A stretch of 64,000 nucleotides of DNA from assembly GCA_018657525.1 (NCBI GenBank), contig JABHWZ010000009.1, forward strand, positions 2,855-66,854. The letters are read 5' to 3'. Made by a program: the position numbers and the translations under genes. This DNA comes from an archaeon (GTDB taxonomy: Archaea > Nanobdellota > Nanobdellia > Pacearchaeales > GW2011-AR1). The notes beneath the pieces were generated by a model, which searched no databases, had not been told where the DNA came from, and saw nothing but the letters and a program-made list of their open reading frames with translations. Shown here piece by piece: positions 1 through 64,000 of the stretch (positions are counted from its first letter, which is position 1; each line of letters opens with the position of its first letter).

Positions 1-35
1 TGCGTATGATAATTTTCTTTTAGTCTTTTAATCCC

Positions 36-64
36 AATCTTTCAATAAATTTCTCTTTATCAAA
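36..64. repeat. downstream duplicate of the ftsY 3' end; on the minus strand it reads FDKEKFIERLGLKD-stop
   Basis: aatctttcaataaatttctctttatcaaa is identical at 36-64 and 180-208; weaker similarity continues about 9 nt further. Confidence 0.85.
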
Positions 65-169
65 TGAAATAAACCTAAGCGGTTTCCTTTCACAATCCTT
101 CCCTTCCTTTGCGGTTAGGTGGTTTCTTTTAATTGCGTTTACAGATACCACGTTTGATAAAGAATTATT

Positions 170-1411
170 TTATAGTCCTAATCTTTCAATAAATTTCTCT
201 TTATCAAAGGGTTCAATTTTGTCATATTCTTGTCCGGTTCCTAAATATAGAATTGGTCTTTTTGTTACGTGCCCTACACTTAATGCTGTTCCGCCTTTGT
301 CGTCGATATCTGCTTTGCTTAGAATTATTCCATCGATTCCAATTGAGAAATTAAATGAACGAATTTGTTCAATAGCGTCGTTTCCGGTTGTTGATTCTCC
401 GACATAGATTTTTAAATCTGGATTGCAAACTCGTGCTATTTTTTCTATTTGTGCCATTAGATTTTTTGAAGTGTGCATTCGCCCGGCAGTATCAATTAAT
501 ACACAATCTAATTTATTTTTTTCAGCGTATTTTATTGCATCAAAGCCAACTGATGCAGGATCAGATTCATATCCATGAGCAATTACTGGCACTCCTATTT
601 TCTCTCCGTGTTTTTTTATTTGTTCAATTGAGGCCGCTCTAAAAGTATCTGCTGCAGCTAAAACACATGAAATGTTTTGCTTTTTCATAGCGTCGGCAAT
701 TTTTGCTATTGAAGTTGTTTTTCCGGTTCCATTTATTCCGCAAAATAAAATGACAAAAGGTTTGGATTTATCTTCCCTTGATTTTATCTTCCCATAAATA
801 TCAAATGGTTCAATTAGGATTTCATAAATTATATCTTTAAAGGATTCCATTATCTGTCCCTCAATTTCTTTTTTTAGTAATTCTTTACCGACGACTTTTT
901 CTTTTAGTTCTGCAATTATTTTTTCTGCAACTTCAAAAGCTACATTGTTTTCTAAAAGCAACATTTCTAGTTCTTCTGCATAAATGTCAAATTGTTCTTC
1001 TGAAATTTTTACTTTTGTTATTTTTGATTTTACTTTTGAAAAAAATGATTCTTTTGTTTCTTTTTCGGTTGTTTGAGGATTTTCTTTAATTATTGTTTTG
1101 GGTTTTTCTTGAATTTTTTTTGCTGGCTTTTCTTGGATTATTTCTTTTTCAAGTTCTTTAAGTTTTTCTAAATCTGGTCTGAAGCTTTTATCAAAAACTT
1201 GAAATTTCATTGGCATTGAAATTTCTTTTTTGGATTTTTTATCTTTATTGATTTCTTTTTTTGAAGTTTTTGATATTTTTTTTGTCTCTTTTTTAATATC
1301 TTTAACAATTTTGGCTTCAGCTTTGTCTATAACTTTCTTTGTTTTTTCTTCTACGTCGCTGGTGAACTTTTTTGTCCAAGCTTTTAATTTATCTTTTAGT
1401 TTTCCAAACAT
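170..1411 (-). CDS. ftsY: signal recognition particle receptor FtsY
   Basis: SRP-GTPase NG domain motifs GINGTGKTT, DTAGR, LSKADID; Lys/Glu-rich N-terminus; no M domain. Confidence 0.9.
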   Translation of the reverse strand: MFGKLKDKLKAWTKKFTSDVEEKTKKVIDKAEAKIVKDIKKETKKISKTSKKEINKDKKSKKEISMPMKFQVFDKSFRPDLEKLKELEKEIIQEKPAKKIQEKPKTIIKENPQTTEKETKESFFSKVKSKITKVKISEEQFDIYAEELEMLLLENNVAFEVAEKIIAELKEKVVGKELLKKEIEGQIMESFKDIIYEILIEPFDIYGKIKSREDKSKPFVILFCGINGTGKTTSIAKIADAMKKQNISCVLAAADTFRAASIEQIKKHGEKIGVPVIAHGYESDPASVGFDAIKYAEKNKLDCVLIDTAGRMHTSKNLMAQIEKIARVCNPDLKIYVGESTTGNDAIEQIRSFNFSIGIDGIILSKADIDDKGGTALSVGHVTKRPILYLGTGQEYDKIEPFDKEKFIERLGL

Positions 1412-1484
1412 GTTTTTATTAGAGGTTGTTCATATAAAAAGGTTTTTAAAGAAGTTTTGTTTTAATAATTTAAAGAGAGGGGTT

Positions 1485-2927
1485 ATGGAAAAAAAGAGTG
1501 CGTTTATTTTGGGTATATTGTTTTCTATATCATTAGTTATTGCTGCGCAAGTTATTACAACTTCTGGGGGTGCAACATCTTATTCAGTTCTTGAAGATTT
1601 GACTTTTAATTTTAATATGACTGTGAATAATACTGATGTAGATGTTAACATTACTCAGGTTAATATGACTATCCCAAGTTCATTTAGTTTTTTAGTAAAT
1701 TCAAATGGCACAAATGCAGCGACTCATACTTTTTCCAATACTACTACTATTTTGACTTGGACGCATGATGGGTTGGTTCAAAATGTAACTTCTAATTATC
1801 TTTGGTTTAATGCAACTCCTGCAACTCCTGGACTTTATAATATCACTGTAACCAGTTTAAATACTACTGGAACTTCAGCAACAAATATTGCAGTTACAGT
1901 GAATGATACAAATAGTCCTTCTGAAATTAATTTTACTTCTCCAATAACTTATGGAAATTATTCTGGAACATTGATTTTGAATATTACTCTTATTGATGAT
2001 GGAACAATGGATTTGGTGTTTTTTAATGTAACAAATAGTACAGGGGGACAGAATGCAACTTATACTGCTTCAAATCCTTCTGGGAATTATTGGAATGCTT
2101 CATTACTTACTACTGATTTTGTCGACGGAACTTATAATATAACTGTTTGGTCAAATGATTCAGCCGGGAATGCTAATAACACAGTGGTTGCATCTAATTT
2201 GACTTTTGATAATACCAATCCTACTGTTACTTTTAGCTGTAGTCCTACAAGTGTGAGAAGAGGAACAGCAACTACTTGTACTTGTACTCCTGCAGATGGA
2301 GGTTCAGGAGTTAATGCAGCTTTAACTTCTCTTACTGCGAGCCCTTCAACTACAAGTGTTGGGGCGTTTACTACTACATGTACTTATGCTGATTTGGCAG
2401 GGAATACTGGGAGCACAACTGCATCATATACTGTTACAAGCGAGGGAGGTATTTCATCTGGTAGCGGAACCCCTTCTTTTTACCAAAATACTTATGTTCA
2501 TAATGAACAAGAGTTGGATGAATTTCAAAAGCAATTGAAAGTAAAAGAAAGAGTTAAATTAAAAATTAATTCGCAAACGCATTATGTGGGTATTAAAGAA
2601 TTGACTGATGAGAGTGTTACTTTGGAAATTCAAAGTGATCCAATTGAAGTTACTTTAAAAATTGGGGAAGAGAAAAGAGTGGATGTTGATGCTGATGATA
2701 TTTTAGATTTGATTGTAAAGTTAAATGGTATTACAAATAATCAGGCAGATTTAATTGTTATAGCCATAGAAGAAGGGGTGGGGGGGGAACCTGTAGGTGA
2801 GATTGTTGATGGAGTTGAAGTAACTGAAAGTGAGGAAAAAGGATCTTCAGCGGGGGTTATTATCTTAGTTATTTTAGTTGTTGTTTTGATTTTAATTGGC
2901 TTAAAATTAAAATCAGGTAAAAAATAA
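1485..2927 (+). CDS. cell-surface glycoprotein-like protein with signal peptide, very many N-x-S/T sequons and a C-terminal TM anchor
   Basis: Start moved to ATG 1485 (MEKKSAFILGILFSISLVIAAQ, preceded by gagagggg). Thr/Asn-rich body; C-terminus AGVIILVILVVVLILIGLKLKSGKK. The track's upstream extension overlaps ftsY. Confidence 0.7.
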   Translation: MEKKSAFILGILFSISLVIAAQVITTSGGATSYSVLEDLTFNFNMTVNNTDVDVNITQVNMTIPSSFSFLVNSNGTNAATHTFSNTTTILTWTHDGLVQNVTSNYLWFNATPATPGLYNITVTSLNTTGTSATNIAVTVNDTNSPSEINFTSPITYGNYSGTLILNITLIDDGTMDLVFFNVTNSTGGQNATYTASNPSGNYWNASLLTTDFVDGTYNITVWSNDSAGNANNTVVASNLTFDNTNPTVTFSCSPTSVRRGTATTCTCTPADGGSGVNAALTSLTASPSTTSVGAFTTTCTYADLAGNTGSTTASYTVTSEGGISSGSGTPSFYQNTYVHNEQELDEFQKQLKVKERVKLKINSQTHYVGIKELTDESVTLEIQSDPIEVTLKIGEEKRVDVDADDILDLIVKLNGITNNQADLIVIAIEEGVGGEPVGEIVDGVEVTESEEKGSSAGVIILVILVVVLILIGLKLKSGKK

Positions 2928-3102
2928 TTTTAAGTTATTTAAATTAACATAAATTTTTATAAAGATGAATTTCGTATTATTTGTATGTTGAAAGTAAAAT
3001 TAAAAATTTTTTATTCATTCGCTAACTCTTCGAAGGGGGTTATCAAATGAAAGCAAATAAGAAATTTTCATTCATCCAAAAAGTTAGCGGAGGTTATTTT
3101 AA

Positions 3103-4347
3103 ATGAAAGGAATATTAGTTATTTTGGATGGATTGGGAGATTTGCCTAATAATCAGTTGGGGGGTAAGACTCCGTTAGAGGCGGCTAAGACTCCCAATAT
3201 GGATTTTTTGGCTACTCGTGGAGAGTTGGGGTTTATGTATCCTGTTAAACCTGGATTTGTGCCGGAATCAGATGAAGCAATTGTTTCTATATTTAATAAT
3301 AATTTAATTTCAAGTACTCGGGGACAGTTGGAAGCGAAAGGGACTGGACTAAATCTTACTCGAGGGGATTTGGCTTTGAGAGTTAATTTCGCTACGATTG
3401 ATTCTTTGGAAAAAGGAAATATTTTGGATAGAAGAGCTGGGAGAAATTTAACAACTGAAGAAGCAGAGATTCTTTGTAAAGCATTGAATAAGATTTCTTT
3501 ACCAGTAAAGTTTGAAATTGTGCCTAGTGTGCAGCATAGAGCAGTGTTAGTTTTTCGAGGAGGATTTTCAGATAATCTTGTGGGTAACGATTTAACTTAT
3601 GTTAATGGTAAAACAAAGGGGTTTAATAAAATTCATTCTTGTGAGGTTTTAGACGAGGAGGACAATTCTCAGTATACTGTAAATATATTAAATGAATTTT
3701 TAGATAAAGCGTACGATATTTTGAAAGACCATCCAGTTAATTTGGAGAGGAAGAAGAAAGGGTTTTTGCCCTCCAACTATCTTTTAGTAAGGGGCGCAGG
3801 AATTGAAATCCCTAAATTAAAACAATACAAAAAGTGGGCATCTGTTGCTTATATGCCTCTAGAAATTGGATTTTCCAAATTATCTGGAATGAATGCTTAC
3901 GAGTTTGATTATCCCAAACTAAAAAGTTTTGATGCTTACGAAAATTTATATAACGCTTTAAAAAAAGCTTGTAAATTTTCTGTTAAGATAATTAAGAAAA
4001 TTATGAAAACTTCAGAGTATCTTTATATTCATATAAAAGAAACAGATTTGCCTGGACATGATAATAAGCCTTTAGAGAAAAAGGAGATGTTGGAATATAT
4101 TGATAAAACCTTGTTTAAGTATATACGGAAAGTGGCGCCTCCAAATGAGATTAAGGTTGTTGTGACAGGGGATCATTCAACTCCGTGTAAGCTTAAGGAT
4201 CATTCTTCTGATCCTGTTCCGGTTTTATTTTATAATAATAAAGAGGTGCCAGAAGAAAAACACTTTAATGAAAAAGAGTGTAGAAAAGGGAGAGTGGGAA
4301 GAATTCTTGGTAAGGATTTGTTGAAAAGAGTTGGTTTTTCCAAATGA
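3103..4347 (+). CDS. apgM: cofactor-independent phosphoglycerate mutase, archaeal type
   Basis: N-terminus MKGILVILDGLGD, TGDHSTP motif, length typical of ApgM; ggaggt RBS upstream. Confidence 0.85.
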   Translation: MKGILVILDGLGDLPNNQLGGKTPLEAAKTPNMDFLATRGELGFMYPVKPGFVPESDEAIVSIFNNNLISSTRGQLEAKGTGLNLTRGDLALRVNFATIDSLEKGNILDRRAGRNLTTEEAEILCKALNKISLPVKFEIVPSVQHRAVLVFRGGFSDNLVGNDLTYVNGKTKGFNKIHSCEVLDEEDNSQYTVNILNEFLDKAYDILKDHPVNLERKKKGFLPSNYLLVRGAGIEIPKLKQYKKWASVAYMPLEIGFSKLSGMNAYEFDYPKLKSFDAYENLYNALKKACKFSVKIIKKIMKTSEYLYIHIKETDLPGHDNKPLEKKEMLEYIDKTLFKYIRKVAPPNEIKVVVTGDHSTPCKLKDHSSDPVPVLFYNNKEVPEEKHFNEKECRKGRVGRILGKDLLKRVGFSK

Positions 4348-4661
4348 GCAAGATGGGGGAAGTAGATTATGCTACAAAGTGTGGAGAATGTGAGGATGTT
4401 ATTTATTTGGCTAATAATGAAAATTTTGGGTTGTGTGATAAATTAGGGGATTGTTGTGGTCCTGTTTATCGAGTTAAACTTGCCTACCAAAAATGTATTT
4501 ATGCTGCTCCTGGCATAAGGATTAATGAGAGAGAAATTTCCAATAGAATTCAAGAGGCAAAAGATAAACAAGTTGAATTTGAAAAATCTCTTCAGAGGGC
4601 TAGAGAGATAATTGCAGGATGGCCTGAGTGGAAAAGAAATTTTTTTTTAGGTACGGTTTGA
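4344..4661 (+). CDS. hypothetical Cys-rich protein
   Basis: ATGA start/stop overlap with apgM; several CxxC-like pairs; no recognised family. Confidence 0.5.
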   Translation: MSKMGEVDYATKCGECEDVIYLANNENFGLCDKLGDCCGPVYRVKLAYQKCIYAAPGIRINEREISNRIQEAKDKQVEFEKSLQRAREIIAGWPEWKRNFFLGTV

Positions 4662-4774
4662 AGATTTTCGGATCCAGAGTATGTAAGAGCAAAAGCTCGT
4701 CTCCAAATTAAGTAAGTAAATTCTCTATTTTATATCATCGCAATCAATATAAACTGGAAGTGCCTTTTGTTTAT

Positions 4775-5332
4775 ATGATAACTTACAATGATATTTACGA
4801 GGCTGCGCGAAATGAAAGATATTCAGAAAGTCTCCAACCGATTTTAAAAAGTTTTATTAGCGATGTTGCTGTTTATTTGAAGGATAAAAAAGAAGTTGCT
4901 TCAAAGGAAGATGATATTTTTGTTGATGTGATTGTTAAGAATAAAAAGCAACTTGAAAATGCAATAACTTTATTTAAGGAGTTAATGTTAAGAAGAAAAA
5001 AGAAACTTCTTGAGTTGGTTTTGGTTGCGTCTGAAACAGGGATTTCTAAACAGGATTTTCAAAATATGTTACATTTTGAAAAAGAATTATTTGAATCTTT
5101 AATGAAAAAGGTTGACGATTCAGATAAAAAATTGAATCAACTTTTAAATGGAGCAGAAGAAGGAAATGAAAAGAAAAATGGCTTAGTTTCATTTTTAGAG
5201 GATGTGGAAGAGTTTGTTGATTTAACTGGAACTTCAATTGGGCCTTTTGAAAAAGGACAGATGGCAAATCTGCCTTCAGAGATTTCTAGCATCTTAGTTG
5301 CTGATGGAAGATGCGAATTAATTGAGGGATAA
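4775..5332 (+). CDS. GINS-like DNA replication complex subunit (Gins51/Gins15-like)
   Basis: N-terminus MITYNDIYEAARNERYSESLQPILKSFISDV followed by helical repeats resembles archaeal GINS proteins. Recognised from memory only. Confidence 0.5.
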   Translation: MITYNDIYEAARNERYSESLQPILKSFISDVAVYLKDKKEVASKEDDIFVDVIVKNKKQLENAITLFKELMLRRKKKLLELVLVASETGISKQDFQNMLHFEKELFESLMKKVDDSDKKLNQLLNGAEEGNEKKNGLVSFLEDVEEFVDLTGTSIGPFEKGQMANLPSEISSILVADGRCELIEG

Positions 5333-5370
5333 TTTTAAAGGTTTATACAAAACGAAACATTTAAATAGTA

Positions 5371-5390
5371 TTATGAATAGGTATTCATAA
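5371..5390. promoter_or_regulatory. palindromic operator candidate TTATGAATA-GG-TATTCATAA just downstream of a TTTAAATA box
   Basis: Perfect 9-bp inverted arms at 5371-5390, immediately upstream of the DUF5320/DUF134 gene cluster. Confidence 0.45.
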
Positions 5391-5412
5391 GTAAATATGG
5401 AGAAAATTAAAA

Positions 5413-5532
5413 ATGCCAAATAAAGATAGAACAGGTCCGGAAGGTAAAGGTCCTAGAACTGGAAGAGGGTTAGGAACTTGCAAACCTGAGGATGAAACAG
5501 AGAAAGAGAAAGAAGAGAAGGACGAAGAATAA
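5413..5532 (+). CDS. small DUF5320-like protein (39 aa)
   Basis: MPNKDRTGPEGKGPRTGRGLGTC shares the MPxxDxTGPxGxGPxTGR motif with the next two genes. It is below the ORF-track length cutoff. Confidence 0.55.
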   Translation: MPNKDRTGPEGKGPRTGRGLGTCKPEDETEKEKEEKDEE

Positions 5533-5533
5533 G

Positions 5534-5911
5534 ATGCCTAACAGAGATGGAACTGGCCCTTTGGGAAAAGGGCCCCTGTCTGGGAGGAGAGGAATGCGTT
5601 TTTGTGGAGCAGTAGTTGGACGTCCAAGAATATGTAGAAGAATTCGAGGAAGGCCAGATGTTACTTATTTTAAGCCCGCAGGGATTCGAATGATTGATTT
5701 AAAGGAAGTTGTTTTAGCAATGGATGAATTTGAAGCTATTAGACTTGTCGATTTTGAAGGAATTGAACAATCTGTGGCTGGAGAAAAAATGAAAATTAGT
5801 CAGCCAACTCTTTCAAGATTATTGAAATCTGCTAGAAATAAACTTGCTGGAGCCATCACTAATGGAAACGCAATTAAAATTGAAGGTGGAAATTTTAAAT
5901 TCAGTAATTAA
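5534..5911 (+). CDS. DUF134 (UPF0251) putative DNA-binding protein with an N-terminal DUF5320-like motif
   Basis: VTYFKPAGIRM, LAMDEFEAIRLVDFEGIEQSVAGEKMKISQPTLSRLLKSARNKLAGAITNGNAIKIEGG; start moved to ATG 5534 (MPNRDGTGPLGKGPLSGRR). Confidence 0.8.
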   Translation: MPNRDGTGPLGKGPLSGRRGMRFCGAVVGRPRICRRIRGRPDVTYFKPAGIRMIDLKEVVLAMDEFEAIRLVDFEGIEQSVAGEKMKISQPTLSRLLKSARNKLAGAITNGNAIKIEGGNFKFSN

Positions 5912-5932
5912 ATCAAAAATGGAGGTATAAAA

Positions 5933-6160
5933 ATGCCAAGATATGATAGAACTGGACCTCGAGGAGAGGGACCAATGACTGGAAGAAAGTATGGTCCTTG
6001 TAATTCTCAAGAAGATGCTCGAGAACAAACAACTTCTGAAGATGTTCCTGTAAATGATCAAGAAAAGGGTCTAGGACGCGGTTATGGCCCTTGTGGGAGA
6101 GGGTTAGCAAATAGATTCGGTCAAGGACGTGGAAGAGGATTTGGTCGAGGACGTAGATAG
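5933..6160 (+). CDS. DUF5320-like protein with Arg/Gly-rich tail
   Basis: MPRYDRTGPRGEGPMTGRKYGPC motif; C-terminus GQGRGRGFGRGRR. Confidence 0.65.
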   Translation: MPRYDRTGPRGEGPMTGRKYGPCNSQEDAREQTTSEDVPVNDQEKGLGRGYGPCGRGLANRFGQGRGRGFGRGRR

Positions 6161-6194
6161 TTAAATTTATTAACTTATTTTTTTTATTATTTTT

Positions 6195-6374
6195 ATGAAT
6201 TTGATAAGTAGAACAATAACTGGGATATTAATTTTAATATTTAGTATTTATTTGCTTTGGCTTGCTTTCAAAGTTGTTTGGGTTTTAATTTATGCAATTC
6301 CACTTTTTATTATTGCTTGGTTTGTACTTTTTAATCAGAATGAAGATAAAATTGAAAGGAGGAAAGATAGATAA
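6195..6374 (+). CDS. small membrane protein (59 aa)
   Basis: Two hydrophobic helices (ITGILILIFSIYLLWLAF, VLIYAIPLFIIAWFVLF); TAATG overlap with the next gene; not in the ORF track. Confidence 0.4.
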   Translation: MNLISRTITGILILIFSIYLLWLAFKVVWVLIYAIPLFIIAWFVLFNQNEDKIERRKDR

Positions 6375-6697
6375 TGAGCGAGATAATAATTACAACAGGT
6401 GAAGCAGTTCCGGGTAAGAGTGTGGCAGAAATTTTAGGAGTAGTCAAGGGAAATACTGTTCGGGCTAGAAATTTGGGGCGAGATATTGGAGCAGGTTTAA
6501 AGAATCTTATTGGGGGGGAAATTAAGACTTATTCTGAAATGACTTCTCAATCAAGAGAGGAAGCATTTAATCGTATGGTGAATGAAGCAGTTAAACTTAA
6601 AGCAGATGCAATAATTGGAATGAAATTTATGACTTCAATGGTGATGGCAGGGGCTTCTGAAATGTTGGCATACGGAACAGCTGTGAAGTTGAAATAA
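6374..6697 (+). CDS. YbjQ/UPF0145 family protein
   Basis: GEAVPGKSV..ILGVVKGNTVRARNLGRDIGAGLKNLIGGEI..Y..M...REEA..RM...A..L.ADAIIGM is the typical YbjQ pattern. Confidence 0.8.
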   Translation: MSEIIITTGEAVPGKSVAEILGVVKGNTVRARNLGRDIGAGLKNLIGGEIKTYSEMTSQSREEAFNRMVNEAVKLKADAIIGMKFMTSMVMAGASEMLAYGTAVKLK

Positions 6698-6750
6698 GAT
6701 TTGATTTGGAGAAGGTAATTGAGAGTGGGAAATTTGTAATAAGGGATTCA

Positions 6751-6840
6751 GTCGCTTCGCTCTCTACTCCGTAGAACATCAATTTCTGTAGAAATTGACA
6801 TAAACCCCCTACAACTTCTGTAGAAGTAAAAGTTGCTTGG
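6751..6840. repeat. family D-long mini-element (three short palindromes)
   Basis: gtcgcttcgctctctactccgtagaacatcaatttctgtagaaattgacataaacc... matches 25271-25360; its left end abuts a 9-nt copy of the tRNA-Thr T-loop (agggattca, 6742-6750). Confidence 0.8.
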
Positions 6841-6876
6841 CCAATAGGCATACCCCAAATTGCGGAATATTGGGGC
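6839..6876. repeat. family F element, copy 1, in inverted orientation to 7276-7311
   Basis: ggccaataggcataccccaaattgcggaatattggggc is about 85 percent identical to the reverse complement of 7276-7311. Confidence 0.8.
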
Positions 6877-6936
6877 AAATTTACGTGACTTAGAATCCTG
6901 AAGAATTAATATATATTATCTTGCTTCGATAATTGA

Positions 6937-6976
6937 CACTGCTCAGTGTACCTCTTTTTGCGGAGTGCTTGGGCAA
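6937..6976. repeat. family E 40-nt mini-element, copy 1
   Basis: cactgctcagtgtacctctttttgcggagtgcttgggcaa; related copies at 35599-35638 and 58082-58118. Confidence 0.8.
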
Positions 6977-6993
6977 AGCCTGCAGAGGGATTC
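6977..6993 (-). pseudogene. partial copy of the tRNA-Thr 3' end (positions 57-73)
   Basis: agcctgcagagggattc versus agcctgcggagggattc at 7150-7166 (16/17). Confidence 0.8.
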
Positions 6994-7149
6994 CTTTATC
7001 TCCTAATCACGATTTGCACTTTTAAAAATACCTTCGGTAATTTATTAAATCGTAATTACTCGACCCCCAATTGAAAGTTGCTTTGAGTTTACGTGACTTG
7101 GAATCCTGCCAGGATTAATAATATTTAACAAAGTTAAATATTATAGATA

Positions 7150-7221
7150 AGCCTGCGGAGGGATTCAAACCCCCGACCTATTCCTTACAAGGGAATTGCT
7201 CTATCACTGAGCTACGCAGGC
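7150..7221 (-). tRNA. tRNA-Thr (anticodon TGT)
   Basis: The reverse complement folds as a cloverleaf: GCCTGCG acceptor, anticodon loop CTTGTAA, T-arm GGGGG-TTTGAAT-CCCTC, discriminator T. Confidence 0.9.
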
Positions 7222-7275
7222 ATATATAATTATTTTAGAAACAGGTATTTAAAGATTTATTCTTTGGTGTCTTAC

Positions 7276-7311
7276 GCCCAGTATTTCGCAATTTGGGTGA
7301 TGCCTATTGGC
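7276..7311. repeat. family F element, copy 2; overlaps the stop codon of rps3ae
   Basis: gcccagtatttcgcaatttgggtgatgcctattggc; see 6839-6876. Confidence 0.8.
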
Positions 7312-7966
7312 GACCTGCTTCTTCCTTAATTTCTTGAGCAGGTTTTTCTTTTTGAGTTTTTGTTACTTCTTTTTTAACAGGTTTTTTTTCCTTAACCTTT
7401 GTAGGTTCTATTTCTTTTGTCGGTGCATTTTCCAATTCTTTTTCTACTTTTATCCTTCTAATTTCACAAGACGAAAGAGGATATATTTTTTTAAGAACCA
7501 AACTTAATTTTTTTTGCAAGTTGTTTTTTAATATTTCTTCAAATACTTCATTTGCTGTTTTTGTTTTAATTTCATTAATTAATTCTTCTTTAGCTTTATT
7601 TCTCAATGCTTTTCTTACTGCTCTTGATACTTTTCTTCTTGTTACTAAAAATGGTTTTATTTTAATCTGAAAGTCTTTCGATTCTGTTGAAAATGAATCT
7701 TCAACATAATTTGTTCCTTTTCTTACTAATCTTTTCATGAAGTAAGGAAGGATTGTTAGTTTTTTTGGAACTGCAGTTGCAGTGTTATCTTGTACTTCTA
7801 TTTTCGCTTGGAGGATTATACTTTTTCCCCTTTGAAGTCTTGTTAAATCATACTTGATATGCTTACCTTTAAGTTCCTCTATTTCGAATGCCTGTAAATC
7901 AGTTTCTTTACTGATGATTGGTATTTCTACCTTAAAAAATTTCTTTTTACGTTTTGCTTGTGCCAT
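7304..7966 (-). CDS. rps3ae: 30S ribosomal protein S3Ae (eS1) with Lys/Glu-rich C-terminal extension
   Basis: KKKFFKVEIPIIS...LVTRRKVSRAVRKALRNKAKEEL...IYPLSSCEIRRIKV is the typical eS1 pattern. Confidence 0.85.
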   Translation of the reverse strand: MAQAKRKKKFFKVEIPIISKETDLQAFEIEELKGKHIKYDLTRLQRGKSIILQAKIEVQDNTATAVPKKLTILPYFMKRLVRKGTNYVEDSFSTESKDFQIKIKPFLVTRRKVSRAVRKALRNKAKEELINEIKTKTANEVFEEILKNNLQKKLSLVLKKIYPLSSCEIRRIKVEKELENAPTKEIEPTKVKEKKPVKKEVTKTQKEKPAQEIKEEAGRQ

Positions 7967-7967
7967 T

Positions 7968-8261
7968 TTAAAGTGTTTCTCCAGTTAATTTAGTTCCCAA
8001 TAATTCTTCTAAAATTGATTCTCCTTCTTTAAAATGTTCTGGTGAACCATAAGCAATAACTGGAAAAGTGTCATTTCGTATTATTGCCATTAATCCCGGG
8101 GCAATATAGTGGGGTTGAGGGGAGTATTCTCCTATATGAAGATAAGGATGTTTAATTTTTCCTTCTTTTTCCATTCTTTCTCTTCTTTGATAAAATTCTT
8201 TATCCCAAATAGATTGTTTATCAAACTCTTCTGGTGCCGAGTATCTTCTTGTTTCTATCAT
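7968..8261 (-). CDS. hypothetical protein
   Basis: ATG-initiated ORF packed between rps3ae and rpl44e; no recognised motif. Confidence 0.5.
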   Translation of the reverse strand: MIETRRYSAPEEFDKQSIWDKEFYQRRERMEKEGKIKHPYLHIGEYSPQPHYIAPGLMAIIRNDTFPVIAYGSPEHFKEGESILEELLGTKLTGETL

Positions 8262-8262
8262 T

Positions 8263-8577
8263 TTATTCTTGTTGTTGTTTCCCGGCTCTTTGGCCTTTCT
8301 TTTGATATTTAGATTTTTTACATGCTGAACAAGTATACATTATGTTTGTTTTTTTAGTTGTTTTAGTTTTACGTTTGTGTTTTGCTTGGGCTGGTTTTGA
8401 ACCCCACTTCCCTAAGTTTCCGATTCCTCTAGCCAATCCTCTTAATCTTGCTCTAATTCTTCCTCCGCCCCGCGTCATTGTTCCTCTTGCGAAACCTGTT
8501 CCAACTAGTTTGATTTTTTGGTCTGTTCTTTTTCTACAATAAGGACAAAACCTTTTTGTTGTTTTTGGAATTTTCAT
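8263..8577 (-). CDS. rpl44e: 50S ribosomal protein L44e (eL42)
   Basis: Zinc ribbon CPYCRK...CSACKK, basic composition, KHKRKTKTTKK segment. Confidence 0.8.
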   Translation of the reverse strand: MKIPKTTKRFCPYCRKRTDQKIKLVGTGFARGTMTRGGGRIRARLRGLARGIGNLGKWGSKPAQAKHKRKTKTTKKTNIMYTCSACKKSKYQKKGQRAGKQQQE

Positions 8578-8637
8578 ATTAATTTATCTTAATCTGAGTT
8601 TAAAAAGGTTTTTATATTGGTGGTCCCGTAGTTATTT

Positions 8638-8760
8638 GGGTTTCTTTTTTCAAAAAAAGAAAAGCTACAGTGTAAAAGAAAACTAAAATTGAAATCTTGA
8701 ATAAGATTTGTGAGTTAGAATCGTTTTCTCTTGCAATCCGAAGAACGATTCCTGTAGGGG
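8638..8760. repeat. family C structured intergenic element, copy 1
   Basis: Shares the hairpin series with 45339-45558 and 61571-61874; the central hairpin loop is inverted (gaat versus attc) and the last stem differs by compensatory changes. Confidence 0.8.
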
Positions 8761-8771
8761 ATTTTAATAAA

Positions 8772-9047
8772 ATGGCAAGGATAAAATTTAGAAAAGGACA
8801 GCAGAGAAAGTTTTTACAAAAAGTTTTGAATAATGTTAATTCTCCTTCTTTAAGAGAGCTGGCTAACCGGATGGAAATTAATTATTCTAGTTTGAAAAAT
8901 TATTATTCTGAGTTAAGACTTTTACCAGATGATATATTCAAAAATTTATGTTTTTTAGGAAAGATTAGTTTTCAGGAATTAAATTTTGAAAGGGTTGAAG
9001 AAAGTTGGGGGCAGATTATGGGTGGAAAGAAATCAAAAAAGGGTTGA
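8772..9047 (+). CDS. small putative helix-turn-helix protein
   Basis: Start moved to ATG 8772 because the track's 5' part lies in repeat C1; SLRELANRMEINYSSLKNYYS looks like an HTH. Confidence 0.5.
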   Translation: MARIKFRKGQQRKFLQKVLNNVNSPSLRELANRMEINYSSLKNYYSELRLLPDDIFKNLCFLGKISFQELNFERVEESWGQIMGGKKSKKG

Positions 9048-9060
9048 TTGTTTTATTGTT

Positions 9061-9094
9061 AGTAAGTTAGTTAGATAGTAAGTAAGTTAGTAAG
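9061..9094. promoter_or_regulatory. direct repeats agtaagttagt(t/a)ag spaced 20 bp apart, upstream of an A/T box
   Basis: agtaagttag at 9061-9070 and 9081-9090, followed by catttaaaaac; lies between the HTH gene and the large-protein operon. Confidence 0.35.
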
Positions 9095-9141
9095 AAACAT
9101 TTAAAAACAAACTTTTCTTAATGATTTTTAGGAAAAAGAGA

Positions 9142-9288
9142 ATGAAAAAATATTTGCTTTTGGTTGAAAACGAAAAACTTTGGGAAAAGTTTAAATTAAG
9201 TATAAAAAAAGATATCAATAGTGAAATTTTAGATTTGATAAGAAAAAAAGTTGGAGATAATATTTCTCGGGGGCAAAAGAATGAATAA
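9142..9288 (+). CDS. small protein (48 aa), first gene of the large-protein operon
   Basis: MKKYLLLVENEKLWEKFKLSIKK...; its stop overlaps ATG 9281; below the track cutoff. Confidence 0.35.
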   Translation: MKKYLLLVENEKLWEKFKLSIKKDINSEILDLIRKKVGDNISRGQKNE

Positions 9289-11146
9289 AAGGGCAATGAA
9301 TTCACGAGGACAAATTGCTATCTTTGTAATAATTGGAATTTTGATTGTGGGGGGAGCAATTGCTTATTTTGTTTTAAGAGATTCTGTAGCGGGAGTGCAA
9401 GTGCCTGCAAATTTAGAACCAGTTTATTCTAATTTTTTAAATTGTTTGGAAGAAGATGTACTTGTTGGAATTGATATTCTGGAATCTCAGGGAGGCTATA
9501 TTACAATTCCAGACTTTGAACCAGGTTCGAATTATATGCCCTTTTCATCTCAATTGAATTTTTTAGGGAATGCAATTCCTTACTGGTATTATCTTTCTGG
9601 AAACAATATCCAACGGGAACAAGTGCCTAAAAAATCAGAAATGGAGTCTGCTCTCGAAGATTATCTGGAAAATAAAATACAAAATTGTGTTTATGATAAT
9701 CATTATCAAGATGGGTTTGAAATTATTCAAGGCAGTCCTAATGCTGAAATTAAAATTGAAAGAGAAAAGGTTTTTGTTAGTTTAGATATGGATTTAAGTA
9801 TTTCTAGATCGGAAGATAGCATTGTTGTTTCAAAGCATGATATTGAAGTGAAGTCTCAGATGGGAAAACTTTATGAGTCTGCATTGAAAATTTATAAACA
9901 AGAACAAGAAACTTTGTTTTTAGAAAATTACGCAGTGGATACTTTGAGATTGTATGCCCCTGTCGACGGTGTTGAGTTAACTTGTGCCCCGAAAATTTGG
10001 AATGCTGAAGAAGTCTTTGATGATTTGAAAGATGCAATAGAAGTTAATACTTTATCTTTGAGAAATAAAAATAATGATTTTATTTTGAGTGATAGTGCCA
10101 ATAAATATTTTGTTTTGGATTTGGGAGTTGATGAAAGTGTAAGATTTATTACTTCAAAAAATTGGCCAAGTGCTTTTGAGGTGGCACCTTCAGAGGGACC
10201 TGTTTTGAGGGCAAATCCAGTGGGGAATCAACCTGGCATGGGGATTATTGGATTTTGTTATGTTAAACATCACTTTGTTTATGGAGTTAAATATCCTGTT
10301 TTGATTCAGGTCTATTCGGAAGATGCTACTGAAATTTTTCAGTTTCCGATGGCAGTTGTAATTCAGGGGAATATCCCAAGGGAACCACTTAATATTAATC
10401 TTGCTGATGAAATTCCAAAAGAGTTTTGTAAAGATAAAAATAGCTTGATGCAAGTAAGTCTTTATGATTCTAATTTGAATTCTGTCGAGGGGAAGGTTGC
10501 TTATTCTTGCCTTGGAGAGGTGTGTGATATTGGGGCGACTTCTAATGGAGTCTTGGAGGATTATTTCCCACAGTGTGTGAATGGTTTTTTAATTGTGGAA
10601 GCAGAAGGTTTTGCAGATTCACATACAATGGTTTCTAGCGTGGATAGTTCTAGTGTTGATGTGATCCTTGATCGATTGTATGAAAGAGAAGTTGAGTTAA
10701 AACTTGATTCAAAAGTTTATGCCGAGCAAGCAATTGTTAGTTTTGTTTCAGATAAAGTTTCTGCTACAATTATTTATCCAGAACAGAAAAGCGTAGAACT
10801 TGTCGAGGGGCAGTATAATATTAGTGTTTCTGTATATCGAGAATCAGAGTTGAAAATTTCGGCAACAACTTCTCAACAGTGTTATGAGGTGCCTCGTTCG
10901 GGGTTGGGTGGATTGGTTGGTTTGACAGAGGAAGAATGTGTTGATTTGGAAATCCCGGAACAGATTTTATCAAATGCTTTGGCTGGAGGAGGTGTGCAGG
11001 CACATTATATTTTAGAAGGAGATTTACAAGCAAATGAAATAATTGAAATTAATGCAAAAAGTTTACCAACACCGAAGAGTCTGGAGGAATTGCAAGATAA
11101 TTATATTTTGTATGAAGAACAAAACTTGAGGATAAATTTTAAATGA
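9281..11146 (+). CDS. large exported hypothetical protein with N-terminal RGQ-hydrophobic anchor (class III signal-peptide-like)
   Basis: MNKRAMNSRGQIAIFVIIGILIVGGAIAYFVL; no recognised domain in the remaining ~590 aa; paired cysteines. Confidence 0.75.
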   Translation: MNKRAMNSRGQIAIFVIIGILIVGGAIAYFVLRDSVAGVQVPANLEPVYSNFLNCLEEDVLVGIDILESQGGYITIPDFEPGSNYMPFSSQLNFLGNAIPYWYYLSGNNIQREQVPKKSEMESALEDYLENKIQNCVYDNHYQDGFEIIQGSPNAEIKIEREKVFVSLDMDLSISRSEDSIVVSKHDIEVKSQMGKLYESALKIYKQEQETLFLENYAVDTLRLYAPVDGVELTCAPKIWNAEEVFDDLKDAIEVNTLSLRNKNNDFILSDSANKYFVLDLGVDESVRFITSKNWPSAFEVAPSEGPVLRANPVGNQPGMGIIGFCYVKHHFVYGVKYPVLIQVYSEDATEIFQFPMAVVIQGNIPREPLNINLADEIPKEFCKDKNSLMQVSLYDSNLNSVEGKVAYSCLGEVCDIGATSNGVLEDYFPQCVNGFLIVEAEGFADSHTMVSSVDSSSVDVILDRLYEREVELKLDSKVYAEQAIVSFVSDKVSATIIYPEQKSVELVEGQYNISVSVYRESELKISATTSQQCYEVPRSGLGGLVGLTEEECVDLEIPEQILSNALAGGGVQAHYILEGDLQANEIIEINAKSLPTPKSLEELQDNYILYEEQNLRINFK

Positions 11147-11180
11147 TAAATAAAATTCAATTAAATAAAAGGAGTAAAAA

Positions 11181-11282
11181 ATGAAAAAACAAACAAAAAA
11201 AGTGTTGGATTCTGTGTTGTGGATATTGGGAATTCTTGCAATACTAATGCTGTTGTATGGAATCTTTAAGACATTTATATAA
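11181..11282 (+). CDS. small membrane protein (33 aa)
   Basis: ggag RBS 9 nt upstream; single TM VLWILGILAILMLLYGIF. Confidence 0.35.
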   Translation: MKKQTKKVLDSVLWILGILAILMLLYGIFKTFI

Positions 11283-11283
11283 A

Positions 11284-11454
11284 ATGGATAATGAAGTATT
11301 GAACTGGATTGGAAATGCGCTAAATTTTTTAATTTTAGTTTATCTTATCCGTACGAATATTATTTTGGGTAGTTTTAATTTCGAGCAAAGCTTAATTGCT
11401 ACTTTTGGATTGTTTGTTGCAGTTTTGATTCAACTTTATAATATAAAAAAATGA
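11284..11454 (+). CDS. small membrane protein (56 aa)
   Basis: Two hydrophobic segments; ATGA overlap with the 1998-aa gene. Confidence 0.4.
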   Translation: MDNEVLNWIGNALNFLILVYLIRTNIILGSFNFEQSLIATFGLFVAVLIQLYNIKK

Positions 11455-14400
11455 TAAATAAAAGAATTTTGTTGGTTGGAATGTTTTTGATATTTGGGAT
11501 ATTTTTATTTGGCGGGGTTAATGCAGCTTATTCAAGTGCGACTCCACAAATTAGTTCTTTTGGGGGAGGGTCTTCTTCATATTTGGCAAAACAAGGAATT
11601 AATTTATTCCCGACAGGGATTGGTGAAAATGGTCAGTGTGGTGCGGGGCAGGATTTTGTTTTACAGATTCATCCGTTAGGATGTAGCCCGAGTTTGGTGA
11701 CTTCTGATTTATTGGAGGAACAGAATGTTCCTGTTTTTTGTCCGATTGTTGCAACGCAAATAAATCCTTTAATTAAAATTAATGCAATTGATTCTATGAT
11801 TTTTTCTGGAACTTATCCTCCAGAGATTTCTGGAATTGGTTTTCATCCGGCTAATGCGGCTGTGTCTGGGCCGGGCAATGATTTGTTGAATTATCCTGTT
11901 TTAGAAAATGTCGGTTATGCAGTAATTGTTTTGAATAGAAATGAGAATGAATCTTCGATGCCGGATTATGTAGAAGGGAATTTGACTGCTAAGATTAGAT
12001 ATGATATTGAAAACGCATTTGGCTTTGGGGATTTTAGAACTTCTATTCCGATAATGAGTGATGTTGAATGGGATGCAAGATATAATGAATTTAATTTTTG
12101 GCAAGGGAAAGGGTTTGTGCGAGTTATGGATATTGATGGGGAAAAGGCAAGTGTTGCGGTGTATGAAGATAAAGATAGAAGGATAGCTAATTTTGATTTA
12201 AAGGTCGGAGAGAGTTCTAGGAAGATTTATCTTGGAGGAAGCTACTGCCTCGCTGGTCTGCAGGTAAAGTTGGAAAATTTGGAGAATCCAGATACAAAGG
12301 TTCGGTTAAAGGTGGATGAAGATTATTTTGAGGTGGGAGTGGGTGAGAAGTTTTTAGAGAATCGATGTACTGTTAATAATATTCAGAAAACAGGTTTATC
12401 AAAGTCAACACAAATTACTTGTAAAGATGACGATAGTTCAAGAAAAGTTTTAAATTTTGAGATTAATCCACAGATAAGTTTGAAGGTTGGAGATAAAGAG
12501 AAGAATTATGTTTTAGGAGATAATTTTAAAATTGGAGAACAAACTTATTATATAACTTATTTGGATTTGGCTGGAAAGTCTACAAATGAAAATTTAATTG
12601 TTTGGATTGCTAGTTTAGATGAGGCTGATACTAAAAAATATGTTAATAATGGAAAATTGAATTCAAGAGGAATTGATGTTTTTTATGAGAATGTTATTTC
12701 AAAACAGGAGGAAGATTTTACTAAGGGGAAAGTGTCAAATAAGAATGTTTGGAAATTAGTTTATGGAAGTAATAATTATGCTAATGTTAATGTCGATGTT
12801 AAAGGATTTGCTAAGTTAGGGGGAACAGGAGAGGAAGGAGTAAATAATGCATGTTCTGATGCTCAAGATTGGTGTCCTCATTTTTTGAATGCTGTTAATC
12901 TTTATAGTGAGGAGTCTGTAAATATTATTAAAGAGGGAAAGGAAGTTAAATATTCTGAACCCGGACTTTTATTTTATAAAAATATTGGGCAGGTTGATAA
13001 ATATAGCTCTCAAATTTCTGGGTTAGAAACTTATACTGAGAAAGGAATTAAAGAGGGGATTGAGTTAGCGATGAAAGTGGAGGATTATGCGAGGAGAGAT
13101 AATTTGATTAGAATTCTTTTAGATAATTTTAATACTAAGGCTAATCAGTTGTATGTTGAAAATAAAATTAATAATTATTATTTGAGTAATTCTGCTGGGC
13201 TTCGAGTAAGCGAGAGTATTTATATTTCGGGCCAGCATAGGGATATAGAATTTGTAGATATTTATCAACCGGGTTTTGAAGATTATGGTGTGGAATTGCA
13301 AATTAGTGGAACCGGAGATAAGATTCGTTTGAGTAAGAATTCTCCGAGTTATTTGTTTAAAGGAAAGATTATTGAATTAGTCGAGTTAAAGGAAAATGAA
13401 GTTAAGCTTAGCACCAATATTGAATCTACTGAACAGAATTCAAGAAATATAATTATTTTGAAACAAGGTGAGGTGAAATCTTTTGTTTTAGAAGAAGGTG
13501 AGATAGAAAATAAATATTCCCTTAAAATAAATAAAATTAATTTAAACAAAGTTGCGAAGGTTAGTGTTTTAGCGAATATTGATAGGACTGGAACTGATGC
13601 AAATATAAGTTTTAAAATTGGAATTGAAAAGCGGGCGATTGATTTGAGTCCGGAGAGAATTGAAAAAATGATTGATAGTTTAAATGAGAGTTTAGTTAAA
13701 TGGGAAGAGAGGTCAGAAAAATTAGGAAACGTCGTCGATGGTTTACAAAAAGCGTGTATTGTAACTGCAGGAGTTTTGACGGTTAAGAATTTATTTTTGC
13801 AGGCAGGAGGGCAGGTAAAAGCAAGAAAGCAAACTATGGAAGATATTAGAGTCTTTTGTAAAAAGACTGATAAATATAAGGGAGATATTCAAGATTGTAT
13901 AAATCAGAAAGGAGAATTGATTGATCAATTACAGAAGACAAACGAAAAGATTGTAAAAGAGCAGGATGCTCGAAGTAAAGAGATAAAGGAAAATTTAGAG
14001 AAAAAGAAATTAGAAGAAGGGCAGAATTATGACACTGAATTTAAGAAAGAATATATTGAAGTAAAAGGATATCAAAAGGAATTGGATGGGCAGTTTGTTT
14101 CAATTGATGAAATGATGGAATATGATTCTTGTAAACAGAGGTTGGTGAAAGATTCTTATTCTACGGGGGTTCTGAAAGAAAAATGTGAGGATGTTGTGAA
14201 GAAGTATGAAACGCAGGTGAGCGAAGCCAAGGCCGTAGAGAATGCAAGATTAGAACGAGAGGGAGAGATTGGGCTAGTAGTTAGCGGAGTTCCAAGTGTT
14301 TTGGCCTTTGCTCCTAAAAATGCTCATTCAGGGATTTGGTCTGGTCAAACTACTGAGGGGAGCAAGATTTCTAATGAATTTTCAGGGGAAAAAAATGTTC

Positions 14401-17400
14401 AGTTTGTTACTCTTTCTGGGGAAGATTATGTTTTAGTTTTAGCAGATAATCCGGATGCAAAAGGAAGGTATTCAGTTACTGATGCTTATAAGTATCAGGG
14501 ACTTAGTGGAGGTTCATTTAAGGGATGGGAAAAAAGTGACACTTTGAAATCTAAATTTATTTTTACAAAAGCAGGTCAGTATAAAACTCCAATTAATAAT
14601 CCTCAAGTGAGATATTTTGGTGCGGCGCCTGATAAAGATTTTCCTGCGATTGTTCCTTTTCCTTATCCTTCTCGGGAGAATAATGGTTATTATGTTGGGG
14701 TAAGGCATAAAACTGTGACTGGGCAATATGCTAAGTCTGGAGAGGCAAAGAGTTATTATGTTTGTAATGCAATGGATGGGGAAATTGATTTTAATCCAGA
14801 GAATCAACAGTTTATGGGGGGAGATAAGTGTATTGGAGTGAATCTTGTTGGAACTAATTTAGTGACTTCGCAAAAGGCGTTTGGTTTATCTGAAGCACAG
14901 ACGAAAGATGTAGTTAGTGCGGCATCGAGGGCAATTAATGAGGCGCAGAGAAAAGTTGGTTCTTCAGCTAAAGGGAGTATTTTGGGGATGGATGTGAATT
15001 TTGGCGACGCTGTATTTAGTACTCCACAAATGCAATGTCAGGATTTTATGTCTCCAACTGATTGTGCTTGGTTATTTAATTTATGTGACCCAGTAATTTG
15101 TCCTGCTTCAAGATGTGATTTTGGAGGTGCAATGCCTGTGGCTGACCCTATTCAGTCTGGGATAATTGGAAGTTTGATTTTATGCTTGCCAAATTTTAAA
15201 ATTGATCCAATGAAAGGTGTTTTGATGCCTGTTTGTTTGACTGGTTTGAAAGCAGGGATGGATGGTTATATTTCAGTTGTTAAGAGTCACAGAGATTGTT
15301 TGATTGAGAAAAAAGAGACTGGGAAAACTGTTGGAATTTGTGATGAGGTTTATAGTTATAATTTGTGTCAGTTATTTTGGCAACAGGTTGCTCCGTTAAA
15401 GGATTTGTTAATTCCTAAGCTTTTGCAATTGTTAACTGGAGGAGGTTTGGGAAGAGGGGGAGGAGAGTATACTAATGCTGCTGCTGCTTGGCAGAATGCG
15501 AGAGATTCTTTGAGTTTTTTTACTCAAAATTATGCTACTACTGCTTATCAAACTTTTAAAGTTCAAGCGGTTGATGAATTACAAAATGAAGTTTGTAAAA
15601 ATTCTATTTCGTCAGTTATCCCTGAGATAGGAGTTTTGAATTCTATGGTTGAGCCGAGTTCGCCGCCTCAATTCCACGCTAAATTTGATGAGGTTTTGTT
15701 TACAGATGCTACTGTGCCACCAATTTCAAAATATAAGGTGTTCTACCATGTATTTGCTGGAAAGAGCTCTGGAGTAAGTTATCAGGTCTATTTGAAGGCA
15801 TCTAGCGAGGGGATTTCACTTTACAAGATTAATCCAACTTATGTTGTGAATAGTGGGTTTATTCCTTTGGGAGAGAGTGCGACTGAGACAAAAGATTTTA
15901 CTGCGCCGACAGGATATGTTGAATTGTGTGTTCGGGTTAATAACCAAGAAGAGTGCGGATTTAAACAGGTGACGACTTCGTTGGCTTTGGATTATCTTAA
16001 TGATCAATTTGTGCAAAATGAAGTAGAGAATACTGAGATTAAAACAGAGGTAGAGTGTATTTCAGGAGGGAATAATATTTACAGCTTTGTGAGTCCGAAT
16101 TTGCAAGGGGGGGCAACTGAATTTGCTAATCCAGATATTTCTCAGCGAGGGATAACCCGTGTTTGTTCAAGTGGAGTTCCGGATGGATTGGTGGAAGAAA
16201 TGAGCAAGTGGGTGAGAGTGGGATATTGTGATGATACAAATTTGGGATGTTGGATTGATAAAGACAGCGTCGAGAATGCAATTACTTTTGCTGGGGCAGA
16301 AGAAGAAACACTTTCAAAATTAAGTTCTGAAACCTTAAATAGATTAGCGGGAGGAAGTATGAATATTGAGGCATATAATAATAATGTGGAGAAAGTTAAA
16401 TTAAATATTGCAGAGATTGAGAAAAGTGGTGATAGAACAAAGGAAACACAAACTGTTAGATTAATTGAACAAACAGCTTTGGTTTCAACTTATTTTACTC
16501 AAGTTCCATTTGATTGGCAGAAGGCAGAGCTGACTTATTTGAAGGCGAGGATTTATGATGTTTTGACAAGGTTAGTTTATAATAAAGAGAGTGGGGAGAG
16601 TCAGGGGGTTGCTCCTTTAACTGATAAAGAGAAAGAATTGATTAATGCTGCAAAAGAGGACAATATTGATAAGGTTCGTTCATTAATTGAGGATGGAGCA
16701 AATGTTAATGCTAAAGATAATGAGGGATTTACTGCATTATTCTATGCTTTAGAACTGAATTATTTTGATATTGTTAATTCATTAATTGATAATGGAGCAG
16801 ATGTTAATACTAATGGGAAAGGGGGAGTGACCCCATTAATCTACGCCTCTTTTTATGGCTATGAAGATTTTGTTAATTCATTAATTGAAAAAGGAGTAGA
16901 TAATTTCAATGCTCAGACTGATGTAGGGATGACTGCCCTAATTCATGCATCACGACAGGGTTATGAGAATATTGCGCAATTATTGATTGAAAAAGGGGCA
17001 GATGTTAATGTTAAAGATGATAAGGGAAATACTGCTTTAATGTATGCTAAGGATGGAGGTTATGAGAATATTGTGCAATTATTGATTGATAATGGGGCAG
17101 AGAGCTCTACTGAAGGTGAAGGGGATCTAGTTGAAGTGACTAGTCCAAAATTGGATAAGGAGAAGACAGGGTTTTATGATGGAGATATTAAAATTCGTTC
17201 AGTAGATTATGGAAAAACAGTAATTTTTAAAATCGTTACTTCTGGGTCTAATTGTGATAAAATTTCATATGACTTTTACAAAAGAGGAATTTTATCAAAT
17301 AATAAATTAAAGCCTTTGAATGAACAATCCTTTTCTTTTAAGAATCTTGTTGTTGGAAATTATTATGTTGATAATATTGTTTGTAAGGTTGGGGGCAAAA

Positions 17401-17447
17401 TCAGGGAAGATTTTGATCCTAAGATATTTGATTTAACTGTGAAATGA
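11451..17447 (+). CDS. giant secreted protein (1998 aa): Sec signal peptide, coiled-coil segment, Cys-rich hydrophobic core, about five ankyrin repeats, C-terminal beta-rich domain
   Basis: MINKRILLVGMFLIFGIFLFGGVNA-AYSS; ankyrin consensus (G.TALxxAxxxGxxxIVxxLIxxGADVN) at aa ~1730-1883; uninterrupted 6-kb ORF. Confidence 0.85.
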   Translation: MINKRILLVGMFLIFGIFLFGGVNAAYSSATPQISSFGGGSSSYLAKQGINLFPTGIGENGQCGAGQDFVLQIHPLGCSPSLVTSDLLEEQNVPVFCPIVATQINPLIKINAIDSMIFSGTYPPEISGIGFHPANAAVSGPGNDLLNYPVLENVGYAVIVLNRNENESSMPDYVEGNLTAKIRYDIENAFGFGDFRTSIPIMSDVEWDARYNEFNFWQGKGFVRVMDIDGEKASVAVYEDKDRRIANFDLKVGESSRKIYLGGSYCLAGLQVKLENLENPDTKVRLKVDEDYFEVGVGEKFLENRCTVNNIQKTGLSKSTQITCKDDDSSRKVLNFEINPQISLKVGDKEKNYVLGDNFKIGEQTYYITYLDLAGKSTNENLIVWIASLDEADTKKYVNNGKLNSRGIDVFYENVISKQEEDFTKGKVSNKNVWKLVYGSNNYANVNVDVKGFAKLGGTGEEGVNNACSDAQDWCPHFLNAVNLYSEESVNIIKEGKEVKYSEPGLLFYKNIGQVDKYSSQISGLETYTEKGIKEGIELAMKVEDYARRDNLIRILLDNFNTKANQLYVENKINNYYLSNSAGLRVSESIYISGQHRDIEFVDIYQPGFEDYGVELQISGTGDKIRLSKNSPSYLFKGKIIELVELKENEVKLSTNIESTEQNSRNIIILKQGEVKSFVLEEGEIENKYSLKINKINLNKVAKVSVLANIDRTGTDANISFKIGIEKRAIDLSPERIEKMIDSLNESLVKWEERSEKLGNVVDGLQKACIVTAGVLTVKNLFLQAGGQVKARKQTMEDIRVFCKKTDKYKGDIQDCINQKGELIDQLQKTNEKIVKEQDARSKEIKENLEKKKLEEGQNYDTEFKKEYIEVKGYQKELDGQFVSIDEMMEYDSCKQRLVKDSYSTGVLKEKCEDVVKKYETQVSEAKAVENARLEREGEIGLVVSGVPSVLAFAPKNAHSGIWSGQTTEGSKISNEFSGEKNVQFVTLSGEDYVLVLADNPDAKGRYSVTDAYKYQGLSGGSFKGWEKSDTLKSKFIFTKAGQYKTPINNPQVRYFGAAPDKDFPAIVPFPYPSRENNGYYVGVRHKTVTGQYAKSGEAKSYYVCNAMDGEIDFNPENQQFMGGDKCIGVNLVGTNLVTSQKAFGLSEAQTKDVVSAASRAINEAQRKVGSSAKGSILGMDVNFGDAVFSTPQMQCQDFMSPTDCAWLFNLCDPVICPASRCDFGGAMPVADPIQSGIIGSLILCLPNFKIDPMKGVLMPVCLTGLKAGMDGYISVVKSHRDCLIEKKETGKTVGICDEVYSYNLCQLFWQQVAPLKDLLIPKLLQLLTGGGLGRGGGEYTNAAAAWQNARDSLSFFTQNYATTAYQTFKVQAVDELQNEVCKNSISSVIPEIGVLNSMVEPSSPPQFHAKFDEVLFTDATVPPISKYKVFYHVFAGKSSGVSYQVYLKASSEGISLYKINPTYVVNSGFIPLGESATETKDFTAPTGYVELCVRVNNQEECGFKQVTTSLALDYLNDQFVQNEVENTEIKTEVECISGGNNIYSFVSPNLQGGATEFANPDISQRGITRVCSSGVPDGLVEEMSKWVRVGYCDDTNLGCWIDKDSVENAITFAGAEEETLSKLSSETLNRLAGGSMNIEAYNNNVEKVKLNIAEIEKSGDRTKETQTVRLIEQTALVSTYFTQVPFDWQKAELTYLKARIYDVLTRLVYNKESGESQGVAPLTDKEKELINAAKEDNIDKVRSLIEDGANVNAKDNEGFTALFYALELNYFDIVNSLIDNGADVNTNGKGGVTPLIYASFYGYEDFVNSLIEKGVDNFNAQTDVGMTALIHASRQGYENIAQLLIEKGADVNVKDDKGNTALMYAKDGGYENIVQLLIDNGAESSTEGEGDLVEVTSPKLDKEKTGFYDGDIKIRSVDYGKTVIFKIVTSGSNCDKISYDFYKRGILSNNKLKPLNEQSFSFKNLVVGNYYVDNIVCKVGGKIREDFDPKIFDLTVK

Positions 17448-17707
17448 TTTATTTTGTTTTGTTAATGTTCAGAGTTTTTTGAGGAAATATTTCGTTTTTT
17501 TATTTGTGGCTCTAAAAAAAATAAGATAAATATAAAAAGGTCTTTTTCTTGAAATAATTTATGGCTATAGCTAATAGAATTTTGCTGAATAGAATTCTTT
17601 TAGTCGTGGCCTTAATTAAATAGTCTAAAAGCTGTTCGATTTCTGCTTTTGGATGATTTTTTATTCTAAACAGATTTCTATGCTTAAGACTGCAACAGGA
17701 GGTTAAA

Positions 17708-17971
17708 ATGGATTATAAAACAGAAGAATGGTCTGACTATGAGGCAGATTGGTGGGGATTTGAAAAAGAATCATCTTTGTCAGTTGGAAAACAATCCTCT
17801 CAAGAACCTTTTGCTAACCCAAAAGATTCTGCTGACAAATATTTGGTTATTTTAGAAACAGCACTAGGTATTTCTCTAGAGAATAGACAAATTATACAAA
17901 TGATAATGGACAATCCCAAGATGAGTTTTGATATGAAAAATGTTAAGATTCATAGAAGGATTTTTGGGTAA
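17708..17971 (+). CDS. hypothetical protein
   Basis: aggagg RBS, ATG start, followed by a hairpin terminator. Confidence 0.45.
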   Translation: MDYKTEEWSDYEADWWGFEKESSLSVGKQSSQEPFANPKDSADKYLVILETALGISLENRQIIQMIMDNPKMSFDMKNVKIHRRIFG

Positions 17972-17991
17972 GGTTTATAATTTTAAATTAT

Positions 17992-18019
17992 GGGGCGAAA
18001 GCCCCTTTTTCTTTTTTTT
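17992..18019 (+). terminator. hairpin GGGGC-GAAA-GCCCC followed by a T-run
   Basis: Read directly at 17992-18005, with a T-rich tract to 18019. Confidence 0.6.
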
Positions 18020-18067
18020 AAAAGTTTTTTAAGCTGAGTTATACTACTTTTTTCATGCGGGTATGCC
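18020..18067 (+). repeat. copy 1 of the tRNA-Leu promoter plus tRNA positions 1-11
   Basis: aaaagttttttaagctgagttatactacttttttcatgcgggtatgcc is identical at 18020, 18244 and 18395. Confidence 0.9.
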
Positions 18068-18243
18068 TCCGAGCTTGCAATCTCAATTTGTAATATTTAG
18101 ATACTTTTTTGGTTGTTCTATTTTAGAATTCAAAATCCTCCTTCCATCCCCCTCCCTCCCGCCCGGAGGAAAAGTAATTATTGAATTCTAAAATTATTAA
18201 TTGGTTTAAATAAAGTCAAACTTGTTCTCCCACCCCTCAATTC

Positions 18244-18291
18244 AAAAGTTTTTTAAGCTGAGTTATACTACTTTTTTCATGCGGGTATGCC
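18244..18291 (+). repeat. copy 2 of the tRNA-Leu promoter plus tRNA positions 1-11
   Basis: Same 48-mer as 18020-18067 and 18395-18442. Confidence 0.9.
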
Positions 18292-18365
18292 TCCGAGCTC
18301 CCAACCCTGATTTTTTCCCATTACCCCTTTTTTATTTGAATAAACCCAAAATCAAAGTTGCTCGG
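18292..18365 (+). repeat. family B module, tRNA-Leu locus
   Basis: tccgagctcccaaccctgattttttcccattaccccttttttatttgaataaacccaaaatcaaagttgctcgg is about 88 percent identical to 22626-22697. Confidence 0.85.
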
Positions 18366-18394
18366 GTCAAACTTGTTCTCCCACCCCTCAATTC

Positions 18395-18431
18395 AAAAGT
18401 TTTTTAAGCTGAGTTATACTACTTTTTTCAT
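18395..18431 (+). promoter_or_regulatory. tRNA-Leu promoter (BRE/TATA-like aaaagttttttaagc about 27-37 nt upstream of the tRNA 5' end)
   Basis: A/T box at the canonical archaeal distance; a similar aaaagtt box lies upstream of tRNA-Cys. Confidence 0.5.
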
Positions 18432-18514
18432 GCGGGTATGCCGGAGTGGTCAAACGGGTCAGGTTTAGGACCTGATAGCTTATGCTTACTTAGGTTCGAA
18501 TCCTAATACCCGCA
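18432..18514 (+). tRNA. tRNA-Leu (anticodon TAG), long variable arm
   Basis: GCGGGTA acceptor, anticodon loop TTTAGGA, 15-nt variable arm, T-arm TTAGG-TTCGAAT-CCTAA. Confidence 0.9.
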
Positions 18515-18595
18515 TTTATTGAGATTCGAAGCCTCGGGTTTCGTTGAAGAATTGTGAAGCAATTGCTTTGGCGAGCGAGGATTTACATCCGACGC
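18515..18595 (+). repeat. family A module, tRNA-Leu locus (variant central segment)
   Basis: gattcgaagcctcgggtttcgtt...gagcgaggatttacatccgacgc shared with 21403-21604 (reverse strand) and 22832-22904. Confidence 0.85.
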
Positions 18596-18613
18596 CGAAT
18601 CCTAATATCCGCA
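18596..18613 (+). pseudogene. copy of tRNA-Leu positions 56-73
   Basis: cgaatcctaatatccgca versus cgaatcctaatacccgca at 18497-18514 (17/18); both are followed by tttatt. Confidence 0.9.
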
Positions 18614-18625
18614 TTTATTTTTTAT

Positions 18626-19573
18626 TTAATTATTTGTAGAATTATTTAGCTTTTTTTCTTTGGCTTCTTTTTCTTTTTGTTTGATTTTGTCTTCAAGTTC
18701 TAATCTTTCAATTAATTCCTTGTATCTATTTCTAATTGTTACTTCAGTTATTCCTGCTACATCTGCAACTTCTCTTTGAGTTTTCTTTTCATCATTTATT
18801 AAAGCAGCGACGTAAAGCGCAGCGGCAGCTATTCCGGCCGGGCCTCTTCCTGAAGTTAATTCAACTCTTTCAGCGTCTCTTAAAATTTTTAATGCTTCGT
18901 TTTGAGTTTTTGGTGAGAGCTTTAGTACTGAAGAGAATCTGGAAACATAATCCTTTGGAGATGATTGTTTTACTTTTATTCCAAGTTTTCTTATTACAAA
19001 TCTGTATGTTCTTCCGATTTCTTTTCTTTCTACATCTGAGGCAGTTGCCATTTCGTCGAGGGTTCTTGGAATATTATAGGAACGACAGGCGGCGTATAAG
19101 CAAGCAGCAATTACAGATTCCATACTTCTTCCTCTTACTAGTCCTCTTTGAAGAACATAGTTATAGATTCTTGATGCTTCGTCTCGGATTACATTTGGTA
19201 AATTTAGGTATGATGCTATAACTCTTAATTCGGCCATGGCTAATCTTAAGTTTCTTTCAATCGAAGTTGAAACTCTTTCTTGCCATTTTTTTAATCTTAA
19301 GAATTTTCTTGTTTGTCCTGGATCAAGTTTATAGATGTCAGAAATCTCCCCAATATTTGTCGTTAATCCCTTGTCAAATTTTTGCATAGAGATTGGCGCT
19401 CCTCCACGACCTTTTTTACCTGATTTATCAAATTGGCCTTGGGGGTCTATTCCAGTATCAACCATTTTATCTTCAACAACTAGCCCACAATCATTACAAA
19501 TGACTTCTCCTAAATGAGGATCATAATTTAAATGAATACTCCCACATTCAGGACATTTTTTTATATTTGGCAT
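18626..19573 (-). CDS. tfb: transcription initiation factor IIB (TFB)
   Basis: N-terminal zinc ribbon CPECGS...CNDCG followed by two cyclin-like repeats. Confidence 0.9.
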   Translation of the reverse strand: MPNIKKCPECGSIHLNYDPHLGEVICNDCGLVVEDKMVDTGIDPQGQFDKSGKKGRGGAPISMQKFDKGLTTNIGEISDIYKLDPGQTRKFLRLKKWQERVSTSIERNLRLAMAELRVIASYLNLPNVIRDEASRIYNYVLQRGLVRGRSMESVIAACLYAACRSYNIPRTLDEMATASDVERKEIGRTYRFVIRKLGIKVKQSSPKDYVSRFSSVLKLSPKTQNEALKILRDAERVELTSGRGPAGIAAAALYVAALINDEKKTQREVADVAGITEVTIRNRYKELIERLELEDKIKQKEKEAKEKKLNNSTNN

Positions 19574-19674
19574 TTTAGAAATTACTTTTGTTACTCTAGA
19601 GGTTTATAGTAAGATTTATAAAGCTTTTCTATTTATAAACTTTTCTATTTAAAAATTTATTTCAAAATGAGAAT

Positions 19675-20034
19675 TTATTCAATTAGAATTCCGTTAATAA
19701 CACCTTCTTGACTTGGCCTATTTGTGATTTTTGCTTTTCCAAGTGTGGTTTCTACAATTGTGCCTTTTGTTAAAATATTTTGTCTTGCTAGAAAACGATT
19801 TGAAGGAGTCTCGAGAACATTTTTAATTTCTGTCTTTTGAATTTTTTTATCTTTTAAAATATTTATTTTATTGTTCTTTAATGAGTATGTTTTTTTATTT
19901 CCGCCCATTGTTCTCAAGGTTCTTCTTTTTTCTTCTCCTAGTTTTACAATTCTTTTTTGCCCTGCTGTCTCGAAGGATTTTTTCTTTCTATTCTTGATAT
20001 ATTTTCCGCCAGTGATTTTTTTTCCTTTGTTCAT
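19675..20034 (-). CDS. rps8e: 30S ribosomal protein S8e
   Basis: KITGGKY...RKKKSFE.G...T.LGEEKRRTLRTMGGNKK...; start at ATG 20034 is preferred, the track start 20079 is possible. Confidence 0.8.
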   Translation of the reverse strand: MNKGKKITGGKYIKNRKKKSFETAGQKRIVKLGEEKRRTLRTMGGNKKTYSLKNNKINILKDKKIQKTEIKNVLETPSNRFLARQNILTKGTIVETTLGKAKITNRPSQEGVINGILIE

Positions 20035-20137
20035 GATATAATGGGCTATTTTTGATTTAAAAATGTTTTGACGCGTCATTTTGTGTAATAGTTGTTGCTA
20101 AATAGTAATGCGATAGGTTTAAAAGTCAATTCAGCCG

Positions 20138-20392
20138 TTGATAATTATGGTTAACGGAATCGAACGTCCTTTGGATTTGTTGAATAATTCAAAGAGCCAA
20201 GAAGTTATGGTGCAGTTGAAAAGCGGAAATAAGTTTGTTGGAACTCTTCTAGCTTTTGATATACACATTAATTTGGTTCTAGAGAATACAAAGGAAATGG
20301 ATGGAAGTGACATAAAACGAAACCTTGGTTTGACCTTTTTAAGGGGAGATACAATTATATTTATTTCTCCAGCGTCGACATCTTTGAAATAA
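20138..20392 (+). CDS. Sm-like (LSm) archaeal protein
   Basis: RPLDLLNNSKSQEVMVQLKSGNKFVGTLLAFDIHINLVLENT...LFLRGDTIIFISP (Sm1 and Sm2 motifs); the start could be 20147. Confidence 0.8.
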   Translation: MIIMVNGIERPLDLLNNSKSQEVMVQLKSGNKFVGTLLAFDIHINLVLENTKEMDGSDIKRNLGLTFLRGDTIIFISPASTSLK

Positions 20393-20475
20393 GTAAGCGT
20401 TTTTGTTTTAGTTTCGCAAGTTGTAAAATTTTGAATAGTGGTAACTCTTAAAAACTTAGGTTTATTCTGATAGTT

Positions 20476-21381
20476 ATGGCTACTAAAATTAAAATTACTT
20501 TTTTGGGAACTGCGGATGCAATTCCTAGCGTGAGAAGAAATCATTCAGCTGTATTTTTGAGTTATGATGCAGAGAATATTCTTTTTGATTGTGGGGAGGG
20601 GACACAGAGACAGTTTAGAAAGGCTAGATTAAACCCTGGGAAAGTAACACGTATTTTAATTACTCATTTACATGGGGATCATGTTTTGGGTTTACCTGGT
20701 TTAATGCAAACTTTGAGTTTGTCCAATTATAATAAAACACTTTATATTTATGGGCCAAAAGGTACAAAACAATTTGTTAGAGAAATGTTAAATACTTTTA
20801 AATTTCAAGAAAATTATCCAATTAAAGTGGAAGAAGTTTCTGGGAACTTTTTTGAAAACAAGCATTTTTATTTGGAAGCGGAAAAGATGATTCATGGAAT
20901 TCCTTGTAATGCATATAATTTTGTAAAAAAAGGAAAACTTAGAATTGATAAAAAAAAGTTGAAAAAATCTGGTTTGCCCGAAGGACCTTTGCTGTCTAAG
21001 ATTATTCAGGGGAAAGATGTTGTTTATCAAGGGAAGAAATTTAAATCAAAAGCTTTGACTTATCAAGATAAGGATTTGAAAGTGAGTTTTGTGATGGATA
21101 CTTTAGATAATAAAAGAATTGTGCCTTTTGTTAAAGGGGCAGATGTTTTTGTTTCAGAATCTACATTTAGCTTGGAGGAAAAAGATAAAGCCGAAAAGCA
21201 TAAACATTTGACGTCGGAACAAGCAGCTAAAATTGCAAAAAAAGCAAAAGTAGGGAAATTAATATTAACTCACATTAGTGCTCGTTATGATAAAAATCCT
21301 AAGAAAATTTTACTAGAAGCAAAAAAGATTTTTAGAAAGTCTGAAGTAGTTAAGGATTTAGATGTTTTGGAAGTGGAATAA
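20476..21381 (+). CDS. rnz: ribonuclease Z
   Basis: ITFLGT...FDCGEGTQRQ...ITHLHGDHVLGLPGL, metallo-beta-lactamase tRNA 3' endonuclease pattern. Confidence 0.85.
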   Translation: MATKIKITFLGTADAIPSVRRNHSAVFLSYDAENILFDCGEGTQRQFRKARLNPGKVTRILITHLHGDHVLGLPGLMQTLSLSNYNKTLYIYGPKGTKQFVREMLNTFKFQENYPIKVEEVSGNFFENKHFYLEAEKMIHGIPCNAYNFVKKGKLRIDKKKLKKSGLPEGPLLSKIIQGKDVVYQGKKFKSKALTYQDKDLKVSFVMDTLDNKRIVPFVKGADVFVSESTFSLEEKDKAEKHKHLTSEQAAKIAKKAKVGKLILTHISARYDKNPKKILLEAKKIFRKSEVVKDLDVLEVE

Positions 21382-21384
21382 ATA

Positions 21385-21495
21385 TGGCCCGGACAGGATT
21401 CGGCGTCGGATGTAAATCCTCGTTCGTCCGCTATTGAATTTCTGAAGCGAACGAAACCCAAGGCTTCGAATTCAAAAATAATTTCTTAAAAATTA
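21385..21495 (-). repeat. tandem unit 1: tRNA-Arg positions 56-73, family A module, and a copy of the tRNA trailer
   Basis: tggcccggacaggattcg (18/18 with 21605-21622) followed by gcgtcggatgtaaatcctcg...; starts 3 nt after the rnz stop. Confidence 0.9.
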
Positions 21496-21604
21496 TGGCC
21501 CGGACAGGATTCGGCGTCGGATGTAAATCCTCGCTCGTCCGCTATTGAAATTCTGAAGCGAACGAAACCCAAGGCTTCGAATCCAAATAATTTCTTAAAA
21601 ATTA
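21496..21604 (-). repeat. tandem unit 2: tRNA-Arg positions 56-73, family A module, and a copy of the tRNA trailer
   Basis: About 95 percent identical to unit 1; periods of 111 and 109 nt. Confidence 0.9.
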
Positions 21605-21679
21605 TGGCCCGGACAGGATTCGAACCTGCGACTTTCAGCTTAGAAGGCTGACACTCTATCCAGGCTGAGTTACCGAGCC
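21605..21679 (-). tRNA. tRNA-Arg (anticodon TCT)
   Basis: Reverse complement GGCTCGG acceptor, anticodon loop CTTCTAA, T-arm GCAGG-TTCGAAT-CCTGT. Confidence 0.9.
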
Positions 21680-21733
21680 ATAATAATATTTAAGATAAAA
21701 ACATATTTAAAAGTGTTTGTTTTTAAAGTTAAA

Positions 21734-22576
21734 ATGAAAAAGAGTGTGAAAACACTGAGTTTTCCGGTTAGAGGAAAATACGTTGTAATGCTAGCACCAA
21801 GTTTTGTGGTGGATTTTTCTTACCCTGAAATTATTTTAAAATTAAGACGTCTTGGTTTTGATAAAGTTGTCGAATTAACTTTTGGAGCAAAATTAGTTAA
21901 TAGAGAATATCATAAATTGCTAAAAAAATGTCCCTCAGGATGTTTGATGATTTCTTCTGTTTGTCCTGGAGTGGTGAGTTTAATTAATAATAAATTTTCA
22001 AAGTTAAAAAAGAATTTAATTTTGATAGATAGTCCAATGGTGGCTATGGCGAAAGTGTGCAAGAAAATTTATCCTAAACATAATGTTGTTTTTATTTCTC
22101 CTTGTGAATTTAAAAAACAAGAGGCTGAGGGTTGTAAGGAAATTGATTTTGTGATTAATTTTAATGAATTAAAAGAAATTTTTGCAAAGAAACTTTTTAA
22201 GAGAGAAGATAAAAATTTGTCTACAAGTTTTGATAGGTTTTATAATGATTATACAAAAATATATCCTCTTGCTGGGGGGTTGAGTAAGACAGCTCATTTG
22301 AAAAATATTTTAACAAATAAAGAAAGTATTTCAATAGATGGAATTAAGAGAGTGGAAACTTTTTTAAAAAAAGGAAATTTTGGGAAGTTGAAATTTTTGG
22401 ATGTGAATTTTTGTGTAGGGGGTTGTGTTGGAGGGCCTTACATTAATTCAAGTGTGCCTTTGGTTGTTAAAAAATTAAAAGTAAGAGGTTATTTGAGAAA
22501 ATCTAAACAAGAAGATATACCTGAAATTAAAAAAGGTTTAGTAAAAAAAGCAAAAGGAATTAGTTTGAAGAAGTAA
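21734..22576 (+). CDS. [FeFe]-hydrogenase large-subunit C-terminal-domain-like protein
   Basis: SSVCPGVV, SPMVAMAK, ISPCEFKKQEA and CVGGCVGGP echo the H-cluster-domain motifs TSCCPGW, SPQQM, MPCTAKK and CPGGC. Function unknown. Confidence 0.55.
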   Translation: MKKSVKTLSFPVRGKYVVMLAPSFVVDFSYPEIILKLRRLGFDKVVELTFGAKLVNREYHKLLKKCPSGCLMISSVCPGVVSLINNKFSKLKKNLILIDSPMVAMAKVCKKIYPKHNVVFISPCEFKKQEAEGCKEIDFVINFNELKEIFAKKLFKREDKNLSTSFDRFYNDYTKIYPLAGGLSKTAHLKNILTNKESISIDGIKRVETFLKKGNFGKLKFLDVNFCVGGCVGGPYINSSVPLVVKKLKVRGYLRKSKQEDIPEIKKGLVKKAKGISLKK

Positions 22577-22615
22577 AGAAATAGTTTTAAATAGTGTTTT
22601 CTTAAGTAATTATGT

Positions 22616-22697
22616 GCGCGGATGGTCTGGCTCCCAACTTTGATTTTTTCTCATTACCCCTTTTTTATTTAAATAAACCTAAAATCAAATTTGCTCG
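22616..22697 (+). repeat. copy of tRNA-Cys positions 1-10 (22616-22625) followed by a family B module (22626-22697)
   Basis: gcgcggatgg equals 22759-22768; tctggctcccaactttgattttttctcattaccccttttttatttaaataaacctaaaatcaaatttgctcg matches 18292-18365. Confidence 0.85.
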
Positions 22698-22758
22698 ACG
22701 GCTACATTGTAGCCTTGTACCATCAACTTTAAAAGTTCTGAATTTCTATTTATTTCAT

Positions 22759-22831
22759 GCGCGGATGGCACAGCGGCTACTGCGTCTCCCTGCAGAGGAG
22801 ATTTTCACGGGTTCGAGTCCCGTTCCGCGCT
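22759..22831 (+). tRNA. tRNA-Cys (anticodon GCA)
   Basis: GCGCGGA acceptor, anticodon loop CTGCAGA, T-arm ACGGG-TTCGAGT-CCCGT. Confidence 0.85.
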
Positions 22832-22904
22832 TTAGACGAGAATCCTTGGGTTTCGTTCGCTTCAAAAATTCAATAGCGGACGAGCGAGGATTTACATCCG
22901 ATGC
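22832..22904 (+). repeat. family A module, tRNA-Cys locus
   Basis: ccttgggtttcgttcgcttcaaaaattcaatagcggacgagcgaggatttacatccgatgc is nearly identical to the tRNA-Arg(TCT) units. Confidence 0.9.
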
Positions 22905-22922
22905 CGAGTCCCGTTCCGCGCT
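22905..22922 (+). pseudogene. copy of tRNA-Cys positions 56-73
   Basis: cgagtcccgttccgcgct is identical (18/18) to 22814-22831. Confidence 0.9.
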
Positions 22923-22962
22923 TTTCCCTAAAATTTAAAAACGTGTAGTGTATAATATTTTT

Positions 22963-24747
22963 ATGTATATTGTTAAACAACCTGTGAAGGGGAAGGATTA
23001 TTTTTATCTTCGGAAAAGCGTTAGAGAAAATGGAAAAGTTGTTAGTAAGTCTGTTGCGTATCTTGGAAAAACAAAAACTGATGCAGAGAAAAGATTTAAA
23101 GAGCTAAAAAATCATGGAAAATTGGAGGATTTTGAAAATAAAATTTTAGGGAAAAATGATATGAAAAAATTGGAAACTGAAAAGAATATGGATCAAGAAA
23201 AAATGAAAAAAACTGAAAGTGAATCTATAAAAAATAAAGAAATTAAAGTTTCTACAGATGAGAAAGAATTTTTGAGTTTTCTCAATGAGTCTGGTTTGGT
23301 TTGGGGTCCGAGTCCTGAGATTTATGGTGGGCTTGCAGGATTTTATACTTATGGTCCGTTGGGAAAGTTGTTAAAAAATAAAGTGGAAGATTCAATAAGA
23401 AAAATTTTTAATTCAAATGGTTTAAGGGAATTAGAGTCTCCAACTATTTTGCCAGATTCAGTATGGAAAGCTTCAGGGCATTTAGAAACTTTTAAAGATA
23501 GAACAATAAATTGTTCAAAGTGTAAGGCAGTTTTTAGAGCAGATAAATTAATTGAAGAAAAATATGATGTTCCGGCAGATTCTTTTTCAAATGAGAAGAT
23601 TCTAAATTTTATTGACGAGAAAGGAATTAAATGTCCGAGTTGTAAGGGATTGATGGAAAAATCAATTGATACTCAAAGTTTGATGATGAAGACAAAAGTG
23701 GCTGGGAAGGATGCTTCTTTAAGGCCTGAGACTGCTACAGGAACTTATTTACCATTCACTAGATTTTATAATTATTTTAGGAAAAAACTTCCGTTGGGGG
23801 TTTTTCAAATTGGTAAAGCATATAGAAATGAAATTTCTCCTCGGCAACATGTTTTAAGGGGGAGGGAGTTTACGCAAGCTGAAGGACAAATGTTTGTTGA
23901 TCCTGAAACAAAAAATAATTGGGAGAAATATGAATTAATAAAAGGGGAAAAGTTGCCGTTTTGGAATTCTGAAAGTCAAGAGTCAGATAAATCTGTGGTA
24001 AAGATTACCGTGGCAGAGGCTTTGAAAAAAGGAGATATAAAAAGTCAAGCATATGGTTGGTGTATTTGGTTAGCTTATACTCAGTTTATTAATTTAGGTA
24101 TTCCTTCAGATAGAATTCGTCTGCGACAACATCATCCGGATGAAAAAGCATTTTATGCCGACGACGCTTGGGATATAGAAGTTAAATTAAATAATTATGG
24201 TTGGTTTGAAATGTGCGGAGTTCATGACAGAACAGATTATGATTTAACTCAGCATTCCAAATTTTCGGGGGTTAAATTGGAAGCGGCAAGAGAGAATGGG
24301 GAGAAGTTTGTACCGCATGTTTTAGAAATTGCCTTTGGTACTGATCGTCCGACTTATGCGTTGATTGATATTTTTTACGATAAGAAGGAAGAAGGAGAAG
24401 GGAAGTCAATGTTTAAAATTCCTTATTGGATTGCTCCAATTGATTGTGCTATTTTTCCTTTGGTTAAGAAACCTGAATTATTTAAAATTGCAGAAGACAT
24501 TAAGGAAAGTTTAGAAAGAGAATTTGTCGTCGAGTATGACCTTGCAGGGAGTATTGGTAAAAGGTATTTAAGAAGTGCAGTGGCAGGTATCCCTTATGCA
24601 ATTACTGTTGATTTTGATTCTATTGAAAATGGTGATGTAACTTTGAGAGATCGTGATACTGAAAAGCAAGTTCGTGTTAAGATTTCTGAATTGAAAAATA
24701 TTTTGAGAAAATTAATAAATCAAGAACTCAGCTTCGACAAATTATAA
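22963..24747 (+). CDS. glyS: glycyl-tRNA synthetase (archaeal/eukaryotic type) with ~115-aa N-terminal extension
   Basis: SPEIYGGLAGFYTYGPLG, class II motifs, RPETATG, FRNEISPR. ATG 22963 lies about 27 nt after the aaatttaaaa box, suggesting a leaderless mRNA. Confidence 0.85.
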   Translation: MYIVKQPVKGKDYFYLRKSVRENGKVVSKSVAYLGKTKTDAEKRFKELKNHGKLEDFENKILGKNDMKKLETEKNMDQEKMKKTESESIKNKEIKVSTDEKEFLSFLNESGLVWGPSPEIYGGLAGFYTYGPLGKLLKNKVEDSIRKIFNSNGLRELESPTILPDSVWKASGHLETFKDRTINCSKCKAVFRADKLIEEKYDVPADSFSNEKILNFIDEKGIKCPSCKGLMEKSIDTQSLMMKTKVAGKDASLRPETATGTYLPFTRFYNYFRKKLPLGVFQIGKAYRNEISPRQHVLRGREFTQAEGQMFVDPETKNNWEKYELIKGEKLPFWNSESQESDKSVVKITVAEALKKGDIKSQAYGWCIWLAYTQFINLGIPSDRIRLRQHHPDEKAFYADDAWDIEVKLNNYGWFEMCGVHDRTDYDLTQHSKFSGVKLEAARENGEKFVPHVLEIAFGTDRPTYALIDIFYDKKEEGEGKSMFKIPYWIAPIDCAIFPLVKKPELFKIAEDIKESLEREFVVEYDLAGSIGKRYLRSAVAGIPYAITVDFDSIENGDVTLRDRDTEKQVRVKISELKNILRKLINQELSFDKL

Positions 24748-24852
24748 AATTAATAATTAGTTTTTTAATTGAAAATTTATTTTTTATTGTTACTAAGAAA
24801 AGTTTTTAAAGTTCTTTTACTTGATTTGAGTAATTAAATTGAGGTGATATAA

Positions 24853-25050
24853 ATGCCAAAAGCTATCAAAACTGTTAAAGCAGCAAACAATGAAATCAAA
24901 AGGTTGAAGAAAGCTATGAAGAAAGTGGAAGTGCGTAAGAAGAAGTTAAGTGTTAAACCTAAGAAAGTAGTTAAGAAAAAGGCTGTGAAGAGGAAATCCA
25001 AGAAACCAGCCAAGAAGAAAAAAGCAGCTAAGAAAAAGAAAAGACGTTAA
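24853..25050 (+). CDS. small lysine-rich basic protein (possible chromatin or nucleic-acid binder)
   Basis: gaggtga RBS; roughly half of the 65 residues are Lys/Arg. Confidence 0.55.
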   Translation: MPKAIKTVKAANNEIKRLKKAMKKVEVRKKKLSVKPKKVVKKKAVKRKSKKPAKKKKAAKKKKRR

Positions 25051-25194
25051 GTCTATTTTTTTATTTTTTTTTATTGATTAGTTAAAACCCGAGGACAAAA
25101 AGTTCAATGAAGGGAAGTGATGTAAATATTTTTAAATTGTAATTGATTGTGTTTTTTATTGAAAGTGATTGTATTTTTTGTAGGGGAGAAATTA

Positions 25195-25212
25195 TGGCTC
25201 TGGTGAGAGTTT
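25195..25212 (-). pseudogene. copy of tRNA-Met positions 56-73
   Basis: tggctctggtgagagttt is identical (18/18) to 25413-25430. Confidence 0.9.
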
Positions 25213-25412
25213 GTCGCTTCGCTCTCTACTCCGTAGAATGAGAGTTTCTATTTAAATTTGGAAATCTCATGATCACTTCGTTCTCTACTTCGTAGAACAT
25301 CAATTTCTGTAGAAATTGACATAAACCACCGACGTTCTGTGGAACAAAAAGTTATCTGAATTTTGGGAGCCTAAATTCTCAAAAATTTAAATGGCATTGA
25401 AAATGCCATAAA
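25213..25412. repeat. 200-nt mosaic insert: D-short (25213-25238), atgaga...tctcat hairpin module (25239-25270), D-long (25271-25360), hairpin atggcattgaaaatgccat
   Basis: Matches 6751-6840 (family D) and the atgaga...ttggaaaatctcat module at 46483-46576. Confidence 0.8.
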
Positions 25413-25485
25413 TGGCTCTGGTGAGAGTTTAACTCACGACCTCTGCCTCATGAGAGCAGCGCTCTAAACACTGAGCTACAGAGCC
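25413..25485 (-). tRNA. tRNA with CAT anticodon (elongator Met or Ile2) with atypical D and T loops
   Basis: Reverse complement GGCTCTG acceptor, anticodon loop CTCATGA, D-loop AGTGTTTA, T-loop TTAAACT. Confidence 0.75.
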
Positions 25486-25544
25486 AAACTTAAAAGAATA
25501 ATTTCATTTAAAAGGTTTTTTAAAGTTTAATTCTATCCAGGAAT

Positions 25545-25808
25545 ATGGTTTTAGGTGATGTAGCAAGCAATTTAACTCAAATTAATCAATCTACGGATTT
25601 TTTTACGGATCTAATTGTGGAAGTGGGTAAAATTGGTCTTTGGTTGCAAACTTTGGGAATTTTTGTTATTCTCTGGTTAGTCTTCCAAATTATTAATTTT
25701 TTATTGAATAGAAAAAGAACTAATTTAACTGATAGTTTTAAAGTAGAGATAAAACAAATAAATACTAAACTTAATCGGATTGAAAAATTGATAAAAAAGA
25801 AAATTTAA
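25545..25808 (+). CDS. small membrane protein
   Basis: One clear TM (IGLWLQTLGIFVILWLVFQIINFLL) and a coiled C-terminus. Confidence 0.5.
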   Translation: MVLGDVASNLTQINQSTDFFTDLIVEVGKIGLWLQTLGIFVILWLVFQIINFLLNRKRTNLTDSFKVEIKQINTKLNRIEKLIKKKI

Positions 25809-26018
25809 TTATTTTTTGTCTTGAATTTTTAGTGCTTGTTGTCTTTCTTGTTGTTTGACTTTTACTGCTAATCCAGCTATTTGATTTCTAATTTTTTTAC
25901 TGGGCATGGTATTTCCAAGAGTTTTTTTATTTTTTTCAAAATCTTCTGTGAATTCTATTCCATTTTCTATTAAACCTTTCAAGGTTCTTCTTACTAATTT
26001 AGATTTTATTTTTCCCAT
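25809..26018 (-). CDS. rps17e: 30S ribosomal protein S17e
   Basis: MGKIKSKLVRRTLKGLIE...F..DFE.NKK is the typical eS17 N-terminus. Confidence 0.8.
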   Translation of the reverse strand: MGKIKSKLVRRTLKGLIENGIEFTEDFEKNKKTLGNTMPSKKIRNQIAGLAVKVKQQERQQALKIQDKK

Positions 26019-26052
26019 ATTAAATTGTGTTCGGTTCTGTTTTTAAAGGTTA

Positions 26053-27096
26053 CTATTCAAAAATTTCTATCTTTTGAAGGCTTTTTGCCGCGTTAATGAA
26101 TTCTGTTAATTTTTTTGTTTGATGTCCTTTTGTGAGAATTGCATATGGTAAGCTGAGTTCTGCACTTTTTTTATGTGCGTCGATTATGTCTATTTCATTA
26201 ACTCTTTTTTTGTTATATGCAACTAAGATTTTTTCATTTTCATTTGTTTTGACATGTAAAATTATTTGTTGGTGATTAAAAGAGATTATATCAAGAAGTT
26301 CTGTATTGTTTTCAGAAAGGAAGTGTTTTATTTTTTCAAAAAACTTTTGGTTTTGTTTTGTTGAAGTTTTTTTCTTTTTTACAGTTGTTTTTTTTATATA
26401 TTTTTTTTTGTCGAAAATATTTAAATTTTTTGCTGATGCAGATTTTTCTGTAAGAGATTCTTGCGTAGTTATTTCTTGAGAAATTTTGATTTCTTTGGGT
26501 ATTTTATGTGATTCAATATTTTCTTCTTGGGATGAACTTTGATTTGCTGGTTTTTCAGGAGGAATTTCTGAGATTTTTTTTGTTTGTATTTGGTTATCAG
26601 GTTTTTCTTTTTCTTGAGGGAGATTTTGCGGTTTTTCTTTTTGTGTTGGGTGACTGATGTTTTCTTTTTTTTCTTGGATAGATTCTGCTTCAGTGTTTGT
26701 AAAATATCTCCACATTACTCTTCCTTCTTTTTGAAATGCAACTGCAAAATCTTTTATAGCTCGTAATGCTACGCGAATTGCTGGTTCTTGTTTTTGATCT
26801 TCTAAAATTTGTTTTTCTTTTAACAGTAGGAATGCATCTTTCTCTCTTGATTTTAAATGCTGTGAATATTTTTCTAATTGGGGTTCTTGTCCAGCTAAAA
26901 GGTATATTGGCGAATTACCAACTTTCATGTGGCTCATCTTTATCTGTTTATTTGAGAGGAGTTCTCCGAGAAATGCTGAGGCAAAAAGGGTATTGACTCC
27001 AATTTCTTTTGAGATATGGATTGGCAAACTAGGACCATTTGTTTTTAATGTTTGAATTATTTTCTCTTTTGGTTGATTTGTATTTTGAATAGGCAT
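26053..27096 (-). CDS. hypothetical protein with N-terminal winged-helix-like domain and low-complexity Gln/Lys/Glu linker
   Basis: IIQTLKTNGPSLPIHISKEIGVNTLFASAFLGELLSNKQIKMSHMKVGNSPIYLL looks like a wHTH; the C-terminal ~90 aa are compact and globular; family not recognised. Confidence 0.55.
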   Translation of the reverse strand: MPIQNTNQPKEKIIQTLKTNGPSLPIHISKEIGVNTLFASAFLGELLSNKQIKMSHMKVGNSPIYLLAGQEPQLEKYSQHLKSREKDAFLLLKEKQILEDQKQEPAIRVALRAIKDFAVAFQKEGRVMWRYFTNTEAESIQEKKENISHPTQKEKPQNLPQEKEKPDNQIQTKKISEIPPEKPANQSSSQEENIESHKIPKEIKISQEITTQESLTEKSASAKNLNIFDKKKYIKKTTVKKKKTSTKQNQKFFEKIKHFLSENNTELLDIISFNHQQIILHVKTNENEKILVAYNKKRVNEIDIIDAHKKSAELSLPYAILTKGHQTKKLTEFINAAKSLQKIEIFE

Positions 27097-27130
27097 GATT
27101 AAGAAAAAGATAAAGGAGTTATAAATATTG

Positions 27131-27868
27131 TTATGTTTTGGCTATGTTCCATAAAACTTGATGATATGCTTTAAATGAATCTGCTATTTTTTTATTTTTT
27201 ATCATAAATACAAAAGGTTTTTCTTCCCACAAGAAAATATAAACGTAATCTTCAAAAATATCCATCGCAGCTGGACTTATGTATCCTCTTGGCATGTAAC
27301 GGACTTCTGTAAATTTTTCCTTTTCTCTATCTTTCCCGAGTGTTTGTTTAGTTGATTTTTCAAGTAATACTTTTAATTTTTGTTTTTTAGTGGAGGATTT
27401 TAAATTTGTATTAATTAAAAAAGTTCTTAGCGATTCTATTGCATAAATTCCTTCAGGGAATCCAGTAATTTTTATTTCCCCCTTTTCTGGACAATCCTCA
27501 ATTATTTTACTGAATGCTGTTTTAAATCCTTCAAAACCTTCATAGACTGCCATCGTTGTTTCAGAATCTTGTTTTTTTAATTCTGATAAATCCCCAATTA
27601 TTTTTTCTATTTGTCTTTTTCTTTCTTCTTCTTTATTAAGTAAGATTTCGGGATTAGATGAGGAAAAATGTTTGCCATCTTTTTGGATGTTATATGAAAC
27701 AAATCCTTTTGAGATTAATGAATTTAAATCTTCATAAACTCTTGAATTTGCTATTTTAGTTCCTTTAATGATGGGTCCGGTTGTAGATTCTGGATGTTTT
27801 AATAAAAATAAATATATTTTGATTTGATTTTCTGTGAGTCCTAATTCTTTTAGTATTTTAGTCTCCAT
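27131..27868 (-). CDS. TrmB-family transcriptional regulator
   Basis: LGLTENQIKIYLFLLKHPESTTGPIIKGTKIANSRVYEDLNSLISKGFVSY. Confidence 0.75.
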   Translation of the reverse strand: METKILKELGLTENQIKIYLFLLKHPESTTGPIIKGTKIANSRVYEDLNSLISKGFVSYNIQKDGKHFSSSNPEILLNKEEERKRQIEKIIGDLSELKKQDSETTMAVYEGFEGFKTAFSKIIEDCPEKGEIKITGFPEGIYAIESLRTFLINTNLKSSTKKQKLKVLLEKSTKQTLGKDREKEKFTEVRYMPRGYISPAAMDIFEDYVYIFLWEEKPFVFMIKNKKIADSFKAYHQVLWNIAKT

Positions 27869-27953
27869 GTTGTAATAATGTACTTTTGTATTATAAATCT
27901 TTCTCCTTTATGGGAGAAAGATAGTTTAAAAGGAAAATTAAGAGAAACATCTT

Positions 27954-28301
27954 ATGGGAAATATTTTAGAAAAATTGTTTGGAAAGAGACTTTTTTTTAG
28001 TAGTCGGAACAGGCAATTGAAAGAGCAAGGATTTCGTTTTTATAAGGAGGGAAAATTAATTTTAACTTCAGGAAACTTTGTTGAGGGGGAATGGAATCAA
28101 GATGCGGTATCAAAGATTGGAACAGATCTCCCTGTCTTATTAAATGTTCCTTGGCAAGGAAGTTGCTCGAATGCGAATATAGAAGATGTTGTCATATGTT
28201 TTGGAAAATTGAAACGAATTCAAGATGAGGTATCAGACGAACATCCTGAGATTAAGAAATATGAAAGGGAGTATGTGGTCTATTGGAGGGATGGAAGTTA
28301 A
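27954..28301 (+). CDS. hypothetical protein
   Basis: ATG ORF with no recognised motif. Confidence 0.45.
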   Translation: MGNILEKLFGKRLFFSSRNRQLKEQGFRFYKEGKLILTSGNFVEGEWNQDAVSKIGTDLPVLLNVPWQGSCSNANIEDVVICFGKLKRIQDEVSDEHPEIKKYEREYVVYWRDGS

Positions 28302-28302
28302 A

Positions 28303-28755
28303 ATGGCATTGATTATAAGTTTAGAAGATAGCGAAGAAGGATTAATAGGAATAGCTCGGGATGGAAAAAGAGTTCATTTGGGGGTCCCATTCTCTTATTC
28401 CACTACTCGTAATTTAAAAACTTTAGATTATTCCGTTTCCTTGAGAAGAGGAAGAGAAGAAGCAATTAAATTTGAAGAACATTTAGATTCAGTTTCTGGA
28501 GGATATATTTATTTTAATAAAGATGATGTTAAATGTGTTTGTTATCACCAGGAGGATATTCCTTTAAGACGTTGGTTTTTAGATAAAAAATTTCTTAGAA
28601 ATATTAGTGTTCATTTCACATATCTTCAATTTGAAGGTAAAAAAGAAGAAGCATTTCAAGATTCTTCTCGAGATGTTTATTACGAAAAGATTAACTTTAA
28701 TGAAAGGAGAATTAAGATCCATAGAGTTGAGAGGAAAGATGATGAAACAATCTAA
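28303..28755 (+). CDS. hypothetical protein
   Basis: Start moved to ATG 28303, directly after the preceding stop. Confidence 0.45.
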   Translation: MALIISLEDSEEGLIGIARDGKRVHLGVPFSYSTTRNLKTLDYSVSLRRGREEAIKFEEHLDSVSGGYIYFNKDDVKCVCYHQEDIPLRRWFLDKKFLRNISVHFTYLQFEGKKEEAFQDSSRDVYYEKINFNERRIKIHRVERKDDETI

Positions 28756-28990
28756 TCTTTCGCAAATATTATTTCACGGAGTTTTTTTAGCCGCTTGGTT
28801 TAGGGTTATTATTTATGGGGGAGATAAATGAGTTTGAAATGTTTTCTTGTCCGGAGAGGTATCTTGTAGGTTATTCTTTATTTGATTTAAATTGCGATGG
28901 TTTTATAGACTCTAAAGAAATTAAGAAAATGCCCTTTGAAACTTTTATCCCCTCCGCTCTTAGTTTTAATAGAAATCATAGAAATTATTG

Positions 28991-29512
28991 TTATGTCTTA
29001 ATCCAATCGACTTCATAGTAACTTACTTTTCCTTCGTGATCTACTATTGCAATGAGAAGTTTCTTTTTTGTGGAATGTGCAACTCTATTTTTTGCAGTGA
29101 ATTCGTGCCAAGTTAATTTTCCTGTTTCTGAATCCACAAAGACAATCCATTTGGCGTGAGATTGTCCTGGTTTTTTTCCTTTACCATAAACTCTAAAATC
29201 TGCTCCAAATTTTAATGCGGTTTTTACAATGTGCCCTTTTTCTCGTAGATCTTCAAAGACTTCGTATTTTAGATTAAATCTTTTATCTATTTTTTGCAAT
29301 TTTTTTTGCAATTCTTGTTCACTTAGTTGTTTGTTTTGTTGTAAAACTTCCAGTTTATTTTGATTGACTAAGAAGAGAGTTTCAACTAGGGAATATTGGA
29401 TTTTGTCTCTTACTCTTTCTCCAAATCTCGATTTGTCGTGCAATTGATATGCCAATGAATCGTTGGTTGATATAATGTGCCCTACAATGTGTGCTTGAAT
29501 TTTGTTTGTCAT
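28991..29512 (-). CDS. endA: tRNA-splicing endonuclease
   Basis: KGHIVKTALKFGADFRVYGKG....SHAKWIVFV matches the catalytic C-terminal domain pattern. Confidence 0.8.
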   Translation of the reverse strand: MTNKIQAHIVGHIISTNDSLAYQLHDKSRFGERVRDKIQYSLVETLFLVNQNKLEVLQQNKQLSEQELQKKLQKIDKRFNLKYEVFEDLREKGHIVKTALKFGADFRVYGKGKKPGQSHAKWIVFVDSETGKLTWHEFTAKNRVAHSTKKKLLIAIVDHEGKVSYYEVDWIKT

Positions 29513-29646
29513 GGTTATTTTAGTTTATAGTAATATTTAAAAATATGCTTTTTCTTTTATTTTTATGATAGTTAATAATAAATTACTTAATGTAGAATTA
29601 TTATTAGCTGGACTTCTCTTACTCTTATAAAAGAGTCATTTTGAAA

Positions 29647-29847
29647 ATGGCGAATACATCAATATCTTATACTGAAATAGGAATGCGTTGTGAATTTAAG
29701 GGCAGTGCAACTATACATACTAATGATCCTAAAAGACTTTTAGATTTATTGGATTTAATTCCAGAAAAAAAAACTTTAAAGATAGAATTTTTAGATTATA
29801 AGCGTGGAGAGAATTTTGTTTCTGTTTGGAGAAATTATCAAAAATAA
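29647..29847 (+). CDS. hypothetical protein
   Basis: Short ORF with an ATG at 29647. Confidence 0.35.
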   Translation: MANTSISYTEIGMRCEFKGSATIHTNDPKRLLDLLDLIPEKKTLKIEFLDYKRGENFVSVWRNYQK

Positions 29848-29874
29848 TATAAACTTGATTTTGTATAAAATAAA

Positions 29875-32544
29875 ATGGTAGAAATTAATTTTGCAAAGAT
29901 AGAAAAGAAATGGCAGAAAAAGTGGGAACAGAGAAAGATTTTTGAGGTAAATAGGGAAGAGGGGAAAAAGAAATTTTTTATGATTTTTGCATATCCCGGT
30001 ATTTCTGGATATCAGCACGTTGGGCATATGCGAGGATATTCCTATACAGACATTGTTTGTAGATATAAACGGATGAGTGGGTTCAATATAATGTTTCCTG
30101 CTGGAACACATGCATCTGGAAATCAAGCAATTGCTTTTGCCAATAAAGTTAAACATGGAGATAAAACTTGGATTGAATATTTGAGAATGAATGGATGTTC
30201 AGACAAAATTATTAAAACTTTAATTACGCCGGAAAAAATTGTTAAATATTTTAATAAAGTTTATGGGGATTTTTGGAAAAGATTCGGATTTTCATATGAT
30301 GAAAGAAGATTCACTTCAACTATTTATCCAGATTATCAAAAGTTTATTCAATGGCAATTTAAAAAGTTGAAGGATAATAATTTACTTGTGCAAAAACCGT
30401 ATTTTGCAACTGCTTGTCCAAATTGTGGTCCGGTTGCGGTAGATGCTTCTGAGACAGATATTTCTCAAGGAGGAAATGCAGAAAAGCAAGATTTTATCTG
30501 GATAAAATTCAAAGTTAAAGATTCAGATTTGATTTTGATGGCTGGAACAACAAGACCTGATGCTCTTTATGGGCAGACTCATCTTTGGATTGATCCTAAA
30601 GGAAAATATGTTGTAGTGCAAGTCGGTGGTGAAAAATGGGTGGTTGGGAAGGAGGTGGTCGAGAAAATTAAATATCAGTATAAGGATTATAAAATAATTA
30701 GGGATATTAATCCTAAAGAATTAATGGGGCAATGGGCTCGAGGTCCGTTGGTGGATTATGATACTTATATTGTGCCTGCCTGGTTCATTGATTCTGGTGT
30801 TGGTTCTGGGATTGTTTATTCTGCATTGGAAGATCCGGTTGATTTATTTGAATTAAAAAAAATACATTCAAATATGAAAATGTTAGATAGGTTTGCTTTA
30901 GATAAAAAAGTTATCGCTAAATTAAAACCAATTCCTATAATTTCTGTTTCTGGAATGGGGGATAATCTGGGGGAAGATATTGGAAAAGAATTTGGTATTA
31001 AATCTCCTGATGAAAAAGAGAAAGTTGAATTAGCAAAAGGAGAATTGAATAAACGAGTTTTTAGGAAAGGAGTCATGAAGCAAAACTGTGGGGCATGTGC
31101 TGGAATGAGTGTTCCTGATTGCCAAGAATATTTGAAAGAACATTTAGTTAAGGATAGGGAGGCAGTTATGTTTTATGAATTAAGTGAAGAAGTTATTTGT
31201 AGATGTAAAGAGAAAGTTGTTATTAAGAGAATTGATGATCAGTGGTTTATTAAATATTCAGATAAAAAATTAACTGAAGAAAGCAAAAAGCATACAGATA
31301 CTATGTCAATTTTTCCTAAACAATATAAGAAGAATATTTCTGGAGTTTTAGATTGGTTCCAAGATAGGGCTTGTGCAAGATTAGGAAATTGGATTGGAAC
31401 AAAATTAGAATTTGATAAAAAATGGACTGTCGAACCAATTTCAGATTCAACTCTTTACCCAATATATTATCTTGTTTCATTATATTATAATCAAGGTAAG
31501 ATTAAGTTGGAGGAAATGGATGAGTCTTTTTTTGATTATGTTTATCTTGGGAAGGGAAAGGCTAAAAATAAAACTTGGGATGAGATAAAAAAGGAGGTTG
31601 AATATTGGTATCCATTGGATGTTAATCTTGGAGGGAAAGAACATCAGACTGTTCATTTTCCGGTGTTTGTTATGAATCATGTGGGGATTTTACCGAAGAG
31701 AATGTGGCCGAAAGGAATTTTTGTGAATTATTGGGTTCTTGGAAAAGGTTCTAAAATTTCTAAATCAAAAGGGGGAGCTCAACCTATTCCTGAAGCAATT
31801 AAGAATTTTGGGGTAGATGCGATGCGTCTTTATTATTCTCATATTGCGAGTCCAGAGGTGGATGTTATTTGGGATGAAAAAATTGTAGCAGATTATAAAA
31901 AAAATTTAGAAAAAATTTATAATTTAATTATGAAAGCTTCTGAAAAAAAAGGAAAGGGAAAGAGTAAGAAGGAAGATCTACTTCTTTTTGAATTAAATAA
32001 GGAATTGAAAGTTATTGGAGAATCAATTTCTAGTTTTGATTTAAGAACTGCTGCTAATTCTGCATTTTTTTTATTGTTTGGAAAGTTGAAAAAATATTTG
32101 CAAAGCGGAGGAGAAAATCATGAAATAATCAAAGAATTTTTATCTTCTTGGCTTCGGGTTATGGCGCCTTTTTGTCCGCATATAATTGAAGAATTATGGG
32201 AGAAAATTGGTAATAAAGATTTTGTTTCAATTTCAGAGTGGCCCAAATTTGATGATAAAAAAATTAATAAAAATTTCGGTAAGAAAGAAAATTTATCTGA
32301 TAAATTAGTTGAAGATGTTCTGATGGTAGTTAATTTGGTTAAAGAAAAAGGGCAAAAAGTTAGTAAAATATATGTTTATGTAATGCCTCAAGAAAAAAAT
32401 AATTTTATTAAAAGTTTAGAAGTAATTAAAAAAAGAGTGGGAATTGATCTTGATATTTTTGCAGTTAATGATCAGAAAAAATATGATCCAGAAAATAAAT
32501 CTAAAAATGCGAAGCCAGGTAAGCCAGGCATTTATTTAGAGTAA
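29875..32544 (+). CDS. leuS: leucyl-tRNA synthetase (archaeal type)
   Basis: HVGHMRGY (HIGH) and KISKSKG (KMSKS) motifs, 889 aa. Confidence 0.9.
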   Translation: MVEINFAKIEKKWQKKWEQRKIFEVNREEGKKKFFMIFAYPGISGYQHVGHMRGYSYTDIVCRYKRMSGFNIMFPAGTHASGNQAIAFANKVKHGDKTWIEYLRMNGCSDKIIKTLITPEKIVKYFNKVYGDFWKRFGFSYDERRFTSTIYPDYQKFIQWQFKKLKDNNLLVQKPYFATACPNCGPVAVDASETDISQGGNAEKQDFIWIKFKVKDSDLILMAGTTRPDALYGQTHLWIDPKGKYVVVQVGGEKWVVGKEVVEKIKYQYKDYKIIRDINPKELMGQWARGPLVDYDTYIVPAWFIDSGVGSGIVYSALEDPVDLFELKKIHSNMKMLDRFALDKKVIAKLKPIPIISVSGMGDNLGEDIGKEFGIKSPDEKEKVELAKGELNKRVFRKGVMKQNCGACAGMSVPDCQEYLKEHLVKDREAVMFYELSEEVICRCKEKVVIKRIDDQWFIKYSDKKLTEESKKHTDTMSIFPKQYKKNISGVLDWFQDRACARLGNWIGTKLEFDKKWTVEPISDSTLYPIYYLVSLYYNQGKIKLEEMDESFFDYVYLGKGKAKNKTWDEIKKEVEYWYPLDVNLGGKEHQTVHFPVFVMNHVGILPKRMWPKGIFVNYWVLGKGSKISKSKGGAQPIPEAIKNFGVDAMRLYYSHIASPEVDVIWDEKIVADYKKNLEKIYNLIMKASEKKGKGKSKKEDLLLFELNKELKVIGESISSFDLRTAANSAFFLLFGKLKKYLQSGGENHEIIKEFLSSWLRVMAPFCPHIIEELWEKIGNKDFVSISEWPKFDDKKINKNFGKKENLSDKLVEDVLMVVNLVKEKGQKVSKIYVYVMPQEKNNFIKSLEVIKKRVGIDLDIFAVNDQKKYDPENKSKNAKPGKPGIYLE

Positions 32545-32654
32545 GATTTAAATAGTTTTAAGATTTTATTTTAAAGTGACCTAAAACGAAAGATAAATTA
32601 TTTTCAAATTACGATTTTACACATTATAAATTTCCAACTTCTGTGTATAATGTG

Positions 32655-32957
32655 ATGCAAATATTAGAGATTGGAGAACATCGTTGGTTTTTTGGAGAGA
32701 GGGTGCATCATCAAGTTTCTTTAGAGGAAGCTGCTATTGATTGGGTGATTCATCAGGATGTGGATGGTTTAACTGAAGCTGAAAAGGTTCATAAAAGATT
32801 TATGGGTAATTTTTATGAAATTGAAGGGTATTGTCAAGTTCATTGTGGGGGGTTTGAACGTTGCAAGGGTTGTAAAAATTGTCCTTTAGATCTTGAGACG
32901 GTTCATAGGTTGTTGCATGATGATCCAAAAGAAATAGAAAATAAAAAAATTAATTAA
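32655..32957 (+). CDS. hypothetical Cys/His-rich protein
   Basis: CQVHCGGFERCKGCKNC cluster; family not recognised. Confidence 0.45.
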   Translation: MQILEIGEHRWFFGERVHHQVSLEEAAIDWVIHQDVDGLTEAEKVHKRFMGNFYEIEGYCQVHCGGFERCKGCKNCPLDLETVHRLLHDDPKEIENKKIN

Positions 32958-32958
32958 C

Positions 32959-33096
32959 TTATTCTCTTTTCATTATTGTGTGCCCGCATTCAGAGCATTT
33001 CCATTTTTCGAAAACATCTTCTTTGTACGAAAAAGGTAATAAGTACCCTTTATCACATTTAGGACATTTTGGAAAAATACAGTTATCTTCGGTCAT
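32959..33096 (-). CDS. small zinc-ribbon protein (45 aa)
   Basis: MTEDNCIFPKCPKCDKG...CSECGH; ggagga RBS 8 nt upstream; below the track cutoff. Confidence 0.5.
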   Translation of the reverse strand: MTEDNCIFPKCPKCDKGYLLPFSYKEDVFEKWKCSECGHTIMKRE

Positions 33097-33117
33097 TTTA
33101 TTTTCCTCCATTGTTAT

Positions 33118-34860
33118 TTATTTTAAAATTGCTTTGATTCTTCTAACGCCCGCACTTGAAGATTCTTCTTTTTTGATTTTGAAAGTTTCTAATTCCGATG
33201 TGTTTTTTGCGTGAGGTCCGGCACATATTTCTTTTGAGAAATTTCCTATTGAATATACTTTAACTTTTTCTTTGTATTTGTCGTCGAAGATTCCTTGAGC
33301 TCCAGATTTTTGAGCTTTATCTAATGGCATCTCTTCCATTTCTATTGGGATTTTTTCTTGGATTTTTTTGTTTACTAAATCTTCTATTTTTTGTTTTTCT
33401 TCATCTGTTAGTTTTCTATCAAAATTAAAATCAAATCGTAGCCTTTCGGGGGTTATATTCGAGCCCTTTTGGTGGATGTCTGGGTTTTTGAGGATTACTC
33501 GTAGGGCTTCATTCAACATATGACAGGCGGTATGGAGCTTTTTTGTCTGTTCTGAATTGTCTGCTAAACCAGATTTAAATTTTCCTGCTGAAGCTGTCCT
33601 TGAAAGTTCTTCATGGCTTTTACATTCTTTTTTGAATCCTGTTTCGTCAACTTTTATTTTTTGTTCTTTTGCTAATTCAATAGTCATTTCAATGGGGAAC
33701 CCGTAGGATTGATAGAGTAAAAAAGCATCTTTACAACTTATCTCTTTTTTATTTTTAGTTATTTTTTCAAAAATTTTAAGTCCTTTTTCTAAAGTTTTTT
33801 CGAATTTGTCTTCTTCTTGTTTGAGTTCTTTTAATATTTGTTTTTTATTTTTTTCTAAGTGTTTATAATCGTTGTAAATTTTAAAAATTGGTTTTGCTAT
33901 TTTTGAGATTGATTCTTTTATTTCTAATTCTTTTTTGAATTTGATTGCTCTTCGAATTAATCTTCTAACAACATATCCTTGTTCTGAATTTCCTGGAATT
34001 ATTCCATCTGCGATAATGAATGTTGCTGCTTTGATATGGTCTGCGATAATTCGCATCTCTTTTTTGTAATCTTCGTATTTTTTATTGGATAGTTGTTCTA
34101 TTTTTTGGATTATTTGTTTGAAAGCTTCAGTCATATAATTATCATTATGGCCCTCTAAGATTGCCAACATTCTTTCAAAACCTCCTCCATAATCCACATT
34201 TTTTTGTTTTAGTGGAAGAAGATTTCCTTTTGAATCCTTGTTGTATTCCATAAATACATTATTTCCTAACTCCATCCAATTTTCGTTTTTATAATCAAAA
34301 GTTTTTGGAACGGGTTTTTCTGAAATCCAATAAAATATTTCTGAATCTGGACCACAAGGACCTGTTTTTCCTGCGGGGCCCCACCAGTTTTCATTTTTAT
34401 CTAAAATTGCTATTCTTTCTTCAGGTAGTCCTAATTCGAGTAGAATACTATATGATTCTTTATCTTTCGGAGAGGTGGAATTTCCTTCAAATATACTTGC
34501 CGCCAATTTATTCAAGGGAATTTTTAGAGATGCTGTTAAAAATTCAAAAGTGTATTTTATTGCATCTGTTTTCCCATAATCTCCTATGCTCCAGTTTCCC
34601 ATTTGTTCAAAAAATGTGTGATGTTTTATATCTCCAACTTCTCCAATATCTACTGTTCTGATGCATCTTTGAATATTTACTAGTCTTTTTCCTTGAGGGT
34701 GTTTTTCTCCGAGGAGGAATGGAACTAATGGATGCATTCCAGCGGTTGTAAAAAGAACTGTTGGGTCGTTTTCTGGAATTAGACTTGCATTTTGAATTTC
34801 TTTGTGGTCTTTTGATTTGAAGAATTCAATGTATTTTTTGATTAATTGTTTTCGGTTCAT
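33118..34860 (-). CDS. alaS: alanyl-tRNA synthetase, compact bacterial-like form lacking the C-Ala domain
   Basis: FTTAGMHPLVPF, HHTFFEQMGNWSIGDY, editing-domain HTACHML and CAGPH; ends right after the editing domain at 580 aa. Confidence 0.85.
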   Translation of the reverse strand: MNRKQLIKKYIEFFKSKDHKEIQNASLIPENDPTVLFTTAGMHPLVPFLLGEKHPQGKRLVNIQRCIRTVDIGEVGDIKHHTFFEQMGNWSIGDYGKTDAIKYTFEFLTASLKIPLNKLAASIFEGNSTSPKDKESYSILLELGLPEERIAILDKNENWWGPAGKTGPCGPDSEIFYWISEKPVPKTFDYKNENWMELGNNVFMEYNKDSKGNLLPLKQKNVDYGGGFERMLAILEGHNDNYMTEAFKQIIQKIEQLSNKKYEDYKKEMRIIADHIKAATFIIADGIIPGNSEQGYVVRRLIRRAIKFKKELEIKESISKIAKPIFKIYNDYKHLEKNKKQILKELKQEEDKFEKTLEKGLKIFEKITKNKKEISCKDAFLLYQSYGFPIEMTIELAKEQKIKVDETGFKKECKSHEELSRTASAGKFKSGLADNSEQTKKLHTACHMLNEALRVILKNPDIHQKGSNITPERLRFDFNFDRKLTDEEKQKIEDLVNKKIQEKIPIEMEEMPLDKAQKSGAQGIFDDKYKEKVKVYSIGNFSKEICAGPHAKNTSELETFKIKKEESSSAGVRRIKAILK

Positions 34861-34942
34861 GAAATTATAGACGAAAGTGGAGTTTTAAAATTATTTGGTT
34901 TATGAGTTTTTTCTAAAACAAAATGTTTATAAGAGATCATTT

Positions 34943-35200
34943 ATGTCTGTTTTTATGGCATGGAAAATATCCTTACAAGAATTGGCTAAGAAACGAGTTA
35001 AAATAAATAATCTTGATAGAATGCCCGATCTTGAATCTAATGTTCTGGAATTACGTATTGCTGCGATCAGTGATGATTTTCGTTTAGCGAGTTATTATAT
35101 TTGGAATAAACAAAAGGAAGAAGTCGTTGGAAGATTGGTGCCCAACATTAACTGGAAGTTGGATGAATACCTAGGACATGATTATACGATTTCTGAATAA
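34943..35200 (+). CDS. hypothetical protein
   Basis: ORF only; start uncertain. Confidence 0.35.
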   Translation: MSVFMAWKISLQELAKKRVKINNLDRMPDLESNVLELRIAAISDDFRLASYYIWNKQKEEVVGRLVPNINWKLDEYLGHDYTISE

Positions 35201-35202
35201 TT

Positions 35203-35586
35203 TTATTCTGCGAGTTCTCTTAATTTTCCTTGAATTTCTTCGAGTTGTGATTCTAATGTGGAATCATATTTTTGTGTTTTTACTTTACTTATTTTTTCCT
35301 CAATTTTTTCTAACTCTTCGACGGATTCTAAATGATGTTCTTTGAGAATTTGAGGTATTTTTATTTTAGGAAGAGTTCGTTCTAGTTGTTTTAAATTTTT
35401 TACTATTTCCTTAATTCGAGTATAGACTTTTGATTTAGATTTTAGTTCTTCAATTCTTAATGGATGATATCTTTTTATTGTTTGGAGAATTGTTAATAGA
35501 TTTGCTTCTAGAGAAAGAATATCTTTTTTAGATTGAACTGCTTCTTCGTATTCAAGCTTTACATGAATTAATTTTTCTTCTGCCAT
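35203..35586 (-). CDS. coiled-coil hypothetical protein
   Basis: Start moved to ATG 35586 (MAEEKLIHV); the track's GTG start lies inside repeat E3. Confidence 0.5.
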   Translation of the reverse strand: MAEEKLIHVKLEYEEAVQSKKDILSLEANLLTILQTIKRYHPLRIEELKSKSKVYTRIKEIVKNLKQLERTLPKIKIPQILKEHHLESVEELEKIEEKISKVKTQKYDSTLESQLEEIQGKLRELAE

Positions 35587-35598
35587 TTTTGTTTTTAA

Positions 35599-35638
35599 CA
35601 CTGCTTAGTGTGCCCTTCTTTGTGGTTTGCTTGGGCAA
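35599..35638. repeat. family E 40-nt mini-element, copy 3, flanked by TTTTAA direct repeats
   Basis: cactgcttagtgtgcccttctttgtggtttgcttgggcaa; ttttaa at 35593-35598 and 35639-35644. Confidence 0.8.
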
Positions 35639-35684
35639 TTTTAATTCTTTTTGGGACTTGTTATATTTTATAAGAATTAAAAAT

Positions 35685-36248
35685 TTATTCTATTTTTGAA
35701 AATATATCTTCATCAATTTTTTCAATTTGATTTTTAAGATTTTGAATTTCCTCTTCCCAGAGAGTTAATTCATTTTCTTCTTCTTCTTTTATTTTTCTTA
35801 TATCTTGTAACATTTTTGCAACTTCAGAAATTCTCTCTTTTGTTTTTTCAAAAATCTTTAAACTTTCTTCAAATTTATCAATCCGGATAAATATTGGTTC
35901 GTTTCTAACTCTTTTAATTGCTTCAGTAAATTCCGAAGGGATATTTCTTTTAGGTATTATTTCCTCGTGAGTTTTTATTTCTCTAGTAAGAGGGCGTGTT
36001 GGAAGTGTCGGCATCATTTGGGGTTCCTCCTCATCAACTTCTTCTTCCACCTCTTTTTCTCCAGATACGGCTTCTTTAATCATGTTTTGAGAAAATCTTT
36101 CTCCAAGGGCATTTGATGGAAGGCTTGGGAGTGGGGGTAATTTTTCATTGTTTATTTCTCTAGAAGGAATTTTGGGCAATTCAGTTATTTTTGGGAGCTC
36201 TGGCAGTCTTGGAACACCCTCATCATCGTCTTTTGTAAACCATCCCAT
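35685..36248 (-). CDS. hypothetical protein with Pro-rich N-terminal half and coiled-coil C-terminal half
   Basis: LPELPKITELPKIP repeats, then EPIFIRIDKFEESLKIFEK...; family not recognised. Confidence 0.5.
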   Translation of the reverse strand: MGWFTKDDDEGVPRLPELPKITELPKIPSREINNEKLPPLPSLPSNALGERFSQNMIKEAVSGEKEVEEEVDEEEPQMMPTLPTRPLTREIKTHEEIIPKRNIPSEFTEAIKRVRNEPIFIRIDKFEESLKIFEKTKERISEVAKMLQDIRKIKEEEENELTLWEEEIQNLKNQIEKIDEDIFSKIE

Positions 36249-36357
36249 TTTTTTATTGTATCTTTCGATGTATATAACAAATCATATAGGTTTAAAAACT
36301 TTTATTTTTTAAATATAGTACCGAAAAGTATTTATTTGGTGATTATGGAATATTAAA

Positions 36358-37191
36358 ATGTCAAAAGAATTAATTAGAGAAATTGTTGTGAATGTCGTCG
36401 GGAAACAAGCAGAGCCAATTGCAGATTTATTAAATAGTAAAAAACATGTTAATGAATTTAATTTGGCTAAAAAATTGGAGATTACAATTAATCAAACTAG
36501 AAATCTTTTATATAAACTTTCAGATCAAGGCTTAGTTTCTTCTATAAGAAAAAAAGATAAGAAAAAAGGATGGTATACTTACTTTTGGAAAATTGAGAAT
36601 CTTAAGGCTTTTGAATTTTTGAAAGGGTTACTTGATCAACGGACTAATCAGATTAATGCGCAAATTGCAAGTCGTGAGAAGAATCAGTTTTATGTTTGTG
36701 AACGGTGTAACTTGGAGTATAAGGAGGAGAATGCTTTGTTTATGGATTTTACATGCGATGAATGTGGGGAAATTTTTAAGGTGAAGGATAATTCTAAATT
36801 GGTTCGTGCGTTGCAGAGAAATCTTAAGTCTATCGACGGGGAAATGAAATTAGTGGAAATAGAAATTCAAAAAGAAAGAGATAAAATTGAAAAACAGAGA
36901 ATAAGAAAGGATAAAAAAGAAAAAGCAGAGAAGACTAGAATTAGGAAGGAGAAAGCTGCAATACGGAAGGCAATTAGAGATAAAGAAAAGAAGAAAGCAG
37001 GGTTTAAGAAAACAGTAAAGAAAAAAGTAGCTAAGAAAAAAGGCAAGAAAAAAGCTGTGAAAAGAAAAGTTAAAAAATTAGCAAAGAAGAAAAAAGTAGT
37101 TAAGAAAGTAATTAAAAAGAAATCTAAGCGTCAAAAGGCATCATCCAATACCCTAAAGGGCACGAGAGTACGGAGTTCTGGACGTAAATAA
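36358..37191 (+). CDS. tfe: transcription factor E (TFE alpha) with Lys-rich C-terminal tail
   Basis: wHTH (NEFNLAKKLEITINQTRNLLYKLSDQGLVSS...KKGWYTYFWKI) followed by zinc ribbon CERC...CDEC. Confidence 0.8.
   Translation: MSKELIREIVVNVVGKQAEPIADLLNSKKHVNEFNLAKKLEITINQTRNLLYKLSDQGLVSSIRKKDKKKGWYTYFWKIENLKAFEFLKGLLDQRTNQINAQIASREKNQFYVCERCNLEYKEENALFMDFTCDECGEIFKVKDNSKLVRALQRNLKSIDGEMKLVEIEIQKERDKIEKQRIRKDKKEKAEKTRIRKEKAAIRKAIRDKEKKKAGFKKTVKKKVAKKKGKKKAVKRKVKKLAKKKKVVKKVIKKKSKRQKASSNTLKGTRVRSSGRK
37148..37173. repeat. family G GC-rich motif forming the last codons of tfe
   Basis: ataccctaaagggcacgagagtacgg versus ataccctgaagggcacgagagggcgg at 48366-48391 (23/26). Confidence 0.7.
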
Positions 37192-37192
37192 A

Positions 37193-37867
37193 ATGGGAAT
37201 TGAGATAAGTAGAATTCCTCGAAAGAGGAGATTTTTTTTTGGGAATGGATTGAGCATCACTACTAATATTATTCTTTTGAATATTGTTTTGTTTTTTGTT
37301 TTTTCTATGCTTATTTTATTTGATGTTGTGTCGGTGGGTTTTATTGCAATCAAACCATCTAATATTTTGGCAGGCAGATATGTTTGGACTTTTTTGACTT
37401 CAATGTTTATGCATGTTGGATTTTTTCATTTATTTGCAAATATGCTTTCATTATTTTTCATTGGAGGATTGGTTGAAAAATTATTAGGTAAAAAAAGATA
37501 TCTTTGGTTTTATTTAATTGCAGGTTTGTTTGCTGGCTTATTTTTTGTGGGAATAAGTTATTTTTTGAAAACAGATTTAAACACTTTTGCCGTCGGTGCT
37601 TCTGGGGCGCTGTTTGGTTTAGTGGGTTTACTAATGTTATTAACTCCTAACCTTCCGGTTTATATTATGTTTATTCCAATTCCAATTAAAATGAAATATG
37701 CTGCTCCAGGAATTTTGGTGGTGTTATGGTTGATTTCAATTACAGGTAATGTTCCTATTGGTAATACTGCTCATCTTGGAGGTTTAATTTCTGGATTAGT
37801 TTATGGGATTTATTTAAGAAAAAAGTTTCCTCAAAAAACTAATTGGATTAATAATCATTTTCAATGA
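37193..37867 (+). CDS. rhomboid-family intramembrane serine protease
   Basis: Multiple TMs, GASGALFGL (GxSG) and a downstream AHLGG histidine. Confidence 0.8.
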   Translation: MGIEISRIPRKRRFFFGNGLSITTNIILLNIVLFFVFSMLILFDVVSVGFIAIKPSNILAGRYVWTFLTSMFMHVGFFHLFANMLSLFFIGGLVEKLLGKKRYLWFYLIAGLFAGLFFVGISYFLKTDLNTFAVGASGALFGLVGLLMLLTPNLPVYIMFIPIPIKMKYAAPGILVVLWLISITGNVPIGNTAHLGGLISGLVYGIYLRKKFPQKTNWINNHFQ

Positions 37868-37900
37868 GCTAGTTTGGGAGGATATTTCAAGTCAGATAAT

Positions 37901-38494
37901 ATGGAAAATAAAAAGAGGTTTTGTTTGAAAGAGAAATATTTAGAAAGTTGGAATTATATTAAGGAGTGTAAAAATTTTATTTTGGTAGTGGTTGGTTTAT
38001 TTTTTGTATTTAGTTTAATTGGTTTTTTTATCCCCGCCTCTGCTGAAGTAGAGAATCAAATTTTGGAATTTCTTAAAGAGCTTTTAGAAAAAACTCAAGG
38101 GATGTCAGCATTTGGTTTAATGAAGTTTATCTTTTTTAATAATTTTCAAGCAAGTTTAACTGGGATTCTTTTTGGGGTTTTGTTGGGAATTTTTCCAGTG
38201 ATAGTTGCTTCTTTGAATGGGTACATTTTGGGCTTTGTTGCATCTAAGACCGTAAGTATAAATGGTATCTTTAGTCTTTGGAGGATATTGCCGCATGGTA
38301 TCTTTGAATTGCCGGCAGTTTTTATTTCTTTAGCGATGGGTATTAAATTGGGAACTTTTATTTTTGCTAAGAAAAAGTTGGAAGCTTGCAGAGATTTTTT
38401 TTGGAAGAGTATTAAAGTTTTTTTATTGATAGTAGTTCCGCTTTTATTTATTGCGGGGGTTATTGAGGGATTATTAATTGCTTTTGCTAGTTAG
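37901..38494 (+). CDS. SpoIIM/DUF95-like membrane protein
   Basis: ILPHGIFELPAVFISLAMG motif and several TMs. Confidence 0.6.
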   Translation: MENKKRFCLKEKYLESWNYIKECKNFILVVVGLFFVFSLIGFFIPASAEVENQILEFLKELLEKTQGMSAFGLMKFIFFNNFQASLTGILFGVLLGIFPVIVASLNGYILGFVASKTVSINGIFSLWRILPHGIFELPAVFISLAMGIKLGTFIFAKKKLEACRDFFWKSIKVFLLIVVPLLFIAGVIEGLLIAFAS

Positions 38495-38556
38495 TTAGCT
38501 TTAAATATACTTATTTCTTAGATAATTTATACTAATAAAAGGAGGTTTTATAAAAA

Positions 38557-38742
38557 ATGTGGTGGAAAAAAACTGCTTTGGTTTTAGCAAATATTGGTGC
38601 TATTAACTGGGGACTTGTACAACTTAACTGGAATATTGTTGACAAGTTAATTGGTAGTTGGAGTGCGGGAACAGCAACAGTTGTTTACTGGCTTGTAGCT
38701 CTTTGTGGTATTTACGGGCTTGCTAAAGTGTTTCAAGAGTAA
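38557..38742 (+). CDS. DUF378 small membrane protein
   Basis: ANIGAINWGLV...NIV pattern; ggaggt RBS. Confidence 0.7.
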   Translation: MWWKKTALVLANIGAINWGLVQLNWNIVDKLIGSWSAGTATVVYWLVALCGIYGLAKVFQE

Positions 38743-38852
38743 AACTAACTTGTTAAGAAATTTTCCCAATTGTATATTGGGATTTTTTATTTTTTTTAAA
38801 TTTTTGAAAATTGTATTTTGAAAGAATATACTAAATTAAAAGTTAAATACGT

Positions 38853-39062
38853 TTATTCTTTAAGGTCGCTGATTCCTAACATTATGAAGAGTAATCCGAT
38901 CATTATTACAAACCAGATTATTCCACCCTTTAGGAATTCCCATGCTGCTGTTCCGAAATTCAACGATACTCCTAATAAATTCCAGTTAGCTGAGTATCCC
39001 CAAACTGCAATAGCTGCAATTACTAGGACCAATCCTGCGAAAAGTTCTATCCATTTATTCAT
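38853..39062 (-). CDS. small membrane protein
   Basis: Two clean TMs; preferred over the overlapping plus-strand ORF 38818-39072. Confidence 0.5.
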   Translation of the reverse strand: MNKWIELFAGLVLVIAAIAVWGYSANWNLLGVSLNFGTAAWEFLKGGIIWFVIMIGLLFIMLGISDLKE

Positions 39063-39226
39063 TGTAATATAACTGATTTTTTTTTGTTTAAAAACATTGT
39101 GTTGGTGAAATAGGTAGTTTTAAAAATAGGAGAATTGTTAAAAAAACATGAATAATCAATTATCTTGGTTGCAGAAAGCAGTGGCTATCCCTAATTGTTA
39201 ATTTATTCGGAATTCTTTTATTTAAA

Positions 39227-40156
39227 ATGAAAAAAGTTAAAGATTTTTTTTGGAAACAAAATATGACTGTGAAAGAGCTTATAATGGGGTTTGATAGTTT
39301 AGGTTATCAGGCTTCAGAATTGGCAGAGGCTGAAAAAGTTATTTTAAAAATGAAGCGTGGTGGTGCAAAAGTTTTTTTGACTTTTACTTCAAATATGGTG
39401 ACTTCTGGATTGAGGGGTTTTTTTGCTCAGCTTTGTAAATTTAAGATACCGGATATTTTAGTGACAACTTCAGGTTCAATTGAAGAAGATATTATGAAGG
39501 CTTTGGGAGAGGGATTTGAATTGGGGAGCTTTAATGCTGACGATACTGCATTGCATGAGCGCGGTGAGAATCGAGTTGGCAATTTAATTATTCGTAATGA
39601 AAGTTATATGAAATTTGAGGATAAAATTTCCCAAATTCTTGAGAAGATTTATGTTAAGAAAAAAAGAATTATGTCTTCTGAATTGTTAAAAGAAATTGGT
39701 TTGCAGTTAGGTGATGAAGATTCTATTTTATTTCAGGCAGCTAAAAATAATATTCCTATTTATTGTCCAGGAATTGCTGATTCTAGTTTTGGATTTCAGT
39801 TATTTATGTTTCAGCAAAAGCATTCGGATTTCATTGTTGATACGATTCAGGATATGCAGAGAGTTGTTAGTGATTTGAGTTTTGATGAGAAAAAAGGTTT
39901 GATTAGTTTGGGAGGAAGTATCTCAAAACATTATGCTGTTTTTGCAGCTTTGCTTTCTGGGGGATTTGATTATGCAGTTTATATGACAACTTCTAGCTCT
40001 CAATCTGGTTCAATGTCTGGAGCTACAACTCAAGAAGCAAAGTCTTGGGGAAAGCTTAAAGATGATGGAGAAGCAGCTACAGTTAAGGGAGATGTTACAA
40101 TTACTTTTCCGTTGGTGATGTGTAGTGTTTTGGATGAATTGGAGGGGATGGAATGA
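39227..40156 (+). CDS. dys: deoxyhypusine synthase
   Basis: FLTFTSNMVTSGLRG, GGSISKHY, length ~310 aa. Confidence 0.85.
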   Translation: MKKVKDFFWKQNMTVKELIMGFDSLGYQASELAEAEKVILKMKRGGAKVFLTFTSNMVTSGLRGFFAQLCKFKIPDILVTTSGSIEEDIMKALGEGFELGSFNADDTALHERGENRVGNLIIRNESYMKFEDKISQILEKIYVKKKRIMSSELLKEIGLQLGDEDSILFQAAKNNIPIYCPGIADSSFGFQLFMFQQKHSDFIVDTIQDMQRVVSDLSFDEKKGLISLGGSISKHYAVFAALLSGGFDYAVYMTTSSSQSGSMSGATTQEAKSWGKLKDDGEAATVKGDVTITFPLVMCSVLDELEGME

Positions 40157-41199
40157 CTGCTCCTAAATTTATTCTATCTAAGTCAAAACTTTTAGAACAA
40201 TATAATAAATTAAAAGAACTTGGTTTGAAAGTTTCGTATTCTTATAAGACAAATCACGAAGTTGGAAAAGTTTTGCAAGAGTTGGAGGGGGCAGAGGATT
40301 GTGAATTTTCAATTCATGCTTTTGAGGAGATTGAAGATATTAAAGATAAATCTAAAATTAGTTTTTTTACTCAGGCAGAGAATAAAGAAGAGTTGAAATT
40401 GTTATTGGAGAAAGGAATTAGAAATTTTGTTGTGGATAATGAAATTGATTTAAGAAGGTTATTGAAAGTGGTTGAAAGTTTTGGAGAGAAAATTAATTTA
40501 AGTTTGCGGATGAAATTTCAAGAACATCGAATTGGAACTGGAAAGTATTTTGTTTATGGAATGTCTGCTGGAAAAGTTAATGAATTATTGAATAAAATTA
40601 AGGCTAATCCTTTGATTGAAAAACTGGGAGTTCATATTCATAGAAAAAGTCAGAATGTTAGTGAGTGGTTAATTCTAGATGAATTGAAAGATTCTTTGGG
40701 TGAGGAAATTTTAAGAAGAATTGATTTTGTTAATTTGGGAGGAGGATTGCCAGTTAAATATAGAAGTTATACAGGAAAGGCAGATGATTATATTTTTGAA
40801 AAAATTAGAGAAGTTGTGGATTGGTCGAATAAAAAAAATATTCAAACTATTATTGAGCCGGGAAGATTTTTGGCAGCTCCTGCAATTCAATTAGAAACTG
40901 AGATTATTCAGATTCAAGAAAAAAATTTAATTATAAATACTACAATTTATAATTGTGCGGTGGATAATGTTTTAACTGGGACAAAAATGTTAGTTGAGGG
41001 TGAATTAGATGAAGTTGAGGAGGGAAATTATTATTTGATTAAAGGAAATTCTCCCACAAGAGATGATATTTTCCGATATAGGGTTAAATTGAAAAATCCA
41101 AAGGTTGGAGATAAAATTATTTTCTTAAATGCGGGAGCCTACAATTATACTACTGATTTTTTTGGTTATAAAAAATTAAAAACAGAGATTAAAGAATAG
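40153..41199 (+). CDS. PLP-dependent decarboxylase of the Orn/DAP/Arg decarboxylase family (likely polyamine synthesis)
   Basis: YSYKTNHEV (PLP lysine), GGGLPVKY, EPGRFLAAPA; ATGA overlap with dys. Confidence 0.7.
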   Translation: MTAPKFILSKSKLLEQYNKLKELGLKVSYSYKTNHEVGKVLQELEGAEDCEFSIHAFEEIEDIKDKSKISFFTQAENKEELKLLLEKGIRNFVVDNEIDLRRLLKVVESFGEKINLSLRMKFQEHRIGTGKYFVYGMSAGKVNELLNKIKANPLIEKLGVHIHRKSQNVSEWLILDELKDSLGEEILRRIDFVNLGGGLPVKYRSYTGKADDYIFEKIREVVDWSNKKNIQTIIEPGRFLAAPAIQLETEIIQIQEKNLIINTTIYNCAVDNVLTGTKMLVEGELDEVEEGNYYLIKGNSPTRDDIFRYRVKLKNPKVGDKIIFLNAGAYNYTTDFFGYKKLKTEIKE

Positions 41200-41233
41200 A
41201 AATAATTAAAAAGTTTATGGAGTTAATAAAATA

Positions 41234-41572
41234 ATGAAGAAAGATGAAAATTTTAGGACGGGATGTTATGCGATTCCTACTAAGCAGGGCTATGATATTG
41301 GATTTATTGAGGGGGATAAAGATCGTTTCGGGGAGTATTTAGTTAGATTTGGTGATGATCATAAACCAGTTTGTAATTGTCGTTTAAAGAGGTCTATTTT
41401 TTTGGGAGATAGAGGGGGGATAGTAATTCCTGATAATAGGTTTCTTTTAGAATTTACTTTGAGGAATGGAGGATTTGAAAGTTTTTGTCCTGAAAGTGGA
41501 GGAGTAATTATCCCTAGTTGGGGCGTTGAGGATTTAGGTGAAATATCGGAAGACTTTCGTGAGATGATTTAA
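41234..41572 (+). CDS. hypothetical protein
   Basis: ORF only. Confidence 0.45.
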   Translation: MKKDENFRTGCYAIPTKQGYDIGFIEGDKDRFGEYLVRFGDDHKPVCNCRLKRSIFLGDRGGIVIPDNRFLLEFTLRNGGFESFCPESGGVIIPSWGVEDLGEISEDFREMI

Positions 41573-41611
41573 ATTAGGAATACTTAAATATGCTTTATTC
41601 TAGGTGAATTG

Positions 41612-42655
41612 ATGTTAACTGAAGAACAATTCAATGAGATTAGAGAACATTTGCAGGAAGCCCAGAATCCTGTTTTTTTTTATGATAGCGATGCTGATGG
41701 GCTTTCAAGTTTTGTTTTGTTAGCTAAATGGTTGGGGAAGGGATATGGGGTGGTCATTAAAGATTTTCGTGATATGTGGGAACATTATTTGAACAAAGCA
41801 GAACAATTGGGTGCAGATTGTATTTTTTGTTTAGACTTGCCCTATTTAAATAAAGAATTTGTGGATGCTGTTAATGAAAAGAATTTAAAATTAGTTTCAA
41901 TAGATCATCATGATACTGAAAAATTGAAGGGGTTAGAGTTTGAGTATAATACTTTTCACGAAAGCGGGAAAAATGAATCTGTTGCAGAATTGTGTTATGA
42001 AGTTACGCAGCAGAAAAAAGATATGTGGATTGCAGTTGTGGGTTGTGTTGCTGATGTGAAGATGCCTAGTTTTTTTGAAGAATTTGCAAAAGAAAATCCC
42101 GAGTGGATTGATTGTGAATATGAAACTGCTTTTGATGTTAGATATAAATGTCGGTTGGGGAAATTGATAGATGTTTTTAATTTTGGTTTGAAGGATACTA
42201 CTACTAATGTGGTGAGGTTACAGAAATTTTTAATTAAGGCACAGTTTCCTTCAGAGGTTTTAGAAGAGAATCCTAAGACTAAAACTTTTTTAGATAAGTA
42301 TGATTTTTTGAATAAAATTATTAAAAAGCTTGTTGTTAAGGCAGAGAAGAAAATTGATATTGAAAAAAAATTATTGTTTTTTACTTATGGTGGCACAACA
42401 GGTGTTAGCCAGCATTTGTCTGATCGTTTAATGTATAGGAATCCTGGGATTACAATTGTTTTGGGTTATAATAGCGGAGGCGAGAAAATAAAATTTTCTT
42501 TGAGGGGCAATCCTGTTAATGTAAGGGAAGTTGTTCTGAAAGCTATTGAAGGATTAGAGGGAGCAGGAGGAGGAGGACATAAGTTTTCTTCGGGGGCCCA
42601 AATTTGTATGAGTGATTTAGATTTATTCAGAGAAAGAGTTGAGAATTTAGTTTAA
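41612..42655 (+). CDS. DHH-family phosphoesterase (RecJ/GAN-like)
   Basis: FYDSDADGLSS, SIDHHD, GGGGHKFSSGA (DHHA1). Confidence 0.75.
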   Translation: MLTEEQFNEIREHLQEAQNPVFFYDSDADGLSSFVLLAKWLGKGYGVVIKDFRDMWEHYLNKAEQLGADCIFCLDLPYLNKEFVDAVNEKNLKLVSIDHHDTEKLKGLEFEYNTFHESGKNESVAELCYEVTQQKKDMWIAVVGCVADVKMPSFFEEFAKENPEWIDCEYETAFDVRYKCRLGKLIDVFNFGLKDTTTNVVRLQKFLIKAQFPSEVLEENPKTKTFLDKYDFLNKIIKKLVVKAEKKIDIEKKLLFFTYGGTTGVSQHLSDRLMYRNPGITIVLGYNSGGEKIKFSLRGNPVNVREVVLKAIEGLEGAGGGGHKFSSGAQICMSDLDLFRERVENLV

Positions 42656-43085
42656 TTTTTACTTCTTTAAAGTACTCTGGTTTTTACGAAAGATATTTAA
42701 ATAATAAAATCTTGAATTGAATATGAGTAATAGATTAACGTTGATGGCATGGAATAGTTTTTTTGACTTAGTCTATACTAACTGTATTAAACATTAAATT
42801 CAATTCATTGTTTCTGGGGTCTGAATTGAAGGAGATGTTTTATTTCTACTTGATTTAGATTTTAAGAAGATTTGTTTTGAATTTGCAAAAAATAATGGAA
42901 CAAAAAATGCAAATGATGGAGCTAGGACTTGAGAGAGAACTTAACCAGCTTATGGAAGTTACTCTTAAGTTAGAATGTGAGCTTGAATTAGCTGTTGCTC
43001 TACGAGAATAATTGAAATAGAAAAGAAGTCAGCTAATCTTTAGGATTTAGTATGCTTTATAAACTATATTCTTAAATATTATTTT

Positions 43086-43514
43086 ATGAAAGATAAAGAT
43101 TATTTCATAATGGACCAAGCGAATATACCTTATGGCGCAATAACTTGTTCTTTGTCGACTAGAGTCGACATCCTTGAGATGGCCTATTCAACAAAAAATT
43201 GGGAAAAAATTACTTCTTCTTTTCCCTTACTCACAGAACGTTTTAATAGGTTAGTCAAATTATATGAAAAGGTTGGAGATCTTTCCAAGTATGATTCGAT
43301 TCATGGAGGCGATATAATGAGGGAAATTGCAGTAAGGGCAATTCCAGATTTGGGAGCAGCTATTTGGGGATTTGAAATTGCTTTAAATGAGAAAGAATGT
43401 TCAGAGGAGTTGGAAATTTTATCTAAAACAATTTCTAGATTAAATTCTTTGGCAGCTTGTTTTAGGGAGCTTCCAATGTATAAAAATTATAGAGCTGAAT
43501 TAGCTAAAAAATAG
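43086..43514 (+). CDS. hypothetical protein
   Basis: ORF only. Confidence 0.45.
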   Translation: MKDKDYFIMDQANIPYGAITCSLSTRVDILEMAYSTKNWEKITSSFPLLTERFNRLVKLYEKVGDLSKYDSIHGGDIMREIAVRAIPDLGAAIWGFEIALNEKECSEELEILSKTISRLNSLAACFRELPMYKNYRAELAKK

Positions 43515-43515
43515 A

Positions 43516-44958
43516 TTAATATGTTTTACCACAATAAACCCAGTAGTCTGCTTGTTTGTTGCAAATTATGCATTTTTTATTTTTTACTGGATTGTTTTCA
43601 GGATCAATGAATAATGTTTTTCCTCCGCTTGTTTCTGCTTTTAGGTGGTCTTCACATGTTGGATTTTTACACATGGGCACCATTACGATTTTTTGTTTTT
43701 GTATTAATTTGATTAATTCTTTTTTATTTTCTGTTTTTGTTTTTGCATTTTCTAAACTTTTTTTGGCAGTTTCATAAAGCTCTGTTTGCATTTTTTCTAA
43801 TAATTTTGGAATTTCTTTTTTTAAGTCTTTTATTTTAATTGCCACTTTTTCTCCGGTGTTTCTCTTGGCAATTATTACTTCTTGCTTTTCTAAATCTCTT
43901 GGCCCTAATTCAATTCTTAGGGGAATTCCTTTTAATTCCCATTCATTGAATTTATATCCTGGAGTTACTTCTAATCTTTTGTCTAGTATTGGATTGAATT
44001 TATTTAGTGCTTTTGATATTTCTTTAGCTTTCTTTAATACTTTTTTTTCTTGTTCAAATCTTACTGGAATTATGACTATCTTGTTTGGTGCAATTTGCGG
44101 GGGCAAGACAATTCCTTTGTTGTCTGAATGTAATGCTAACATTCCTCCAAGTTCTCTTGTTGAAATTGCGTGTGTGTTTTGCCAGACGAATTGTTCTTTC
44201 CCTTCTTTATTTTTGAATTTTACATCATATGCTTTAGCGAATTTTTGTCCGTCGTGGTGGAAGCAAGTATTTTCTAGAACTTTCCCATTTTGTAAATAGG
44301 TGTGGTTTTTTTCTGAGAAAATTGCTCCTGCAAATTTTTCTTTATCTGTTTTTTTTCCGTAGATTGCTGGAACTGCCATTAAATTTTTGGTTACTTTTGA
44401 ATAAGCTTGCATTACTTTTTTTCCGTGTTCTAGTGCTTTCTTTTCTGTTTCAAAACAAGTGTGGGTTTCGTTCCATAAGAATTCTCTTCCCCTAAAAAAT
44501 GGTACTGGGTTGTTTGTGTCCCATCTTATTACGTTGTTCCATTGATTTAATAAAAGGGGTAAATCTCTCCAACTTCTAATCCATTTTGAATAAGAATCAT
44601 ACATTATTGCTTCTGATGTTGGTCGAAACGCTAATCTTTCTGGAAGTTTTGTGTTTCCTGCCTCTGTTACCCAAGCCACTTCTGGAGAAAATCCCTTCAC
44701 AAAATCTTTTTCTTTTTGAAATAATGATTCAGGAATTAGGACCGGGAAGTAACAATTTTGAATTCCTATTTTTTTGAATTCTTTATCTATTTCTTCTTTT
44801 ATTTTTTCCCAAAGAGTATAAGCAGCAGGTCGATAAATTATGAATCCTGAAACTTTTGAGTATTCAGCTAATTCTGCTTTTTGCATTAATTGAATAAACC
44901 ATTCTGTAAAGTTTTCTTCTTTTTTTATTGTAATTCCTTCTTGGTTTTTCTTCCCCAT
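43516..44958 (-). CDS. proS: prolyl-tRNA synthetase (archaeal type)
   Basis: FTEWF..LMQKAEL..YS.VSGFIIYRP, class II motifs, C-terminal zinc-binding CxxC...YWVYCGKTY. Confidence 0.9.
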   Translation of the reverse strand: MGKKNQEGITIKKEENFTEWFIQLMQKAELAEYSKVSGFIIYRPAAYTLWEKIKEEIDKEFKKIGIQNCYFPVLIPESLFQKEKDFVKGFSPEVAWVTEAGNTKLPERLAFRPTSEAIMYDSYSKWIRSWRDLPLLLNQWNNVIRWDTNNPVPFFRGREFLWNETHTCFETEKKALEHGKKVMQAYSKVTKNLMAVPAIYGKKTDKEKFAGAIFSEKNHTYLQNGKVLENTCFHHDGQKFAKAYDVKFKNKEGKEQFVWQNTHAISTRELGGMLALHSDNKGIVLPPQIAPNKIVIIPVRFEQEKKVLKKAKEISKALNKFNPILDKRLEVTPGYKFNEWELKGIPLRIELGPRDLEKQEVIIAKRNTGEKVAIKIKDLKKEIPKLLEKMQTELYETAKKSLENAKTKTENKKELIKLIQKQKIVMVPMCKNPTCEDHLKAETSGGKTLFIDPENNPVKNKKCIICNKQADYWVYCGKTY

Positions 44959-44959
44959 A

Positions 44960-45286
44960 TTATTGTTTGTCTTTTTGTTTATTTAAATTCTTTGGATTGT
45001 AGAATGCTTGCCATAAAATATCTATTTTTTTAAAGAAGTATCTATGTTGGTTGATAAGACCTTCTTGGATTAGGTGCTGGGTGAATATTTTTTCTCCTGT
45101 TCTTGAATGGGCTTTTGATATTTTTTGAAGTTGATTTTTTAATTCTGTGGAGTATTGGTGTAAATTAGATTCCCAATGAGTTGTATAATCATAAACACAA
45201 ATTGAGAATTTATTTTCTAGAAAGGTTTGTTCTAGTTTAGAGGCACAGCTATATTGATTTAGGAAAACATTCACGTGTTGTAACAC
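44960..45286 (-). CDS. hypothetical protein (needs a GTG start; no internal Met)
   Basis: ORF ends 1 nt before proS; Gln/His/Asn-rich; weak support. Confidence 0.3.
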   Translation of the reverse strand: MLQHVNVFLNQYSCASKLEQTFLENKFSICVYDYTTHWESNLHQYSTELKNQLQKISKAHSRTGEKIFTQHLIQEGLINQHRYFFKKIDILWQAFYNPKNLNKQKDKQ

Positions 45287-45338
45287 CAGTGTTTCTGCTC
45301 TTCATGTTTTTAGAATTAAATTTATGTTTATAAAGTTT

Positions 45339-45558
45339 GGGGTTCTTTTTTCAAAAAAAGTAGCGAACGAGTCGCTTCGAGTTCTCCTCCTTCGTCGGAA
45401 AAAAGAACCTACAGTGGTAGAAAATGGGTTTTTCTTTTAGAAAAAGAATAACCACAGTGTAAAAGAAGACTAAAATTGAAATCTTATTCAAGATTTGTGA
45501 GTTAGAATTTTCTTCTTTTTGCCTCCTACAGAAAATTCCCATGAGGGTTTTTCTTTTC
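45339..45558. repeat. family C structured element, copy 2, with duplicated head hairpin and a 39-nt GC-rich nested insertion (45360-45398)
   Basis: ggggttcttttttcaaaaaaa[gtagcgaacgagtcgcttcgagttctcctccttcgtcgg]aaaaaagaacctacagtggtag...aaatcttattcaagattt...gaattttc...gaaaattc. Confidence 0.8.
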
Positions 45559-45580
45559 AAATTATAAAATGCAATTTATT

Positions 45581-46228
45581 TTATTTGGAAAATAATGTGG
45601 GGTTTTCTTTTTGTATGTCTTTAATTATTCCATTGAAAATTAGTGTCTTTTTTGTTTTGAGGTAGATGTATGCAATTGAGGAGGAGATTACTGCCCCAAT
45701 TGTGTCAATTATTAGGTCGCCCATCGTGTCTATCAATCCTGATTTTTGCATATTGAATCCGAAAACTTGATCCATTGTAAATTCGAATATTTCCCAGATT
45801 GCTCCAATTGCTATTGCAAATGAGAATGAAAAGATTGCTAGTGTCCATGACCTTGCTTTTATTCCTTGTCTGCTAGCTAGATAGTAGATTACTATGAATC
45901 CTATAAATCCAAATATTATTGCTGAGCCTGCATGAAGAAGTAAGTCCCACCACCAAAATATGTTATAGAAATCATGGATCTCCCCTAGGAAGAGAGTTGC
46001 ATAAATAAAGAGAGTAATTAATAATTCTATTTCTGTGGGAGTTTTTATTTTGTATGTTTTTTTTGCTATCCACGGAAGAAGGGTTAATAGAAATGTTAGT
46101 CCTGCTACAAAAAGTATTGTCCATTGTGATCTTATAGTAGCGAAGATGATAGCGTAGAATAATGTGGTTAAAAGTATAAGGGATATTAACTTGTATAATT
46201 TTTTTATGGAGAGGTGATATTTATTCAT
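45581..46228 (-). CDS. polytopic membrane protein
   Basis: Six or so TMs; WEIFEF...DTMGDLIIDTIGA motif; family not confidently recognised. Confidence 0.6.
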   Translation of the reverse strand: MNKYHLSIKKLYKLISLILLTTLFYAIIFATIRSQWTILFVAGLTFLLTLLPWIAKKTYKIKTPTEIELLITLFIYATLFLGEIHDFYNIFWWWDLLLHAGSAIIFGFIGFIVIYYLASRQGIKARSWTLAIFSFSFAIAIGAIWEIFEFTMDQVFGFNMQKSGLIDTMGDLIIDTIGAVISSSIAYIYLKTKKTLIFNGIIKDIQKENPTLFSK

Positions 46229-46377
46229 GGTATACTTAAGGTTTTAGGGTTAAAAAGATTTTTGATTGTTTAGATAGCCATTTAAAATTATTGAATGTAT
46301 GGTTTTTGTCTTGCAAATATAAGTTTGTAGCAAAGGAAAGATATTTTAAAGGGTAAATTAGATGTTTATAATATGTT

Positions 46378-46449
46378 GGGCCTATATTTCAATGGATAGA
46401 ATAACAGGTTTCGGCCCTGTTGATCGAGGTTCGAATCCTCGTAGGCTCA
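46378..46449 (+). tRNA. tRNA-Arg (anticodon TCG)
   Basis: GGGCCTA acceptor, anticodon loop TTTCGGC, T-arm CGAGG-TTCGAAT-CCTCG. Confidence 0.8.
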
Positions 46450-46451
46450 TT

Positions 46452-46600
46452 GAGGATCTGAACCTCGTCCTCACTTTGTTGCGGATGAGACTCTTCCGCT
46501 GAATTGGAAAATCTCATAGTCACTTTGTTCTCAACAAGTTGGATGAGACTCTTCCGCTGAATTGGAAAATCTCATAGAGGATCGAAGCTTTGTAGGCTCA
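46452..46600 (+). repeat. downstream mosaic: degenerate T-arm/3'-end copy (46452-46473), 36-nt perfect tandem repeat (46483-46518, 46541-46576), second 3'-end copy (46577-46600, 20/24)
   Basis: gaggatctgaacctcgtcctca and gaggatcgaagctttgtaggctca versus the real gaggttcgaatcctcgtaggctca; ggatgagactcttccgctgaattggaaaatctcata occurs twice. Confidence 0.8.
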
Positions 46601-46630
46601 TTTGGGATCCAAAGGAAAAATAGTATTAAA

Positions 46631-46792
46631 ATGAAAAAATGTCCGGCGTGTAATAGTTCTAGAATAACTTCTTCAGAAGATGGAATGAGTTGTAAAAGGT
46701 GTGGTTATACAAATAAAAAGAATGATAATTTGAATGAGGATTTGGGGAAGGGAAATGGGGGGAAGTTTTTGGGCTCTCTGAAAATTTGTTGA
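46631..46792 (+). CDS. small zinc-ribbon protein (53 aa)
   Basis: MKKCPACNS...CKRCG; start moved out of the repeat region. Confidence 0.45.
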   Translation: MKKCPACNSSRITSSEDGMSCKRCGYTNKKNDNLNEDLGKGNGGKFLGSLKIC

Positions 46793-46864
46793 AAAGAGGA
46801 TTATTAATTTTAAAGTAGTAAATTAATCGAAAGCTTTATAAAGTATTTATTTATCTGCTTTTGT

Positions 46865-47176
46865 ATGAGAAATAAAAATTTTCCTTTGGCAAAAATATTG
46901 AATGTTACTGCAACAGAATATTTGGCTTCTGTCGGTAAGGAATTAAGTGACTATGAACTTAGGGGGGTACATCTGGAAACAGGCGAGTTATATAAAAAAG
47001 ATGATCCAGATTCTTTTGTAGAAGCATTTGCCGAAGTAGTTCCTAGAAACACAGAAGTTGTTGTAAATTATCAGATGAACGTAGGAACATCGCAATCTAG
47101 CTCTTTTTGGTTTGGTAGGCATCAGTTTGTATCATACAATGGAATAGGAATCGCTTTAGTTCCCAAGGAAATTTAA
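46865..47176 (+). CDS. hypothetical protein
   Basis: ORF only. Confidence 0.45.
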   Translation: MRNKNFPLAKILNVTATEYLASVGKELSDYELRGVHLETGELYKKDDPDSFVEAFAEVVPRNTEVVVNYQMNVGTSQSSSFWFGRHQFVSYNGIGIALVPKEI

Positions 47177-47181
47177 ATTTT

Positions 47182-48657
47182 TCATTTCAACAACTCAACT
47201 AAAATTTCTCTCGCTGTTTTATAATCTGCTCGTTTATTTGTTAAACGCATGACTTGTCCGATGAGGAAATTAATTGATTTTTCCTCTCCAGCCTTATAGT
47301 CTTTAACTGCTTTTGAATTTTCCCTAATTACTTCTTTTGCTATTTTTTCTATTTCTTCAGTATTTGAAATTGTTGCTGATTTTTTTGCTATGTTTTTTGG
47401 AGATTGTGATTTTTCTTTCCAGCTTCTTAAAATATCTTTGGCTTTAAGTTCTGTAAGTTTTTTCTTTTCTATTAATTCTAAAAGTTCTAGGAAATGTTCG
47501 TATTTTATTTCGGTATCTTCGAGGGTTATTTTGTTATAATTTAATACACTTAGTAATTCTTCTGTTGTCCATCTTATTGCTAAATTTTTGTTTTTTGTTT
47601 TTTCTACTACTTTTTCAAAGAATTCAACTAAGTCAATATTTTTTGTTAATATTCCTGCTGATTTTTCTGGGACTTTATATTTTTTAATTAATTTTTCTAG
47701 TTTTGTTTTTGGAGTTTCTGGAATTGATTTTTTTAATTTTTCAATTCTAGCTTTTGTAATTTTTATTGTAGGTAAATCTGGGTCTGAAATAAATCTGTAA
47801 TCTTGAGCCTCTTCCTTTGAACGCATTTTTGTTGTTGCTTGTTTTTGTGCATCATATCTTCGAGTTTCTTGATGAACTGGTAATTCTTTTTCTTGTCTGG
47901 CAATTTCTATATCAATTGAATTTTTTATATTAGTGATAGAGTTTACATTCTTTATTTCTATTCTGGTGTGATTTGTTTCTTTGATTGAAACATTAACGTC
48001 AGATTTTATTCCTGCTTTTTTATCAATGGCCTTTATGTAATCTAAATTTGTTATTAGTTGTTTTAACCATTCTTCAACTTCTTCAGAATTTTTGAAATCA
48101 GGTTCAGTAACTATTTCAATTAATGGACTTCCACTTCTATTGTAATCGATTTCTCCTGTTTGTGGATTCCATGCTGCTGGGTCTTCTTCAAGGTGGCACT
48201 CAGTTATTTTTATGCCTAAAAATTTTCCATTTTCTCCAATTGGAATTGCATGAGGTCCAGATAATGTGTTTTGGTAACCTTTTGGAAGGTCTGGCCAAGA
48301 ATAATGTTTTCTTTGCCAAGCGAGAGGACCCCTTGTTCCTCTCGCGCTCTCTCCTCGAAGCTCTGATACCCTGAAGGGCACGAGAGGGCGGCATCTTTTC
48401 TTTGCCTCCGATGGATACCGCATGTTTTTTATTCCATTTATTTTACATCCGAGAATTAATGCTATTTGAATTGCCTTGTCTATTGCAGAAGAATTTGGGG
48501 GCATTGGTTTACAACCAGGTTGCCCGGTACAAATTGGACAAATATTTGTGTTTGGTTTGGCGTGCTTTGCTCCGTGTTCAGCTTTACAAGTGCAAAATAG
48601 TTTCTCTTTGGTTTCAAGGTATCCGTGAATTTCTAAACCGATAATTGCTTTTGTCAT
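47182..48657 (-). CDS. gatB: Asp/Glu-tRNA amidotransferase subunit B carrying an in-frame ~33-aa insertion
   Basis: GLEIHGYLETKEKLFCTC, RKHYSWPDLPKGYQ, C-terminal INFLIGQVMRLTNKRAD. Confidence 0.85.
   Translation of the reverse strand: MTKAIIGLEIHGYLETKEKLFCTCKAEHGAKHAKPNTNICPICTGQPGCKPMPPNSSAIDKAIQIALILGCKINGIKNMRYPSEAKKRCRPLVPFRVSELRGESARGTRGPLAWQRKHYSWPDLPKGYQNTLSGPHAIPIGENGKFLGIKITECHLEEDPAAWNPQTGEIDYNRSGSPLIEIVTEPDFKNSEEVEEWLKQLITNLDYIKAIDKKAGIKSDVNVSIKETNHTRIEIKNVNSITNIKNSIDIEIARQEKELPVHQETRRYDAQKQATTKMRSKEEAQDYRFISDPDLPTIKITKARIEKLKKSIPETPKTKLEKLIKKYKVPEKSAGILTKNIDLVEFFEKVVEKTKNKNLAIRWTTEELLSVLNYNKITLEDTEIKYEHFLELLELIEKKKLTELKAKDILRSWKEKSQSPKNIAKKSATISNTEEIEKIAKEVIRENSKAVKDYKAGEEKSINFLIGQVMRLTNKRADYKTAREILVELLK
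48322..48420. repeat. GC-rich palindrome-bearing insertion inside gatB (99 nt, in frame)
   Basis: 58 of 99 bases are G/C by my count, in an AT-rich gene; hairpin gcgagagga/tcctctcgc; contains family G motif 48366-48391. Confidence 0.75.
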
Positions 48658-48707
48658 ATTAGAATATGGAAAGATAGTTTTTTATATCTTTATCTTTTTG
48701 TTTTTTT

Positions 48708-49025
48708 ATGAGAGAATTTTCAAGGCATTCAAAATTTCTTTTTAATAGTTTGCATAATTTGGGTGCTGTTTTTGATGAGCAAGAATTAAGAACTGGATTA
48801 TTTACTTATGCTTGTGAATTTGCGACATTGGATGGATTTGATCCCGCCAAATCTACTAATTATTTGGAGTGGTTAATGTATGAAAAATTAATTCAAACCT
48901 TTAAATTTTGTAGAGAGGCTTACGAATTAGGGGGATTGGGATTGGAGATTAATATTCCCACTGATAAGATTTTGGATGGAGTATTAAAAGAGAAAGAGTC
49001 TTGTGTTTTTTCTTATATTAGATAA
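48708..49025 (+). CDS. hypothetical protein
   Basis: ORF only. Confidence 0.45.
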   Translation: MREFSRHSKFLFNSLHNLGAVFDEQELRTGLFTYACEFATLDGFDPAKSTNYLEWLMYEKLIQTFKFCREAYELGGLGLEINIPTDKILDGVLKEKESCVFSYIR

Positions 49026-49054
49026 CTTTTTAACTAAACGCTTTCTTTAGGATT

Positions 49055-50338
49055 ATGGAAAAAACTAATGCAAAATCAGGGGATTACGTTGAAGTTCATT
49101 TGACTCAGAAAATTTATGAGGGAGTGCTTTTAGAGAGTTCTGAGGATGAGAAAAATATTATTTTGTTAAAGTTAGATAATGGGTATAATATTGGGTTTCT
49201 TAAAAAAGATATTCAGAAAATTATTGTTAATGAGAAGGCAAAGGAGAGTAAAGAAGAATTGAATATTAAGAAAGATAATTCAAAGCCGAATGTTGGAATG
49301 ATTATTACTGGAGGGACAATTGCTGCGCGTTTGAATCCAAAAAAGGGGGGAGTGGATTGGGTTGATACTCCTGAAAGTTTGTTTAAATATTATCCTGGGA
49401 TTTTTGATAAAGTAAATATTTCAAAAATTGATGTGCCATTTATGAAAGCATCAGAAGATATGGATTTTAAGGATTGGCAAAAAATTGCTCGGTCTGCTGA
49501 TAAGATGTTGAATGATTCAAATATACAAGGAATTATTGTTACGCATGGTACTGACTTTTTGCATTATACTTCTGCGGCTTTGAGTTTTTTTCTTAGAGAT
49601 TTAAATAAGCCGGTTGTTTTAACATATTCTCAGAGATCTATTGATCGAGCTTCATCAGATGCTAATTTAAATTTGCAATGTAGTGCTCTTGTTGCTATTT
49701 CAGATATTGCTGAAGTTATGTTAGTGGGGCATTCTTCATCTGATGATGATTATTGTGATGCAATGATTGGGACAAAGGTGAGAAAGTTACATTCGACTAA
49801 ACGAGCGGCGTTTAAATCGGTGAATGTGAAACCACTTGCGAAAGTTTATCCTGGGGAAATTGATATCCTCGGAAAATATCAGGTTAGAAATAAGGGCAAA
49901 GTTAAATTAGATATTAAGTTTGAGGAAAAAGTCGCTTTGGTTAAATTTTATCCTGGCATGTCTCCAGAGATTTTAGATTATTATTTGAAAAAAAAGTATA
50001 ATGGAATTGTTTTGGAGATGGGGGCTTTAGGTCACGTGGCAACTAAAAGGGCTAGATTAGGTTGGACTAAAAAGTTAAAAGAAGTGCAAGAGAAAGGGAT
50101 GATTGTTTGTGGGGTTACTCAATGTATTTTTGGCCGGACTGATCCGTTAGTTTATTCTAATGGGCGAGAGCTTTTAGCAACGGGAATTATTTATCTAGAA
50201 GATATGTTAGCAGAAACAGCTTTTGTAAAATTGGGGTGGGTTTTAGGTCATGAAGATTGGGCGAAAGATAAAGAATTAGTTAAAGAGAAAATGTTGGAAA
50301 ATATTGCTGGAGAATTAAACGATAGATTAGAAGAATGA
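49055..50338 (+). CDS. gatD: Glu-tRNA(Gln) amidotransferase subunit D
   Basis: N-terminal GDYVEV...GVLLES barrel followed by an asparaginase-like domain (IITGGTIA..., HGTD). Confidence 0.85.
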   Translation: MEKTNAKSGDYVEVHLTQKIYEGVLLESSEDEKNIILLKLDNGYNIGFLKKDIQKIIVNEKAKESKEELNIKKDNSKPNVGMIITGGTIAARLNPKKGGVDWVDTPESLFKYYPGIFDKVNISKIDVPFMKASEDMDFKDWQKIARSADKMLNDSNIQGIIVTHGTDFLHYTSAALSFFLRDLNKPVVLTYSQRSIDRASSDANLNLQCSALVAISDIAEVMLVGHSSSDDDYCDAMIGTKVRKLHSTKRAAFKSVNVKPLAKVYPGEIDILGKYQVRNKGKVKLDIKFEEKVALVKFYPGMSPEILDYYLKKKYNGIVLEMGALGHVATKRARLGWTKKLKEVQEKGMIVCGVTQCIFGRTDPLVYSNGRELLATGIIYLEDMLAETAFVKLGWVLGHEDWAKDKELVKEKMLENIAGELNDRLEE

Positions 50339-51063
50339 AAATTGATTTACATGCACATTTAGAGATGTGTGAAAATTCTGAAAAGGTTATTTCAAATGCG
50401 AAAAGTGTTTTAATTGTGGCTGCGGGAGTTGATTTGAATTCTAATAAAAAAGTTTTGGAGTTTTCTGAAAATTTTGAAAATGTAAAATGTTCTTTTGGAC
50501 TTTATCCAATTGAGGCTTTGGAATTATCTGGGAAAGAACTACAGAAAGAATTGGATTTTATTGAAAAAAATAAAAATAAAATAATTGCAATTGGGGAAGT
50601 TGGAATTGATTTGAAAGAATCAGATAATTTGGAAAAGCAGAGAAATAATTTTTTGAAAATAATTGAGTTAGCTAAGAAAATAGATAAACCTTTGATTGTG
50701 CATTCGCGGAAATCTGAAAAAGAGATTCTTGAAATTTTAGAACAGGAAAAGGTTAAGAGGGTGGTGATGCATTGTTTTTCTGGAAATTTTAAATTAGTAA
50801 AACGTATTGTTGAAAATGGCTGGTCTTTTAGTATCCCAACTTGTGTTAAGAGAAGTGAGCATTTTCAGAAGATTATTTTAGAAGTTCCAATTGAAAATTT
50901 ATTTTGTGAAACTGATTCTCCGTTTTTACATCCAGATGGAGAAAAAAATAATGAACCTAAAAATGTTATTGAGAGTTATAAAATGATTTCAAAAATAAAA
51001 AAATTAAGTTTAAAAGAAGTTGAGAAAAAGATTGAAGAAAATTTTGAGAGATTATTTTTTTAA
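50335..51063 (+). CDS. TatD-family metal-dependent hydrolase
   Basis: IDLHAHL, GEVGIDL, VHSR, MHCFSG, ETDSPF. Confidence 0.8.
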   Translation: MKIDLHAHLEMCENSEKVISNAKSVLIVAAGVDLNSNKKVLEFSENFENVKCSFGLYPIEALELSGKELQKELDFIEKNKNKIIAIGEVGIDLKESDNLEKQRNNFLKIIELAKKIDKPLIVHSRKSEKEILEILEQEKVKRVVMHCFSGNFKLVKRIVENGWSFSIPTCVKRSEHFQKIILEVPIENLFCETDSPFLHPDGEKNNEPKNVIESYKMISKIKKLSLKEVEKKIEENFERLFF

Positions 51064-51492
51064 AAGTCTTTTTTCAATTCTGTTTAGTTGTGTTTGAATT
51101 TCCCCGATTTCTTTTTTTGCTTTTCTGTTTACTGCATAATCATATTGCGCTCTAATTCTGTCTTTTTGTGATTCTCTATTTTGACTCATTAAAATTATTG
51201 GAGCTTGAAGTGCCGCTAAACAAGATAAAACTAAATTAAGTAGGATAAATGGATAAGGATCAAAAGGGTCACCTTTTAGATATTTTTGTAAGAAAAGAGC
51301 GTTGGCGACGATCCATAAAATTAGGAAGAATAAAAAACTTAATATAAATGTCCAGGATCCGGCCCATTTTGTTATTGAGTCTGCTGCTTTTTGTCCAAAA
51401 GTTTTGGGAATTTTAAATGTTGGATGCTGGAGAGTCAGAAAATCTATTCCTTTTTTTAATGGGTTTGTTATTTTTTTCACTTCTTTTTTCAT
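51052..51492 (-). CDS. DUF1003 membrane protein
   Basis: ILLNLVLSCLAALQAPIILMSQNRESQKDRIRAQYDYAVNRKAKKEI. Confidence 0.7.
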   Translation of the reverse strand: MKKEVKKITNPLKKGIDFLTLQHPTFKIPKTFGQKAADSITKWAGSWTFILSFLFFLILWIVANALFLQKYLKGDPFDPYPFILLNLVLSCLAALQAPIILMSQNRESQKDRIRAQYDYAVNRKAKKEIGEIQTQLNRIEKRLLKK

Positions 51493-51606
51493 GTTTAACT
51501 TACGGAGAGGGTTTTTATAAATCTTTTCTGGTTTGTTATTCAGTGTTGTAACTCTTAGGGAGTAAAGAATAGAAAGATTTATAAGTAAAAGAGGGCTAAT
51601 GATAGT

Positions 51607-51897
51607 ATGGCAAGAAAAAATAAAAAAACAAAGAAGAAGGGTGGAATTGTTGGAGAGATTGAATTAGGAAGATTGCCTCCGGCTTTGGGTAACTTAGCTT
51701 GCTCTGTTTTTAAGGATTCTAAACATGCAGGAAATTCTAGAAAAATTTATCATAATCAACAAGGGCACTTCTTTGGCGAAGGTCCCTTTGTAGAGTTTGT
51801 TGGGAAAGGGAATAAGGGAAGACTTGTTTTAGATTTTGGTTCTGGAGAAGTTTACGCTACTTTGGATCATCATAATAGTTATAGATTGGTTGTTTAA
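51607..51897 (+). CDS. hypothetical protein
   Basis: ORF only. Confidence 0.45.
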   Translation: MARKNKKTKKKGGIVGEIELGRLPPALGNLACSVFKDSKHAGNSRKIYHNQQGHFFGEGPFVEFVGKGNKGRLVLDFGSGEVYATLDHHNSYRLVV

Positions 51898-51970
51898 TTC
51901 CCACTAAATTAATAAACTCTTTTTTCTATTTAATTTTATGGCAATAGCACCTAAGGGCGTACTCCGAAAT

Positions 51971-53431
51971 ATGTCTAAGGAAATATTTACTAAAGGCAAT
52001 TATGAAAAATTAAAGTTTAAATCTGGTTTAGAGATTCATCAGCAGTTGGATACTGGAAAGCTTTTTTGTAATTGTCCGTCTGTTTTGAGAAAAGGTGAAC
52101 CGGATTTTGAAGTCAAGAGAAATCTTCATGCGGTTGCTGGCGAGAGTGGAGAAGTGGATGTTGCGGCACTTTATCAGACTTTTTTGAAAAAAGATTTTGT
52201 TTATCAAGGTTACGATGAGAATACTTGTCTTGTTGAATTAGATGAAGAGCCTCCACATGAAATTAATAAGGATGCTTTAAAAATCGCGGTTCAGATTGCT
52301 CTTTTAATGAATATGAAAATTTTTCCAATTACTCAGATTATGCGGAAGACGGTTATTGATGGTTCTAATACTTCTGGGTTTCAGAGAACAGCTATGATTG
52401 CTCGTGATGGTTTTGTTGAAACTTCTTTTGGGAAAGTTAAAATTGAGGCATTGTTTTTGGAAGAGGATTCTGCAAGGAATCTTAAGCGGGAAAAAACTGT
52501 TGAAATATATAAATTAGATAGATTGGGGATTCCATTAGTGGAAGTTGTGACTGCGCCAGAGATTAAAAATGCGGAGCATGCCAAAGAAGTTGCTTTGAAG
52601 ATTGGAGAAATTCTTCGTAGTTGTAAAGTTAGAAGGGGAATCGGAACTATTCGTCAGGATGTTAATGTTTCTATTCGAGGAGAGAATCGTGTTGAGATTA
52701 AAGGGATGCAGAATATGGATACTTTTGTGAAAGGAATTGAAAATGAGATTTTGAGACAAGAAGAACTTTCTGATGCTGGTAAGCCAGTTGAAAATGAAGT
52801 TAGGAATATTTTGCCAGACGCGAAGACAGAATTTTTGAGACCGCTGCCGGGTTCGTCTAGAATGTATCCTGAAACAGATTTGCCTTTGTTGAAAATTTCT
52901 AGAGATTTTATTAATGATGCAAAAAAGACTTTACCTAAACTCCGTGGAGAATTGGAGGGAGAGCTGAAGAGTAGAGGATTGAATGAGGAGATGATTAAAT
53001 TATTGTTTAAACGGAGAAAAGTTAATGAATTTAAGGATTTGCTTTCGGTTTATAATCAGACAGATTTTTTAGCTAAGTTGATTTTAATGTTTCCGAAGGA
53101 GATTGCCAAAAAAGAGAAATTAGCTTTAGAAAAAGTTGAGGAAATTTTTGAAGACAATTATGTTTCTATTTTGAATGCTTTAGAAAAAAATAAAATTTCT
53201 GAAGGAGATGTTAAAGATGTTTTAGTTAGTTTAGTAAAGGGAGAGGATTTTGAAAAAGCGATTAAGATTGAGAGAGTAGATGTTGGAGATGTTGAAGAGA
53301 GAATTATAAAATTAATTAATGAGAATCCTGGGCTTCGACCGAATGCGTACATGGGGTTGGTGATGAAAGAATTTGGGGGAAAGATTAATGGGGGAGAGGT
53401 TATGGAAATTATTGGAAAGTATTTGAAGTGA
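51971..53431 (+). CDS. gatE: Glu-tRNA(Gln) amidotransferase subunit E (short form)
   Basis: LKFKSGLEIHQQLDTGKLFCNCPS; start moved to ATG 51971. Confidence 0.8.
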   Translation: MSKEIFTKGNYEKLKFKSGLEIHQQLDTGKLFCNCPSVLRKGEPDFEVKRNLHAVAGESGEVDVAALYQTFLKKDFVYQGYDENTCLVELDEEPPHEINKDALKIAVQIALLMNMKIFPITQIMRKTVIDGSNTSGFQRTAMIARDGFVETSFGKVKIEALFLEEDSARNLKREKTVEIYKLDRLGIPLVEVVTAPEIKNAEHAKEVALKIGEILRSCKVRRGIGTIRQDVNVSIRGENRVEIKGMQNMDTFVKGIENEILRQEELSDAGKPVENEVRNILPDAKTEFLRPLPGSSRMYPETDLPLLKISRDFINDAKKTLPKLRGELEGELKSRGLNEEMIKLLFKRRKVNEFKDLLSVYNQTDFLAKLILMFPKEIAKKEKLALEKVEEIFEDNYVSILNALEKNKISEGDVKDVLVSLVKGEDFEKAIKIERVDVGDVEERIIKLINENPGLRPNAYMGLVMKEFGGKINGGEVMEIIGKYLK

Positions 53432-53612
53432 AAAAATTTATTTTTAATTTAATCAACTCTCAATCACGCTCGCAGTTTTTTATGGATTATTCTGCTACCA
53501 CGTAATTGTTCGCCCACCCTTTTTGTGGTTTTCCGCGAACCCAAATTGCAAAATCTCTTAGGAGATTTTGTTATGATTAAATTAAAATTATTTCTAATAG
53601 ATATATGAATTT

Positions 53613-54755
<1,143 letters not shown>

Positions 54756-54848
54756 TTAGTGAGTTAGCCTTAAAATTTATCTGTTTTTCTTATTTTATAC
54801 AATTTTTAATAAAAGAATATTTATAAATGCTAATCATTGAGTATATTT

Positions 54849-56255
54849 ATGTTAAGAGATTATGATTTGGGAGAAGTGGACGAATCTTTAATTGGGAAGA
54901 AAGTTCGACTTGTTGGTTGGGCTGACACTATTCGTGAACATGGAAATGTTACTTTTATTGATTTGAGGGATAGGTACGGTAAAGTTCAGTGTGTGATAAT
55001 TAAGAAAAATTCTGATTTTGAGGAAGCTAAAAAATTGACGACTGAGTCTTGCGTTCAGATTGAAGGGCAGGTTAATGAAAGGCCGAAGGGGACAGAAAAT
55101 AAAGAGTTGGGTTCTGGGAAAGTGGAAATTTTTATTGATAAGCTGGAGATTTTGAGTTTAGCTGAGCCGCTTCCTTTTGAATTGGGGAAGGATGATGTTA
55201 ATGAGGATTTGAGATTAAGATACAGGTATTTGGATTTGCGAAGACCTGCAATGGTTAAAAATTTGGAGCTGAGACATAAGATGATTAATTTTATTAGAAA
55301 TTATCTTGATGAGAAAAAGTTTTTGGAAGTAACAACTCCAATGTTGACTAAGTCTACACCAGAGGGGGCTAGAGATTTTATTGTTCCTTCAAGACTTCAT
55401 CCTGGAAAGTTTTATGCTTTGCCTCAAAGTCCGCAACAATATAAACAATTATTAATGGTGGCTGGAATTGATAAATATTTTCAAATTGCTCCGTGTTTTA
55501 GGGATGAAGATGCTAGGGCAGATAGAAGTCCCGGAGAATTTTATCAGTTGGATATGGAAATGAGTTTTGTTGATCAAAAAGATATTTTAGATTTGGTGGA
55601 AGAAATGATGTTGAAGCTTGTTAAAGAATTATTGCCAGATAAAAAGTTGACCTTTGATAAGTTTCCTAGATTAAGTTATGATGAAGTTATGAAAAAGTAT
55701 GGAACTGATAAACCTGATTTGAGAAAAAATAAAGAAGATCCGAATGAATTAGCTTTTGCGTGGATTGTTGATTTTCCGCTTTTTGAAGAAGAGAAAACTG
55801 AGGGAAATTATGCTCCGATGCATCATATGTTTACTCAGCCTAAAGCAGATGATTTAAGATTCTTAAATAAAAAAAATGCACATAAAGTTAAATCTTATCA
55901 GCATGATTTGGTGTTGAATGGGTTTGAGGTTGGGGGGGGTTCAGTGAGGATACATGATGCAGAAATTCAAAAGAAAATTTTTGATTTAATTGGTTTTTCC
56001 GACGAGCAGAAAAAATATTTTGAGCATATGTTGACTGCGTTTAAATATGGGGTTCCGCCACACGGAGGAATTGCTCCTGGCATTGATAGGTTGATTATGG
56101 TTTTATTAGGACAGCCTAGCTTGAGAGAGGTTATTGCATTTCCAAAGAATAAAGAAGCAAAGGATGTTTTGATGGACGCGCCTTCTTTTGTGGATAAGAA
56201 ACAGTTGAAAGATGTTTCTATAAAATCAGATTTGCCTAAAAAAGAGAAGAGGTAG
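54849..56255 (+). CDS. aspS: aspartyl-tRNA synthetase, bacterial-like motifs but without a GAD insertion
   Basis: OB-fold N-terminus, FRDEDARADRSPGEFYQLDMEMSF, GGGSVRIH, PPHGGIAPGIDRL. Confidence 0.85.
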   Translation: MLRDYDLGEVDESLIGKKVRLVGWADTIREHGNVTFIDLRDRYGKVQCVIIKKNSDFEEAKKLTTESCVQIEGQVNERPKGTENKELGSGKVEIFIDKLEILSLAEPLPFELGKDDVNEDLRLRYRYLDLRRPAMVKNLELRHKMINFIRNYLDEKKFLEVTTPMLTKSTPEGARDFIVPSRLHPGKFYALPQSPQQYKQLLMVAGIDKYFQIAPCFRDEDARADRSPGEFYQLDMEMSFVDQKDILDLVEEMMLKLVKELLPDKKLTFDKFPRLSYDEVMKKYGTDKPDLRKNKEDPNELAFAWIVDFPLFEEEKTEGNYAPMHHMFTQPKADDLRFLNKKNAHKVKSYQHDLVLNGFEVGGGSVRIHDAEIQKKIFDLIGFSDEQKKYFEHMLTAFKYGVPPHGGIAPGIDRLIMVLLGQPSLREVIAFPKNKEAKDVLMDAPSFVDKKQLKDVSIKSDLPKKEKR

Positions 56256-56257
56256 AA

Positions 56258-56995
56258 TTAGTTTATGTGAAGTATTGTTTTTGGGAGGTATAATTTAGCT
56301 TCACGAGCAGGATCAGAATAATCCTCACCTAATTCTTGTAACTGAGCTGAATTACAAACAATCGAATAAGGATTATTGAAACATCCTTTTTGTAAACAGT
56401 AAGCTAGGTCGATTAATTCATCTTTAGTGTTTTCGGGAGAACAACTAAAACAAATAAATGGATGGAACCTGAGTTTTGCAGTTTCCATTAATCCCTGAAG
56501 AACTCCTCCAATATTTAATGAAGGTGTTCCGATTGAAGTTTCTTTGTAGTTTAGGTGTTTTCCATTATGGCCGAATCTTTCTTTAAAATATGCATCCCCT
56601 TCTTTCTGAGTCATGTATATTTTTCTTGGATCCTCTTGATGAGCTTGAATCATTTTTTGTAATTTTGAATTATTTGCAATTTGAGTGTTTTTACTTAGAG
56701 TTTCCAAAACATGTGCAATTGTTTCTTTAGCGTTAGCTTCATAATCTGAAGTGCAGTTAACCCCAATGTAAGGAAAGGGGGAATCGAATGTAATTTCCTC
56801 TAATTTTTCTAAAGTTTTTCCTATTTCTGTCCATTTTTTTGGATTATCACAAACTAATAAAAATCCTCTTGTTTCTGTTAAAAGTGATCTCCCTGATTCA
56901 GAAAAACTTATTAAGGTTTTTGCTGCTTGAGTGTAATCTCGAATAGAAAAATTTTGCTGTTTGTAAGTTTGTGTTCCGATTGTTAATTCTTTCAT
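56258..56995 (-). CDS. hypothetical protein
   Basis: 245-aa ORF, no recognised motif. Confidence 0.5.
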   Translation of the reverse strand: MKELTIGTQTYKQQNFSIRDYTQAAKTLISFSESGRSLLTETRGFLLVCDNPKKWTEIGKTLEKLEEITFDSPFPYIGVNCTSDYEANAKETIAHVLETLSKNTQIANNSKLQKMIQAHQEDPRKIYMTQKEGDAYFKERFGHNGKHLNYKETSIGTPSLNIGGVLQGLMETAKLRFHPFICFSCSPENTKDELIDLAYCLQKGCFNNPYSIVCNSAQLQELGEDYSDPAREAKLYLPKTILHIN

Positions 56996-57130
56996 AAAAT
57001 TAGTCGAGTAATTTTGTTTTTAAATCTTCCCTCTATCTTTTTCTGTTAGATAAAAATTTTTAAAAGAGAAGAAGAAATAATTTATTTAGTTTTTGAAAGA
57101 TTTTATAAATAAGTTTAGATTTGTGTTTTT

Positions 57131-57913
57131 ATGAGAATTGCAGTTATGGGGGATCCGCATGGAGTAAAAGTTCCTAAATCAAAAATTGGAAAAGTTGATG
57201 CGGTTTTGATTACGGGAGATATTGGGAAAGCCGATTTAGCTAGAGCGAATTTTTTTAAAAAAATAAAAAATTCTGATTATGAACCTTCTAAAAAAGAAGA
57301 GAGAGATGCCTTTATGGAAGTTCATAATTCTTCAATGGATGTTTTGAAACATTATTCAGATATTGCTCCTGTTTATTTTGTATTTGGAAATGTTGAACAG
57401 CATGATTTTGAGGTTCGAAAATTAGCTCAAAGGATTGGATACAAACTTCCATTGTTTGTTGAAAAAGTTAAAAAGATGAACAGTGTGGGGATAATCAATA
57501 ACAGATTTGTAAATCTTGGAGGATTTAGAGTTGGAGGATTAGAATATTTTGTTGATACTTCTTGGGTAAGGGAATTTAAACCAGATGATTATTCTAAAAA
57601 GTTGAAGAAAGCGCGAAGGGAATCAGAGAAGGTCAAGAAAGTTTTGAATTGGTTTGGCAATAGAATTGATGTTTTGTTATGTCATCAACCTCCTTATGGG
57701 GTTTTGGATAAAGTTAATTTTCCGGGAGTTCCAGATAATTGGAAAGGAAAACATGCGGGAAGTAAAGTTATTTTAGATTATCTTAAAAAATATCAACTGA
57801 AATATGTTTGTTGTGGGCATATCCATGAGGGAGAAGGTAAAGCAAGAGTTGGTAAAACTGAGGTTTATAATTTAGGTTCTAGTGGTAATTTTAGAATTTT
57901 AGATATCAAATAA
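57131..57913 (+). CDS. calcineurin-like metallophosphoesterase
   Basis: VMGDPHG, TGDIG, GNVEQHD, CGHIHEG. Confidence 0.8.
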   Translation: MRIAVMGDPHGVKVPKSKIGKVDAVLITGDIGKADLARANFFKKIKNSDYEPSKKEERDAFMEVHNSSMDVLKHYSDIAPVYFVFGNVEQHDFEVRKLAQRIGYKLPLFVEKVKKMNSVGIINNRFVNLGGFRVGGLEYFVDTSWVREFKPDDYSKKLKKARRESEKVKKVLNWFGNRIDVLLCHQPPYGVLDKVNFPGVPDNWKGKHAGSKVILDYLKKYQLKYVCCGHIHEGEGKARVGKTEVYNLGSSGNFRILDIK

Positions 57914-57942
57914 CTTATAAATCCTGTTTCTTTAATTTTTTT

Positions 57943-58239
57943 ATGAGTGAATTTTTATGGCATAAGGTTTCTGAAAAAGAGAAAGAAGAAATTTCTAAAA
58001 AAGCAAAGTTAATAATGGATAATTTTTCTAAAAAGTTAGATTTTGTAAAAGAGAGTATGTCTGAGAATTTTATTGAGGGGGCACTGCTCAGTGTACCTTT
58101 AGTTGCGGAATGCCATGGTAAAATTTTTGAGAGGGAGGAAGGTAATTGTGAAGGGTTGGATATAAATAGAAAAGTTATGTTTGAGAATGCTCCTCAAAAA
58201 AATGATTCTTTTATAATTGCGGAGAAAAAGAAATGGTAG
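57943..58239 (+). CDS. gatC: GatC-like amidotransferase subunit C carrying an 18-aa in-frame insertion
   Basis: C-terminus REEG....R..MFENAPQKNDSFII resembles GatC (REDE...NAP...G.F.VP); gatA lies two genes downstream. Confidence 0.5.
   Translation: MSEFLWHKVSEKEKEEISKKAKLIMDNFSKKLDFVKESMSENFIEGALLSVPLVAECHGKIFEREEGNCEGLDINRKVMFENAPQKNDSFIIAEKKKW
58082..58118. repeat. family E mini-element, copy 2, inside the gatC-like CDS
   Basis: cactgctcagtgtacctttagttgcggaatgccatgg; the first 17 nt are identical to 6937-6953. Confidence 0.8.
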
Positions 58240-58248
58240 GCAGATTAA

Positions 58249-58590
58249 ATGTTTGAAACAATTGAAGCAATGAGGATTGCAATTACACAATTTTTGAGTG
58301 TAACTTTAGTTAATAATTCCTTTCTTTTTTTGAATCTTTGGTCGTTTGTTCATTTTATTAGTGGAGGAATTATTATGGTTTTATTATTGAAATATCCATT
58401 TTTTAGAAAACGTAATTCTCTTTTTGTTTTATTAATTTTACTTGGATTGTGGGAAATTGTGGAGTACCCTCTTTATACTTTTAAGTTGGGTTTTGCTATA
58501 GAAAATAGAATTGATATTGCGTGGGATTTAGTTCTTGGGATGTTTGGGGGAATTATAACTCATAATTATTTTAATGGGGGAAAGAAATGA
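58249..58590 (+). CDS. small membrane protein
   Basis: Three or four TMs; WEIVEY...DL..GMFGG echoes the motif in 45581-46228. Confidence 0.5.
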   Translation: MFETIEAMRIAITQFLSVTLVNNSFLFLNLWSFVHFISGGIIMVLLLKYPFFRKRNSLFVLLILLGLWEIVEYPLYTFKLGFAIENRIDIAWDLVLGMFGGIITHNYFNGGKK

Positions 58591-59876
58591 AAAAAACAAT
58601 TGAACAAATAAAAAAAGAAAATAAAAAGATTAATGCGATTTTGGAATTTAATTCAGATTTTAAAAAAAATAAATTGGGGCGTAAAGGAAAACTTGTTGGG
58701 AAGGTGATTGGAGTTAAGGCTAATATTTGTGTGGAGGGATTGCATGCGTCGTGTGCTTCGAAAGTTTTAGAAAATTATAGGGCACCTTATGATGCAGATG
58801 TTATTTCAAAAGTGAAAAAAGAAGGGGGGGTTATTTTAGGAATGTGTAATATGGATGAATTTGCCTCTGGAAATTCAGGAGAGACTTCTGCTTTTGGTCC
58901 AACTCAAAATCCCACTATTGCGGGATATATCCCGGGAGGTTCTAGTTCTGGTCCAGCTGCCTGTGTTGCTGCTGAGTTTTGCGATTTAGCGGTGGGTTCG
59001 GATACTGGGGGTTCAATTAGAAATCCAGCTTCATTTTGCGGGATGGTTGGTTTAAAACCTAGTTATGGTGCGGTTTCAAGATACGGATTAATTGATTTAG
59101 CTATGAGCGCAGATACAATTGGCCCAATAGCAAAAACTGTGGAAGATTGTGCTTTACTATATTCTGTTATTTATGGACGAGATGAAAAAGATGCAATTTC
59201 TCAAAAAACTCAGTTTAATTTAGACAAGATTAAAAAAGTTCCTAAAAAAATAGTTGTGGGAATTTTAGATTTGTCTGAATTAAAAGTGGATAAAAAAATT
59301 GTTGAATTAGTTGAGAATAAAATTAAGAAAAGTTGCGAGGAGTATAGATGGGAAATTAAGAAAATGAAAATTCCTCATTTGGACTTGGCAGTTGAAACTT
59401 ATTATCCAATTGTTTATGTTGAAGCATTTTCTGGGACTTGTAAATTAGATGGTAGAAGATTTGGAAAAAAAGTGGAGGATGCTGCTGGTCCTGAATTTTT
59501 GAGAAGAGTGCTGGGAGGGAAAGAGATAACAAAAGCAGAGCATTCCGGAAGATATTATAACAAAGCGATGCAAGTAAAGAACTTTATTGAAAAAGAATTT
59601 GAGAAAGTTTTCGAAAAGTTTGATTGTGTGGTTTGTCCAACTGTGCCTCGTTTGCCTTGGAAAATTGGCGAGAATATTTCTATTGAAGAAAATTATGCGG
59701 CAGATGCTTTGACCATTCCTTCAAGTTTGGCTGGAAACTGTGCTATTTCAATTCCTTCAGGGGAAATTAATAAAATTCCAGTAGGGATGCAAATTATTTG
59801 TGATAAATTTCAAGAAGAAAAATTGTTACAGATTGCTAATGCGGTTGAGAAAACAAAATGCAAAAATTTAAAGTAG
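58587..59876 (+). CDS. gatA: Asp/Glu-tRNA amidotransferase subunit A (amidase signature)
   Basis: GGSSSGPAACVAA...GSDTGGSIRNPASFCG..GLKPSYG. Confidence 0.85.
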   Translation: MKKTIEQIKKENKKINAILEFNSDFKKNKLGRKGKLVGKVIGVKANICVEGLHASCASKVLENYRAPYDADVISKVKKEGGVILGMCNMDEFASGNSGETSAFGPTQNPTIAGYIPGGSSSGPAACVAAEFCDLAVGSDTGGSIRNPASFCGMVGLKPSYGAVSRYGLIDLAMSADTIGPIAKTVEDCALLYSVIYGRDEKDAISQKTQFNLDKIKKVPKKIVVGILDLSELKVDKKIVELVENKIKKSCEEYRWEIKKMKIPHLDLAVETYYPIVYVEAFSGTCKLDGRRFGKKVEDAAGPEFLRRVLGGKEITKAEHSGRYYNKAMQVKNFIEKEFEKVFEKFDCVVCPTVPRLPWKIGENISIEENYAADALTIPSSLAGNCAISIPSGEINKIPVGMQIICDKFQEEKLLQIANAVEKTKCKNLK

Positions 59877-59924
59877 AGTAATAATCACAATAGTTTTTAT
59901 AAAATACTTTGATTTTATTTTTCC

Positions 59925-60413
59925 ATGAAATATGATAAAAATCAAGTTCATTATGTGACAGCTACGGCAATTTTGGTTAAAGATGGAAAGTTTTTAATTG
60001 TTAAGAGGGCAGATTGGGAAAAGGCGTTTCCTGGGAAGTGGACTGTGCCTGGAGGAAAGTTGGAGGTTTTAGATTATGCCTTAAGAAATAAAGACACTTC
60101 TGCTCATTGGTATAATGTTGTTGAAGACTTGGTTAAAAAAGAGGTCGAAGAAGAAGTGGGATTGGGAATAAAAAATTTGGGTTATGTAACAAGTTTAGTT
60201 TATGTGCGGAGTGATAATATTCCTTCTTTAATTGTTAGTTTATGGGGAGAGCCAGTAGGAGATGAAATTAAACTCTGTTCTGCTTTGACAGAATTTAAAT
60301 GGGTTAGCTTAGAAGATGCAAAAGAATGTGATTTAATCGAAGGTATTTATGAAGAATTGGAAATTTTAGAGAAGAAATTGAAGACTGGTAATATGGGCAG
60401 ATGGGGTAATTGA
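59925..60413 (+). CDS. NUDIX hydrolase
   Basis: GKWTVPGGKLEV...EVEEEVGL Nudix box. Confidence 0.8.
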   Translation: MKYDKNQVHYVTATAILVKDGKFLIVKRADWEKAFPGKWTVPGGKLEVLDYALRNKDTSAHWYNVVEDLVKKEVEEEVGLGIKNLGYVTSLVYVRSDNIPSLIVSLWGEPVGDEIKLCSALTEFKWVSLEDAKECDLIEGIYEELEILEKKLKTGNMGRWGN

Positions 60414-60451
60414 GACAATAGTTTTAAAAATAAATTCTTTATTGAGTTATT

Positions 60452-61126
60452 ATGGAAGTTAATGGAATTGATATTAAGTGGTTGGGAAATGCGGGAATTT
60501 TAATTAAAAATTTAAATGGAGGGAAGGTAATTTATATTGATCCCTATAATCTTAGAGAGGATTTAGAGAAAGCAGATTTGATTTTTTTGACACATAGCCA
60601 CTATGATCATTGTAGTGTTGCAGATATTTCTAAAATTATTAAATCTGGAACTAAAATTATTATGCCTGCAGATTGCCAGAGTAAAATTTTGAGATTTGAG
60701 ATTCCGATTAAATATCAGATTGTGAGTCCGGGTTTTGAATTAAGTTTGGGAGAGATTAAAGTTAGTTGTTTTCCTGCTTATAATCTTGATAAAAATTTTC
60801 ATCCTAAGAATGAGGAGTGGGTGGGATATCTAATTAAAATTGGAGATGTTTTGATTTATCATTCAGGGGATACTGATAAAATTCCTGAGATGCAACGATT
60901 GACAGGACATAAGCAATCTGGGAGAAAGTTGGTGGCAATACTATCAGTAGGAGGGAGATTTACGATGAATGCTGAAGAAGCAGCTGAAGCAGCTAAATTG
61001 ATTAAACCAGATATTGCAATCCCAATTCATTATGGAAGTGTTTCTGGAACTTTGGAAGACGCTGAAGAATTTAAAGAACTTTGTGAATTAGAAAATGTTA
61101 AAGTTAAAATTTTAGAGAAAGAGTAA
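60452..61126 (+). CDS. metallo-beta-lactamase-fold hydrolase (UPF0173-like)
   Basis: IKWLGNAGILIK, LTHSHYDH, YHSGDT, IPIHYG. Confidence 0.75.
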   Translation: MEVNGIDIKWLGNAGILIKNLNGGKVIYIDPYNLREDLEKADLIFLTHSHYDHCSVADISKIIKSGTKIIMPADCQSKILRFEIPIKYQIVSPGFELSLGEIKVSCFPAYNLDKNFHPKNEEWVGYLIKIGDVLIYHSGDTDKIPEMQRLTGHKQSGRKLVAILSVGGRFTMNAEEAAEAAKLIKPDIAIPIHYGSVSGTLEDAEEFKELCELENVKVKILEKE

Positions 61127-61324
61127 TTTTGTTTCTTTTTATATTTAGGTCACGTTAAATCTATTCTCATGTAGTCTGACTACACTTCGAATAAATTTGC
61201 CTAACCTAAATATAAAAATAATTCAAAATTAAAATTAAAAAGAAAATTGAAGATGAAAAATGAGAATATTATTTTAGGAGATATTTTTGTAGGAGGAGAT
61301 TTTAAAATTTTAAAGAAAGAGTAA
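61127..61324. repeat. ~180-nt insert with 11-bp terminal inverted repeat (tatatttaggt / acctaaatata), followed by a 21-nt copy of the hydrolase gene's 3' end (61304-61324)
   Basis: aaaattttagagaaagagtaa at 61106-61126 versus aaaattttaaagaaagagtaa at 61304-61324 (20/21). Confidence 0.75.
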
Positions 61325-61354
61325 ATTTATAAAGTTGAATTTTTTTAATAGATT

Positions 61355-61567
61355 ATGGTAAAGAAAAAAAAGAGTAGTGAACAAGTTTGTAAGAAGATGG
61401 ATAATTGTTCTGGACCTGGCGCAATTTACGGGCTTGGTCTTATTGGTTCAATTGTTTATTACATATCGACTGCAACTGGATTTTGGGTAGGAGTTTTAGG
61501 AGTTTTGAAATCTCTAGTGTGGCCTGCATTTGTTGTTTATGAATTAATGCAATCTTTAGGAATGTAA
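61355..61567 (+). CDS. small membrane protein
   Basis: Two TMs (GAIYGLGLIGSIVYYIS, VGVLGVLKSLVWPAFVVY). Confidence 0.5.
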   Translation: MVKKKKSSEQVCKKMDNCSGPGAIYGLGLIGSIVYYISTATGFWVGVLGVLKSLVWPAFVVYELMQSLGM

Positions 61568-61570
61568 AAT

Positions 61571-61685
61571 GGGGTTCTTTTTTCAAAAAAAGAACCTACA
61601 GTGGTAGAAAAAAATATGTTGACAAATCTTATTCAAGATTTGTGAGTGAGAATTTTCTTCTTTTTGCCTCCTAAGGAAAATTCCC
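61571..61685. repeat. family C structured element, copy 3
   Basis: ggggttcttttttcaaaaaaagaacctacagtggtag...aaatcttattcaagattt...gaattttc...gaaaattccc. Confidence 0.85.
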
Positions 61686-61874
61686 GGCCCTCCCCCTCTT
61701 TTTTCAAAAAGAAAATCTACAGGGGTAGAAAAAAATATGTTGACAAATCTTATTCAAGATTTGTGAGTGAGAATTTTCTTCTCTGCTCAAGCTCACACTC
61801 GCTTTTTGTGACGTTCGCTTTGCTCACAAATTTTTGCGAGGGTAAACTTTCGGCCTCCCATGGAAAATTCCCCC
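61686..61874. repeat. family C structured element, copy 4, tandem to copy 3, with a 71-nt nested insertion (61783-61853)
   Basis: Same hairpin series; the last stem is interrupted by ctgctcaagctcacactcgc...gggtaaactttcgg. Confidence 0.8.
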
Positions 61875-61909
61875 GATAGATTTATATTTGTTAGTTTTTA
61901 ATTAATTTT

Positions 61910-62551
61910 ATGAAAGATAATTTTAATCAGCGTAAGCAGGATATTTTGAATAAGAAAGATAAATCTTCTATTGGAGAATGGGATGAGCATATTGAAGGGC
62001 TTTGTGATAAAATAAATTCTTTGGAAAATTATTACACGACTTCGTCGTGTTCAGGGAGAATTATTGTTCTGAAAGATGTTGCAAAAAAAGGTCCTGGACT
62101 TTTTGAATTTGTGAGTCATGATTCGGTTGATGAGAAAAGATTTTTTGAGTTTTTGAAAGAATTTTCTTCATGCCCTCCTGCAGACCATCCAGGGACTCGC
62201 TCACAAGTTCGCTCGCAAAATTTAATTGATTCAGAAAATTTTATACAAAATTCAAATTTGAAGTTTAAATCAGAACCACTCATTCTCCATATTGCGTGTA
62301 GGGATTTGGATTCTGCGAAAATTTTGTTAGATAAAATAAGGGATGCTGGTTTTAAGAGAGCTGGGATTATTTCGTTAGGAAAAAATATTATTATTGAAAT
62401 TATTGGAACTGAAAAAATGGAGTTTCCTTTAGTTAAGGATGGAAAATTATTAGTTAATTGGGATTTTTTGAAAATTGTTTTGGAAAGGGCGAATAGTAAT
62501 TTGGAGCGAGGTTGGGAAAAGATTAAGAAGTTGAGAAAATTATTTGATTAA
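61910..62551 (+). CDS. taw3: tRNA wybutosine-synthesizing protein 3 homolog (Taw3/TYW3)
   Basis: YYTTSSCSGRIIVL motif and FKSEPLILHIACRDLDSAKILL. Confidence 0.7.
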   Translation: MKDNFNQRKQDILNKKDKSSIGEWDEHIEGLCDKINSLENYYTTSSCSGRIIVLKDVAKKGPGLFEFVSHDSVDEKRFFEFLKEFSSCPPADHPGTRSQVRSQNLIDSENFIQNSNLKFKSEPLILHIACRDLDSAKILLDKIRDAGFKRAGIISLGKNIIIEIIGTEKMEFPLVKDGKLLVNWDFLKIVLERANSNLERGWEKIKKLRKLFD

Positions 62552-62581
62552 ATTTATAAAGAGGGTTTGATTAAAAAAGAT

Positions 62582-62758
62582 ATGTCAAGTTTAGCTGAAA
62601 GGTCGTTGAGAATATTGAAAGATAGAATAGCAAGAGATCCAGTTGAATATAAGAAATCGCGGAAATTTTTATTGGAACGTCAAAATGAAGAATATCCTAT
62701 GAATCCTGCTCCTGAGGAGTATGAGTTAGCTAGAGAAATAAGACAAAAGAGAAAGTGA
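62582..62758 (+). CDS. hypothetical small protein
   Basis: ORF only. Confidence 0.35.
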   Translation: MSSLAERSLRILKDRIARDPVEYKKSRKFLLERQNEEYPMNPAPEEYELAREIRQKRK

Positions 62759-62895
62759 GTATTTATTCTGTTGTTTCAATCTATTCTTTTTAGTTACATA
62801 ATCTATATAAATAAAATTAGCGTCGATTTTTTCATAGGGTCTCTGACTTAGTCAGAAGTTTATAGAATTTAAAAGGAGGTCAATTTAAAAAAGAA

Positions 62896-63972
62896 ATGGT
62901 ATTAGATTTTGCAAAAGAAGCTATTGATAACGCTGATAGTCATAGCATTAATTTTGATGAGTTAAGAGCTGGGAAAGCAAACATTAAAGTTATTGGTTGT
63001 GGTGGAATGGGCGGAAATGCTGTTACATGGTTATTTAACAAAGGTATTAACGGTGCGACAATTTATTCTGCTAATACAGATGCTTTGCATCTTAGTGTTA
63101 CAAAAGCTGATGAGAAAATTCTTGCTGGAAAAGAATTAACAAGAGGTCTTGGTTGTGGTGCAGTTCCTGCAAAAGGTAGGGAAGCCGCTAAAGAATCTAT
63201 TGTTGAATTTAAGAAAGCAGTTTCAGGCGCAGATATGGTTTTTATCATTGCTGGAATGGGCGGAGGCTCAGGAACAGGAATGGCACCAGTTGTTGCTCAA
63301 TTAGCTAAGGAAGTTGGAGCGATTGTTATTGGTGTGGTTACGATGCCTTTTGAATCTGAGAAAGCAAGAATAGACAAAGCTGAATTTGGTTTACAAGAAC
63401 TTCGAGAAGTTACTGATACTTGTATAGTGTTGGACAATAATCGACTTGTAGATATAGCTGGACAATTACCTATCGAACAAGCTTTTGCCGTCGCTAATGA
63501 ACTAATTTCTACTATGATTAAAGGTATTGTTGAGACAATTACTCTTCCAAGTTTAATTAATTTGGATTACGCAGATGTTTCAGCTATTATGAAAAATGGT
63601 GGAGTTGCGGTTATTGGTATTGGTGAAGCAGATACTCAGGATAAAGTTACTGAAGCAGTGAAACAAGCCCTAATAAATCCTCTACTTGATGTGGATTACC
63701 AAGGTGCTACTGGTGCATTGATTCATGTGACGTGCGGTCCTGATTTGAAATTAGAAGAGTTTGATGTAATTGGTAGAACTGTATCTGAAAGTTTAAGTCC
63801 TGATGCGCAAGTTATTATCGGAGCTAGAATTAGTAAAGAATTTACTGGTAAAGTTCGAGTGATAACTATTATGACTGGTGTTCAATCGCCATATGTATTA
63901 GGAAGAGCTGACGATCTAAATTCAACCCCACAAAGAGAAATGTCTGACTTAGGCATTGAGATGTGGAAATAA
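62896..63972 (+). CDS. ftsZ: cell division GTPase FtsZ
   Basis: GCGGMGGNAV, GMGGGSGTGMAPVVA (tubulin signature), ggaggt RBS. Confidence 0.9.
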   Translation: MVLDFAKEAIDNADSHSINFDELRAGKANIKVIGCGGMGGNAVTWLFNKGINGATIYSANTDALHLSVTKADEKILAGKELTRGLGCGAVPAKGREAAKESIVEFKKAVSGADMVFIIAGMGGGSGTGMAPVVAQLAKEVGAIVIGVVTMPFESEKARIDKAEFGLQELREVTDTCIVLDNNRLVDIAGQLPIEQAFAVANELISTMIKGIVETITLPSLINLDYADVSAIMKNGGVAVIGIGEADTQDKVTEAVKQALINPLLDVDYQGATGALIHVTCGPDLKLEEFDVIGRTVSESLSPDAQVIIGARISKEFTGKVRVITIMTGVQSPYVLGRADDLNSTPQREMSDLGIEMWK

Positions 63973-64000
63973 GTTTTTAATTTTGAGGACTCCTTGGTTT

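Follow-up and report, generated by a model that had tools for sequence, protein, structure and literature searches.

Short ORF-less modules bounded by copies of tRNA gene ends resemble a miniature mobile element family in Pacearchaeota

The tRNA loci of the window

The whole stretch of DNA analysed here, hereafter "the window", comprises 64,000 nt from the archaeon GW2011-AR1 (Pacearchaeales; assembly GCA_018657525.1, contig JABHWZ010000009.1, positions 2,855–66,854 of the forward strand) and represents a housekeeping region of a Pacearchaeota (DPANN) genome. Its tRNA-Leu(TAG) locus contains the following features:

18018–18067, plus strand: outermost duplicate of the tRNA-Leu promoter together with the gene's initial 11 nt (GCGGGTATGCC at 18057–18067)
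18215–18291, plus strand: second copy of a block of 77 nt (GTCAAAC as a D-loop remnant, then the promoter and the initial 11 nt of tRNA-Leu)
18292–18365, plus strand: 5′ module B, a foldback core with arms GCTCCCAACCCTGATT and AAATCAAAGTTGCTC
18432–18514, plus strand: intact tRNA-Leu(TAG) (ARAGORN; Rfam RF00005, 59.7 bits)
18515–18595, plus strand: 3′ module of family A (T-run TTTATT, inverted copy of the local T-arm at 18517–18530, hairpin core)
18596–18619, plus strand: outer copy of the tRNA-Leu 3′ end (positions 56–73, 17/18 with one C>T, and the duplicated TTTATT)

The last 18 nt of tRNA-Leu, CGAATCCTAATACCCGCA (18497–18514), recur as CGAATCCTAATATCCGCA at 18596–18613 with 17 of 18 letters identical, TTTATT comes directly after each copy and the gene encodes no CCA, all as the earlier note on this DNA had stated. 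The hairpin core of the intervening family A module ends GAGCGAGGATTTACATCCGACGC. Upstream of the gene lie two additional copies of its first 11 nt, the outermost followed by an unrelated module of ~147 nt (18068–18214) and the inner one ending a block (18215–18291) that is 100% identical to 18366–18442. Module B, between these two blocks, is the core of a second family, G, in reversed orientation (nhmmer 18364–18297, minus strand, E = 1.3e-5).

The other tRNA loci of the window contain:

6742–7149, minus strand: nested trailer of tRNA-Thr
7150–7221, minus strand: intact tRNA-Thr(TGT) (ARAGORN, Rfam)
21385–21604, minus strand: Arg(TCT) array of two tandem family A units
21605–21679, minus strand: intact tRNA-Arg(TCT) (ARAGORN, Rfam)
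22616–22625, plus strand: initial 10 nt of tRNA-Cys as an outer copy, GCGCGGATGG
22626–22758, plus strand: 5′ module of tRNA-Cys, with a reversed family G core at ~22630–22700 (nhmmer E = 0.029)
22759–22831, plus strand: intact tRNA-Cys(GCA) (ARAGORN, Rfam)
22832–22922, plus strand: 3′ module of tRNA-Cys, family A, and 3′ copy (core 22834–22904; exact 18-nt copy 22905–22922)
25194–25412, minus strand: composite 3′ module of tRNA-Met, 199 nt, and 3′ copy (exact 18-nt copy 25195–25212, 0 mismatches)
25413–25485, minus strand: intact tRNA-Met(CAT) (ARAGORN, Rfam)
46378–46449, plus strand: intact tRNA-Arg(TCG) (ARAGORN, Rfam)
46450–46600, plus strand: 3′ module of tRNA-Arg(TCG) and decayed 3′ copy (46583–46600, 15/18, 3 mismatches)

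In each unit of the Arg(TCT) array, a trailer hairpin leads into a core of 71 nt, after which CGAATCCTGTCCGGGCCA is copied; the two 3′ copies (21496–21513 and 21385–21402) have 0 mismatches each, and the array stops 3 nt short of the RNase Z stop codon. In the 5′ module of tRNA-Cys, a local D-loop remnant (CGGCTAC, 22699–22705) comes after the G core, then a hairpin, and last the intact gene's promoter. The tRNA-Met module combines a terminator hairpin with two units of family C, which end GAGCGAAGCGAC, and with a T-arm in its interior that is degenerate and interrupted. The tRNA-Thr trailer proceeds from a 155-nt module, a weak relative of family G (nhmmer E = 0.38), through a 3′ copy (6977–6994; 2 mismatches in the 18-mer, one at the junction base), more repeats and a family C unit (6752–6812) to a third, degenerate fragment (TGAATCCCT at 6742–6750). 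The Arg(TCG) module contains an inverted copy of the entire local T-arm (46452–46467) and two 58-nt tandem hairpin units.

At every one of the six tRNA genes, then, an ORF-less module of 71–200 nt is followed by a same-strand copy of the last ~18 nt of the gene, and the six-of-six layout originally reported holds. That description was right about the 3′ copies and overlooked the tandem units at Arg(TCT) as well as the mirror layout 5′ of tRNA-Leu and tRNA-Cys, where the first 10–11 nt of the gene are copied upstream with another module between copy and gene. The duplication often runs a few nt beyond the discriminator, and no mid-tRNA 18-mer is repeated in the window. The modules are short, multi-copy and, as had been claimed, discrete units devoid of ORFs, all copies of which lie at tRNA ends.

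It is extremely improbable, in our estimation, that these loci represent giant T-loop introns or split tRNAs, in which the splicing endonuclease would remove the proximal 3′ end together with the module and the distal copy would be the true 3′ exon. tRNA introns are abundant in these archaea (35 of 181 tRNAs), one intron sequence is common to the adjacent tRNA-Arg and tRNA-Cys genes of L086, and EndA is encoded in the window (28991–29512). However, the genes are complete without splicing (ARAGORN, Rfam), the distal copies are the decayed ones, and BLAST of canonical introns against the modules returned no significant similarity. The BHB was likewise absent at in-register cut sites, where the sole high score was a palindrome (CCGG), though this test is weak: its positive control, the canonical intron of the L084 tRNA-Cys, failed the filter and, by hand, displayed a full central helix and an outer helix and no inner helix. 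Split-tRNA-like pairing of a 5′ fragment transcript with the 3′ module was also rejected, as no complementarity was seen by eye and the 5′ and 3′ families differ per locus. By eye, canonical introns and modules resemble each other only in a short stretch, GATGAGAAGAACC..GGTTC.

Module families, edges and decay

The family A core, GAGCGAGGATTTACATCCGAYGC, occurs four times in the window with at most one mismatch (at 18573, 21403, 21514 and 22882), against an expectation of 0 from dinucleotide shuffles. These copies sit at tRNA-Leu, tRNA-Cys and tRNA-Arg(TCT), each with the fragment of its local tRNA and each directly adjoining position 56 of the local 3′ copy, confirming that one family serves several tRNA species; the Cys core and the Arg copy agree at 96.6% of 58 nt. 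Family A lacks terminal inverted repeats that are proper to it (pairing of its ends depends on the T-arm-derived copies), and its duplication measures 20–24 nt, or 38 nt in the tandem unit.

Family G is found at tRNA-Leu, tRNA-Arg, tRNA-Cys and, weakly, tRNA-Thr across several genomes. The window and the closest relative (L048) share exactly the same G arms, GAGCAACTTTGATTT and AATCAGGGTTGGGAGC, around centres that are unrelated—a pattern that points to recognition of ends. The inverted arms of G/B are imperfect and conserved, the inner edge of G falls at 56–63, and its core is present in both orientations relative to tRNA transcription. A general rule of mirror-image orientation was nevertheless rejected: it holds for G/B and fails for family D, which is found at tRNA-Leu and tRNA-Cys and whose copy at an L009 5′ site is not reversed. 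In family E, hairpin pairing is preserved via compensatory changes, a visible structural constraint. More broadly, 3′ modules open with an inverted copy of the local T-arm, several 5′ modules precede a local D-loop remnant, and the proximal side often carries a TATA-like box in 5′ modules or, in 3′ modules, a terminator hairpin with a T-run. Apparent "fossil" T-arms of other tRNAs within modules (CTAGG at L048 Arg; a Met-like hairpin at Arg(TCG)) were considered as proof of hopping and left unused, since hairpin loops vary and the evidence is ambiguous.

Some of these features would also be consistent with selected trailer or leader RNAs (released by RNase Z or RNase P) or with terminator/promoter cassettes, the tRNA-end copy then being part of a functional structure. 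Specifically, module sequences are conserved between lineages better than the adjacent intergenic DNA, the family E hairpin covaries, a four-way junction can form from the family A core and the 7 nt that open the outer copy, terminator-like and TATA-like elements lie within modules, and the RNase Z gene adjoins the Arg(TCT) array. Yet the family G core occurs in both orientations, C>T changes in the outer copies break pairing, T-run terminators stand between tRNA and module, and orthologous tRNAs have no modules or have unrelated families. Predicted folds are no more stable than those of shuffles (z-scores −0.7 to −2.1), and Rfam, at the gathering threshold and at E ≤ 1, returned the six tRNAs, two weak chance matches and nothing for the modules. 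The trailer RNA released by RNase Z that the earlier note had offered as an alternative is disfavoured on these grounds, and we consider functional RNAs of this type highly improbable. A C/D-box or ribozyme reading was discarded as well, with no motifs seen by eye and no Rfam match.

The boundaries of the duplicated segments differ in their regularity. Outer edges lie 0–2 nt beyond position 73 in 18 of 20 cases on the 3′ side and 0–3 nt before +1 in 14 of 16 on the 5′ side. Inner edges fall within the T-loop or D-loop, with 3′ positions varying from ~43 to 62, and both inner edge and duplicated length (11–24 nt or longer) vary even inside a single family. The inner boundary at tRNA position 55/56 proposed previously thus applies to families A and C and fails as a general rule. 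Nor does a restriction-type cut at TTCGAA lie behind the 55/56 junction, because tRNA-Met, tRNA-Thr, tRNA-Cys and L068 tRNA-Arg carry modules and have T-loops without TTCGAA. Polarity is strict: across the 153 related loci described below, 3′ pieces occur exclusively downstream and 5′ pieces exclusively upstream, and no end piece lies on the opposite strand. Decay is evident in the outer copies, which are young and unselected; C>T accounts for 13 of their 20 changes relative to the gene.

Empty, filled and nested sites in relatives

The layout recurs at 47 of 153 (31%) non-redundant tRNA loci of relatives. Orthologous sites are variably empty or filled with different families, so the search for empty sites recommended at the outset proved positive, and the identical occupation in all relatives that would count against mobility is not what is seen. 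In L045, for example, the 3′ site is empty and the 5′ site filled, while L032 displays the opposite, and their outer flanks correspond. L048, the closest relative (94% TFB identity), has the same tRNAs with other families, and in L037 a newer module is nested within an older one. The near-identical strains L006, L007 and L008 carry two, one and a truncated module, respectively, at tRNA-Cys; de novo insertion between near-identical strains was not found, and the differences consist solely of copy-number change and decay. The L048 assembly ends within an array.

Such variation might also arise with no dedicated element or enzyme, through the repair of breaks or through template switching during replication at tRNA genes, which are highly transcribed and form structures. 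The conserved, palindromic T-loop (TTCGAA) and the D-loop would then act as microhomology, filler would be copied from the flanks of other tRNAs, and inverted T-arm copies would be made by fold-back synthesis. Consistent with this, inner edges vary by several nt within the sole sequences common to different tRNAs, left junctions fall in T-runs, and the inverted T-arm starts and D-loop remnants are hard to obtain by simple transposition. Tandem gain and loss also occur at strain level, including within a tRNA intron, and tRNA orientation is inverted between relatives in places. On the contrary, the arms of family G are 100% conserved between genomes while its centre differs, hairpin pairing is kept through compensatory change, identical discrete units stand at different tRNAs, outer edges are highly regular at gene termini, and 31% of loci is a high frequency for rare multi-switch repair. 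We judge template switching quite unlikely.

If elements are responsible, an enzyme or a larger relative might be expected. No integrase, transposase, RT, Cas1 or PolB was found among the window ORFs, bearing out the recombinase-free window first described, or inside any insert of the window or the relatives. An integrase-bearing longer relative with the same arms, which had been suggested as a target to look for, turned up neither in 0.96 Mb of related loci nor in IMG/VR pattern scans, and no cognate autonomous IS with the same ends was found in the related loci examined. Exact-pattern scans of genome, viral and metagenome contigs for the family A core yielded only one chance match (in Bacteroides), so family A is not traced beyond the window. 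The family G arm patterns gave nine matches in IMG/VR, which we attribute to chance because all lie in high-GC phage coding DNA; a longer pattern gave none.

The 0.96 Mb of relatives hold only two inserts >300 nt, both the same 1.2-kb cassette (L031 and L009) with a nucleotidyltransferase gene pair, which indicates that short modules are the normal unit and not random remnants of large elements. Long tRNA-Leu 3′ fragments with the other lineage's allele flank this cassette, in a reciprocal pattern. The cassette was rejected as a regular passenger, as six other loci have homologous gene pairs away from tRNAs.

These observations bear on classical integrative elements, that is, plasmids or viruses repeatedly integrated by a tyrosine integrase into the 3′ or 5′ part of tRNA genes, whose internal deletion left fused arms between attL and attR, each having brought along a substitute gene end and a terminator or promoter to go with it. 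The direct repeat of a tRNA end that flanks inserted DNA beside an intact gene in our loci is a known signature of integration (PMC9897764, PMC3293823). Identity ends exactly at gene termini, as if only the tRNA part of the patch were selected, a terminator hairpin and T-run or a TATA-like box occupies the proximal module side, and the reciprocal alleles of the L031/L009 cassette are expected for Campbell-type insertion of other-host DNA. However, an integrase is absent from the window, the inserts and the 0.96 Mb of relatives, and the sole insert type >300 nt carries only its nucleotidyltransferase gene pair. Known tRNA-targeted integrations span 9–120 kb (PMC9897764), whereas ours measure 20–250 nt with no continuum to kilobase size, and independent deletions would not leave an identical 71-nt unit at three tRNA species. 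Moreover, an attP core is specific for one tRNA and inner edges from 43 to 62 are no fixed crossover, and the IMG/VR arm-pattern scans gave chance matches only. The "classic att footprint" of a tyrosine integrase invoked by the earlier note is therefore supported only in part, being at odds with one family that carries fragments of three to four tRNAs and with the variable inner edges; the same layout at 5′ ends, with family G mirrored there, weakens it further. Deleted integrative elements seem to us unlikely.

Candidate tRNA-end-homing elements and known systems

We hold, with about even confidence, that the modules are foldback elements of miniature size, homing to the ends of tRNA genes with duplication of 11–24 bp of their target. 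The anatomy, the recurring families, the polarity, the empty and filled sites, the nesting and the decay are directly observed; active transposition and the kind of enzyme are what we infer here from sequence. The 18-nt repeat at tRNA-Leu would then be one layer of a lineage-wide process in Pacearchaeota, in which ORF-less hairpin or foldback modules of ~20–250 nt would insert at both tRNA gene ends. The far side of each insertion would be bounded by a second copy of the gene-end segment, 11–24 bp long (T-loop to discriminator at the 3′ end, +1 to D-loop at the 5′ end), and the gene beside the module stays intact because this segment is duplicated. Such modules would be non-autonomous elements, at least family G being MITE-like, and would be moved in trans by an enzyme encoded outside the window. 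The long target duplication may arise from staggered cuts at the loop and the gene terminus, a geometry with a precedent in Cas1/casposase-type integration, or the circular form of the element may carry a gene-end patch; the other-lineage alleles in the outer fragments of L009 and L031 favour patch-carrying (Campbell-type) insertion, at least for the cassette. As new insertions would strike the intact gene, older units would be displaced outward, and there they may be amplified or lost by unequal recombination between direct repeats, and decay.

Some observations run counter to the homing-element reading. Empty sites can also be obtained by precise loss via direct repeats, the variable duplication length and inner edge are unlike a fixed-ruler transposase, and inverted T-arm copies and D-loop remnants are not expected from simple target duplication. 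The recombinase-free window and inserts, the near-identical strains with copy-number change and decay only, the lack of proper terminal inverted repeats in family A and its confinement to the window in the exact-pattern scans also weigh against it. The miniature, non-autonomous integrative elements mobilised in trans that were initially envisaged are nonetheless upheld in part: the discrete ORF-less units, their several tRNAs and their variable sites agree with them, and the classic att footprint does not. As a more tentative possibility, these would be undescribed tRNA-end-specific miniature transposons (20–250 nt foldbacks) of Pacearchaeota and perhaps other DPANN, with a predicted enzyme that is either a Cas1-like ruler integrase or new. 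It would cut the D- or T-loop and the gene terminus and so duplicate the terminal segment, the essential gene would survive, and the outcome would be CRISPR-array-like, layered insertion records beside tRNA genes.

Casposons offer one point of comparison. They have terminal inverted repeats and target site duplications of 14–35 bp, target tRNA gene 3′ ends and form tandem arrays with a common duplication (PMC4779613); casposons, compared here through family 2 of Methanosarcina and Aciduliprofundum, are large and encode Cas1 and PolB (PMC4779613, PMC5137440). The modules resemble them in targeting the tRNA gene 3′ end, with a segment of ~18 bp from the TΨC loop to the 3′ end as the recognised unit, and in long duplications and the reuse of one site, which leads to tandem arrays with a shared duplication; solo ends also belong to the casposon feature list. 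The modules differ in being 20–250 nt long and ORF-less, with no Cas1 or PolB in the window or inserts, in also using tRNA 5′ ends, and in a duplication length that appears to vary, whereas that of casposons is constant within a family. Furthermore, the 15-bp duplication of the A. boonei casposon adjoins the tRNA end segment and does not lie inside it.

Cis-mobilisable elements (CIMEs) are integrase-less derivatives of tRNA-targeting integrative elements. With such elements the modules share the order of intact tRNA, inserted DNA and direct repeat of the 3′ or 5′ part of the gene, accretion and nesting by successive insertions, and an element that supplies the terminator or promoter of the restored gene. 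Unlike the modules, for which none was found, these elements carry an integrase themselves or are matched by an evident partner that carries one and shares their att core. A census of MITEs reports high densities in some DPANN genomes (PMC11602168), and the modules are likewise small, ORF-less, multi-copy and taxon-specific, would be non-autonomous and, in family G, have imperfect inverted-repeat ends around a variable centre. MITEs, however, have short target site duplications of fixed length at scattered intergenic sites, whereas the modules are found only at tRNA ends with long, variable duplications, and family A lacks inverted repeats of its own. A further comparison is with archaeal tRNA intron transposition and the disruption of tRNA genes by mobile elements (PMC3293823), a subject that Fujishima et al. 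(2010) reportedly address as well. In such systems, as here, related short sequences lie in different tRNAs of one lineage, displaced tRNA fragments accompany a functional gene, and D-loop and T-loop positions are involved. Those cases differ in comprising spliced BHB introns within the gene or an insert of 1.8 kb that bears a recombinase. The modules are external to a gene that is itself intact, have no BHB at the in-register cut sites, and were not found to resemble the canonical introns of their own genomes.

Taken together, the modules appear to form a family of miniature mobile elements, not described before, that target tRNA ends and leave the gene intact. tRNA genes are classical landing sites of mobile DNA whose known occupants are kilobase-sized and bring their own integrase, and the occupants seen here are about a hundred times smaller, lie at both gene ends and occupy roughly one tRNA locus in three, in a lineage whose genomes are very small. 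If active, they would represent a minimal way to parasitise an essential gene and would point to a trans-acting enzyme with tRNA-end specificity that could be a programmable, site-specific integrase. In practice, layered fragments may pass for pseudo-tRNAs, and modules break assemblies, as in L048. The inverted and direct repeats of the modules may also be behind the inversion of tRNAs and the capture of the cassette among relatives, and the modules provide a handle on how archaeal tRNA genes gain introns, splits and fragments.

Duplicated tRNA ends in the window

The tRNA-Leu(TAG) gene at 18432-18514 (ARAGORN, Rfam) ends in an 18-nt block, CGAATCCTAATACCCGCA, that spans T-loop position 56 to the discriminator and returns at 18596-18613 with a single C>T change; TTTATT directly follows both copies and CCA is not encoded, in agreement with the earlier note, which read this repeat from the sequence alone. 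Its claim that all six tRNA genes of the window carry such a 3'-end copy also holds, always downstream and on the same strand, the other five being:

tRNA-Met, downstream, same strand: exact copy
tRNA-Cys, downstream, same strand: exact copy
tRNA-Thr, downstream, same strand: copy with 2 mismatches over the 18-mer, one at the junction base
tRNA-Arg(TCG), downstream, same strand: copy matching at 15/18
tRNA-Arg(TCT), downstream, same strand: two copies, both exact

Repeats of mid-tRNA 18-mers were found for none of the window tRNAs. Between gene and outer copy lie short ORF-less hairpin or foldback units ("modules") of several recurring families. The core of family A (GAGCGAGGATTTACATCCGAYGC) has four copies in the window at ≤1 mismatch and none in shuffles, and every copy adjoins position 56 of the local tRNA 3'-end copy (Leu, Cys, and twice at Arg(TCT), where two units in tandem account for the two exact copies). 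At the start of the 3' modules the local T-arm is copied in inverted orientation (18517-18530 at Leu, 46452-46467 at Arg(TCG), and GGATTCGAA at Arg(TCT)), and module starts therefore pair with the outer copy in folds. At Thr and Met the trailers are nested, with several layers of module plus increasingly degenerate fragment.

The earlier note overlooked the 5' side, where copies of the gene start also lie upstream of tRNA-Leu (two copies of the first 11 nt, one within a promoter-containing 77-nt repeat) and of tRNA-Cys (one copy of the first 10 nt). Module B, a long imperfect hairpin with 91% identity between the two loci, sits between 5' copy and gene (18292-18365 at Leu, about 22626-22700 at Cys). 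A local D-loop piece (GTCAAAC at Leu, CGGCTAC at Cys) follows it immediately, so the outer 5' copy represents a longer piece of tRNA that is broken within the D-loop.

The window is an archaeal housekeeping region (TFB, S8e, S3Ae, aminoacyl-tRNA synthetases, GatDE, FtsZ, RNase Z, EndA), and the TFB homologues bearing a source name are mostly from Candidatus Pacearchaeota. Among the scanned ORFs of ≥100 aa (short ORFs overlapping annotated genes excluded), several of which match nothing, there was no match to an integrase, transposase, reverse transcriptase or Cas1; within that scope, the earlier statement that the first three are absent was correct.

Several other features of the region were recorded. 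The RNase Z gene (20476-21381) stops 3 nt from the outermost Arg(TCT) 3'-end copy, and the splicing endonuclease EndA (173 aa) is encoded at 28991-29512. A 1998-aa protein (11451-17447) ends in ankyrin repeats that correspond to 99-nt DNA repeats at 16645-17124; relatives encode giant proteins at the syntenic position (2051-2942 aa, one of them with a match to an SLT domain). The intergenic repeat D1 (8644-8729, 45431-45516, 61576-61661, 61697-61782), built on the palindrome AAATCTTATTCAAGATTT with GTGAGTTAGAAT after it, may be a promoter module or a site bound by a regulator. D13 is a 44-nt repeat with an ACACTG..CAGTGT hairpin (6933-6976, 35595-35638, 58078-58121): one copy borders the outer fragment of tRNA-Thr, a second is immediately 5' of the ORF 35203-35601 start, and the third lies in 57944-58238. 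A weak CRISPR-DR25 match at 2517-2541 (32.1 bits, gathering score 36, E=0.013; single copy, in a region of overlapping ORFs) is probably due to chance.

Module families and edge positions in relatives

Because searching for exact family A patterns turned up nothing of use outside the window, relatives were fetched via TFB, giving 87 syntenic loci (L-numbers below; 0.96 Mb in total, window included). In an intron-aware set of 153 non-redundant tRNA loci, 33 have a 3'-end copy downstream, 19 a 5'-end copy upstream, 47 (31%) either and five both, in line with a separate earlier count; opposite-strand end pieces were found at none of the 153. Inserts measure 33-250 nt in scored cases (a 20-nt layer in L031 was seen by eye), and the only one above 300 nt is a 1.2-kb cassette in L031 and L009. 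The duplicated piece has its outer edge 0-2 nt beyond the discriminator in 18 of 20 3' cases and 0-3 nt ahead of +1 in 14 of 16 5' cases, the exceptions being tandem units, and its inner edge within a loop, either the T-loop (positions 53-58 in most cases) or the D-loop (12-21). Because inner edges vary across relatives, the constant 55/56 junction seen earlier is a trait of families A and C only.

The module families recur in different genomes and beside different tRNA species. Family D, which terminates in a GAAAACCRCAGGKGTTTTCA hairpin, lies 3' of tRNA-Leu and tRNA-Cys and once 5' of tRNA-Leu, where the flanking 11-nt repeat covers -9 to +2. Family G (...GGTTCGA / CGAGCAAC...GTTGGGAGC / ATCC...) lies 3' of Leu, Arg and Cys genes, and a profile built from these 3' copies alone matches window module B on the strand opposite the tRNAs (E=1.3e-5 and 0.029); the GCTCCCAAC arm of G and B points toward the outer fragment at both gene ends. 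The window and L048 share both G arms without a difference, and the intervening 35 nt are unrelated, as would be expected if a protein recognises the ends. Family E, a 40-nt 5' module from six lineages, has a hairpin in which 96.7% of cells remain paired and two of five pairs show compensatory changes (reached by 4 of 500 shuffles; small sample).

The alternative that the modules are functional RNAs, raised earlier as a tRNA trailer, is very unlikely: no Rfam family matches even at E≤1, z-scores of the folds lie between -0.7 and -2.1, family G cores are found in either orientation, and outer copies decay. A T-loop intron or split tRNA has next to no chance of being correct, since the genes are already complete and BLAST shows no similarity between modules and the 35 canonical introns of these loci; in-register cut sites also have no bulge-helix-bulge, although this test is weak because a control intron failed the programmed filter too.

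Canonical introns (15-126 nt) occur in 35 of 181 tRNAs of these loci. That of tRNA-Cys is 126 nt in L006 (7743-7941) and 66 nt in L007 (7803-7941), loci with identical TFB, and the longer holds an internal tandem duplication. At L086:5992-6348, neighbouring tRNAs Cys(GCA) and SeC(tca) (an ARAGORN call, at the tRNA-Arg(TCT) position of other loci) have long canonical introns that are almost identical (ATGAGAAGAACC..GGTTCTCCTTCACAATCTCTCC...), which looks like transfer between different tRNA genes. A related DPANN contig (L101:1-2582) carries an SRP54 gene with an intein that has a LAGLIDADG domain (precomputed Pfam).

Turnover, decay and rearrangement

Empty sites, as envisaged in the earlier note, do exist in relatives. 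Specifically, L045 and L032 have flanks about 88% identical, and at tRNA-Leu the 3' site is empty and the 5' site filled in L045, with the opposite in L032; in both cases the sequence flanking the filled site on its outer side corresponds to that beside the empty one. L037 has an older, truncated G module farther out and a newer module, with a 12-nt repeat, separating it from the gene. Among identical-TFB strains, tRNA-Cys carries two units in L006, one in L007 and, in L008, a truncated unit that lacks the terminal hairpin and tRNA fragment. The closest relative found (L048, 94% TFB identity, its contig terminating within a tandem array) has other families beside the same tRNAs. No de novo insertion was caught among the relatives and strains compared, and empty sites could represent precise losses through the direct repeats.

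Differences between gene and outer copy are C>T or G>A in 13 of 20 cases, and those in the outer copy break stem pairs that the gene copy keeps. Most outer copies are identical to the gene or one step off, and are thus young relative to lineage divergence. Read on the tRNA-sense strand, 12 of these 13 transitions are C>T. The same change, GCCGG to GTCGG (GCCAG to GTCAG in L060), appears in three outer 5' fragments of tRNA-Leu that are independent of one another (L018, L048, L060), and a methylated cytosine may be a deamination hot spot here.

Among relatives, tRNA-Leu and tRNA-Arg switch direction with respect to the genes beside them. The two genes tRNA-Arg(TCT) and tRNA-Cys are neighbouring there and lie in the other orientation, which suggests rearrangement via modules. 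In the window, the family A units at Arg(TCT) (21393-21587) and Cys (22831-22914) form 75-84-nt inverted repeats, 88-92% complementary and 1.2-1.4 kb apart, that enclose both tRNAs and a Fe-hydrogenase-like gene (21713-22576). A 35-nt inverted repeat (6840-6874 and 7277-7311, 89% complementary) brackets tRNA-Thr, its promoter, first module and fragment, and could mediate inversion of this cassette; its right arm overlaps the S3Ae gene end and resembles the family E start (GTCGCCAATA...CATCACC).

Candidate mechanism and known elements

The data are best fitted by miniature modules, mobile and non-autonomous, that home to tRNA terminal segments by means of a putative mobilising enzyme, a reading to which we give about an even chance. 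Insertion would leave a loop-to-terminus segment on either side of the module, so that the tRNA gene survives, and repeated insertion at the intact gene would build nested and tandem layers. Staggered cuts at loop and terminus followed by fill-in would produce a long target duplication, which accounts for one family with local fragments of several tRNAs and for the leader-only repeat of L009; casposons offer a precedent, with 14-35 bp duplications, targeting of tRNA 3' ends and tandem arrays that share duplications (PMC4779613). Alternatively, a circular form carrying a gene-end patch would insert Campbell-fashion, which accounts for identity ending exactly at gene termini, for terminators or TATA-like boxes brought by modules, and for foreign alleles around the 1.2-kb cassette. 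Neither version explains the inverted T-arm copies at module starts or the D-loop remnants; these keep alive an origin as repair or template-switch by-products, which we nonetheless consider quite improbable.

Fragments of tRNA beside tRNA genes are a well-known trace of integrated elements (PMC9897764, PMC3293823), but those elements are 9-120 kb with integrases and the modules are far smaller, without one. That the modules are remnants of classical integrase elements is unlikely, as the longer, integrase-bearing relative between the same arms that the earlier note envisaged was not found in the 0.96 Mb of related loci or in IMG/VR. The only gene-carrying insert is the 1.2-kb cassette at tRNA-Leu, which encodes a Pol-beta-type nucleotidyltransferase and a roughly 115-aa partner between long repeats of the tRNA 3' part plus D module; homologues of this gene pair elsewhere do not adjoin tRNAs. 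In L031 and L009, the outermost fragment of each genome has the tRNA-Leu allele of the other's functional gene (CCTAT/TACCCGC vs. CCTTT/CACCCGC), so the DNA could have come with a tRNA segment of another host, or the fragment could be a fossil of the ancestral allele. A viral or plasmid source was looked for in IMG/VR, where the matches to the arm pattern were chance.

The modules share their geometry with casposons and differ in size and genes (PMC4779613), whereas the MITEs present in DPANN genomes are, unlike the modules, not tied to tRNA ends (PMC11602168). In the literature searched, we found no description of modules at both tRNA gene ends, and they would rank as a greater novelty if the enzyme proves new.

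Follow-up and report, generated by a model that had tools for sequence, protein, structure and literature searches.

The tandem array downstream of tRNA-Arg(TCT) exemplifies a genome-wide process by which the tRNA genes of a Pacearchaeote have been scarred, as seen at the six tRNA genes of the window (the whole stretch of 64,000 nucleotides that was analysed). All six (6/6) carry partial copies of their own ends, set off by small structured inserts. As to the mechanism, we hold with moderate confidence that the array is a DNA-level insertion scar rather than a gene array: a non-autonomous element targeted to the T-loop would have inserted with a local duplication, and the resulting unit would then have been doubled. 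This mechanism is a proposal drawn from sequence comparison. An earlier note on this DNA had read the array as a matter of repeated integration, or of unequal crossover, at this one tRNA. The unit structure that it described stands, but the array is not peculiar to tRNA-Arg, given that all window tRNA genes are scarred and that scars are found on the 5' side too.

Anatomy of the array and the empty site in a relative

The repeat search (TRF) reported an array at 21383-21622, with a period of 111, 2.2 copies, 96% matches and a score of 441. The 18-mer CGAATCCTGTCCGGGCCA, which corresponds to tRNA positions 56-73, has three exact occurrences on the minus strand (at 21385, 21496 and 21605) and none in 100 dinucleotide shuffles, even when 3 mismatches were allowed. 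Together with base-identical assemblies from two samples, these searches establish that the array is real. The earlier note had stated that both displaced 18-mers match the real 3' end (21605-21622) exactly. This is correct, and the exact repeat in fact extends to 20 nt (positions 56-73 plus TA), found at 21383-21402, 21494-21513 and 21603-21622. The intact tRNA-Arg(TCT) itself lies on the minus strand, with ends at 21604/5 and 21679/80 (ARAGORN and Rfam RF00005, 67.4 bits).

The two units had been described as nearly identical, and indeed 21496-21604 and 21385-21495 differ by only 3 substitutions and one 2-nt indel; the repeated 20-nt cores and their flanks give 55 nt of exact identity between units. 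It was also accurate to define the repeating unit as the 3' end plus its trailer plus a 'family A' segment (A hereafter), and this family is real: it has 4 copies in the window, each directly downstream of a tRNA gene. The Arg inserts are 92 nt long and contain no ORF. A T5 run immediately follows each tRNA 3' end at this locus, and in the distal unit a G-to-A change disrupts the would-be closing stem.

Comparison of the same locus in related genomes, which the earlier note had asked for, revealed an empty site. In the relative L010, whose RNase Z is 64% identical, tRNA-Arg(TCT) is encoded on the same strand (minus), 5 nt from the rnz stop codon, and has no insert. The outermost 18-mer of the window is therefore the original tRNA-Arg 3' end, and about 220 nt of inserted DNA now separate it from the remainder of the gene. 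The stop codon of rnz, TAA, lies at 21379-21381. Counted from this codon, the outermost 18-mer begins 3 nt downstream and the 20-mer 1 nt downstream, so that the array start previously placed 3 nt past the stop is correct for the 18-mer. The functional link between rnz and the array that this placement implied finds no support: in all the relatives examined, tRNA-Arg(TCT) is next to rnz, whichever strand encodes it and whether or not inserts are present. The adjacency is thus inherited gene order, and the outermost 18-mer abuts rnz because it is the original 3' end of the gene. The strand of tRNA-Arg(TCT) is flipped between some relatives. Canonical introns are present in the tRNA-Arg of relatives.

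The source of the DNA is a DPANN archaeon without close sequenced relatives. The relatives of its RNase Z are named Pacearchaeota or Nanoarchaeia, with at most 71% identity, and the window encodes TFB, ribosomal protein S8e, an Sm-like protein, RNase Z, GlyRS, ribosomal protein S17e and a tRNA-splicing endonuclease. A search for recombinases, based on Pfam for 20 ORFs and on precomputed annotations, returned no integrase, transposase, reverse transcriptase, TnpB, Cas1/casposase or polB in the 64 kb and about 14 kb of extensions; all checked ORFs are housekeeping genes.

Scars at the other tRNA genes and their insert families

The scar survey covered the six tRNA loci of the 64-kb window (Table 1). 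A is also found at tRNA-Leu and tRNA-Cys, where a duplicate of positions 56-73 of the respective tRNA comes after it. Since each copy of A precedes the positions 56-73 of its own tRNA, the duplicate was probably made locally, and not carried by the element. The same is suggested by the general pattern of families at several tRNAs: A occurs at Arg, Leu and Cys, D at Thr and Met, and E at Thr in the window and at Arg and Leu in the relative L090.

Table 1. Positions in the window of rnz, of the array at tRNA-Arg(TCT) and of the scars at the other tRNA genes
Feature	Position	Strand	Details
rnz (RNase Z)	20476..21381	+	convergent with tRNA-Arg; neighbour, outside the element
tRNA-Arg(TCT), intact	21605..21679	-	positions 56-73 at 21605-21622; ARAGORN, Rfam RF00005
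Proximal 109-nt unit	21496..21604	-	AT-rich trailer 21585-21604; A 21514-21584; copy of positions 56-73 at 21496-21513
Distal 111-nt unit	21385..21495	-	trailer 21474-21495; A 21403-21473; copy of positions 56-73 at 21385-21402
tRNA-Leu(TAG) 3' scar	18432..18613	+	tRNA 18432-18514; 8-nt trailer; A 18523-18595 (variant hairpin 2); copy of positions 56-73 at 18596-18613 (17/18)
tRNA-Leu 5' scar	18020..18431	+	promoter and positions 1-11 three times (1-11 at 18057, 18281, 18432)
tRNA-Cys 3' scar	22759..22922	+	tRNA 22759-22831; A about 22837-22904; copy of positions 56-73 at 22905-22922 (20-nt exact repeat)
tRNA-Cys 5' scar	22616..22758	+	positions 1-10 (22616-22625); B 22626-22698; D-arm remnant CGGCTAC; promoter module
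tRNA-Met scar	25195..25485	-	tRNA 25413-25485; D 25273-25335; partial second D 25213-25258; copy of positions 56-73 at 25195-25212
tRNA-Thr scar	6742..7221	-	tRNA 7150-7221; insert 1 with family E 7011-7064; copy of positions 57-73 at 6977-6993 (16/17)
tRNA-Thr insert 2	within 6742..7221	-	ends in element D 6751-6814, then copy of positions 56-64 at 6742-6750
tRNA-Arg(TCG) scar	46378..46600	+	tRNA 46378-46449; degenerate copy of T-arm and 3' end 46452-46474
tRNA-Arg(TCG) hairpins	46483-46519, 46541-46577	+	two identical, 37 nt; then second degenerate copy of positions 49-73 at 46577-46600

The duplicates are of similar length: 20 nt at Arg and at Cys, 19 nt at Met and at the tRNA-Leu of the relative L012, 18 nt at Thr, and 24 nt (with one mismatch) at Leu, that is, 18 to 20 nt in 5/6 cases. 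They start at position 56 for three unrelated inserts, namely A, D and the L012 insert. The copy at Met is exact. Decay is seen in other distal copies, with one mismatch at Leu and at Thr, heavy degeneration at Arg(TCG) and in L090, and truncation of the second Thr copy. The distal copy at Leu ends 12 nt from the convergent TFB gene.

On the 5' side, the partial copies of tRNA-Leu are separated by a 139-nt insert and by the hairpin element B (18292-18365), the latter being followed by the D-loop remnant GGTCAAAC. The promoter module of tRNA-Cys resembles that of tRNA-Leu. B takes the place of 4 to 5 nt of the D-loop and is not a clean interruption. Because a D-arm remnant stands after the insert, the 5' scars are not simple target duplications.

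Scars are sporadic among the relatives. In L092, tRNA-Leu has no insert and stands 24 nt from TFB, compared to 12 nt for the distal copy in the window, which by the same reasoning as at tRNA-Arg would be the original 3' end. In L012, tRNA-Leu is followed by a 47-nt insert of three hairpins and then by an exact copy of positions 56-73, while downstream of its tRNA-Met lies a 3' fragment from a different tRNA-Met allele than that of the intact gene. L090 has scars on both sides of tRNA-Arg, tRNA-Leu and tRNA-Met, and a homologous 5' scar is found at the tRNA-Arg of L004 and L092. A hairpin whose loop is conserved and whose stems covary makes up family E, which is common to the tRNA-Thr trailer of the window and to the tRNA-Arg and tRNA-Leu trailers of L090; the junctions of this family lie at 56|57, 59|60 and 62|63. 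When 60 tRNAs were probed strictly for 3' duplicates (the 3' 14-mer, at most one mismatch, within 700 nt downstream), the matches were the tRNAs of this organism and the tRNA-Leu of L012. A reciprocal control on the same 60 tRNAs, with the 3' probe upstream and the 5' probe downstream, gave 0 matches.

A is about 70 nt long, and its four window copies (4/4: two at Arg(TCT), one at Leu(TAG), one at Cys) all lie within 100 nt downstream of tRNA genes. The Arg and Cys copies are 92 to 95% identical; in the Leu copy the flanks are conserved and hairpin 2 is replaced. The element folds as three hairpins. Hairpin 1 (GAAGCC-UUG-GGUUUC) overlaps a T-loop-like motif, hairpin 2 of the Leu copy has a different sequence and is still paired, with 3 pairs changed on both sides, and hairpin 3 (GGAU-UUAC-AUCC) is invariant. 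The folding energy is unexceptional (z-scores -0.7 to -2.0). A repeat search reported no inverted repeats within the units, and the ends of A (GCCTyGG and GCGTCGG) match at only 5 to 6 of 7 nt, which makes no convincing terminal inverted repeat. The left end of A differs between loci. Its left motif, GGATTCGAAsCCTTGGGTTT, also stands by itself, with no other part of A, 3' of the tRNA-Arg of L011 and L012, so that A may derive in part from an ancient native trailer of tRNA-Arg.

Exact-pattern scans for A gave no match in the GTDB representative genomes and the JGI metagenomes, collections in which the source organism is absent, and neither A nor D was matched in IMG/VR. With nhmmer profiles of A, B, D and E, only the left fragment of A in L011 and three copies of family E were detected over all compared loci. 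Rfam 15 returned only the six tRNAs at the gathering score, and at E<=10 across 17900-25700 nothing covered A, B or D. The insert families seem to be confined to this lineage. Three other candidate features were set aside: C/D-box motifs in the elements, rejected after a check by eye; TTTTTAAG of the trailer as a promoter for A, which resembles the TATA box of tRNA-Leu but is present at Arg only and not at Leu or Cys, and is considered a coincidence; and a 4-nt duplication (CGAA/CGAG) flanking an 'A core', dropped because the Cys alignment is ambiguous.

Origin of the scars

In the history that we favour, A with a short AT-rich left flank would have inserted in the T-loop of tRNA-Arg(TCT), between positions 55 and 56, with local duplication of about 19 to 20 bp, from position 56 to just beyond the 3' end. 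Such a duplication would leave the intact gene upstream and strand the original 3' end beside rnz. The whole 110-nt unit (core, trailer and A) would have been duplicated once afterwards. The simplest route to the second unit would be slippage, or unequal exchange, involving the 20-nt cores; alternatively, the same unit may have inserted a second time, an outcome that the sequence cannot tell from unequal exchange. More generally, A, B, D, E and the hairpin family would be non-autonomous elements that spread in trans among the tRNA genes of this Pacearchaeote and its relatives, joining always at the universally conserved T-loop on the 3' side or at the D-arm on the 5' side.

The near-constant length of the duplicates and their start at position 56 suggest a staggered cleavage anchored on the T-arm. 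We infer, by analogy, a T-arm-recognising enzyme that makes staggered cuts, whether a casposase/Cas1 or another integrase analogue, as well as the order of the events; as no recombinase is present in the 64 kb and the 14 kb of extensions, this enzyme is hypothetical. The variable junctions of E, and several partial copies that start at position 49, look less precise than the work of one site-specific enzyme would. The D-arm remnants of the 5' scars and the Thr-like T-stem flank of the D copy at tRNA-Met fit such an enzyme poorly as well. The foreign-allele fragment at the tRNA-Met of L012 also argues against local duplication, which cannot produce it.

A wider version of this proposal is offered as tentative, and we would not call it probable. 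Pacearchaeota might harbour undescribed miniature, gene-less hairpin elements. A T-arm-recognising enzyme (casposase/Cas1-like or a new integrase) would insert them in trans into essentially any tRNA gene, at 55|56 in the T-loop and in the D-arm, with a target duplication of about 19 to 20 bp. The tRNA genes would then be saturated with nested scars and yet functional, and the building of the array would parallel the duplication of repeats in CRISPR adaptation.

An ancestry by classical integration seems unlikely to us. A tyrosine integrase would have inserted, once or twice in tandem, an element whose attP carried the tRNA 3' end, and near-total deletion would then have left attL, an arm of about 90 nt (A) and attR. 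A regenerated gene, a displaced 3' fragment that starts in the T-arm and tandem arrays are the textbook signature of such events. Where the functional tRNA ends, the duplicate ends too, as it should if integration has to restore the gene; several fragments begin at position 49; and at tRNA-Met of L012 the flanking fragment of a different allele speaks for an element-borne attP core. However, no insert and no part of the window contains an integrase gene or a remnant of one, the inserts measure only 47 to 200 nt, and IMG/VR holds no match for A or D. Furthermore, A, D and E each occur at several tRNAs with matching local cores, which would call for a separate attP variant for each tRNA and for the same near-total deletion everywhere.

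The scars could also have arisen without any mobile element, by microhomology-mediated template switching between tRNA loci at breaks or stalled forks, tRNA genes being fragile and strongly transcribed. The switches would use the conserved T-loop and D-loop, the filler would come from the flanks of other tRNAs, and selection would retain one intact copy. We regard this as distinctly unlikely. In its favour, the junctions lie in the two sequence blocks common to all tRNAs, the positions of the E junctions vary, and the 5' scars show a complex, nested structure. A Thr-like T-stem flank, GTCGGTGGTTT, accompanies the D copy at tRNA-Met, tRNA-Leu and tRNA-Cys have a common module just upstream of the promoter, and CGAATCCT, identical in Arg and Leu, would provide an 8-nt microhomology for the return. 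The strand flip of tRNA-Arg between relatives is in keeping with such rearrangements, and an enzyme gene is unnecessary. Against this, inserts with no relation to each other (A, D, that of L012 and one of 15 nt at Met) repeatedly join at exactly 55|56, and the duplicate has a near-constant length of 19 to 20 nt. The hairpins of the inserts are conserved, with stems that covary across species, and 6/6 tRNAs are affected here, compared to few in relatives at about 60 to 70% RNase Z identity.

That the trailer modules are functional RNA transcribed together with the tRNA, for example terminator or processing hairpins or a small RNA with a tail like a tRNA 3' end, with copies kept by selection, appears improbable. 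Such a role would account for the substitutions of A, which fall in loops or preserve pairing, and for hairpin 2 of the Leu copy, swapped yet paired. Hairpin 1 and the T-run are kept downstream of tRNA-Arg in L011 and L012, and conservation between species is seen for family E as well as for the 5' leader of tRNA-Arg. Moreover, in L090, L092, L004 and L012 a 5' partial copy is found between the sole visible promoter and the intact tRNA, and must thus be transcribed. At the Arg locus, however, the T5 run after each tRNA 3' end should limit read-through into A. The folding z-scores (-0.7 to -2.0) and the lack of an Rfam match even at E<=10 speak against a structured RNA under selection, as do the decay of the distal copies, with a G-to-A change that breaks a stem in the distal unit, and the absence of the modules at the same sites in close relatives.

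An assembly artefact, in which two strain variants of one unit were wrongly concatenated, is very improbable. It would be favoured by the 55-nt exact stretch that the units have in common, and by the behaviour of two other contigs, L095, which begins at 21590 inside the array, and L094, which is chimeric at this tRNA. At first sight L094 resembled a second allele that had acquired a foreign tRNA 3' end; most likely, two species are joined at the tRNA in this contig (orthologue 58% identical). The two-unit array is, nevertheless, 100% identical in L001 (ENA ERZ23491642, SAMN05224480), L002 (NCBI GCA_018671455.1) and L003 (SAMN05224487), and L003 reads through both Arg units. The differences specific to each unit lie 56 to 60 nt apart across the unit junction, so that single short reads can phase them. 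With an identical array in two samples and in the NCBI MAG, and with phasable variants, an artefact is unlikely; the single-unit form of the same architecture at 5 other tRNAs points the same way. No copy-number variant was seen between assemblies, the accessible contigs being either identical or broken within the repeat. What had looked like differences between assemblies upstream of tRNA-Leu were scaffold gaps of 100 N.

Non-canonical introns are a known trait of DPANN archaea, the relatives have canonical tRNA-Arg introns and the window has a tRNA-splicing endonuclease gene (28991-29512). It is nonetheless barely credible that A and B are relics of BHB introns or split tRNAs, lying in the T-loop and D-arm with the mature tRNA spliced from the distal exon copy: the upstream gene is already complete with a normal tRNA score (ARAGORN, Rfam), B replaces 4 to 5 nt of the D-loop, and a scan of all equivalent junction pairs for a 3-nt bulge, 4-bp helix and 3-nt bulge yielded only the trivial palindromes CCGG and GCGC, at Arg and Cys, and had no match at Leu and Met. 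The 18 nt were also considered as a retroviral-type primer-binding site for a tRNA 3' end, and this was rejected, as the CCA has no place in such a site and no reverse transcriptase was seen.

If insertion at the T-loop is the right explanation, the tRNA genes of a streamlined DPANN archaeon would be preferred landing pads for tiny non-autonomous elements, with the gene regenerated each time. The paradigm of integration at tRNA genes would widen from gene-carrying islands to elements of about 70 nt, and a hypothetical integrase that reads the T-arm would be indicated. If the scars are instead due to recombination, they would be a useful marker of tRNA-gene fragility, with an ordinary mechanism. 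The loci offer natural before and after sites from which the reaction may be reconstructed. The scars also have practical consequences: at tRNAs they cause metagenome assemblies to break or to become chimeric, they give the genes long, structured leaders and trailers which annotation overlooks, and they could pass for split or intron-containing tRNAs.

Comparison with known systems

No description of this tRNA-scarring process was found in the searchable literature, and the closest parallels are partial. Short direct repeats that undergo unequal exchange or slippage account for the second 110-nt unit (2.2 copies, 96%, junctions at the 20-mer), but leave the first unit and the architecture at the other tRNAs unexplained. 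With MITEs and other small non-autonomous prokaryotic repeats, the inserts share their short, non-coding, hairpin-forming and multi-copy character, mobilisation in trans and families common to related genomes. They differ in that A has no clear terminal inverted repeats, in a duplication far longer than usual and in the strict association with the tRNA T-loop and D-arm. A MITE would be recognised by inverted repeats at its termini, by a target duplication that is short and by an autonomous transposon related to it; here the duplication is about 19 to 20 nt, the window contains no transposase, and the public collections no relative.

Casposons offer the nearest enzymatic parallel. For the casposase of A. 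boonei, the target is set by the T-loop region of tRNA-Pro, and the target duplication at the tRNA 3' end is 15 bp (PMC5137440). In Aciduliprofundum boonei, an archaeal enzyme acts on a target defined by a T-loop palindrome, leaves the tRNA intact and makes a direct duplication of fixed length at the 3' end, and gene-less mini-substrates of casposons can integrate in trans. The scars would fit a similar scheme in part; their duplicates are 18 to 24 nt long and mostly start at position 56, and the junctions of family E vary. The casposon duplication of 15 bp overlaps the tRNA by 5 bp, whereas that of the window, of about 19 to 20 bp, lies inside the tRNA (positions 56 to about 75). Casposons also have terminal inverted repeats, PolB and cas1; A shows no clear inverted repeats, and neither gene was seen in the 64 kb and about 14 kb of extensions.

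The scars also resemble the islands and prophages that tyrosine integrases insert in tRNA genes. Such elements displace 3' fragments that often begin at the T-stem, and they may lie in tandem. Of the 3919 islands in Islander, 3' fragments are present in 3760 and the T-stem region is used by 1836, and 125 are in tandem (PMC4383910). In the phage Ms6, the 26-bp attP core starts at position 49, in the T-stem, and extends as far as the tRNA 3' end, strand exchange takes place in the 7-nt T-loop, and integration can be retargeted by editing the core (PMC1762012). The window presents the same intact regenerated gene, with a same-orientation fragment running from the T-arm to the 3' end, as well as tandem arrays and the rarer cases of 5' fragments. 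The intact tRNA and its cognate displaced fragment, a copy of 18 to 20 nt, are found on the same strand of the same replicon; an integrase between the gene and the fragment is not. The inserts are hairpins of 47 to 200 nt without integrase or cargo. One family is found at several tRNAs with local duplicates, which argues against a core borne by the element; the foreign-allele fragment at the tRNA-Met of L012 argues for one. A free form of A or D with its own tRNA segment was found neither in the GTDB genomes and JGI metagenomes (A) nor in IMG/VR (A and D). The scars are best filed as a variant of integration at tRNA genes, one that is miniature and gene-less, has multiple tRNA targets and probably involves a target duplication.

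Repeats at the tRNA-Thr locus and between genes

A 35-nt inverted repeat, 89% complementary, flanks tRNA-Thr together with its promoter and first insert, and its upstream arm overlaps the S3Ae stop codon. This repeat may form a leader-trailer processing stem; alternatively, its arms may be the ends of a composite element. The second insert of the same locus holds one of the three copies in the window of a 44-nt repeat family (containing CACTGCTCAGTG), the remaining two being distant from every detected tRNA. Insert family E, whose core reads GAGTAAyTwyGATTTmAwTwAATTmCCGAAGGTA, is kept in two species, within the trailers of three different tRNAs, and covariation was observed in its stems. An intergenic 86-nt element with the hairpin AAATCTTATTCAAGATTT is present twice in tandem, the two copies being spaced by 121 nt and 95% identical, and two weaker, diverged copies lie elsewhere in the window. 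One public assembly (L009) terminates within this element.

Coordinates of repeats, tRNA genes and associated features
Feature	Locus	Positions	Strand
Inverted repeat arms, tRNA-Thr	window	6840-6874; 7277-7311	
44-nt repeat family	window	6933-6976; 35595-35638; 58078-58121	
Family E	window	7011-7064	-
Family E	L090 (relative)	8537-8595; 4081-4140	
86-nt element, tandem pair	window	61576-61661; 61697-61782	
86-nt element, diverged copies	window	8644-8729; 45431-45516	
Triplicated tRNA-Leu promoter and 5' end	window	18020-18431	
100-N gap	L001 (public assembly)	7662-7761	
100-N gap	L003 (public assembly)	7813-7912	
tRNA-Met	window	25413-25485	
tRNA-Met	L012 (relative)	20073-20144	-
Orphan-fragment region downstream of tRNA-Met	L012	around 19900-20072	
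LAGLIDADG-type gene at tRNA-Leu(TAG)	L005 (relative)	7252-7935	-

Assembly breaks and a fused contig

In place of the triplicated promoter and 5' end of tRNA-Leu, two public assemblies carry 100-N scaffold gaps; short-read assemblies are routinely broken by these repeats. In L094 (positions 1-1750; ENA ERZ4200978 NODE_139), the 5' part of this organism's tRNA-Arg, with the Fe-hydrogenase-like side, is fused to the orthologue of another species. The orthologue on the foreign side has 58% amino-acid identity, the junction lies exactly inside the tRNA 3' end, and a G2-G71 mismatch results. Most likely the contig is a chimera assembled across the conserved tRNA rather than a real allele.

tRNA-Leu and tRNA-Met genes in relatives

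L005 has a free-standing homing endonuclease gene of the LAGLIDADG type that overlaps tRNA-Leu(TAG) at the tRNA's 3' end, and a partial T-loop-like repeat, TTCTAATCCTAGC, is found 120 nt downstream of this tRNA.

The tRNA-Met of the window has an unusual T-loop (TTAAACT), where position 56 is A rather than the near-universal C, and its D-loop is devoid of the GG pair. Both traits are common to several Pacearchaeota, including L004 and L010. About 150 nt downstream of its intact tRNA-Met, L012 carries an orphan copy of positions 49-73 that is of the A56 type, as in the window and L010. This fragment comes from a different tRNA-Met allele, which suggests that an incoming gene took the place of the resident one.

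Follow-up and report, generated by a model that had tools for sequence, protein, structure and literature searches.

Organization of the tRNA-Cys Locus

The window, meaning the whole 64-kb stretch of DNA analyzed here, carries an intact tRNA-Cys(GCA) gene on the forward strand at 22759..22831. Both ARAGORN and Rfam predict an uninterrupted gene of 73 nt, with a score of 57.7 bits against Rfam RF00005 (gathering score 29). The gene is flanked by partial copies of itself on the same strand. Upstream, 22616..22625 repeats tRNA-Cys positions 1-10 with 10/10 identity, and the sequence concerned, GCGCGGATGG, has two matches in the window where 0.01 are expected from shuffles. Downstream, 22905..22922 repeats positions 56-73 with 18/18 identity; this sequence, CGAGTCCCGTTCCGCGCT, also matches twice (0 expected from shuffles). 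Between the outer 5' fragment and the gene lie a copy of a repeat designated family B, an imperfect palindrome of ~75 nt recognized from sequence and alignment (22626..~22701, +), whose left end abuts position 10 of the fragment, and a segment (22702..22758, +) comprising a small hairpin, GGCTACATTGTAGCC, and an inner promoter. The promoter includes a TATA-like stretch (22727-22735) with an AAAAGTT box inside it (22731-22737), both at the usual spacing from the start of tRNA-Cys when upstream regions are aligned at +1. On the other side of the gene, a 73-nt copy of a second repeat, family A, occupies 22832..22904 (+; sequence and alignment). It has 45% G+C as against 32% for the window, and its right end, ...GGATTTACATCCGATGC, abuts position 56 of the outer 3' fragment. 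The order and coordinates of this bracket, as given in the original prediction, are exact to the base by sequence inspection, ARAGORN, and Rfam.

A further TATA-like box, TTTTAAATA, is found 31 nt upstream of the outer 5' fragment (22585..22593, +), and the upstream alignment at +1 places it among the promoters of the tRNA-Arg, Thr, and Met genes of the same genome in both type and distance. The same tRNA-Cys structure has been assembled independently in many samples (38 sequence blocks are listed), and thus the bracket is not an artefact of assembly. Contigs L118, L119, L120, and L125 are identical at this locus, as is every same-species contig compared, with no difference between filled and empty sites within the species. 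A spurious 108-aa open reading frame is called across the locus.

Repeat Families at the Other tRNA Genes

Each of the tRNA genes in the window (6/6) is accompanied by short inserts, behind which comes a 3' piece of that gene's tRNA that usually begins at position 56, in the T-loop. The intact tRNA-Leu(TAG) gene (18432..18514, +; ARAGORN, Rfam) has B upstream and A downstream, as had been predicted, and in addition an extra 5' fragment with a different insert. This outermost fragment (positions 1-11; 18057..18067, +; detected as repeat family D4 and by sequence) is preceded by a promoter copy and followed by 147 nt (18068-18214) that differ from B. A second copy of positions 1-11 (18281..18291, +; sequence) is contained in a duplicated block of 77 nt, 18215-18291 being the same as 18366-18442, and is followed by the aligned B copy (18292..18365, +), with termini CCGAGC...GCTCGG. 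Downstream of the gene, the aligned A copy (18519..18595, +), the central part of which is still a hairpin despite its different sequence, runs into a 3' fragment of positions 56-73 (18596..18613, +; 17/18 identical). The tRNA-Leu repeat breaks assemblies: contig L119 begins inside it and L118 has a scaffold gap there. The intact tRNA-Arg(TCT) gene (21605..21679, -; ARAGORN, Rfam) is inverted compared with relatives and is followed by two tandem units (21385..21604, -; repeats D11 and D18, alignment). Each unit consists of a 20-nt spacer, an A copy (21584-21514 and 21475-21403, -), and a fragment of tRNA-Arg positions 56-73 (21513-21496 and 21402-21385, -; 18/18 each). Family A occurs at this gene without family B.

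The remaining genes, tRNA-Thr(TGT), tRNA-Met(CAT), and tRNA-Arg(TCG), have inserts on the 3' side only, recognized from sequence. Downstream of tRNA-Thr (6741..7149, -) the order is a 155-nt insert, a fragment at 6993-6977 (positions 57-73, 16/17), and a second insert ending in a third repeat, family C, beyond which lies a decayed fragment (6750-6741). Downstream of tRNA-Met (25195..25412, -) family C is followed by a T-arm-like hairpin, a second family C end, and a fragment at 25212-25195 (positions 56-73, 18/18). The region downstream of tRNA-Arg(TCG) (46450..46600, +; repeat D20) contains an inverted T-arm-like motif at +3, then a 37-nt hairpin present twice, each time with a T-arm of the tRNA-Met type, and a decayed 3' fragment at 46583-46600. 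One insert also contains a 44-nt stretch (family D14) that is repeated at two other sites in the window.

Family A is thus represented by four copies at three loci (tRNA-Cys, tRNA-Leu, and tRNA-Arg(TCT)), each preceding positions 56-73 of the local tRNA, family B by two copies, 86% identical, at tRNA-Leu and tRNA-Cys, and family C by copies at tRNA-Thr and tRNA-Met. The fragment that adjoins each A, B, or C copy agrees fully or almost fully with the local tRNA (10/10, 11/11, 18/18 four times, and 17/18). Family B has terminal inverted repeats, CCGAGC...GCTCGG, together with a 13-bp inner stem; alignment of the A copies reveals no terminal inverted repeats, and their predicted folds are weak and mutually different (z -0.75 to -2.3). 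T-loop-like sequence is found on either side of family A, and a span of 5 kb takes in all A and B copies. The inserts have no coding capacity and carry no CCA or A-tail signature. In Rfam 15 only the tRNAs reach threshold, and permissive matches over 17900-23000 all fall far under their gathering scores.

Comparison with Related Genomes

The relatives considered are Pacearchaeota contigs, including ones with a glycyl-tRNA synthetase (GlyRS) 70-79% identical to that of the window, in which the gene order TFIIB-S8e-LSM-RNase Z-tRNA-Arg-tRNA-Cys-GlyRS is kept. Relatives lacking the inserts, with which the original prediction had suggested a comparison, are represented by L123, L126, L134, and L135: neither A, nor B, nor tRNA fragments are present at their tRNA-Cys and tRNA-Arg(TCT) genes. 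Because these orthologous sites are empty, A and B are derived insertions. Elsewhere on the relatives' contigs, unrelated inserts of 38-87 nt bordered by 5' or 3' fragments occur at ~7 of 19 tRNA genes. These include cases with a 5' fragment only (L133 Arg and L133 Leu) and cases with a 3' fragment only (L135 Leu, L123 Met, and L135 Met); the L135 Met insert ends in GTGGC|CGAATC, a piece of the previous tRNA target. The inner tRNA-Cys promoter of the window, TTTAAAAGTTCTGAATT, closely resembles the promoter of the bare tRNA-Cys gene in L123, TTTAAAAGTTCTAAATT, and therefore the inner gene and its promoter look resident rather than imported.

These comparisons bear on two proposals in which the bracket is a functional arrangement: that a single cassette of B, promoter, tRNA, and A replaced the interior (positions 11-55) of a resident gene, and that pairing of the outer fragments gives a long-range processing helix of the kind that flanks archaeal rRNAs. 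In its minimum-energy fold the segment 22616-22922 is indeed closed by pairing of the outer fragments around the B-tRNA-A unit, as the original prediction anticipated, and a long transcript is plausible because a canonical promoter stands at a suitable distance from the outer 5' fragment. The repetition of the B-upstream, A-downstream order at tRNA-Leu points the same way. The tRNA-Leu 5' fragments of L123, L133, and the window also each match their own tRNA, though those tRNAs differ, a pattern that either selection or independent insertions could explain. Pairing in silico is, however, automatic for copies of the two acceptor-stem strands, the A copies have no common strong fold, and inspection revealed no bulge-helix-bulge motif in the minimum-energy folds, whether of the whole locus or of the separate A and B units. 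The full bracket is absent from most affected tRNAs, since A alone accompanies tRNA-Arg(TCT), and the inserts at Thr, Met, and Arg(TCG) are confined to the 3' side. The single-cassette idea is unsupported because A occurs without B at tRNA-Arg and relatives are 5'-only, 3'-only, or bare; the likeness of the inner promoter to that of the bare L123 gene also speaks against it. A functional role of either kind is accordingly very improbable, and the extra tRNA-Cys pieces are best read as insertion scars rather than parts of a working structure. A and B occur independently of each other, and of the possibilities first put forward, two separate insertion processes, one directed to the D-arm and one to the T-loop, fits best with A standing alone at tRNA-Arg(TCT) and with the one-sided relatives.

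Junctions and Duplication Lengths

The inner junctions of the inserts are fixed. In all four A copies (4/4) the terminal sequence ...GGATTTACATCCGAYGC immediately precedes C56, both complete C copies have ...GCGAC as their end ahead of position 56, and an unrelated insert at L135 Leu has the same junction. A right boundary precisely at 55/56 is shared by three unrelated insert families from two genomes. At their left ends the A copies are uneven, with length differences of ~0, 4, and 17 nt. Past position 73 the 3' duplications share just 1-2 nt, a run of T, with the exceptions of Leu (6 nt) and the Arg tandem unit, and the 5' duplications share 0-4 nt upstream of +1 except at the tRNA-Leu locus of the window. 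The duplicated segment measures 18-20 nt on the 3' side for 55/56 events (~7-8, 25, and 29 nt in some relatives) and 10-15 nt on the 5' side, extending to 48-77 nt with inclusion of the promoter at the window tRNA-Leu. Insert sizes range over 38-230 nt across the window and relatives, and orientation is fixed relative to the insert's own tRNA, whichever strand that tRNA occupies. The inverted T-arm-like motif at the left end of inserts reaches 14/16 at Arg(TCG), which beats every shuffle; at Arg(TCT), Leu, and L135 Leu its scores are suggestive. The motif is taken only as a hint.

Two alternative explanations bear on these junctions. In the first, no dedicated mobile element is involved, and breaks or stalled forks at highly transcribed, hairpin-forming tRNA genes would be repaired by template switching, duplicating the gene end, with filler DNA copied from nearby loci and the conserved T-loop sequence TTCGAATCC providing the microhomology by which filler spreads between neighboring tRNA genes. 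This would accommodate the wide spread of duplication lengths and insert sizes (17 to ~230 nt), inserts that often start with an inverted T-arm-like motif, the T-loop-like sequence on both sides of A, and the pieces of other tRNAs and the D14 stretch found within inserts. The confinement of A and B to 5 kb and the failure to find a mobility enzyme in ~90 kb are also as expected from repair. Against it, the right junction is placed exactly at 55/56 in unrelated families, the conserved boundaries and orientation look enzyme-defined, and no template-switch path yields the order of intact gene, insert, and fragment from position 56 unless extra assumptions are made. An origin through repair alone is therefore considered rather unlikely.

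The second explanation is mediated by RNA. By jumping from end to end, a reverse transcriptase would join a putative small RNA (A, B, or C) with a piece of tRNA (56-73 or 1-10), and the chimeric cDNA would integrate at the matching tRNA gene. tRNAs are typically cleaved in the T-loop, D-arm, or variable region, which is where the inner junctions fall, and for the most part the duplications reach precisely as far as the ends of the mature tRNA, +1 and 73. Inserts that are precise at one end and ragged at the other look like the outcome of 5' truncation, and diversity-generating retroelements with reverse transcriptases are reportedly common in DPANN archaea. The 5' duplications at the window tRNA-Leu nevertheless include the promoter, which lies outside the tRNA; moreover, no reverse transcriptase was found in ~90 kb, the inserts bear no CCA or A-tail signature, and A, B, and C have no Rfam match. 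This route is improbable.

Searches for an Enzyme and for Outside Relatives

Pfam hits and scans over ~90 kb of genome around the inserts included no integrase, transposase, Cas1, or reverse transcriptase, and no tyrosine or serine recombinase family or PolB. Mobility enzymes were likewise absent from the relatives' loci examined. The gene downstream of the locus (start MYIVKQPVKGKDYFYLRKS...) was considered as a candidate transposase and proved to encode a glycyl-tRNA synthetase extended at its N terminus. Contig L120 departs from the window precisely at the tRNA-Arg 3' end; rather than an integrated island, it is more likely an assembly chimera with a related species, joined via the conserved tRNA. 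The adjacent hydrogenase-like gene of L120 is only 58% identical, and its tRNA-Arg acceptor end would mismatch.

A scan of the genome collection with the 16-nt core of A gave 116 matches, nearly all due to chance, the core being too short. One match is likely real: the Nanoarchaeota sequence L073 (the same contig as L117) shares 21 nt with A at the 5' end of a structured RNA of ~327 nt, with a chance probability of ~0.1 before taxonomy is considered. The match did not explain A. The A core was found nowhere else in JGI metagenomes and was absent from IMG/VR, as were the other repeat cores, two B-core matches being due to chance. The whole tRNA-Cys locus matched no phage or plasmid record, and the 108-aa frame spanning it, used as a query for further A/B loci, returned only itself. 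Assignments of A, B, or the L073 RNA to C/D-box sRNAs, RNase P RNA, SRP RNA, or integron attC sites did not hold (motifs judged by eye, and Rfam), and hairpin elements of the IS200/IS605 type fail to account for the duplication.

These searches bear on the possibility that the inserts are remnants or miniature derivatives of integrative elements, such as viruses, plasmids, or islands, in which a tyrosine integrase brought about recombination between the gene and a copy of the tRNA end carried by the element (attP). On this view the fragments would represent attR or attL scars, and A and B the conserved attP-adjacent arms left after deletion of cargo, possibly mobilizable in trans. Integration of this kind is the textbook origin of partial tRNA duplications in archaea and bacteria (PMC9897764, PMC3218864), and in Caldiarchaeum a 5' fragment lies beside a recombinase-encoding element (PMC3293823). 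Here too the duplications extend from the gene interior to the gene end, in the manner usual for attachment repeats, tRNA-Arg has tandem units, and the carried-over T-arm pieces of former targets resemble imprecise excision; the T-arm, being nearly palindromic, is suited by nature to act as a core site, which might account for the inversion of tRNA-Arg as well. Units of ~90-110 bp are, however, very small for an excised double-stranded circle, random deletion would not give identical A boundaries at three loci, and the presence of one A body at three tRNAs with matching local ends would need repeated changes of attachment site. Together with the lack of an integrase in the ~90 kb examined and of related sequence in IMG/VR, phage, or plasmid collections, these points make an integrative remnant unlikely, though it retains appreciable weight among the alternatives.

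A Proposed Model for Insertion and Its Relation to Known Systems

The favored explanation, to which a probability of roughly 45% is assigned, is that miniature non-autonomous elements inserted independently and in a specific orientation at T-loop 55/56 and D-arm 10/11, with a duplication derived from the target. Since one family occurs at several tRNAs, each time with a local fragment, a duplication made from the target is simpler than many changes of attachment site. The tRNA-Cys gene would at first have been bare and would have received two separate insertions of short non-coding mobile sequences, the same process having struck every tRNA gene in the window. Family A would have entered the T-loop between positions 55 and 56 and family B the D-arm after position 10, and in each case the part of the gene beyond the insertion point would have been duplicated, namely 56-73 at the 3' end for A and 1-10 at the 5' end for B. 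As the gene end is duplicated at each insertion, one complete gene would survive, and the second copy would remain as an inert outer fragment. The duplicated segment may have arisen through staggered breaks that were then filled in by repair, one of the cuts being placed precisely within an arm of the tRNA gene that forms a hairpin, and the enzyme was presumably supplied in trans. Later unequal recombination between repeats could have produced tandem units such as the two at tRNA-Arg.

Several observations run against target-derived insertion. No enzyme was found in ~90 kb, A has no terminal inverted repeats, and the length of the duplication is inconstant. Some inserts contain pieces of an earlier tRNA target (L135 Met and the Arg(TCG) hairpin), which is unexpected under clean cut-and-paste. 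The clustering of A and B copies within 5 kb would allow local copying between adjacent tRNA loci, and the contigs compared show no filled/empty polymorphism within the species.

The closest worked-out model for such an insertion is the Cas1-type integrase of casposons (casposase), for which the T-psi-C hairpin of a tRNA gene serves as a landmark. The casposase of Aciduliprofundum boonei needs an 18-bp T-psi-C-loop segment of tRNA-Pro and generates a 15-bp duplication overlapping the tRNA 3' end, with duplications of 4, 16, and 22 bp in vitro (PMC5137440). The likeness lies in the landmark, the one precise cut, and a duplication over the tRNA 3' end, generated from the target by casposase and putatively so here; casposase can also insert short duplexes in vitro (PMC5137440). 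The casposon duplication, however, starts 5 bp before the tRNA end, whereas here 18-20 nt of putative target origin start from position 56. Casposons also have terminal inverted repeats, Cas1, and PolB and no 5' (D-arm) counterpart, while A has no such repeats and the ~90 kb contained neither Cas1 nor PolB.

The inserts also resemble MITEs in being short, non-coding, repeated, and presumably mobilized in trans, and B is an imperfect palindrome with matching termini. MITEs are not tied to one structural position of a tRNA gene, and A differs from them in having no terminal inverted repeats. The duplications that MITEs generate are short and of fixed length, a few bp, while those described here vary over 10-77 nt (5') and ~7-29 nt (3').

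Integrative elements, for example PYG1 of Pyrococcus yayanosii, produce a repeat running from the gene interior to its end and can accumulate in tandem at one tRNA (PMC9897764). As in such elements, a direct repeat of part of the tRNA (10/10 and 18/18) flanks the insert and an intact tRNA-Cys is retained. Known elements dependent on a tyrosine integrase are 9-23 kb or larger, encode their own integrase, and are specific for one tRNA, whereas the present inserts are non-coding, measure 38-230 nt, and place one family at several tRNAs, each copy adjoining the local tRNA's own sequence, and no integrase was found in ~90 kb. The original prediction regarded 5'-end fragments in archaeal tRNA genes as undescribed, which is not quite right: in Caldiarchaeum subterraneum a 5' tRNA-Thr fragment lies 1.8 kb upstream of the gene with a recombinase-encoding element between them (Sugahara et al., 2012; PMC3293823). 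That case shares with tRNA-Cys a 5' fragment upstream of a functional archaeal tRNA gene and mobile DNA between the two. It differs in that the 1.8-kb element is linked to intron gain, while the inserts here are 40-150 nt and non-coding and the gene is intronless.

Transposed archaeal tRNA introns are likewise short sequences related to one another that occur, within one genome, in different tRNA genes and at non-canonical positions, among them the T-loop. Such introns interrupt the gene and need a bulge-helix-bulge for removal, whereas tRNA-Cys is uninterrupted and its minimum-energy folds revealed no such motif; a splicing endonuclease gene is present in the window. In split and permuted tRNA genes the fragments are the sole source of the tRNA, whereas here an intact gene lies between them.

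A more speculative form of trans-acting insertion, and a doubtful one, is that Pacearchaeota have an undescribed system that inserts short DNA at the D-arm and T-loop of tRNA genes, by means of a Cas1-like or ruler-type integrase that dispenses with terminal repeats, or guided by tRNA fragments, the duplication being built from the target and bounded by the mature tRNA ends. With 1-10 and 56-73 as guide or template, the fragment-guided option may be a prokaryotic counterpart of SINE-like retroposition.

Implications for tRNA Genes in DPANN Archaea

Partial tRNA duplications are usually read as the borders of proviruses or genomic islands of kilobase size. Here the same signature surrounds gene-less inserts of 40-230 nt. 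It is found to either side of the gene and accompanies every tRNA across 64 kb of a genome that is very small, and it recurs in related lineages. It is read here as a variation on the partial tRNA duplications that mobile elements leave behind. For annotation, tRNA fragments and the spurious open reading frames called across them should be masked. If the duplication is truly made from the target by an enzyme acting in trans, this would be a new way for tRNA genes to take in mobile DNA and yet stay intact, and would offer a concrete point of entry to the mobile elements of DPANN archaea, about which little is known. Were the undescribed insertion system real, the flanks of tRNA genes would become fast-turnover arrays of captured sequence.

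Structure of the tRNA-Cys Locus

The uninterrupted tRNA-Cys(GCA) gene (22759-22831), called by both ARAGORN and Rfam (57.7 bits), lies between partial copies of its own ends. An outer 5' fragment comprising tRNA positions 1-10 (22616-22625) is followed by family B (22626 to about 22701), a small hairpin and promoter-like stretch with an AAAAGTT box (22702-22758), the intact gene, family A (22832-22904), and an outer 3' fragment comprising positions 56-73 (22905-22922), all on the forward strand, an order that bears out the original prediction. Within the window the 10-mer GCGCGGATGG occurs at just two sites, the outer 5' fragment and positions 1-10 of the tRNA (0.01 matches expected), and the 18-mer CGAGTCCCGTTCCGCGCT is likewise confined to positions 56-73 and the outer 3' fragment (none expected). 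Independent assemblies from many samples carry the same sequence, with four further contigs identical over this locus, and the structure is therefore no assembly artefact. Gene callers place spurious ORFs across B-tRNA-A regions (22612-22938, 108 aa; 18222-18407, 61 aa), and the 108-aa product over the tRNA-Cys locus is found in public protein collections (P0121).

The neighboring genes are archaeal (TFIIB, ribosomal protein S8e, an Sm-like protein, RNase Z, glycyl-tRNA synthetase [GlyRS], and tRNA splicing endonuclease), the GlyRS homologs bearing names are from Pacearchaeota or Nanoarchaeota, and the G+C content of the window is 32%. The N terminus of the GlyRS is extended by roughly 100 residues (MYIVKQPVKGKDYFYLRKSVRENGKVVSKSVAYLGK..., 22963-23300), a feature kept in relatives such as contig L126; for about one third of the homologs listed, coverage of the query is just about 83%, and these may lack it.

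Inserts at the Other tRNA Genes

Each of the six tRNA genes in the window is accompanied by short inserts, after which comes a 3' fragment of the tRNA concerned. As originally stated, tRNA-Leu(TAG) has B upstream and A downstream: A precedes positions 56-73 (17/18 identical), and on the 5' side the promoter and positions 1-11 recur in two upstream copies, with a 147-nt insert and B as separators. Downstream of tRNA-Arg(TCT), a unit made up of a 20-nt spacer, A, and positions 56-73 (18/18) is present twice in tandem. Two nested inserts are present at tRNA-Thr(TGT), one fragment being 16/17 identical and the other decayed; tRNA-Met(CAT) carries family C and then positions 56-73 (18/18), and at tRNA-Arg(TCG) a hairpin is present twice, along with a decayed fragment. 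Hairpins resembling the tRNA-Met T-arm (ATGAGA...AAAATCTCAT) with 17 nt inserted at 55/56 lie at 46483-46519, 46541-46577, and 25236-25272 (-), two copies downstream of tRNA-Arg(TCG) and one variant downstream of tRNA-Met. A 44-nt sequence in the second tRNA-Thr insert (6933-6976) repeats immediately upstream of a gene start and within a coding region (35595-35638 and 58078-58121), and thus inserts may capture pieces from other genome sites. A further family of intergenic repeats, about 86-127 nt long, shares the conserved core ...AAATCTTATTCAAGATTTGTGAGT.AGAAT... and lies away from tRNA genes (8644-8729, 45431-45516, 61576-61661, 61697-61782).

The orientation of inserts relative to their own tRNA is constant. 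All A copies end on the right in ...GGATTTACATCCGAYGC, abutting C56, and both complete C copies in ...GCGAC, abutting position 56. The left ends of A are ragged, the Arg copies having 20 nt more, the Leu copy part thereof, and the Cys copy being shortest. An inverted T-arm-like motif starts several inserts, clearly above shuffles only at Arg(TCG), and T-arm pieces from a different tRNA are present in some. Past position 73, the copies of 3' duplications have only 1-2 nt (a T run) in common, apart from 6 nt at tRNA-Leu and the case of the Arg tandem unit. For 5' duplications the common stretch upstream of +1 is 0-4 nt, the exception being tRNA-Leu of the window, where the promoter is duplicated too.

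At tRNA-Cys a TATA-like box stands at the usual distance before both copies. Several tRNA promoters are alike well past the TATA box (22585-22615; 7222-7255, 21680-21712, and 25486-25520 on the reverse strand), with the consensus TTTTAAATA..TGTTT.CTTAA.TAATTAT.T before +1; a second type, with the AAAAGTT box, serves tRNA-Leu and the inner tRNA-Cys.

Comparison with Relatives

The comparison with relatives lacking inserts, proposed in the original prediction, draws on contigs with GlyRS 70-79% identical, in which the local gene order is kept. In L123 neither tRNA-Cys nor tRNA-Arg(TCT) carries an insert; L126 and L134 have the pair side by side with 2 nt between them, apparently as a single transcription unit. 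The inserts at these genes in the window are therefore derived. In the window tRNA-Arg(TCT) (21605-21679) is inverted relative to all relatives (L123 6499-6575, L126 284-358, L134, L135), where it shares the strand of tRNA-Cys, and a hydrogenase-like gene (Fe_hyd_lg_C) separates the two.

About 7 of 19 tRNAs in the relatives bear fragments with unrelated inserts, each fragment matching, without exception, the tRNA of its own genome. On the 5' side, positions 1-15 are duplicated at L123 Leu (insert 39 nt), 1-14 at L133 Leu (42 nt), and 1-11 at L133 Arg (84 nt), where the ancestral promoter precedes the outer fragment and is missing from the inner gene. Duplications on the 3' side span about 67-73 at L123 Leu (38 nt), about 46-73 at L123 Met (53 nt), 50-73 at L135 Met (87 nt), and 56-73 (18/18) at L135 Leu (49 nt, junction ...GAGCCG before C56); L135 Cys has nested fragments.

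Contig L120 (1-1746) has 99.97% identity to the window and parts from it exactly at the tRNA-Arg 3' end (window 21590). It continues with an altered acceptor end (CCGGGGCA), a paralog of the hydrogenase-like gene (58% identical), and a gene for a 304-aa membrane protein; the contig represents either a genuine variant or island at this tRNA, or a chimeric assembly involving a related species. In L125 (1971-6799), a low-coverage contig whose strain is 98% identical, a truncated GlyRS gene is fused to the tRNA-Thr region. The two are about 15 kb apart in the window, and the junction is due to either rearrangement or chimerism.

Nature of the Inserts

Neither A nor B matched any Rfam family, and their cores were found neither in IMG/VR nor in collections of phages or plasmids; in JGI metagenomes the A core was found in one Nanoarchaeota contig only. 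The inserts have no protein-coding capacity, and no recombinase, transposase, Cas1, or reverse transcriptase was found in Pfam hits or scans of about 90 kb of the genome or relatives' loci. B is an imperfect palindrome. Predicted folds differ among A copies and show no unusual stability (z -0.75 to -2.3).

A Nanoarchaeota MAG contig (L073, also L117) contains an RNA-like region of about 327 nt (5136-5462, -) downstream of a TATA-like box, closed by a 7-bp terminal stem (GCCCGAG/CUCGGGC), with a very stable predicted fold (z = -6.0) and no Rfam match. Family A and the 5' end of this region have 21 nt (CGAGCGAGGATTTACATCCGA) in common, and close by lies a 12-mer that matches the segment upstream of the window tRNA-Leu.

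Mechanism of Insertion

These loci record repeated, orientation-specific insertion at fixed positions that duplicates the distal gene segment and leaves the gene whole. Among the readings first offered, two independent insertion processes fit best, as A is found without B and one-sided cases are common. A single B-promoter-tRNA-A cassette is unsupported: A and B are independent, co-occurring at two of three A loci (chance probability about 0.2 given six tRNAs), and the inner promoter looks resident, closely matching that of the bare L123 tRNA-Cys. The proposed processing helix agrees with a whole-locus fold that pairs the outer fragments, but any copies of two acceptor strands would pair, and no bulge-helix-bulge motif was seen in the minimum-energy folds of the locus and of the A and B units; a functional cassette or helix is judged very improbable.

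The duplication would be generated from the target tRNA gene: a single insert family is present at more than one tRNA, every time beside a perfect copy of the local sequence, which an attachment site borne by the element hardly explains. Production of the duplication by a trans-acting integrase is the preferred reading (probability about 0.45). Remnants of classical integrase elements, or mini-elements, are an unlikely source. Template-switching repair involving different tRNA loci is marginally less likely still, and an RNA-mediated route of insertion is considered improbable. For target-derived duplication by an integrase, the closest worked-out model is the casposon Cas1 integrase, which depends on the T-psi-C-loop segment of a tRNA gene and makes a duplication of 15 bp, occasionally of other lengths, overlapping the gene's 3' end (PMC5137440). 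Counting against this model, duplication lengths vary, target pieces are carried over, A lacks terminal repeats, and no enzyme was found in about 90 kb of the genome.

Partial tRNA duplications bordering integrated elements are well known (PMC9897764, PMC3218864), and Caldiarchaeum provides a described case of a 5' tRNA fragment beside a recombinase element (PMC3293823). The novel features are the miniature, gene-free inserts, the insert families common to different tRNAs, their presence on both sides of a gene, and their density (six of six genes). Should a dedicated enzyme or a tRNA-fragment-guided mechanism be found, these inserts would be of high interest; otherwise their interest would be moderate.
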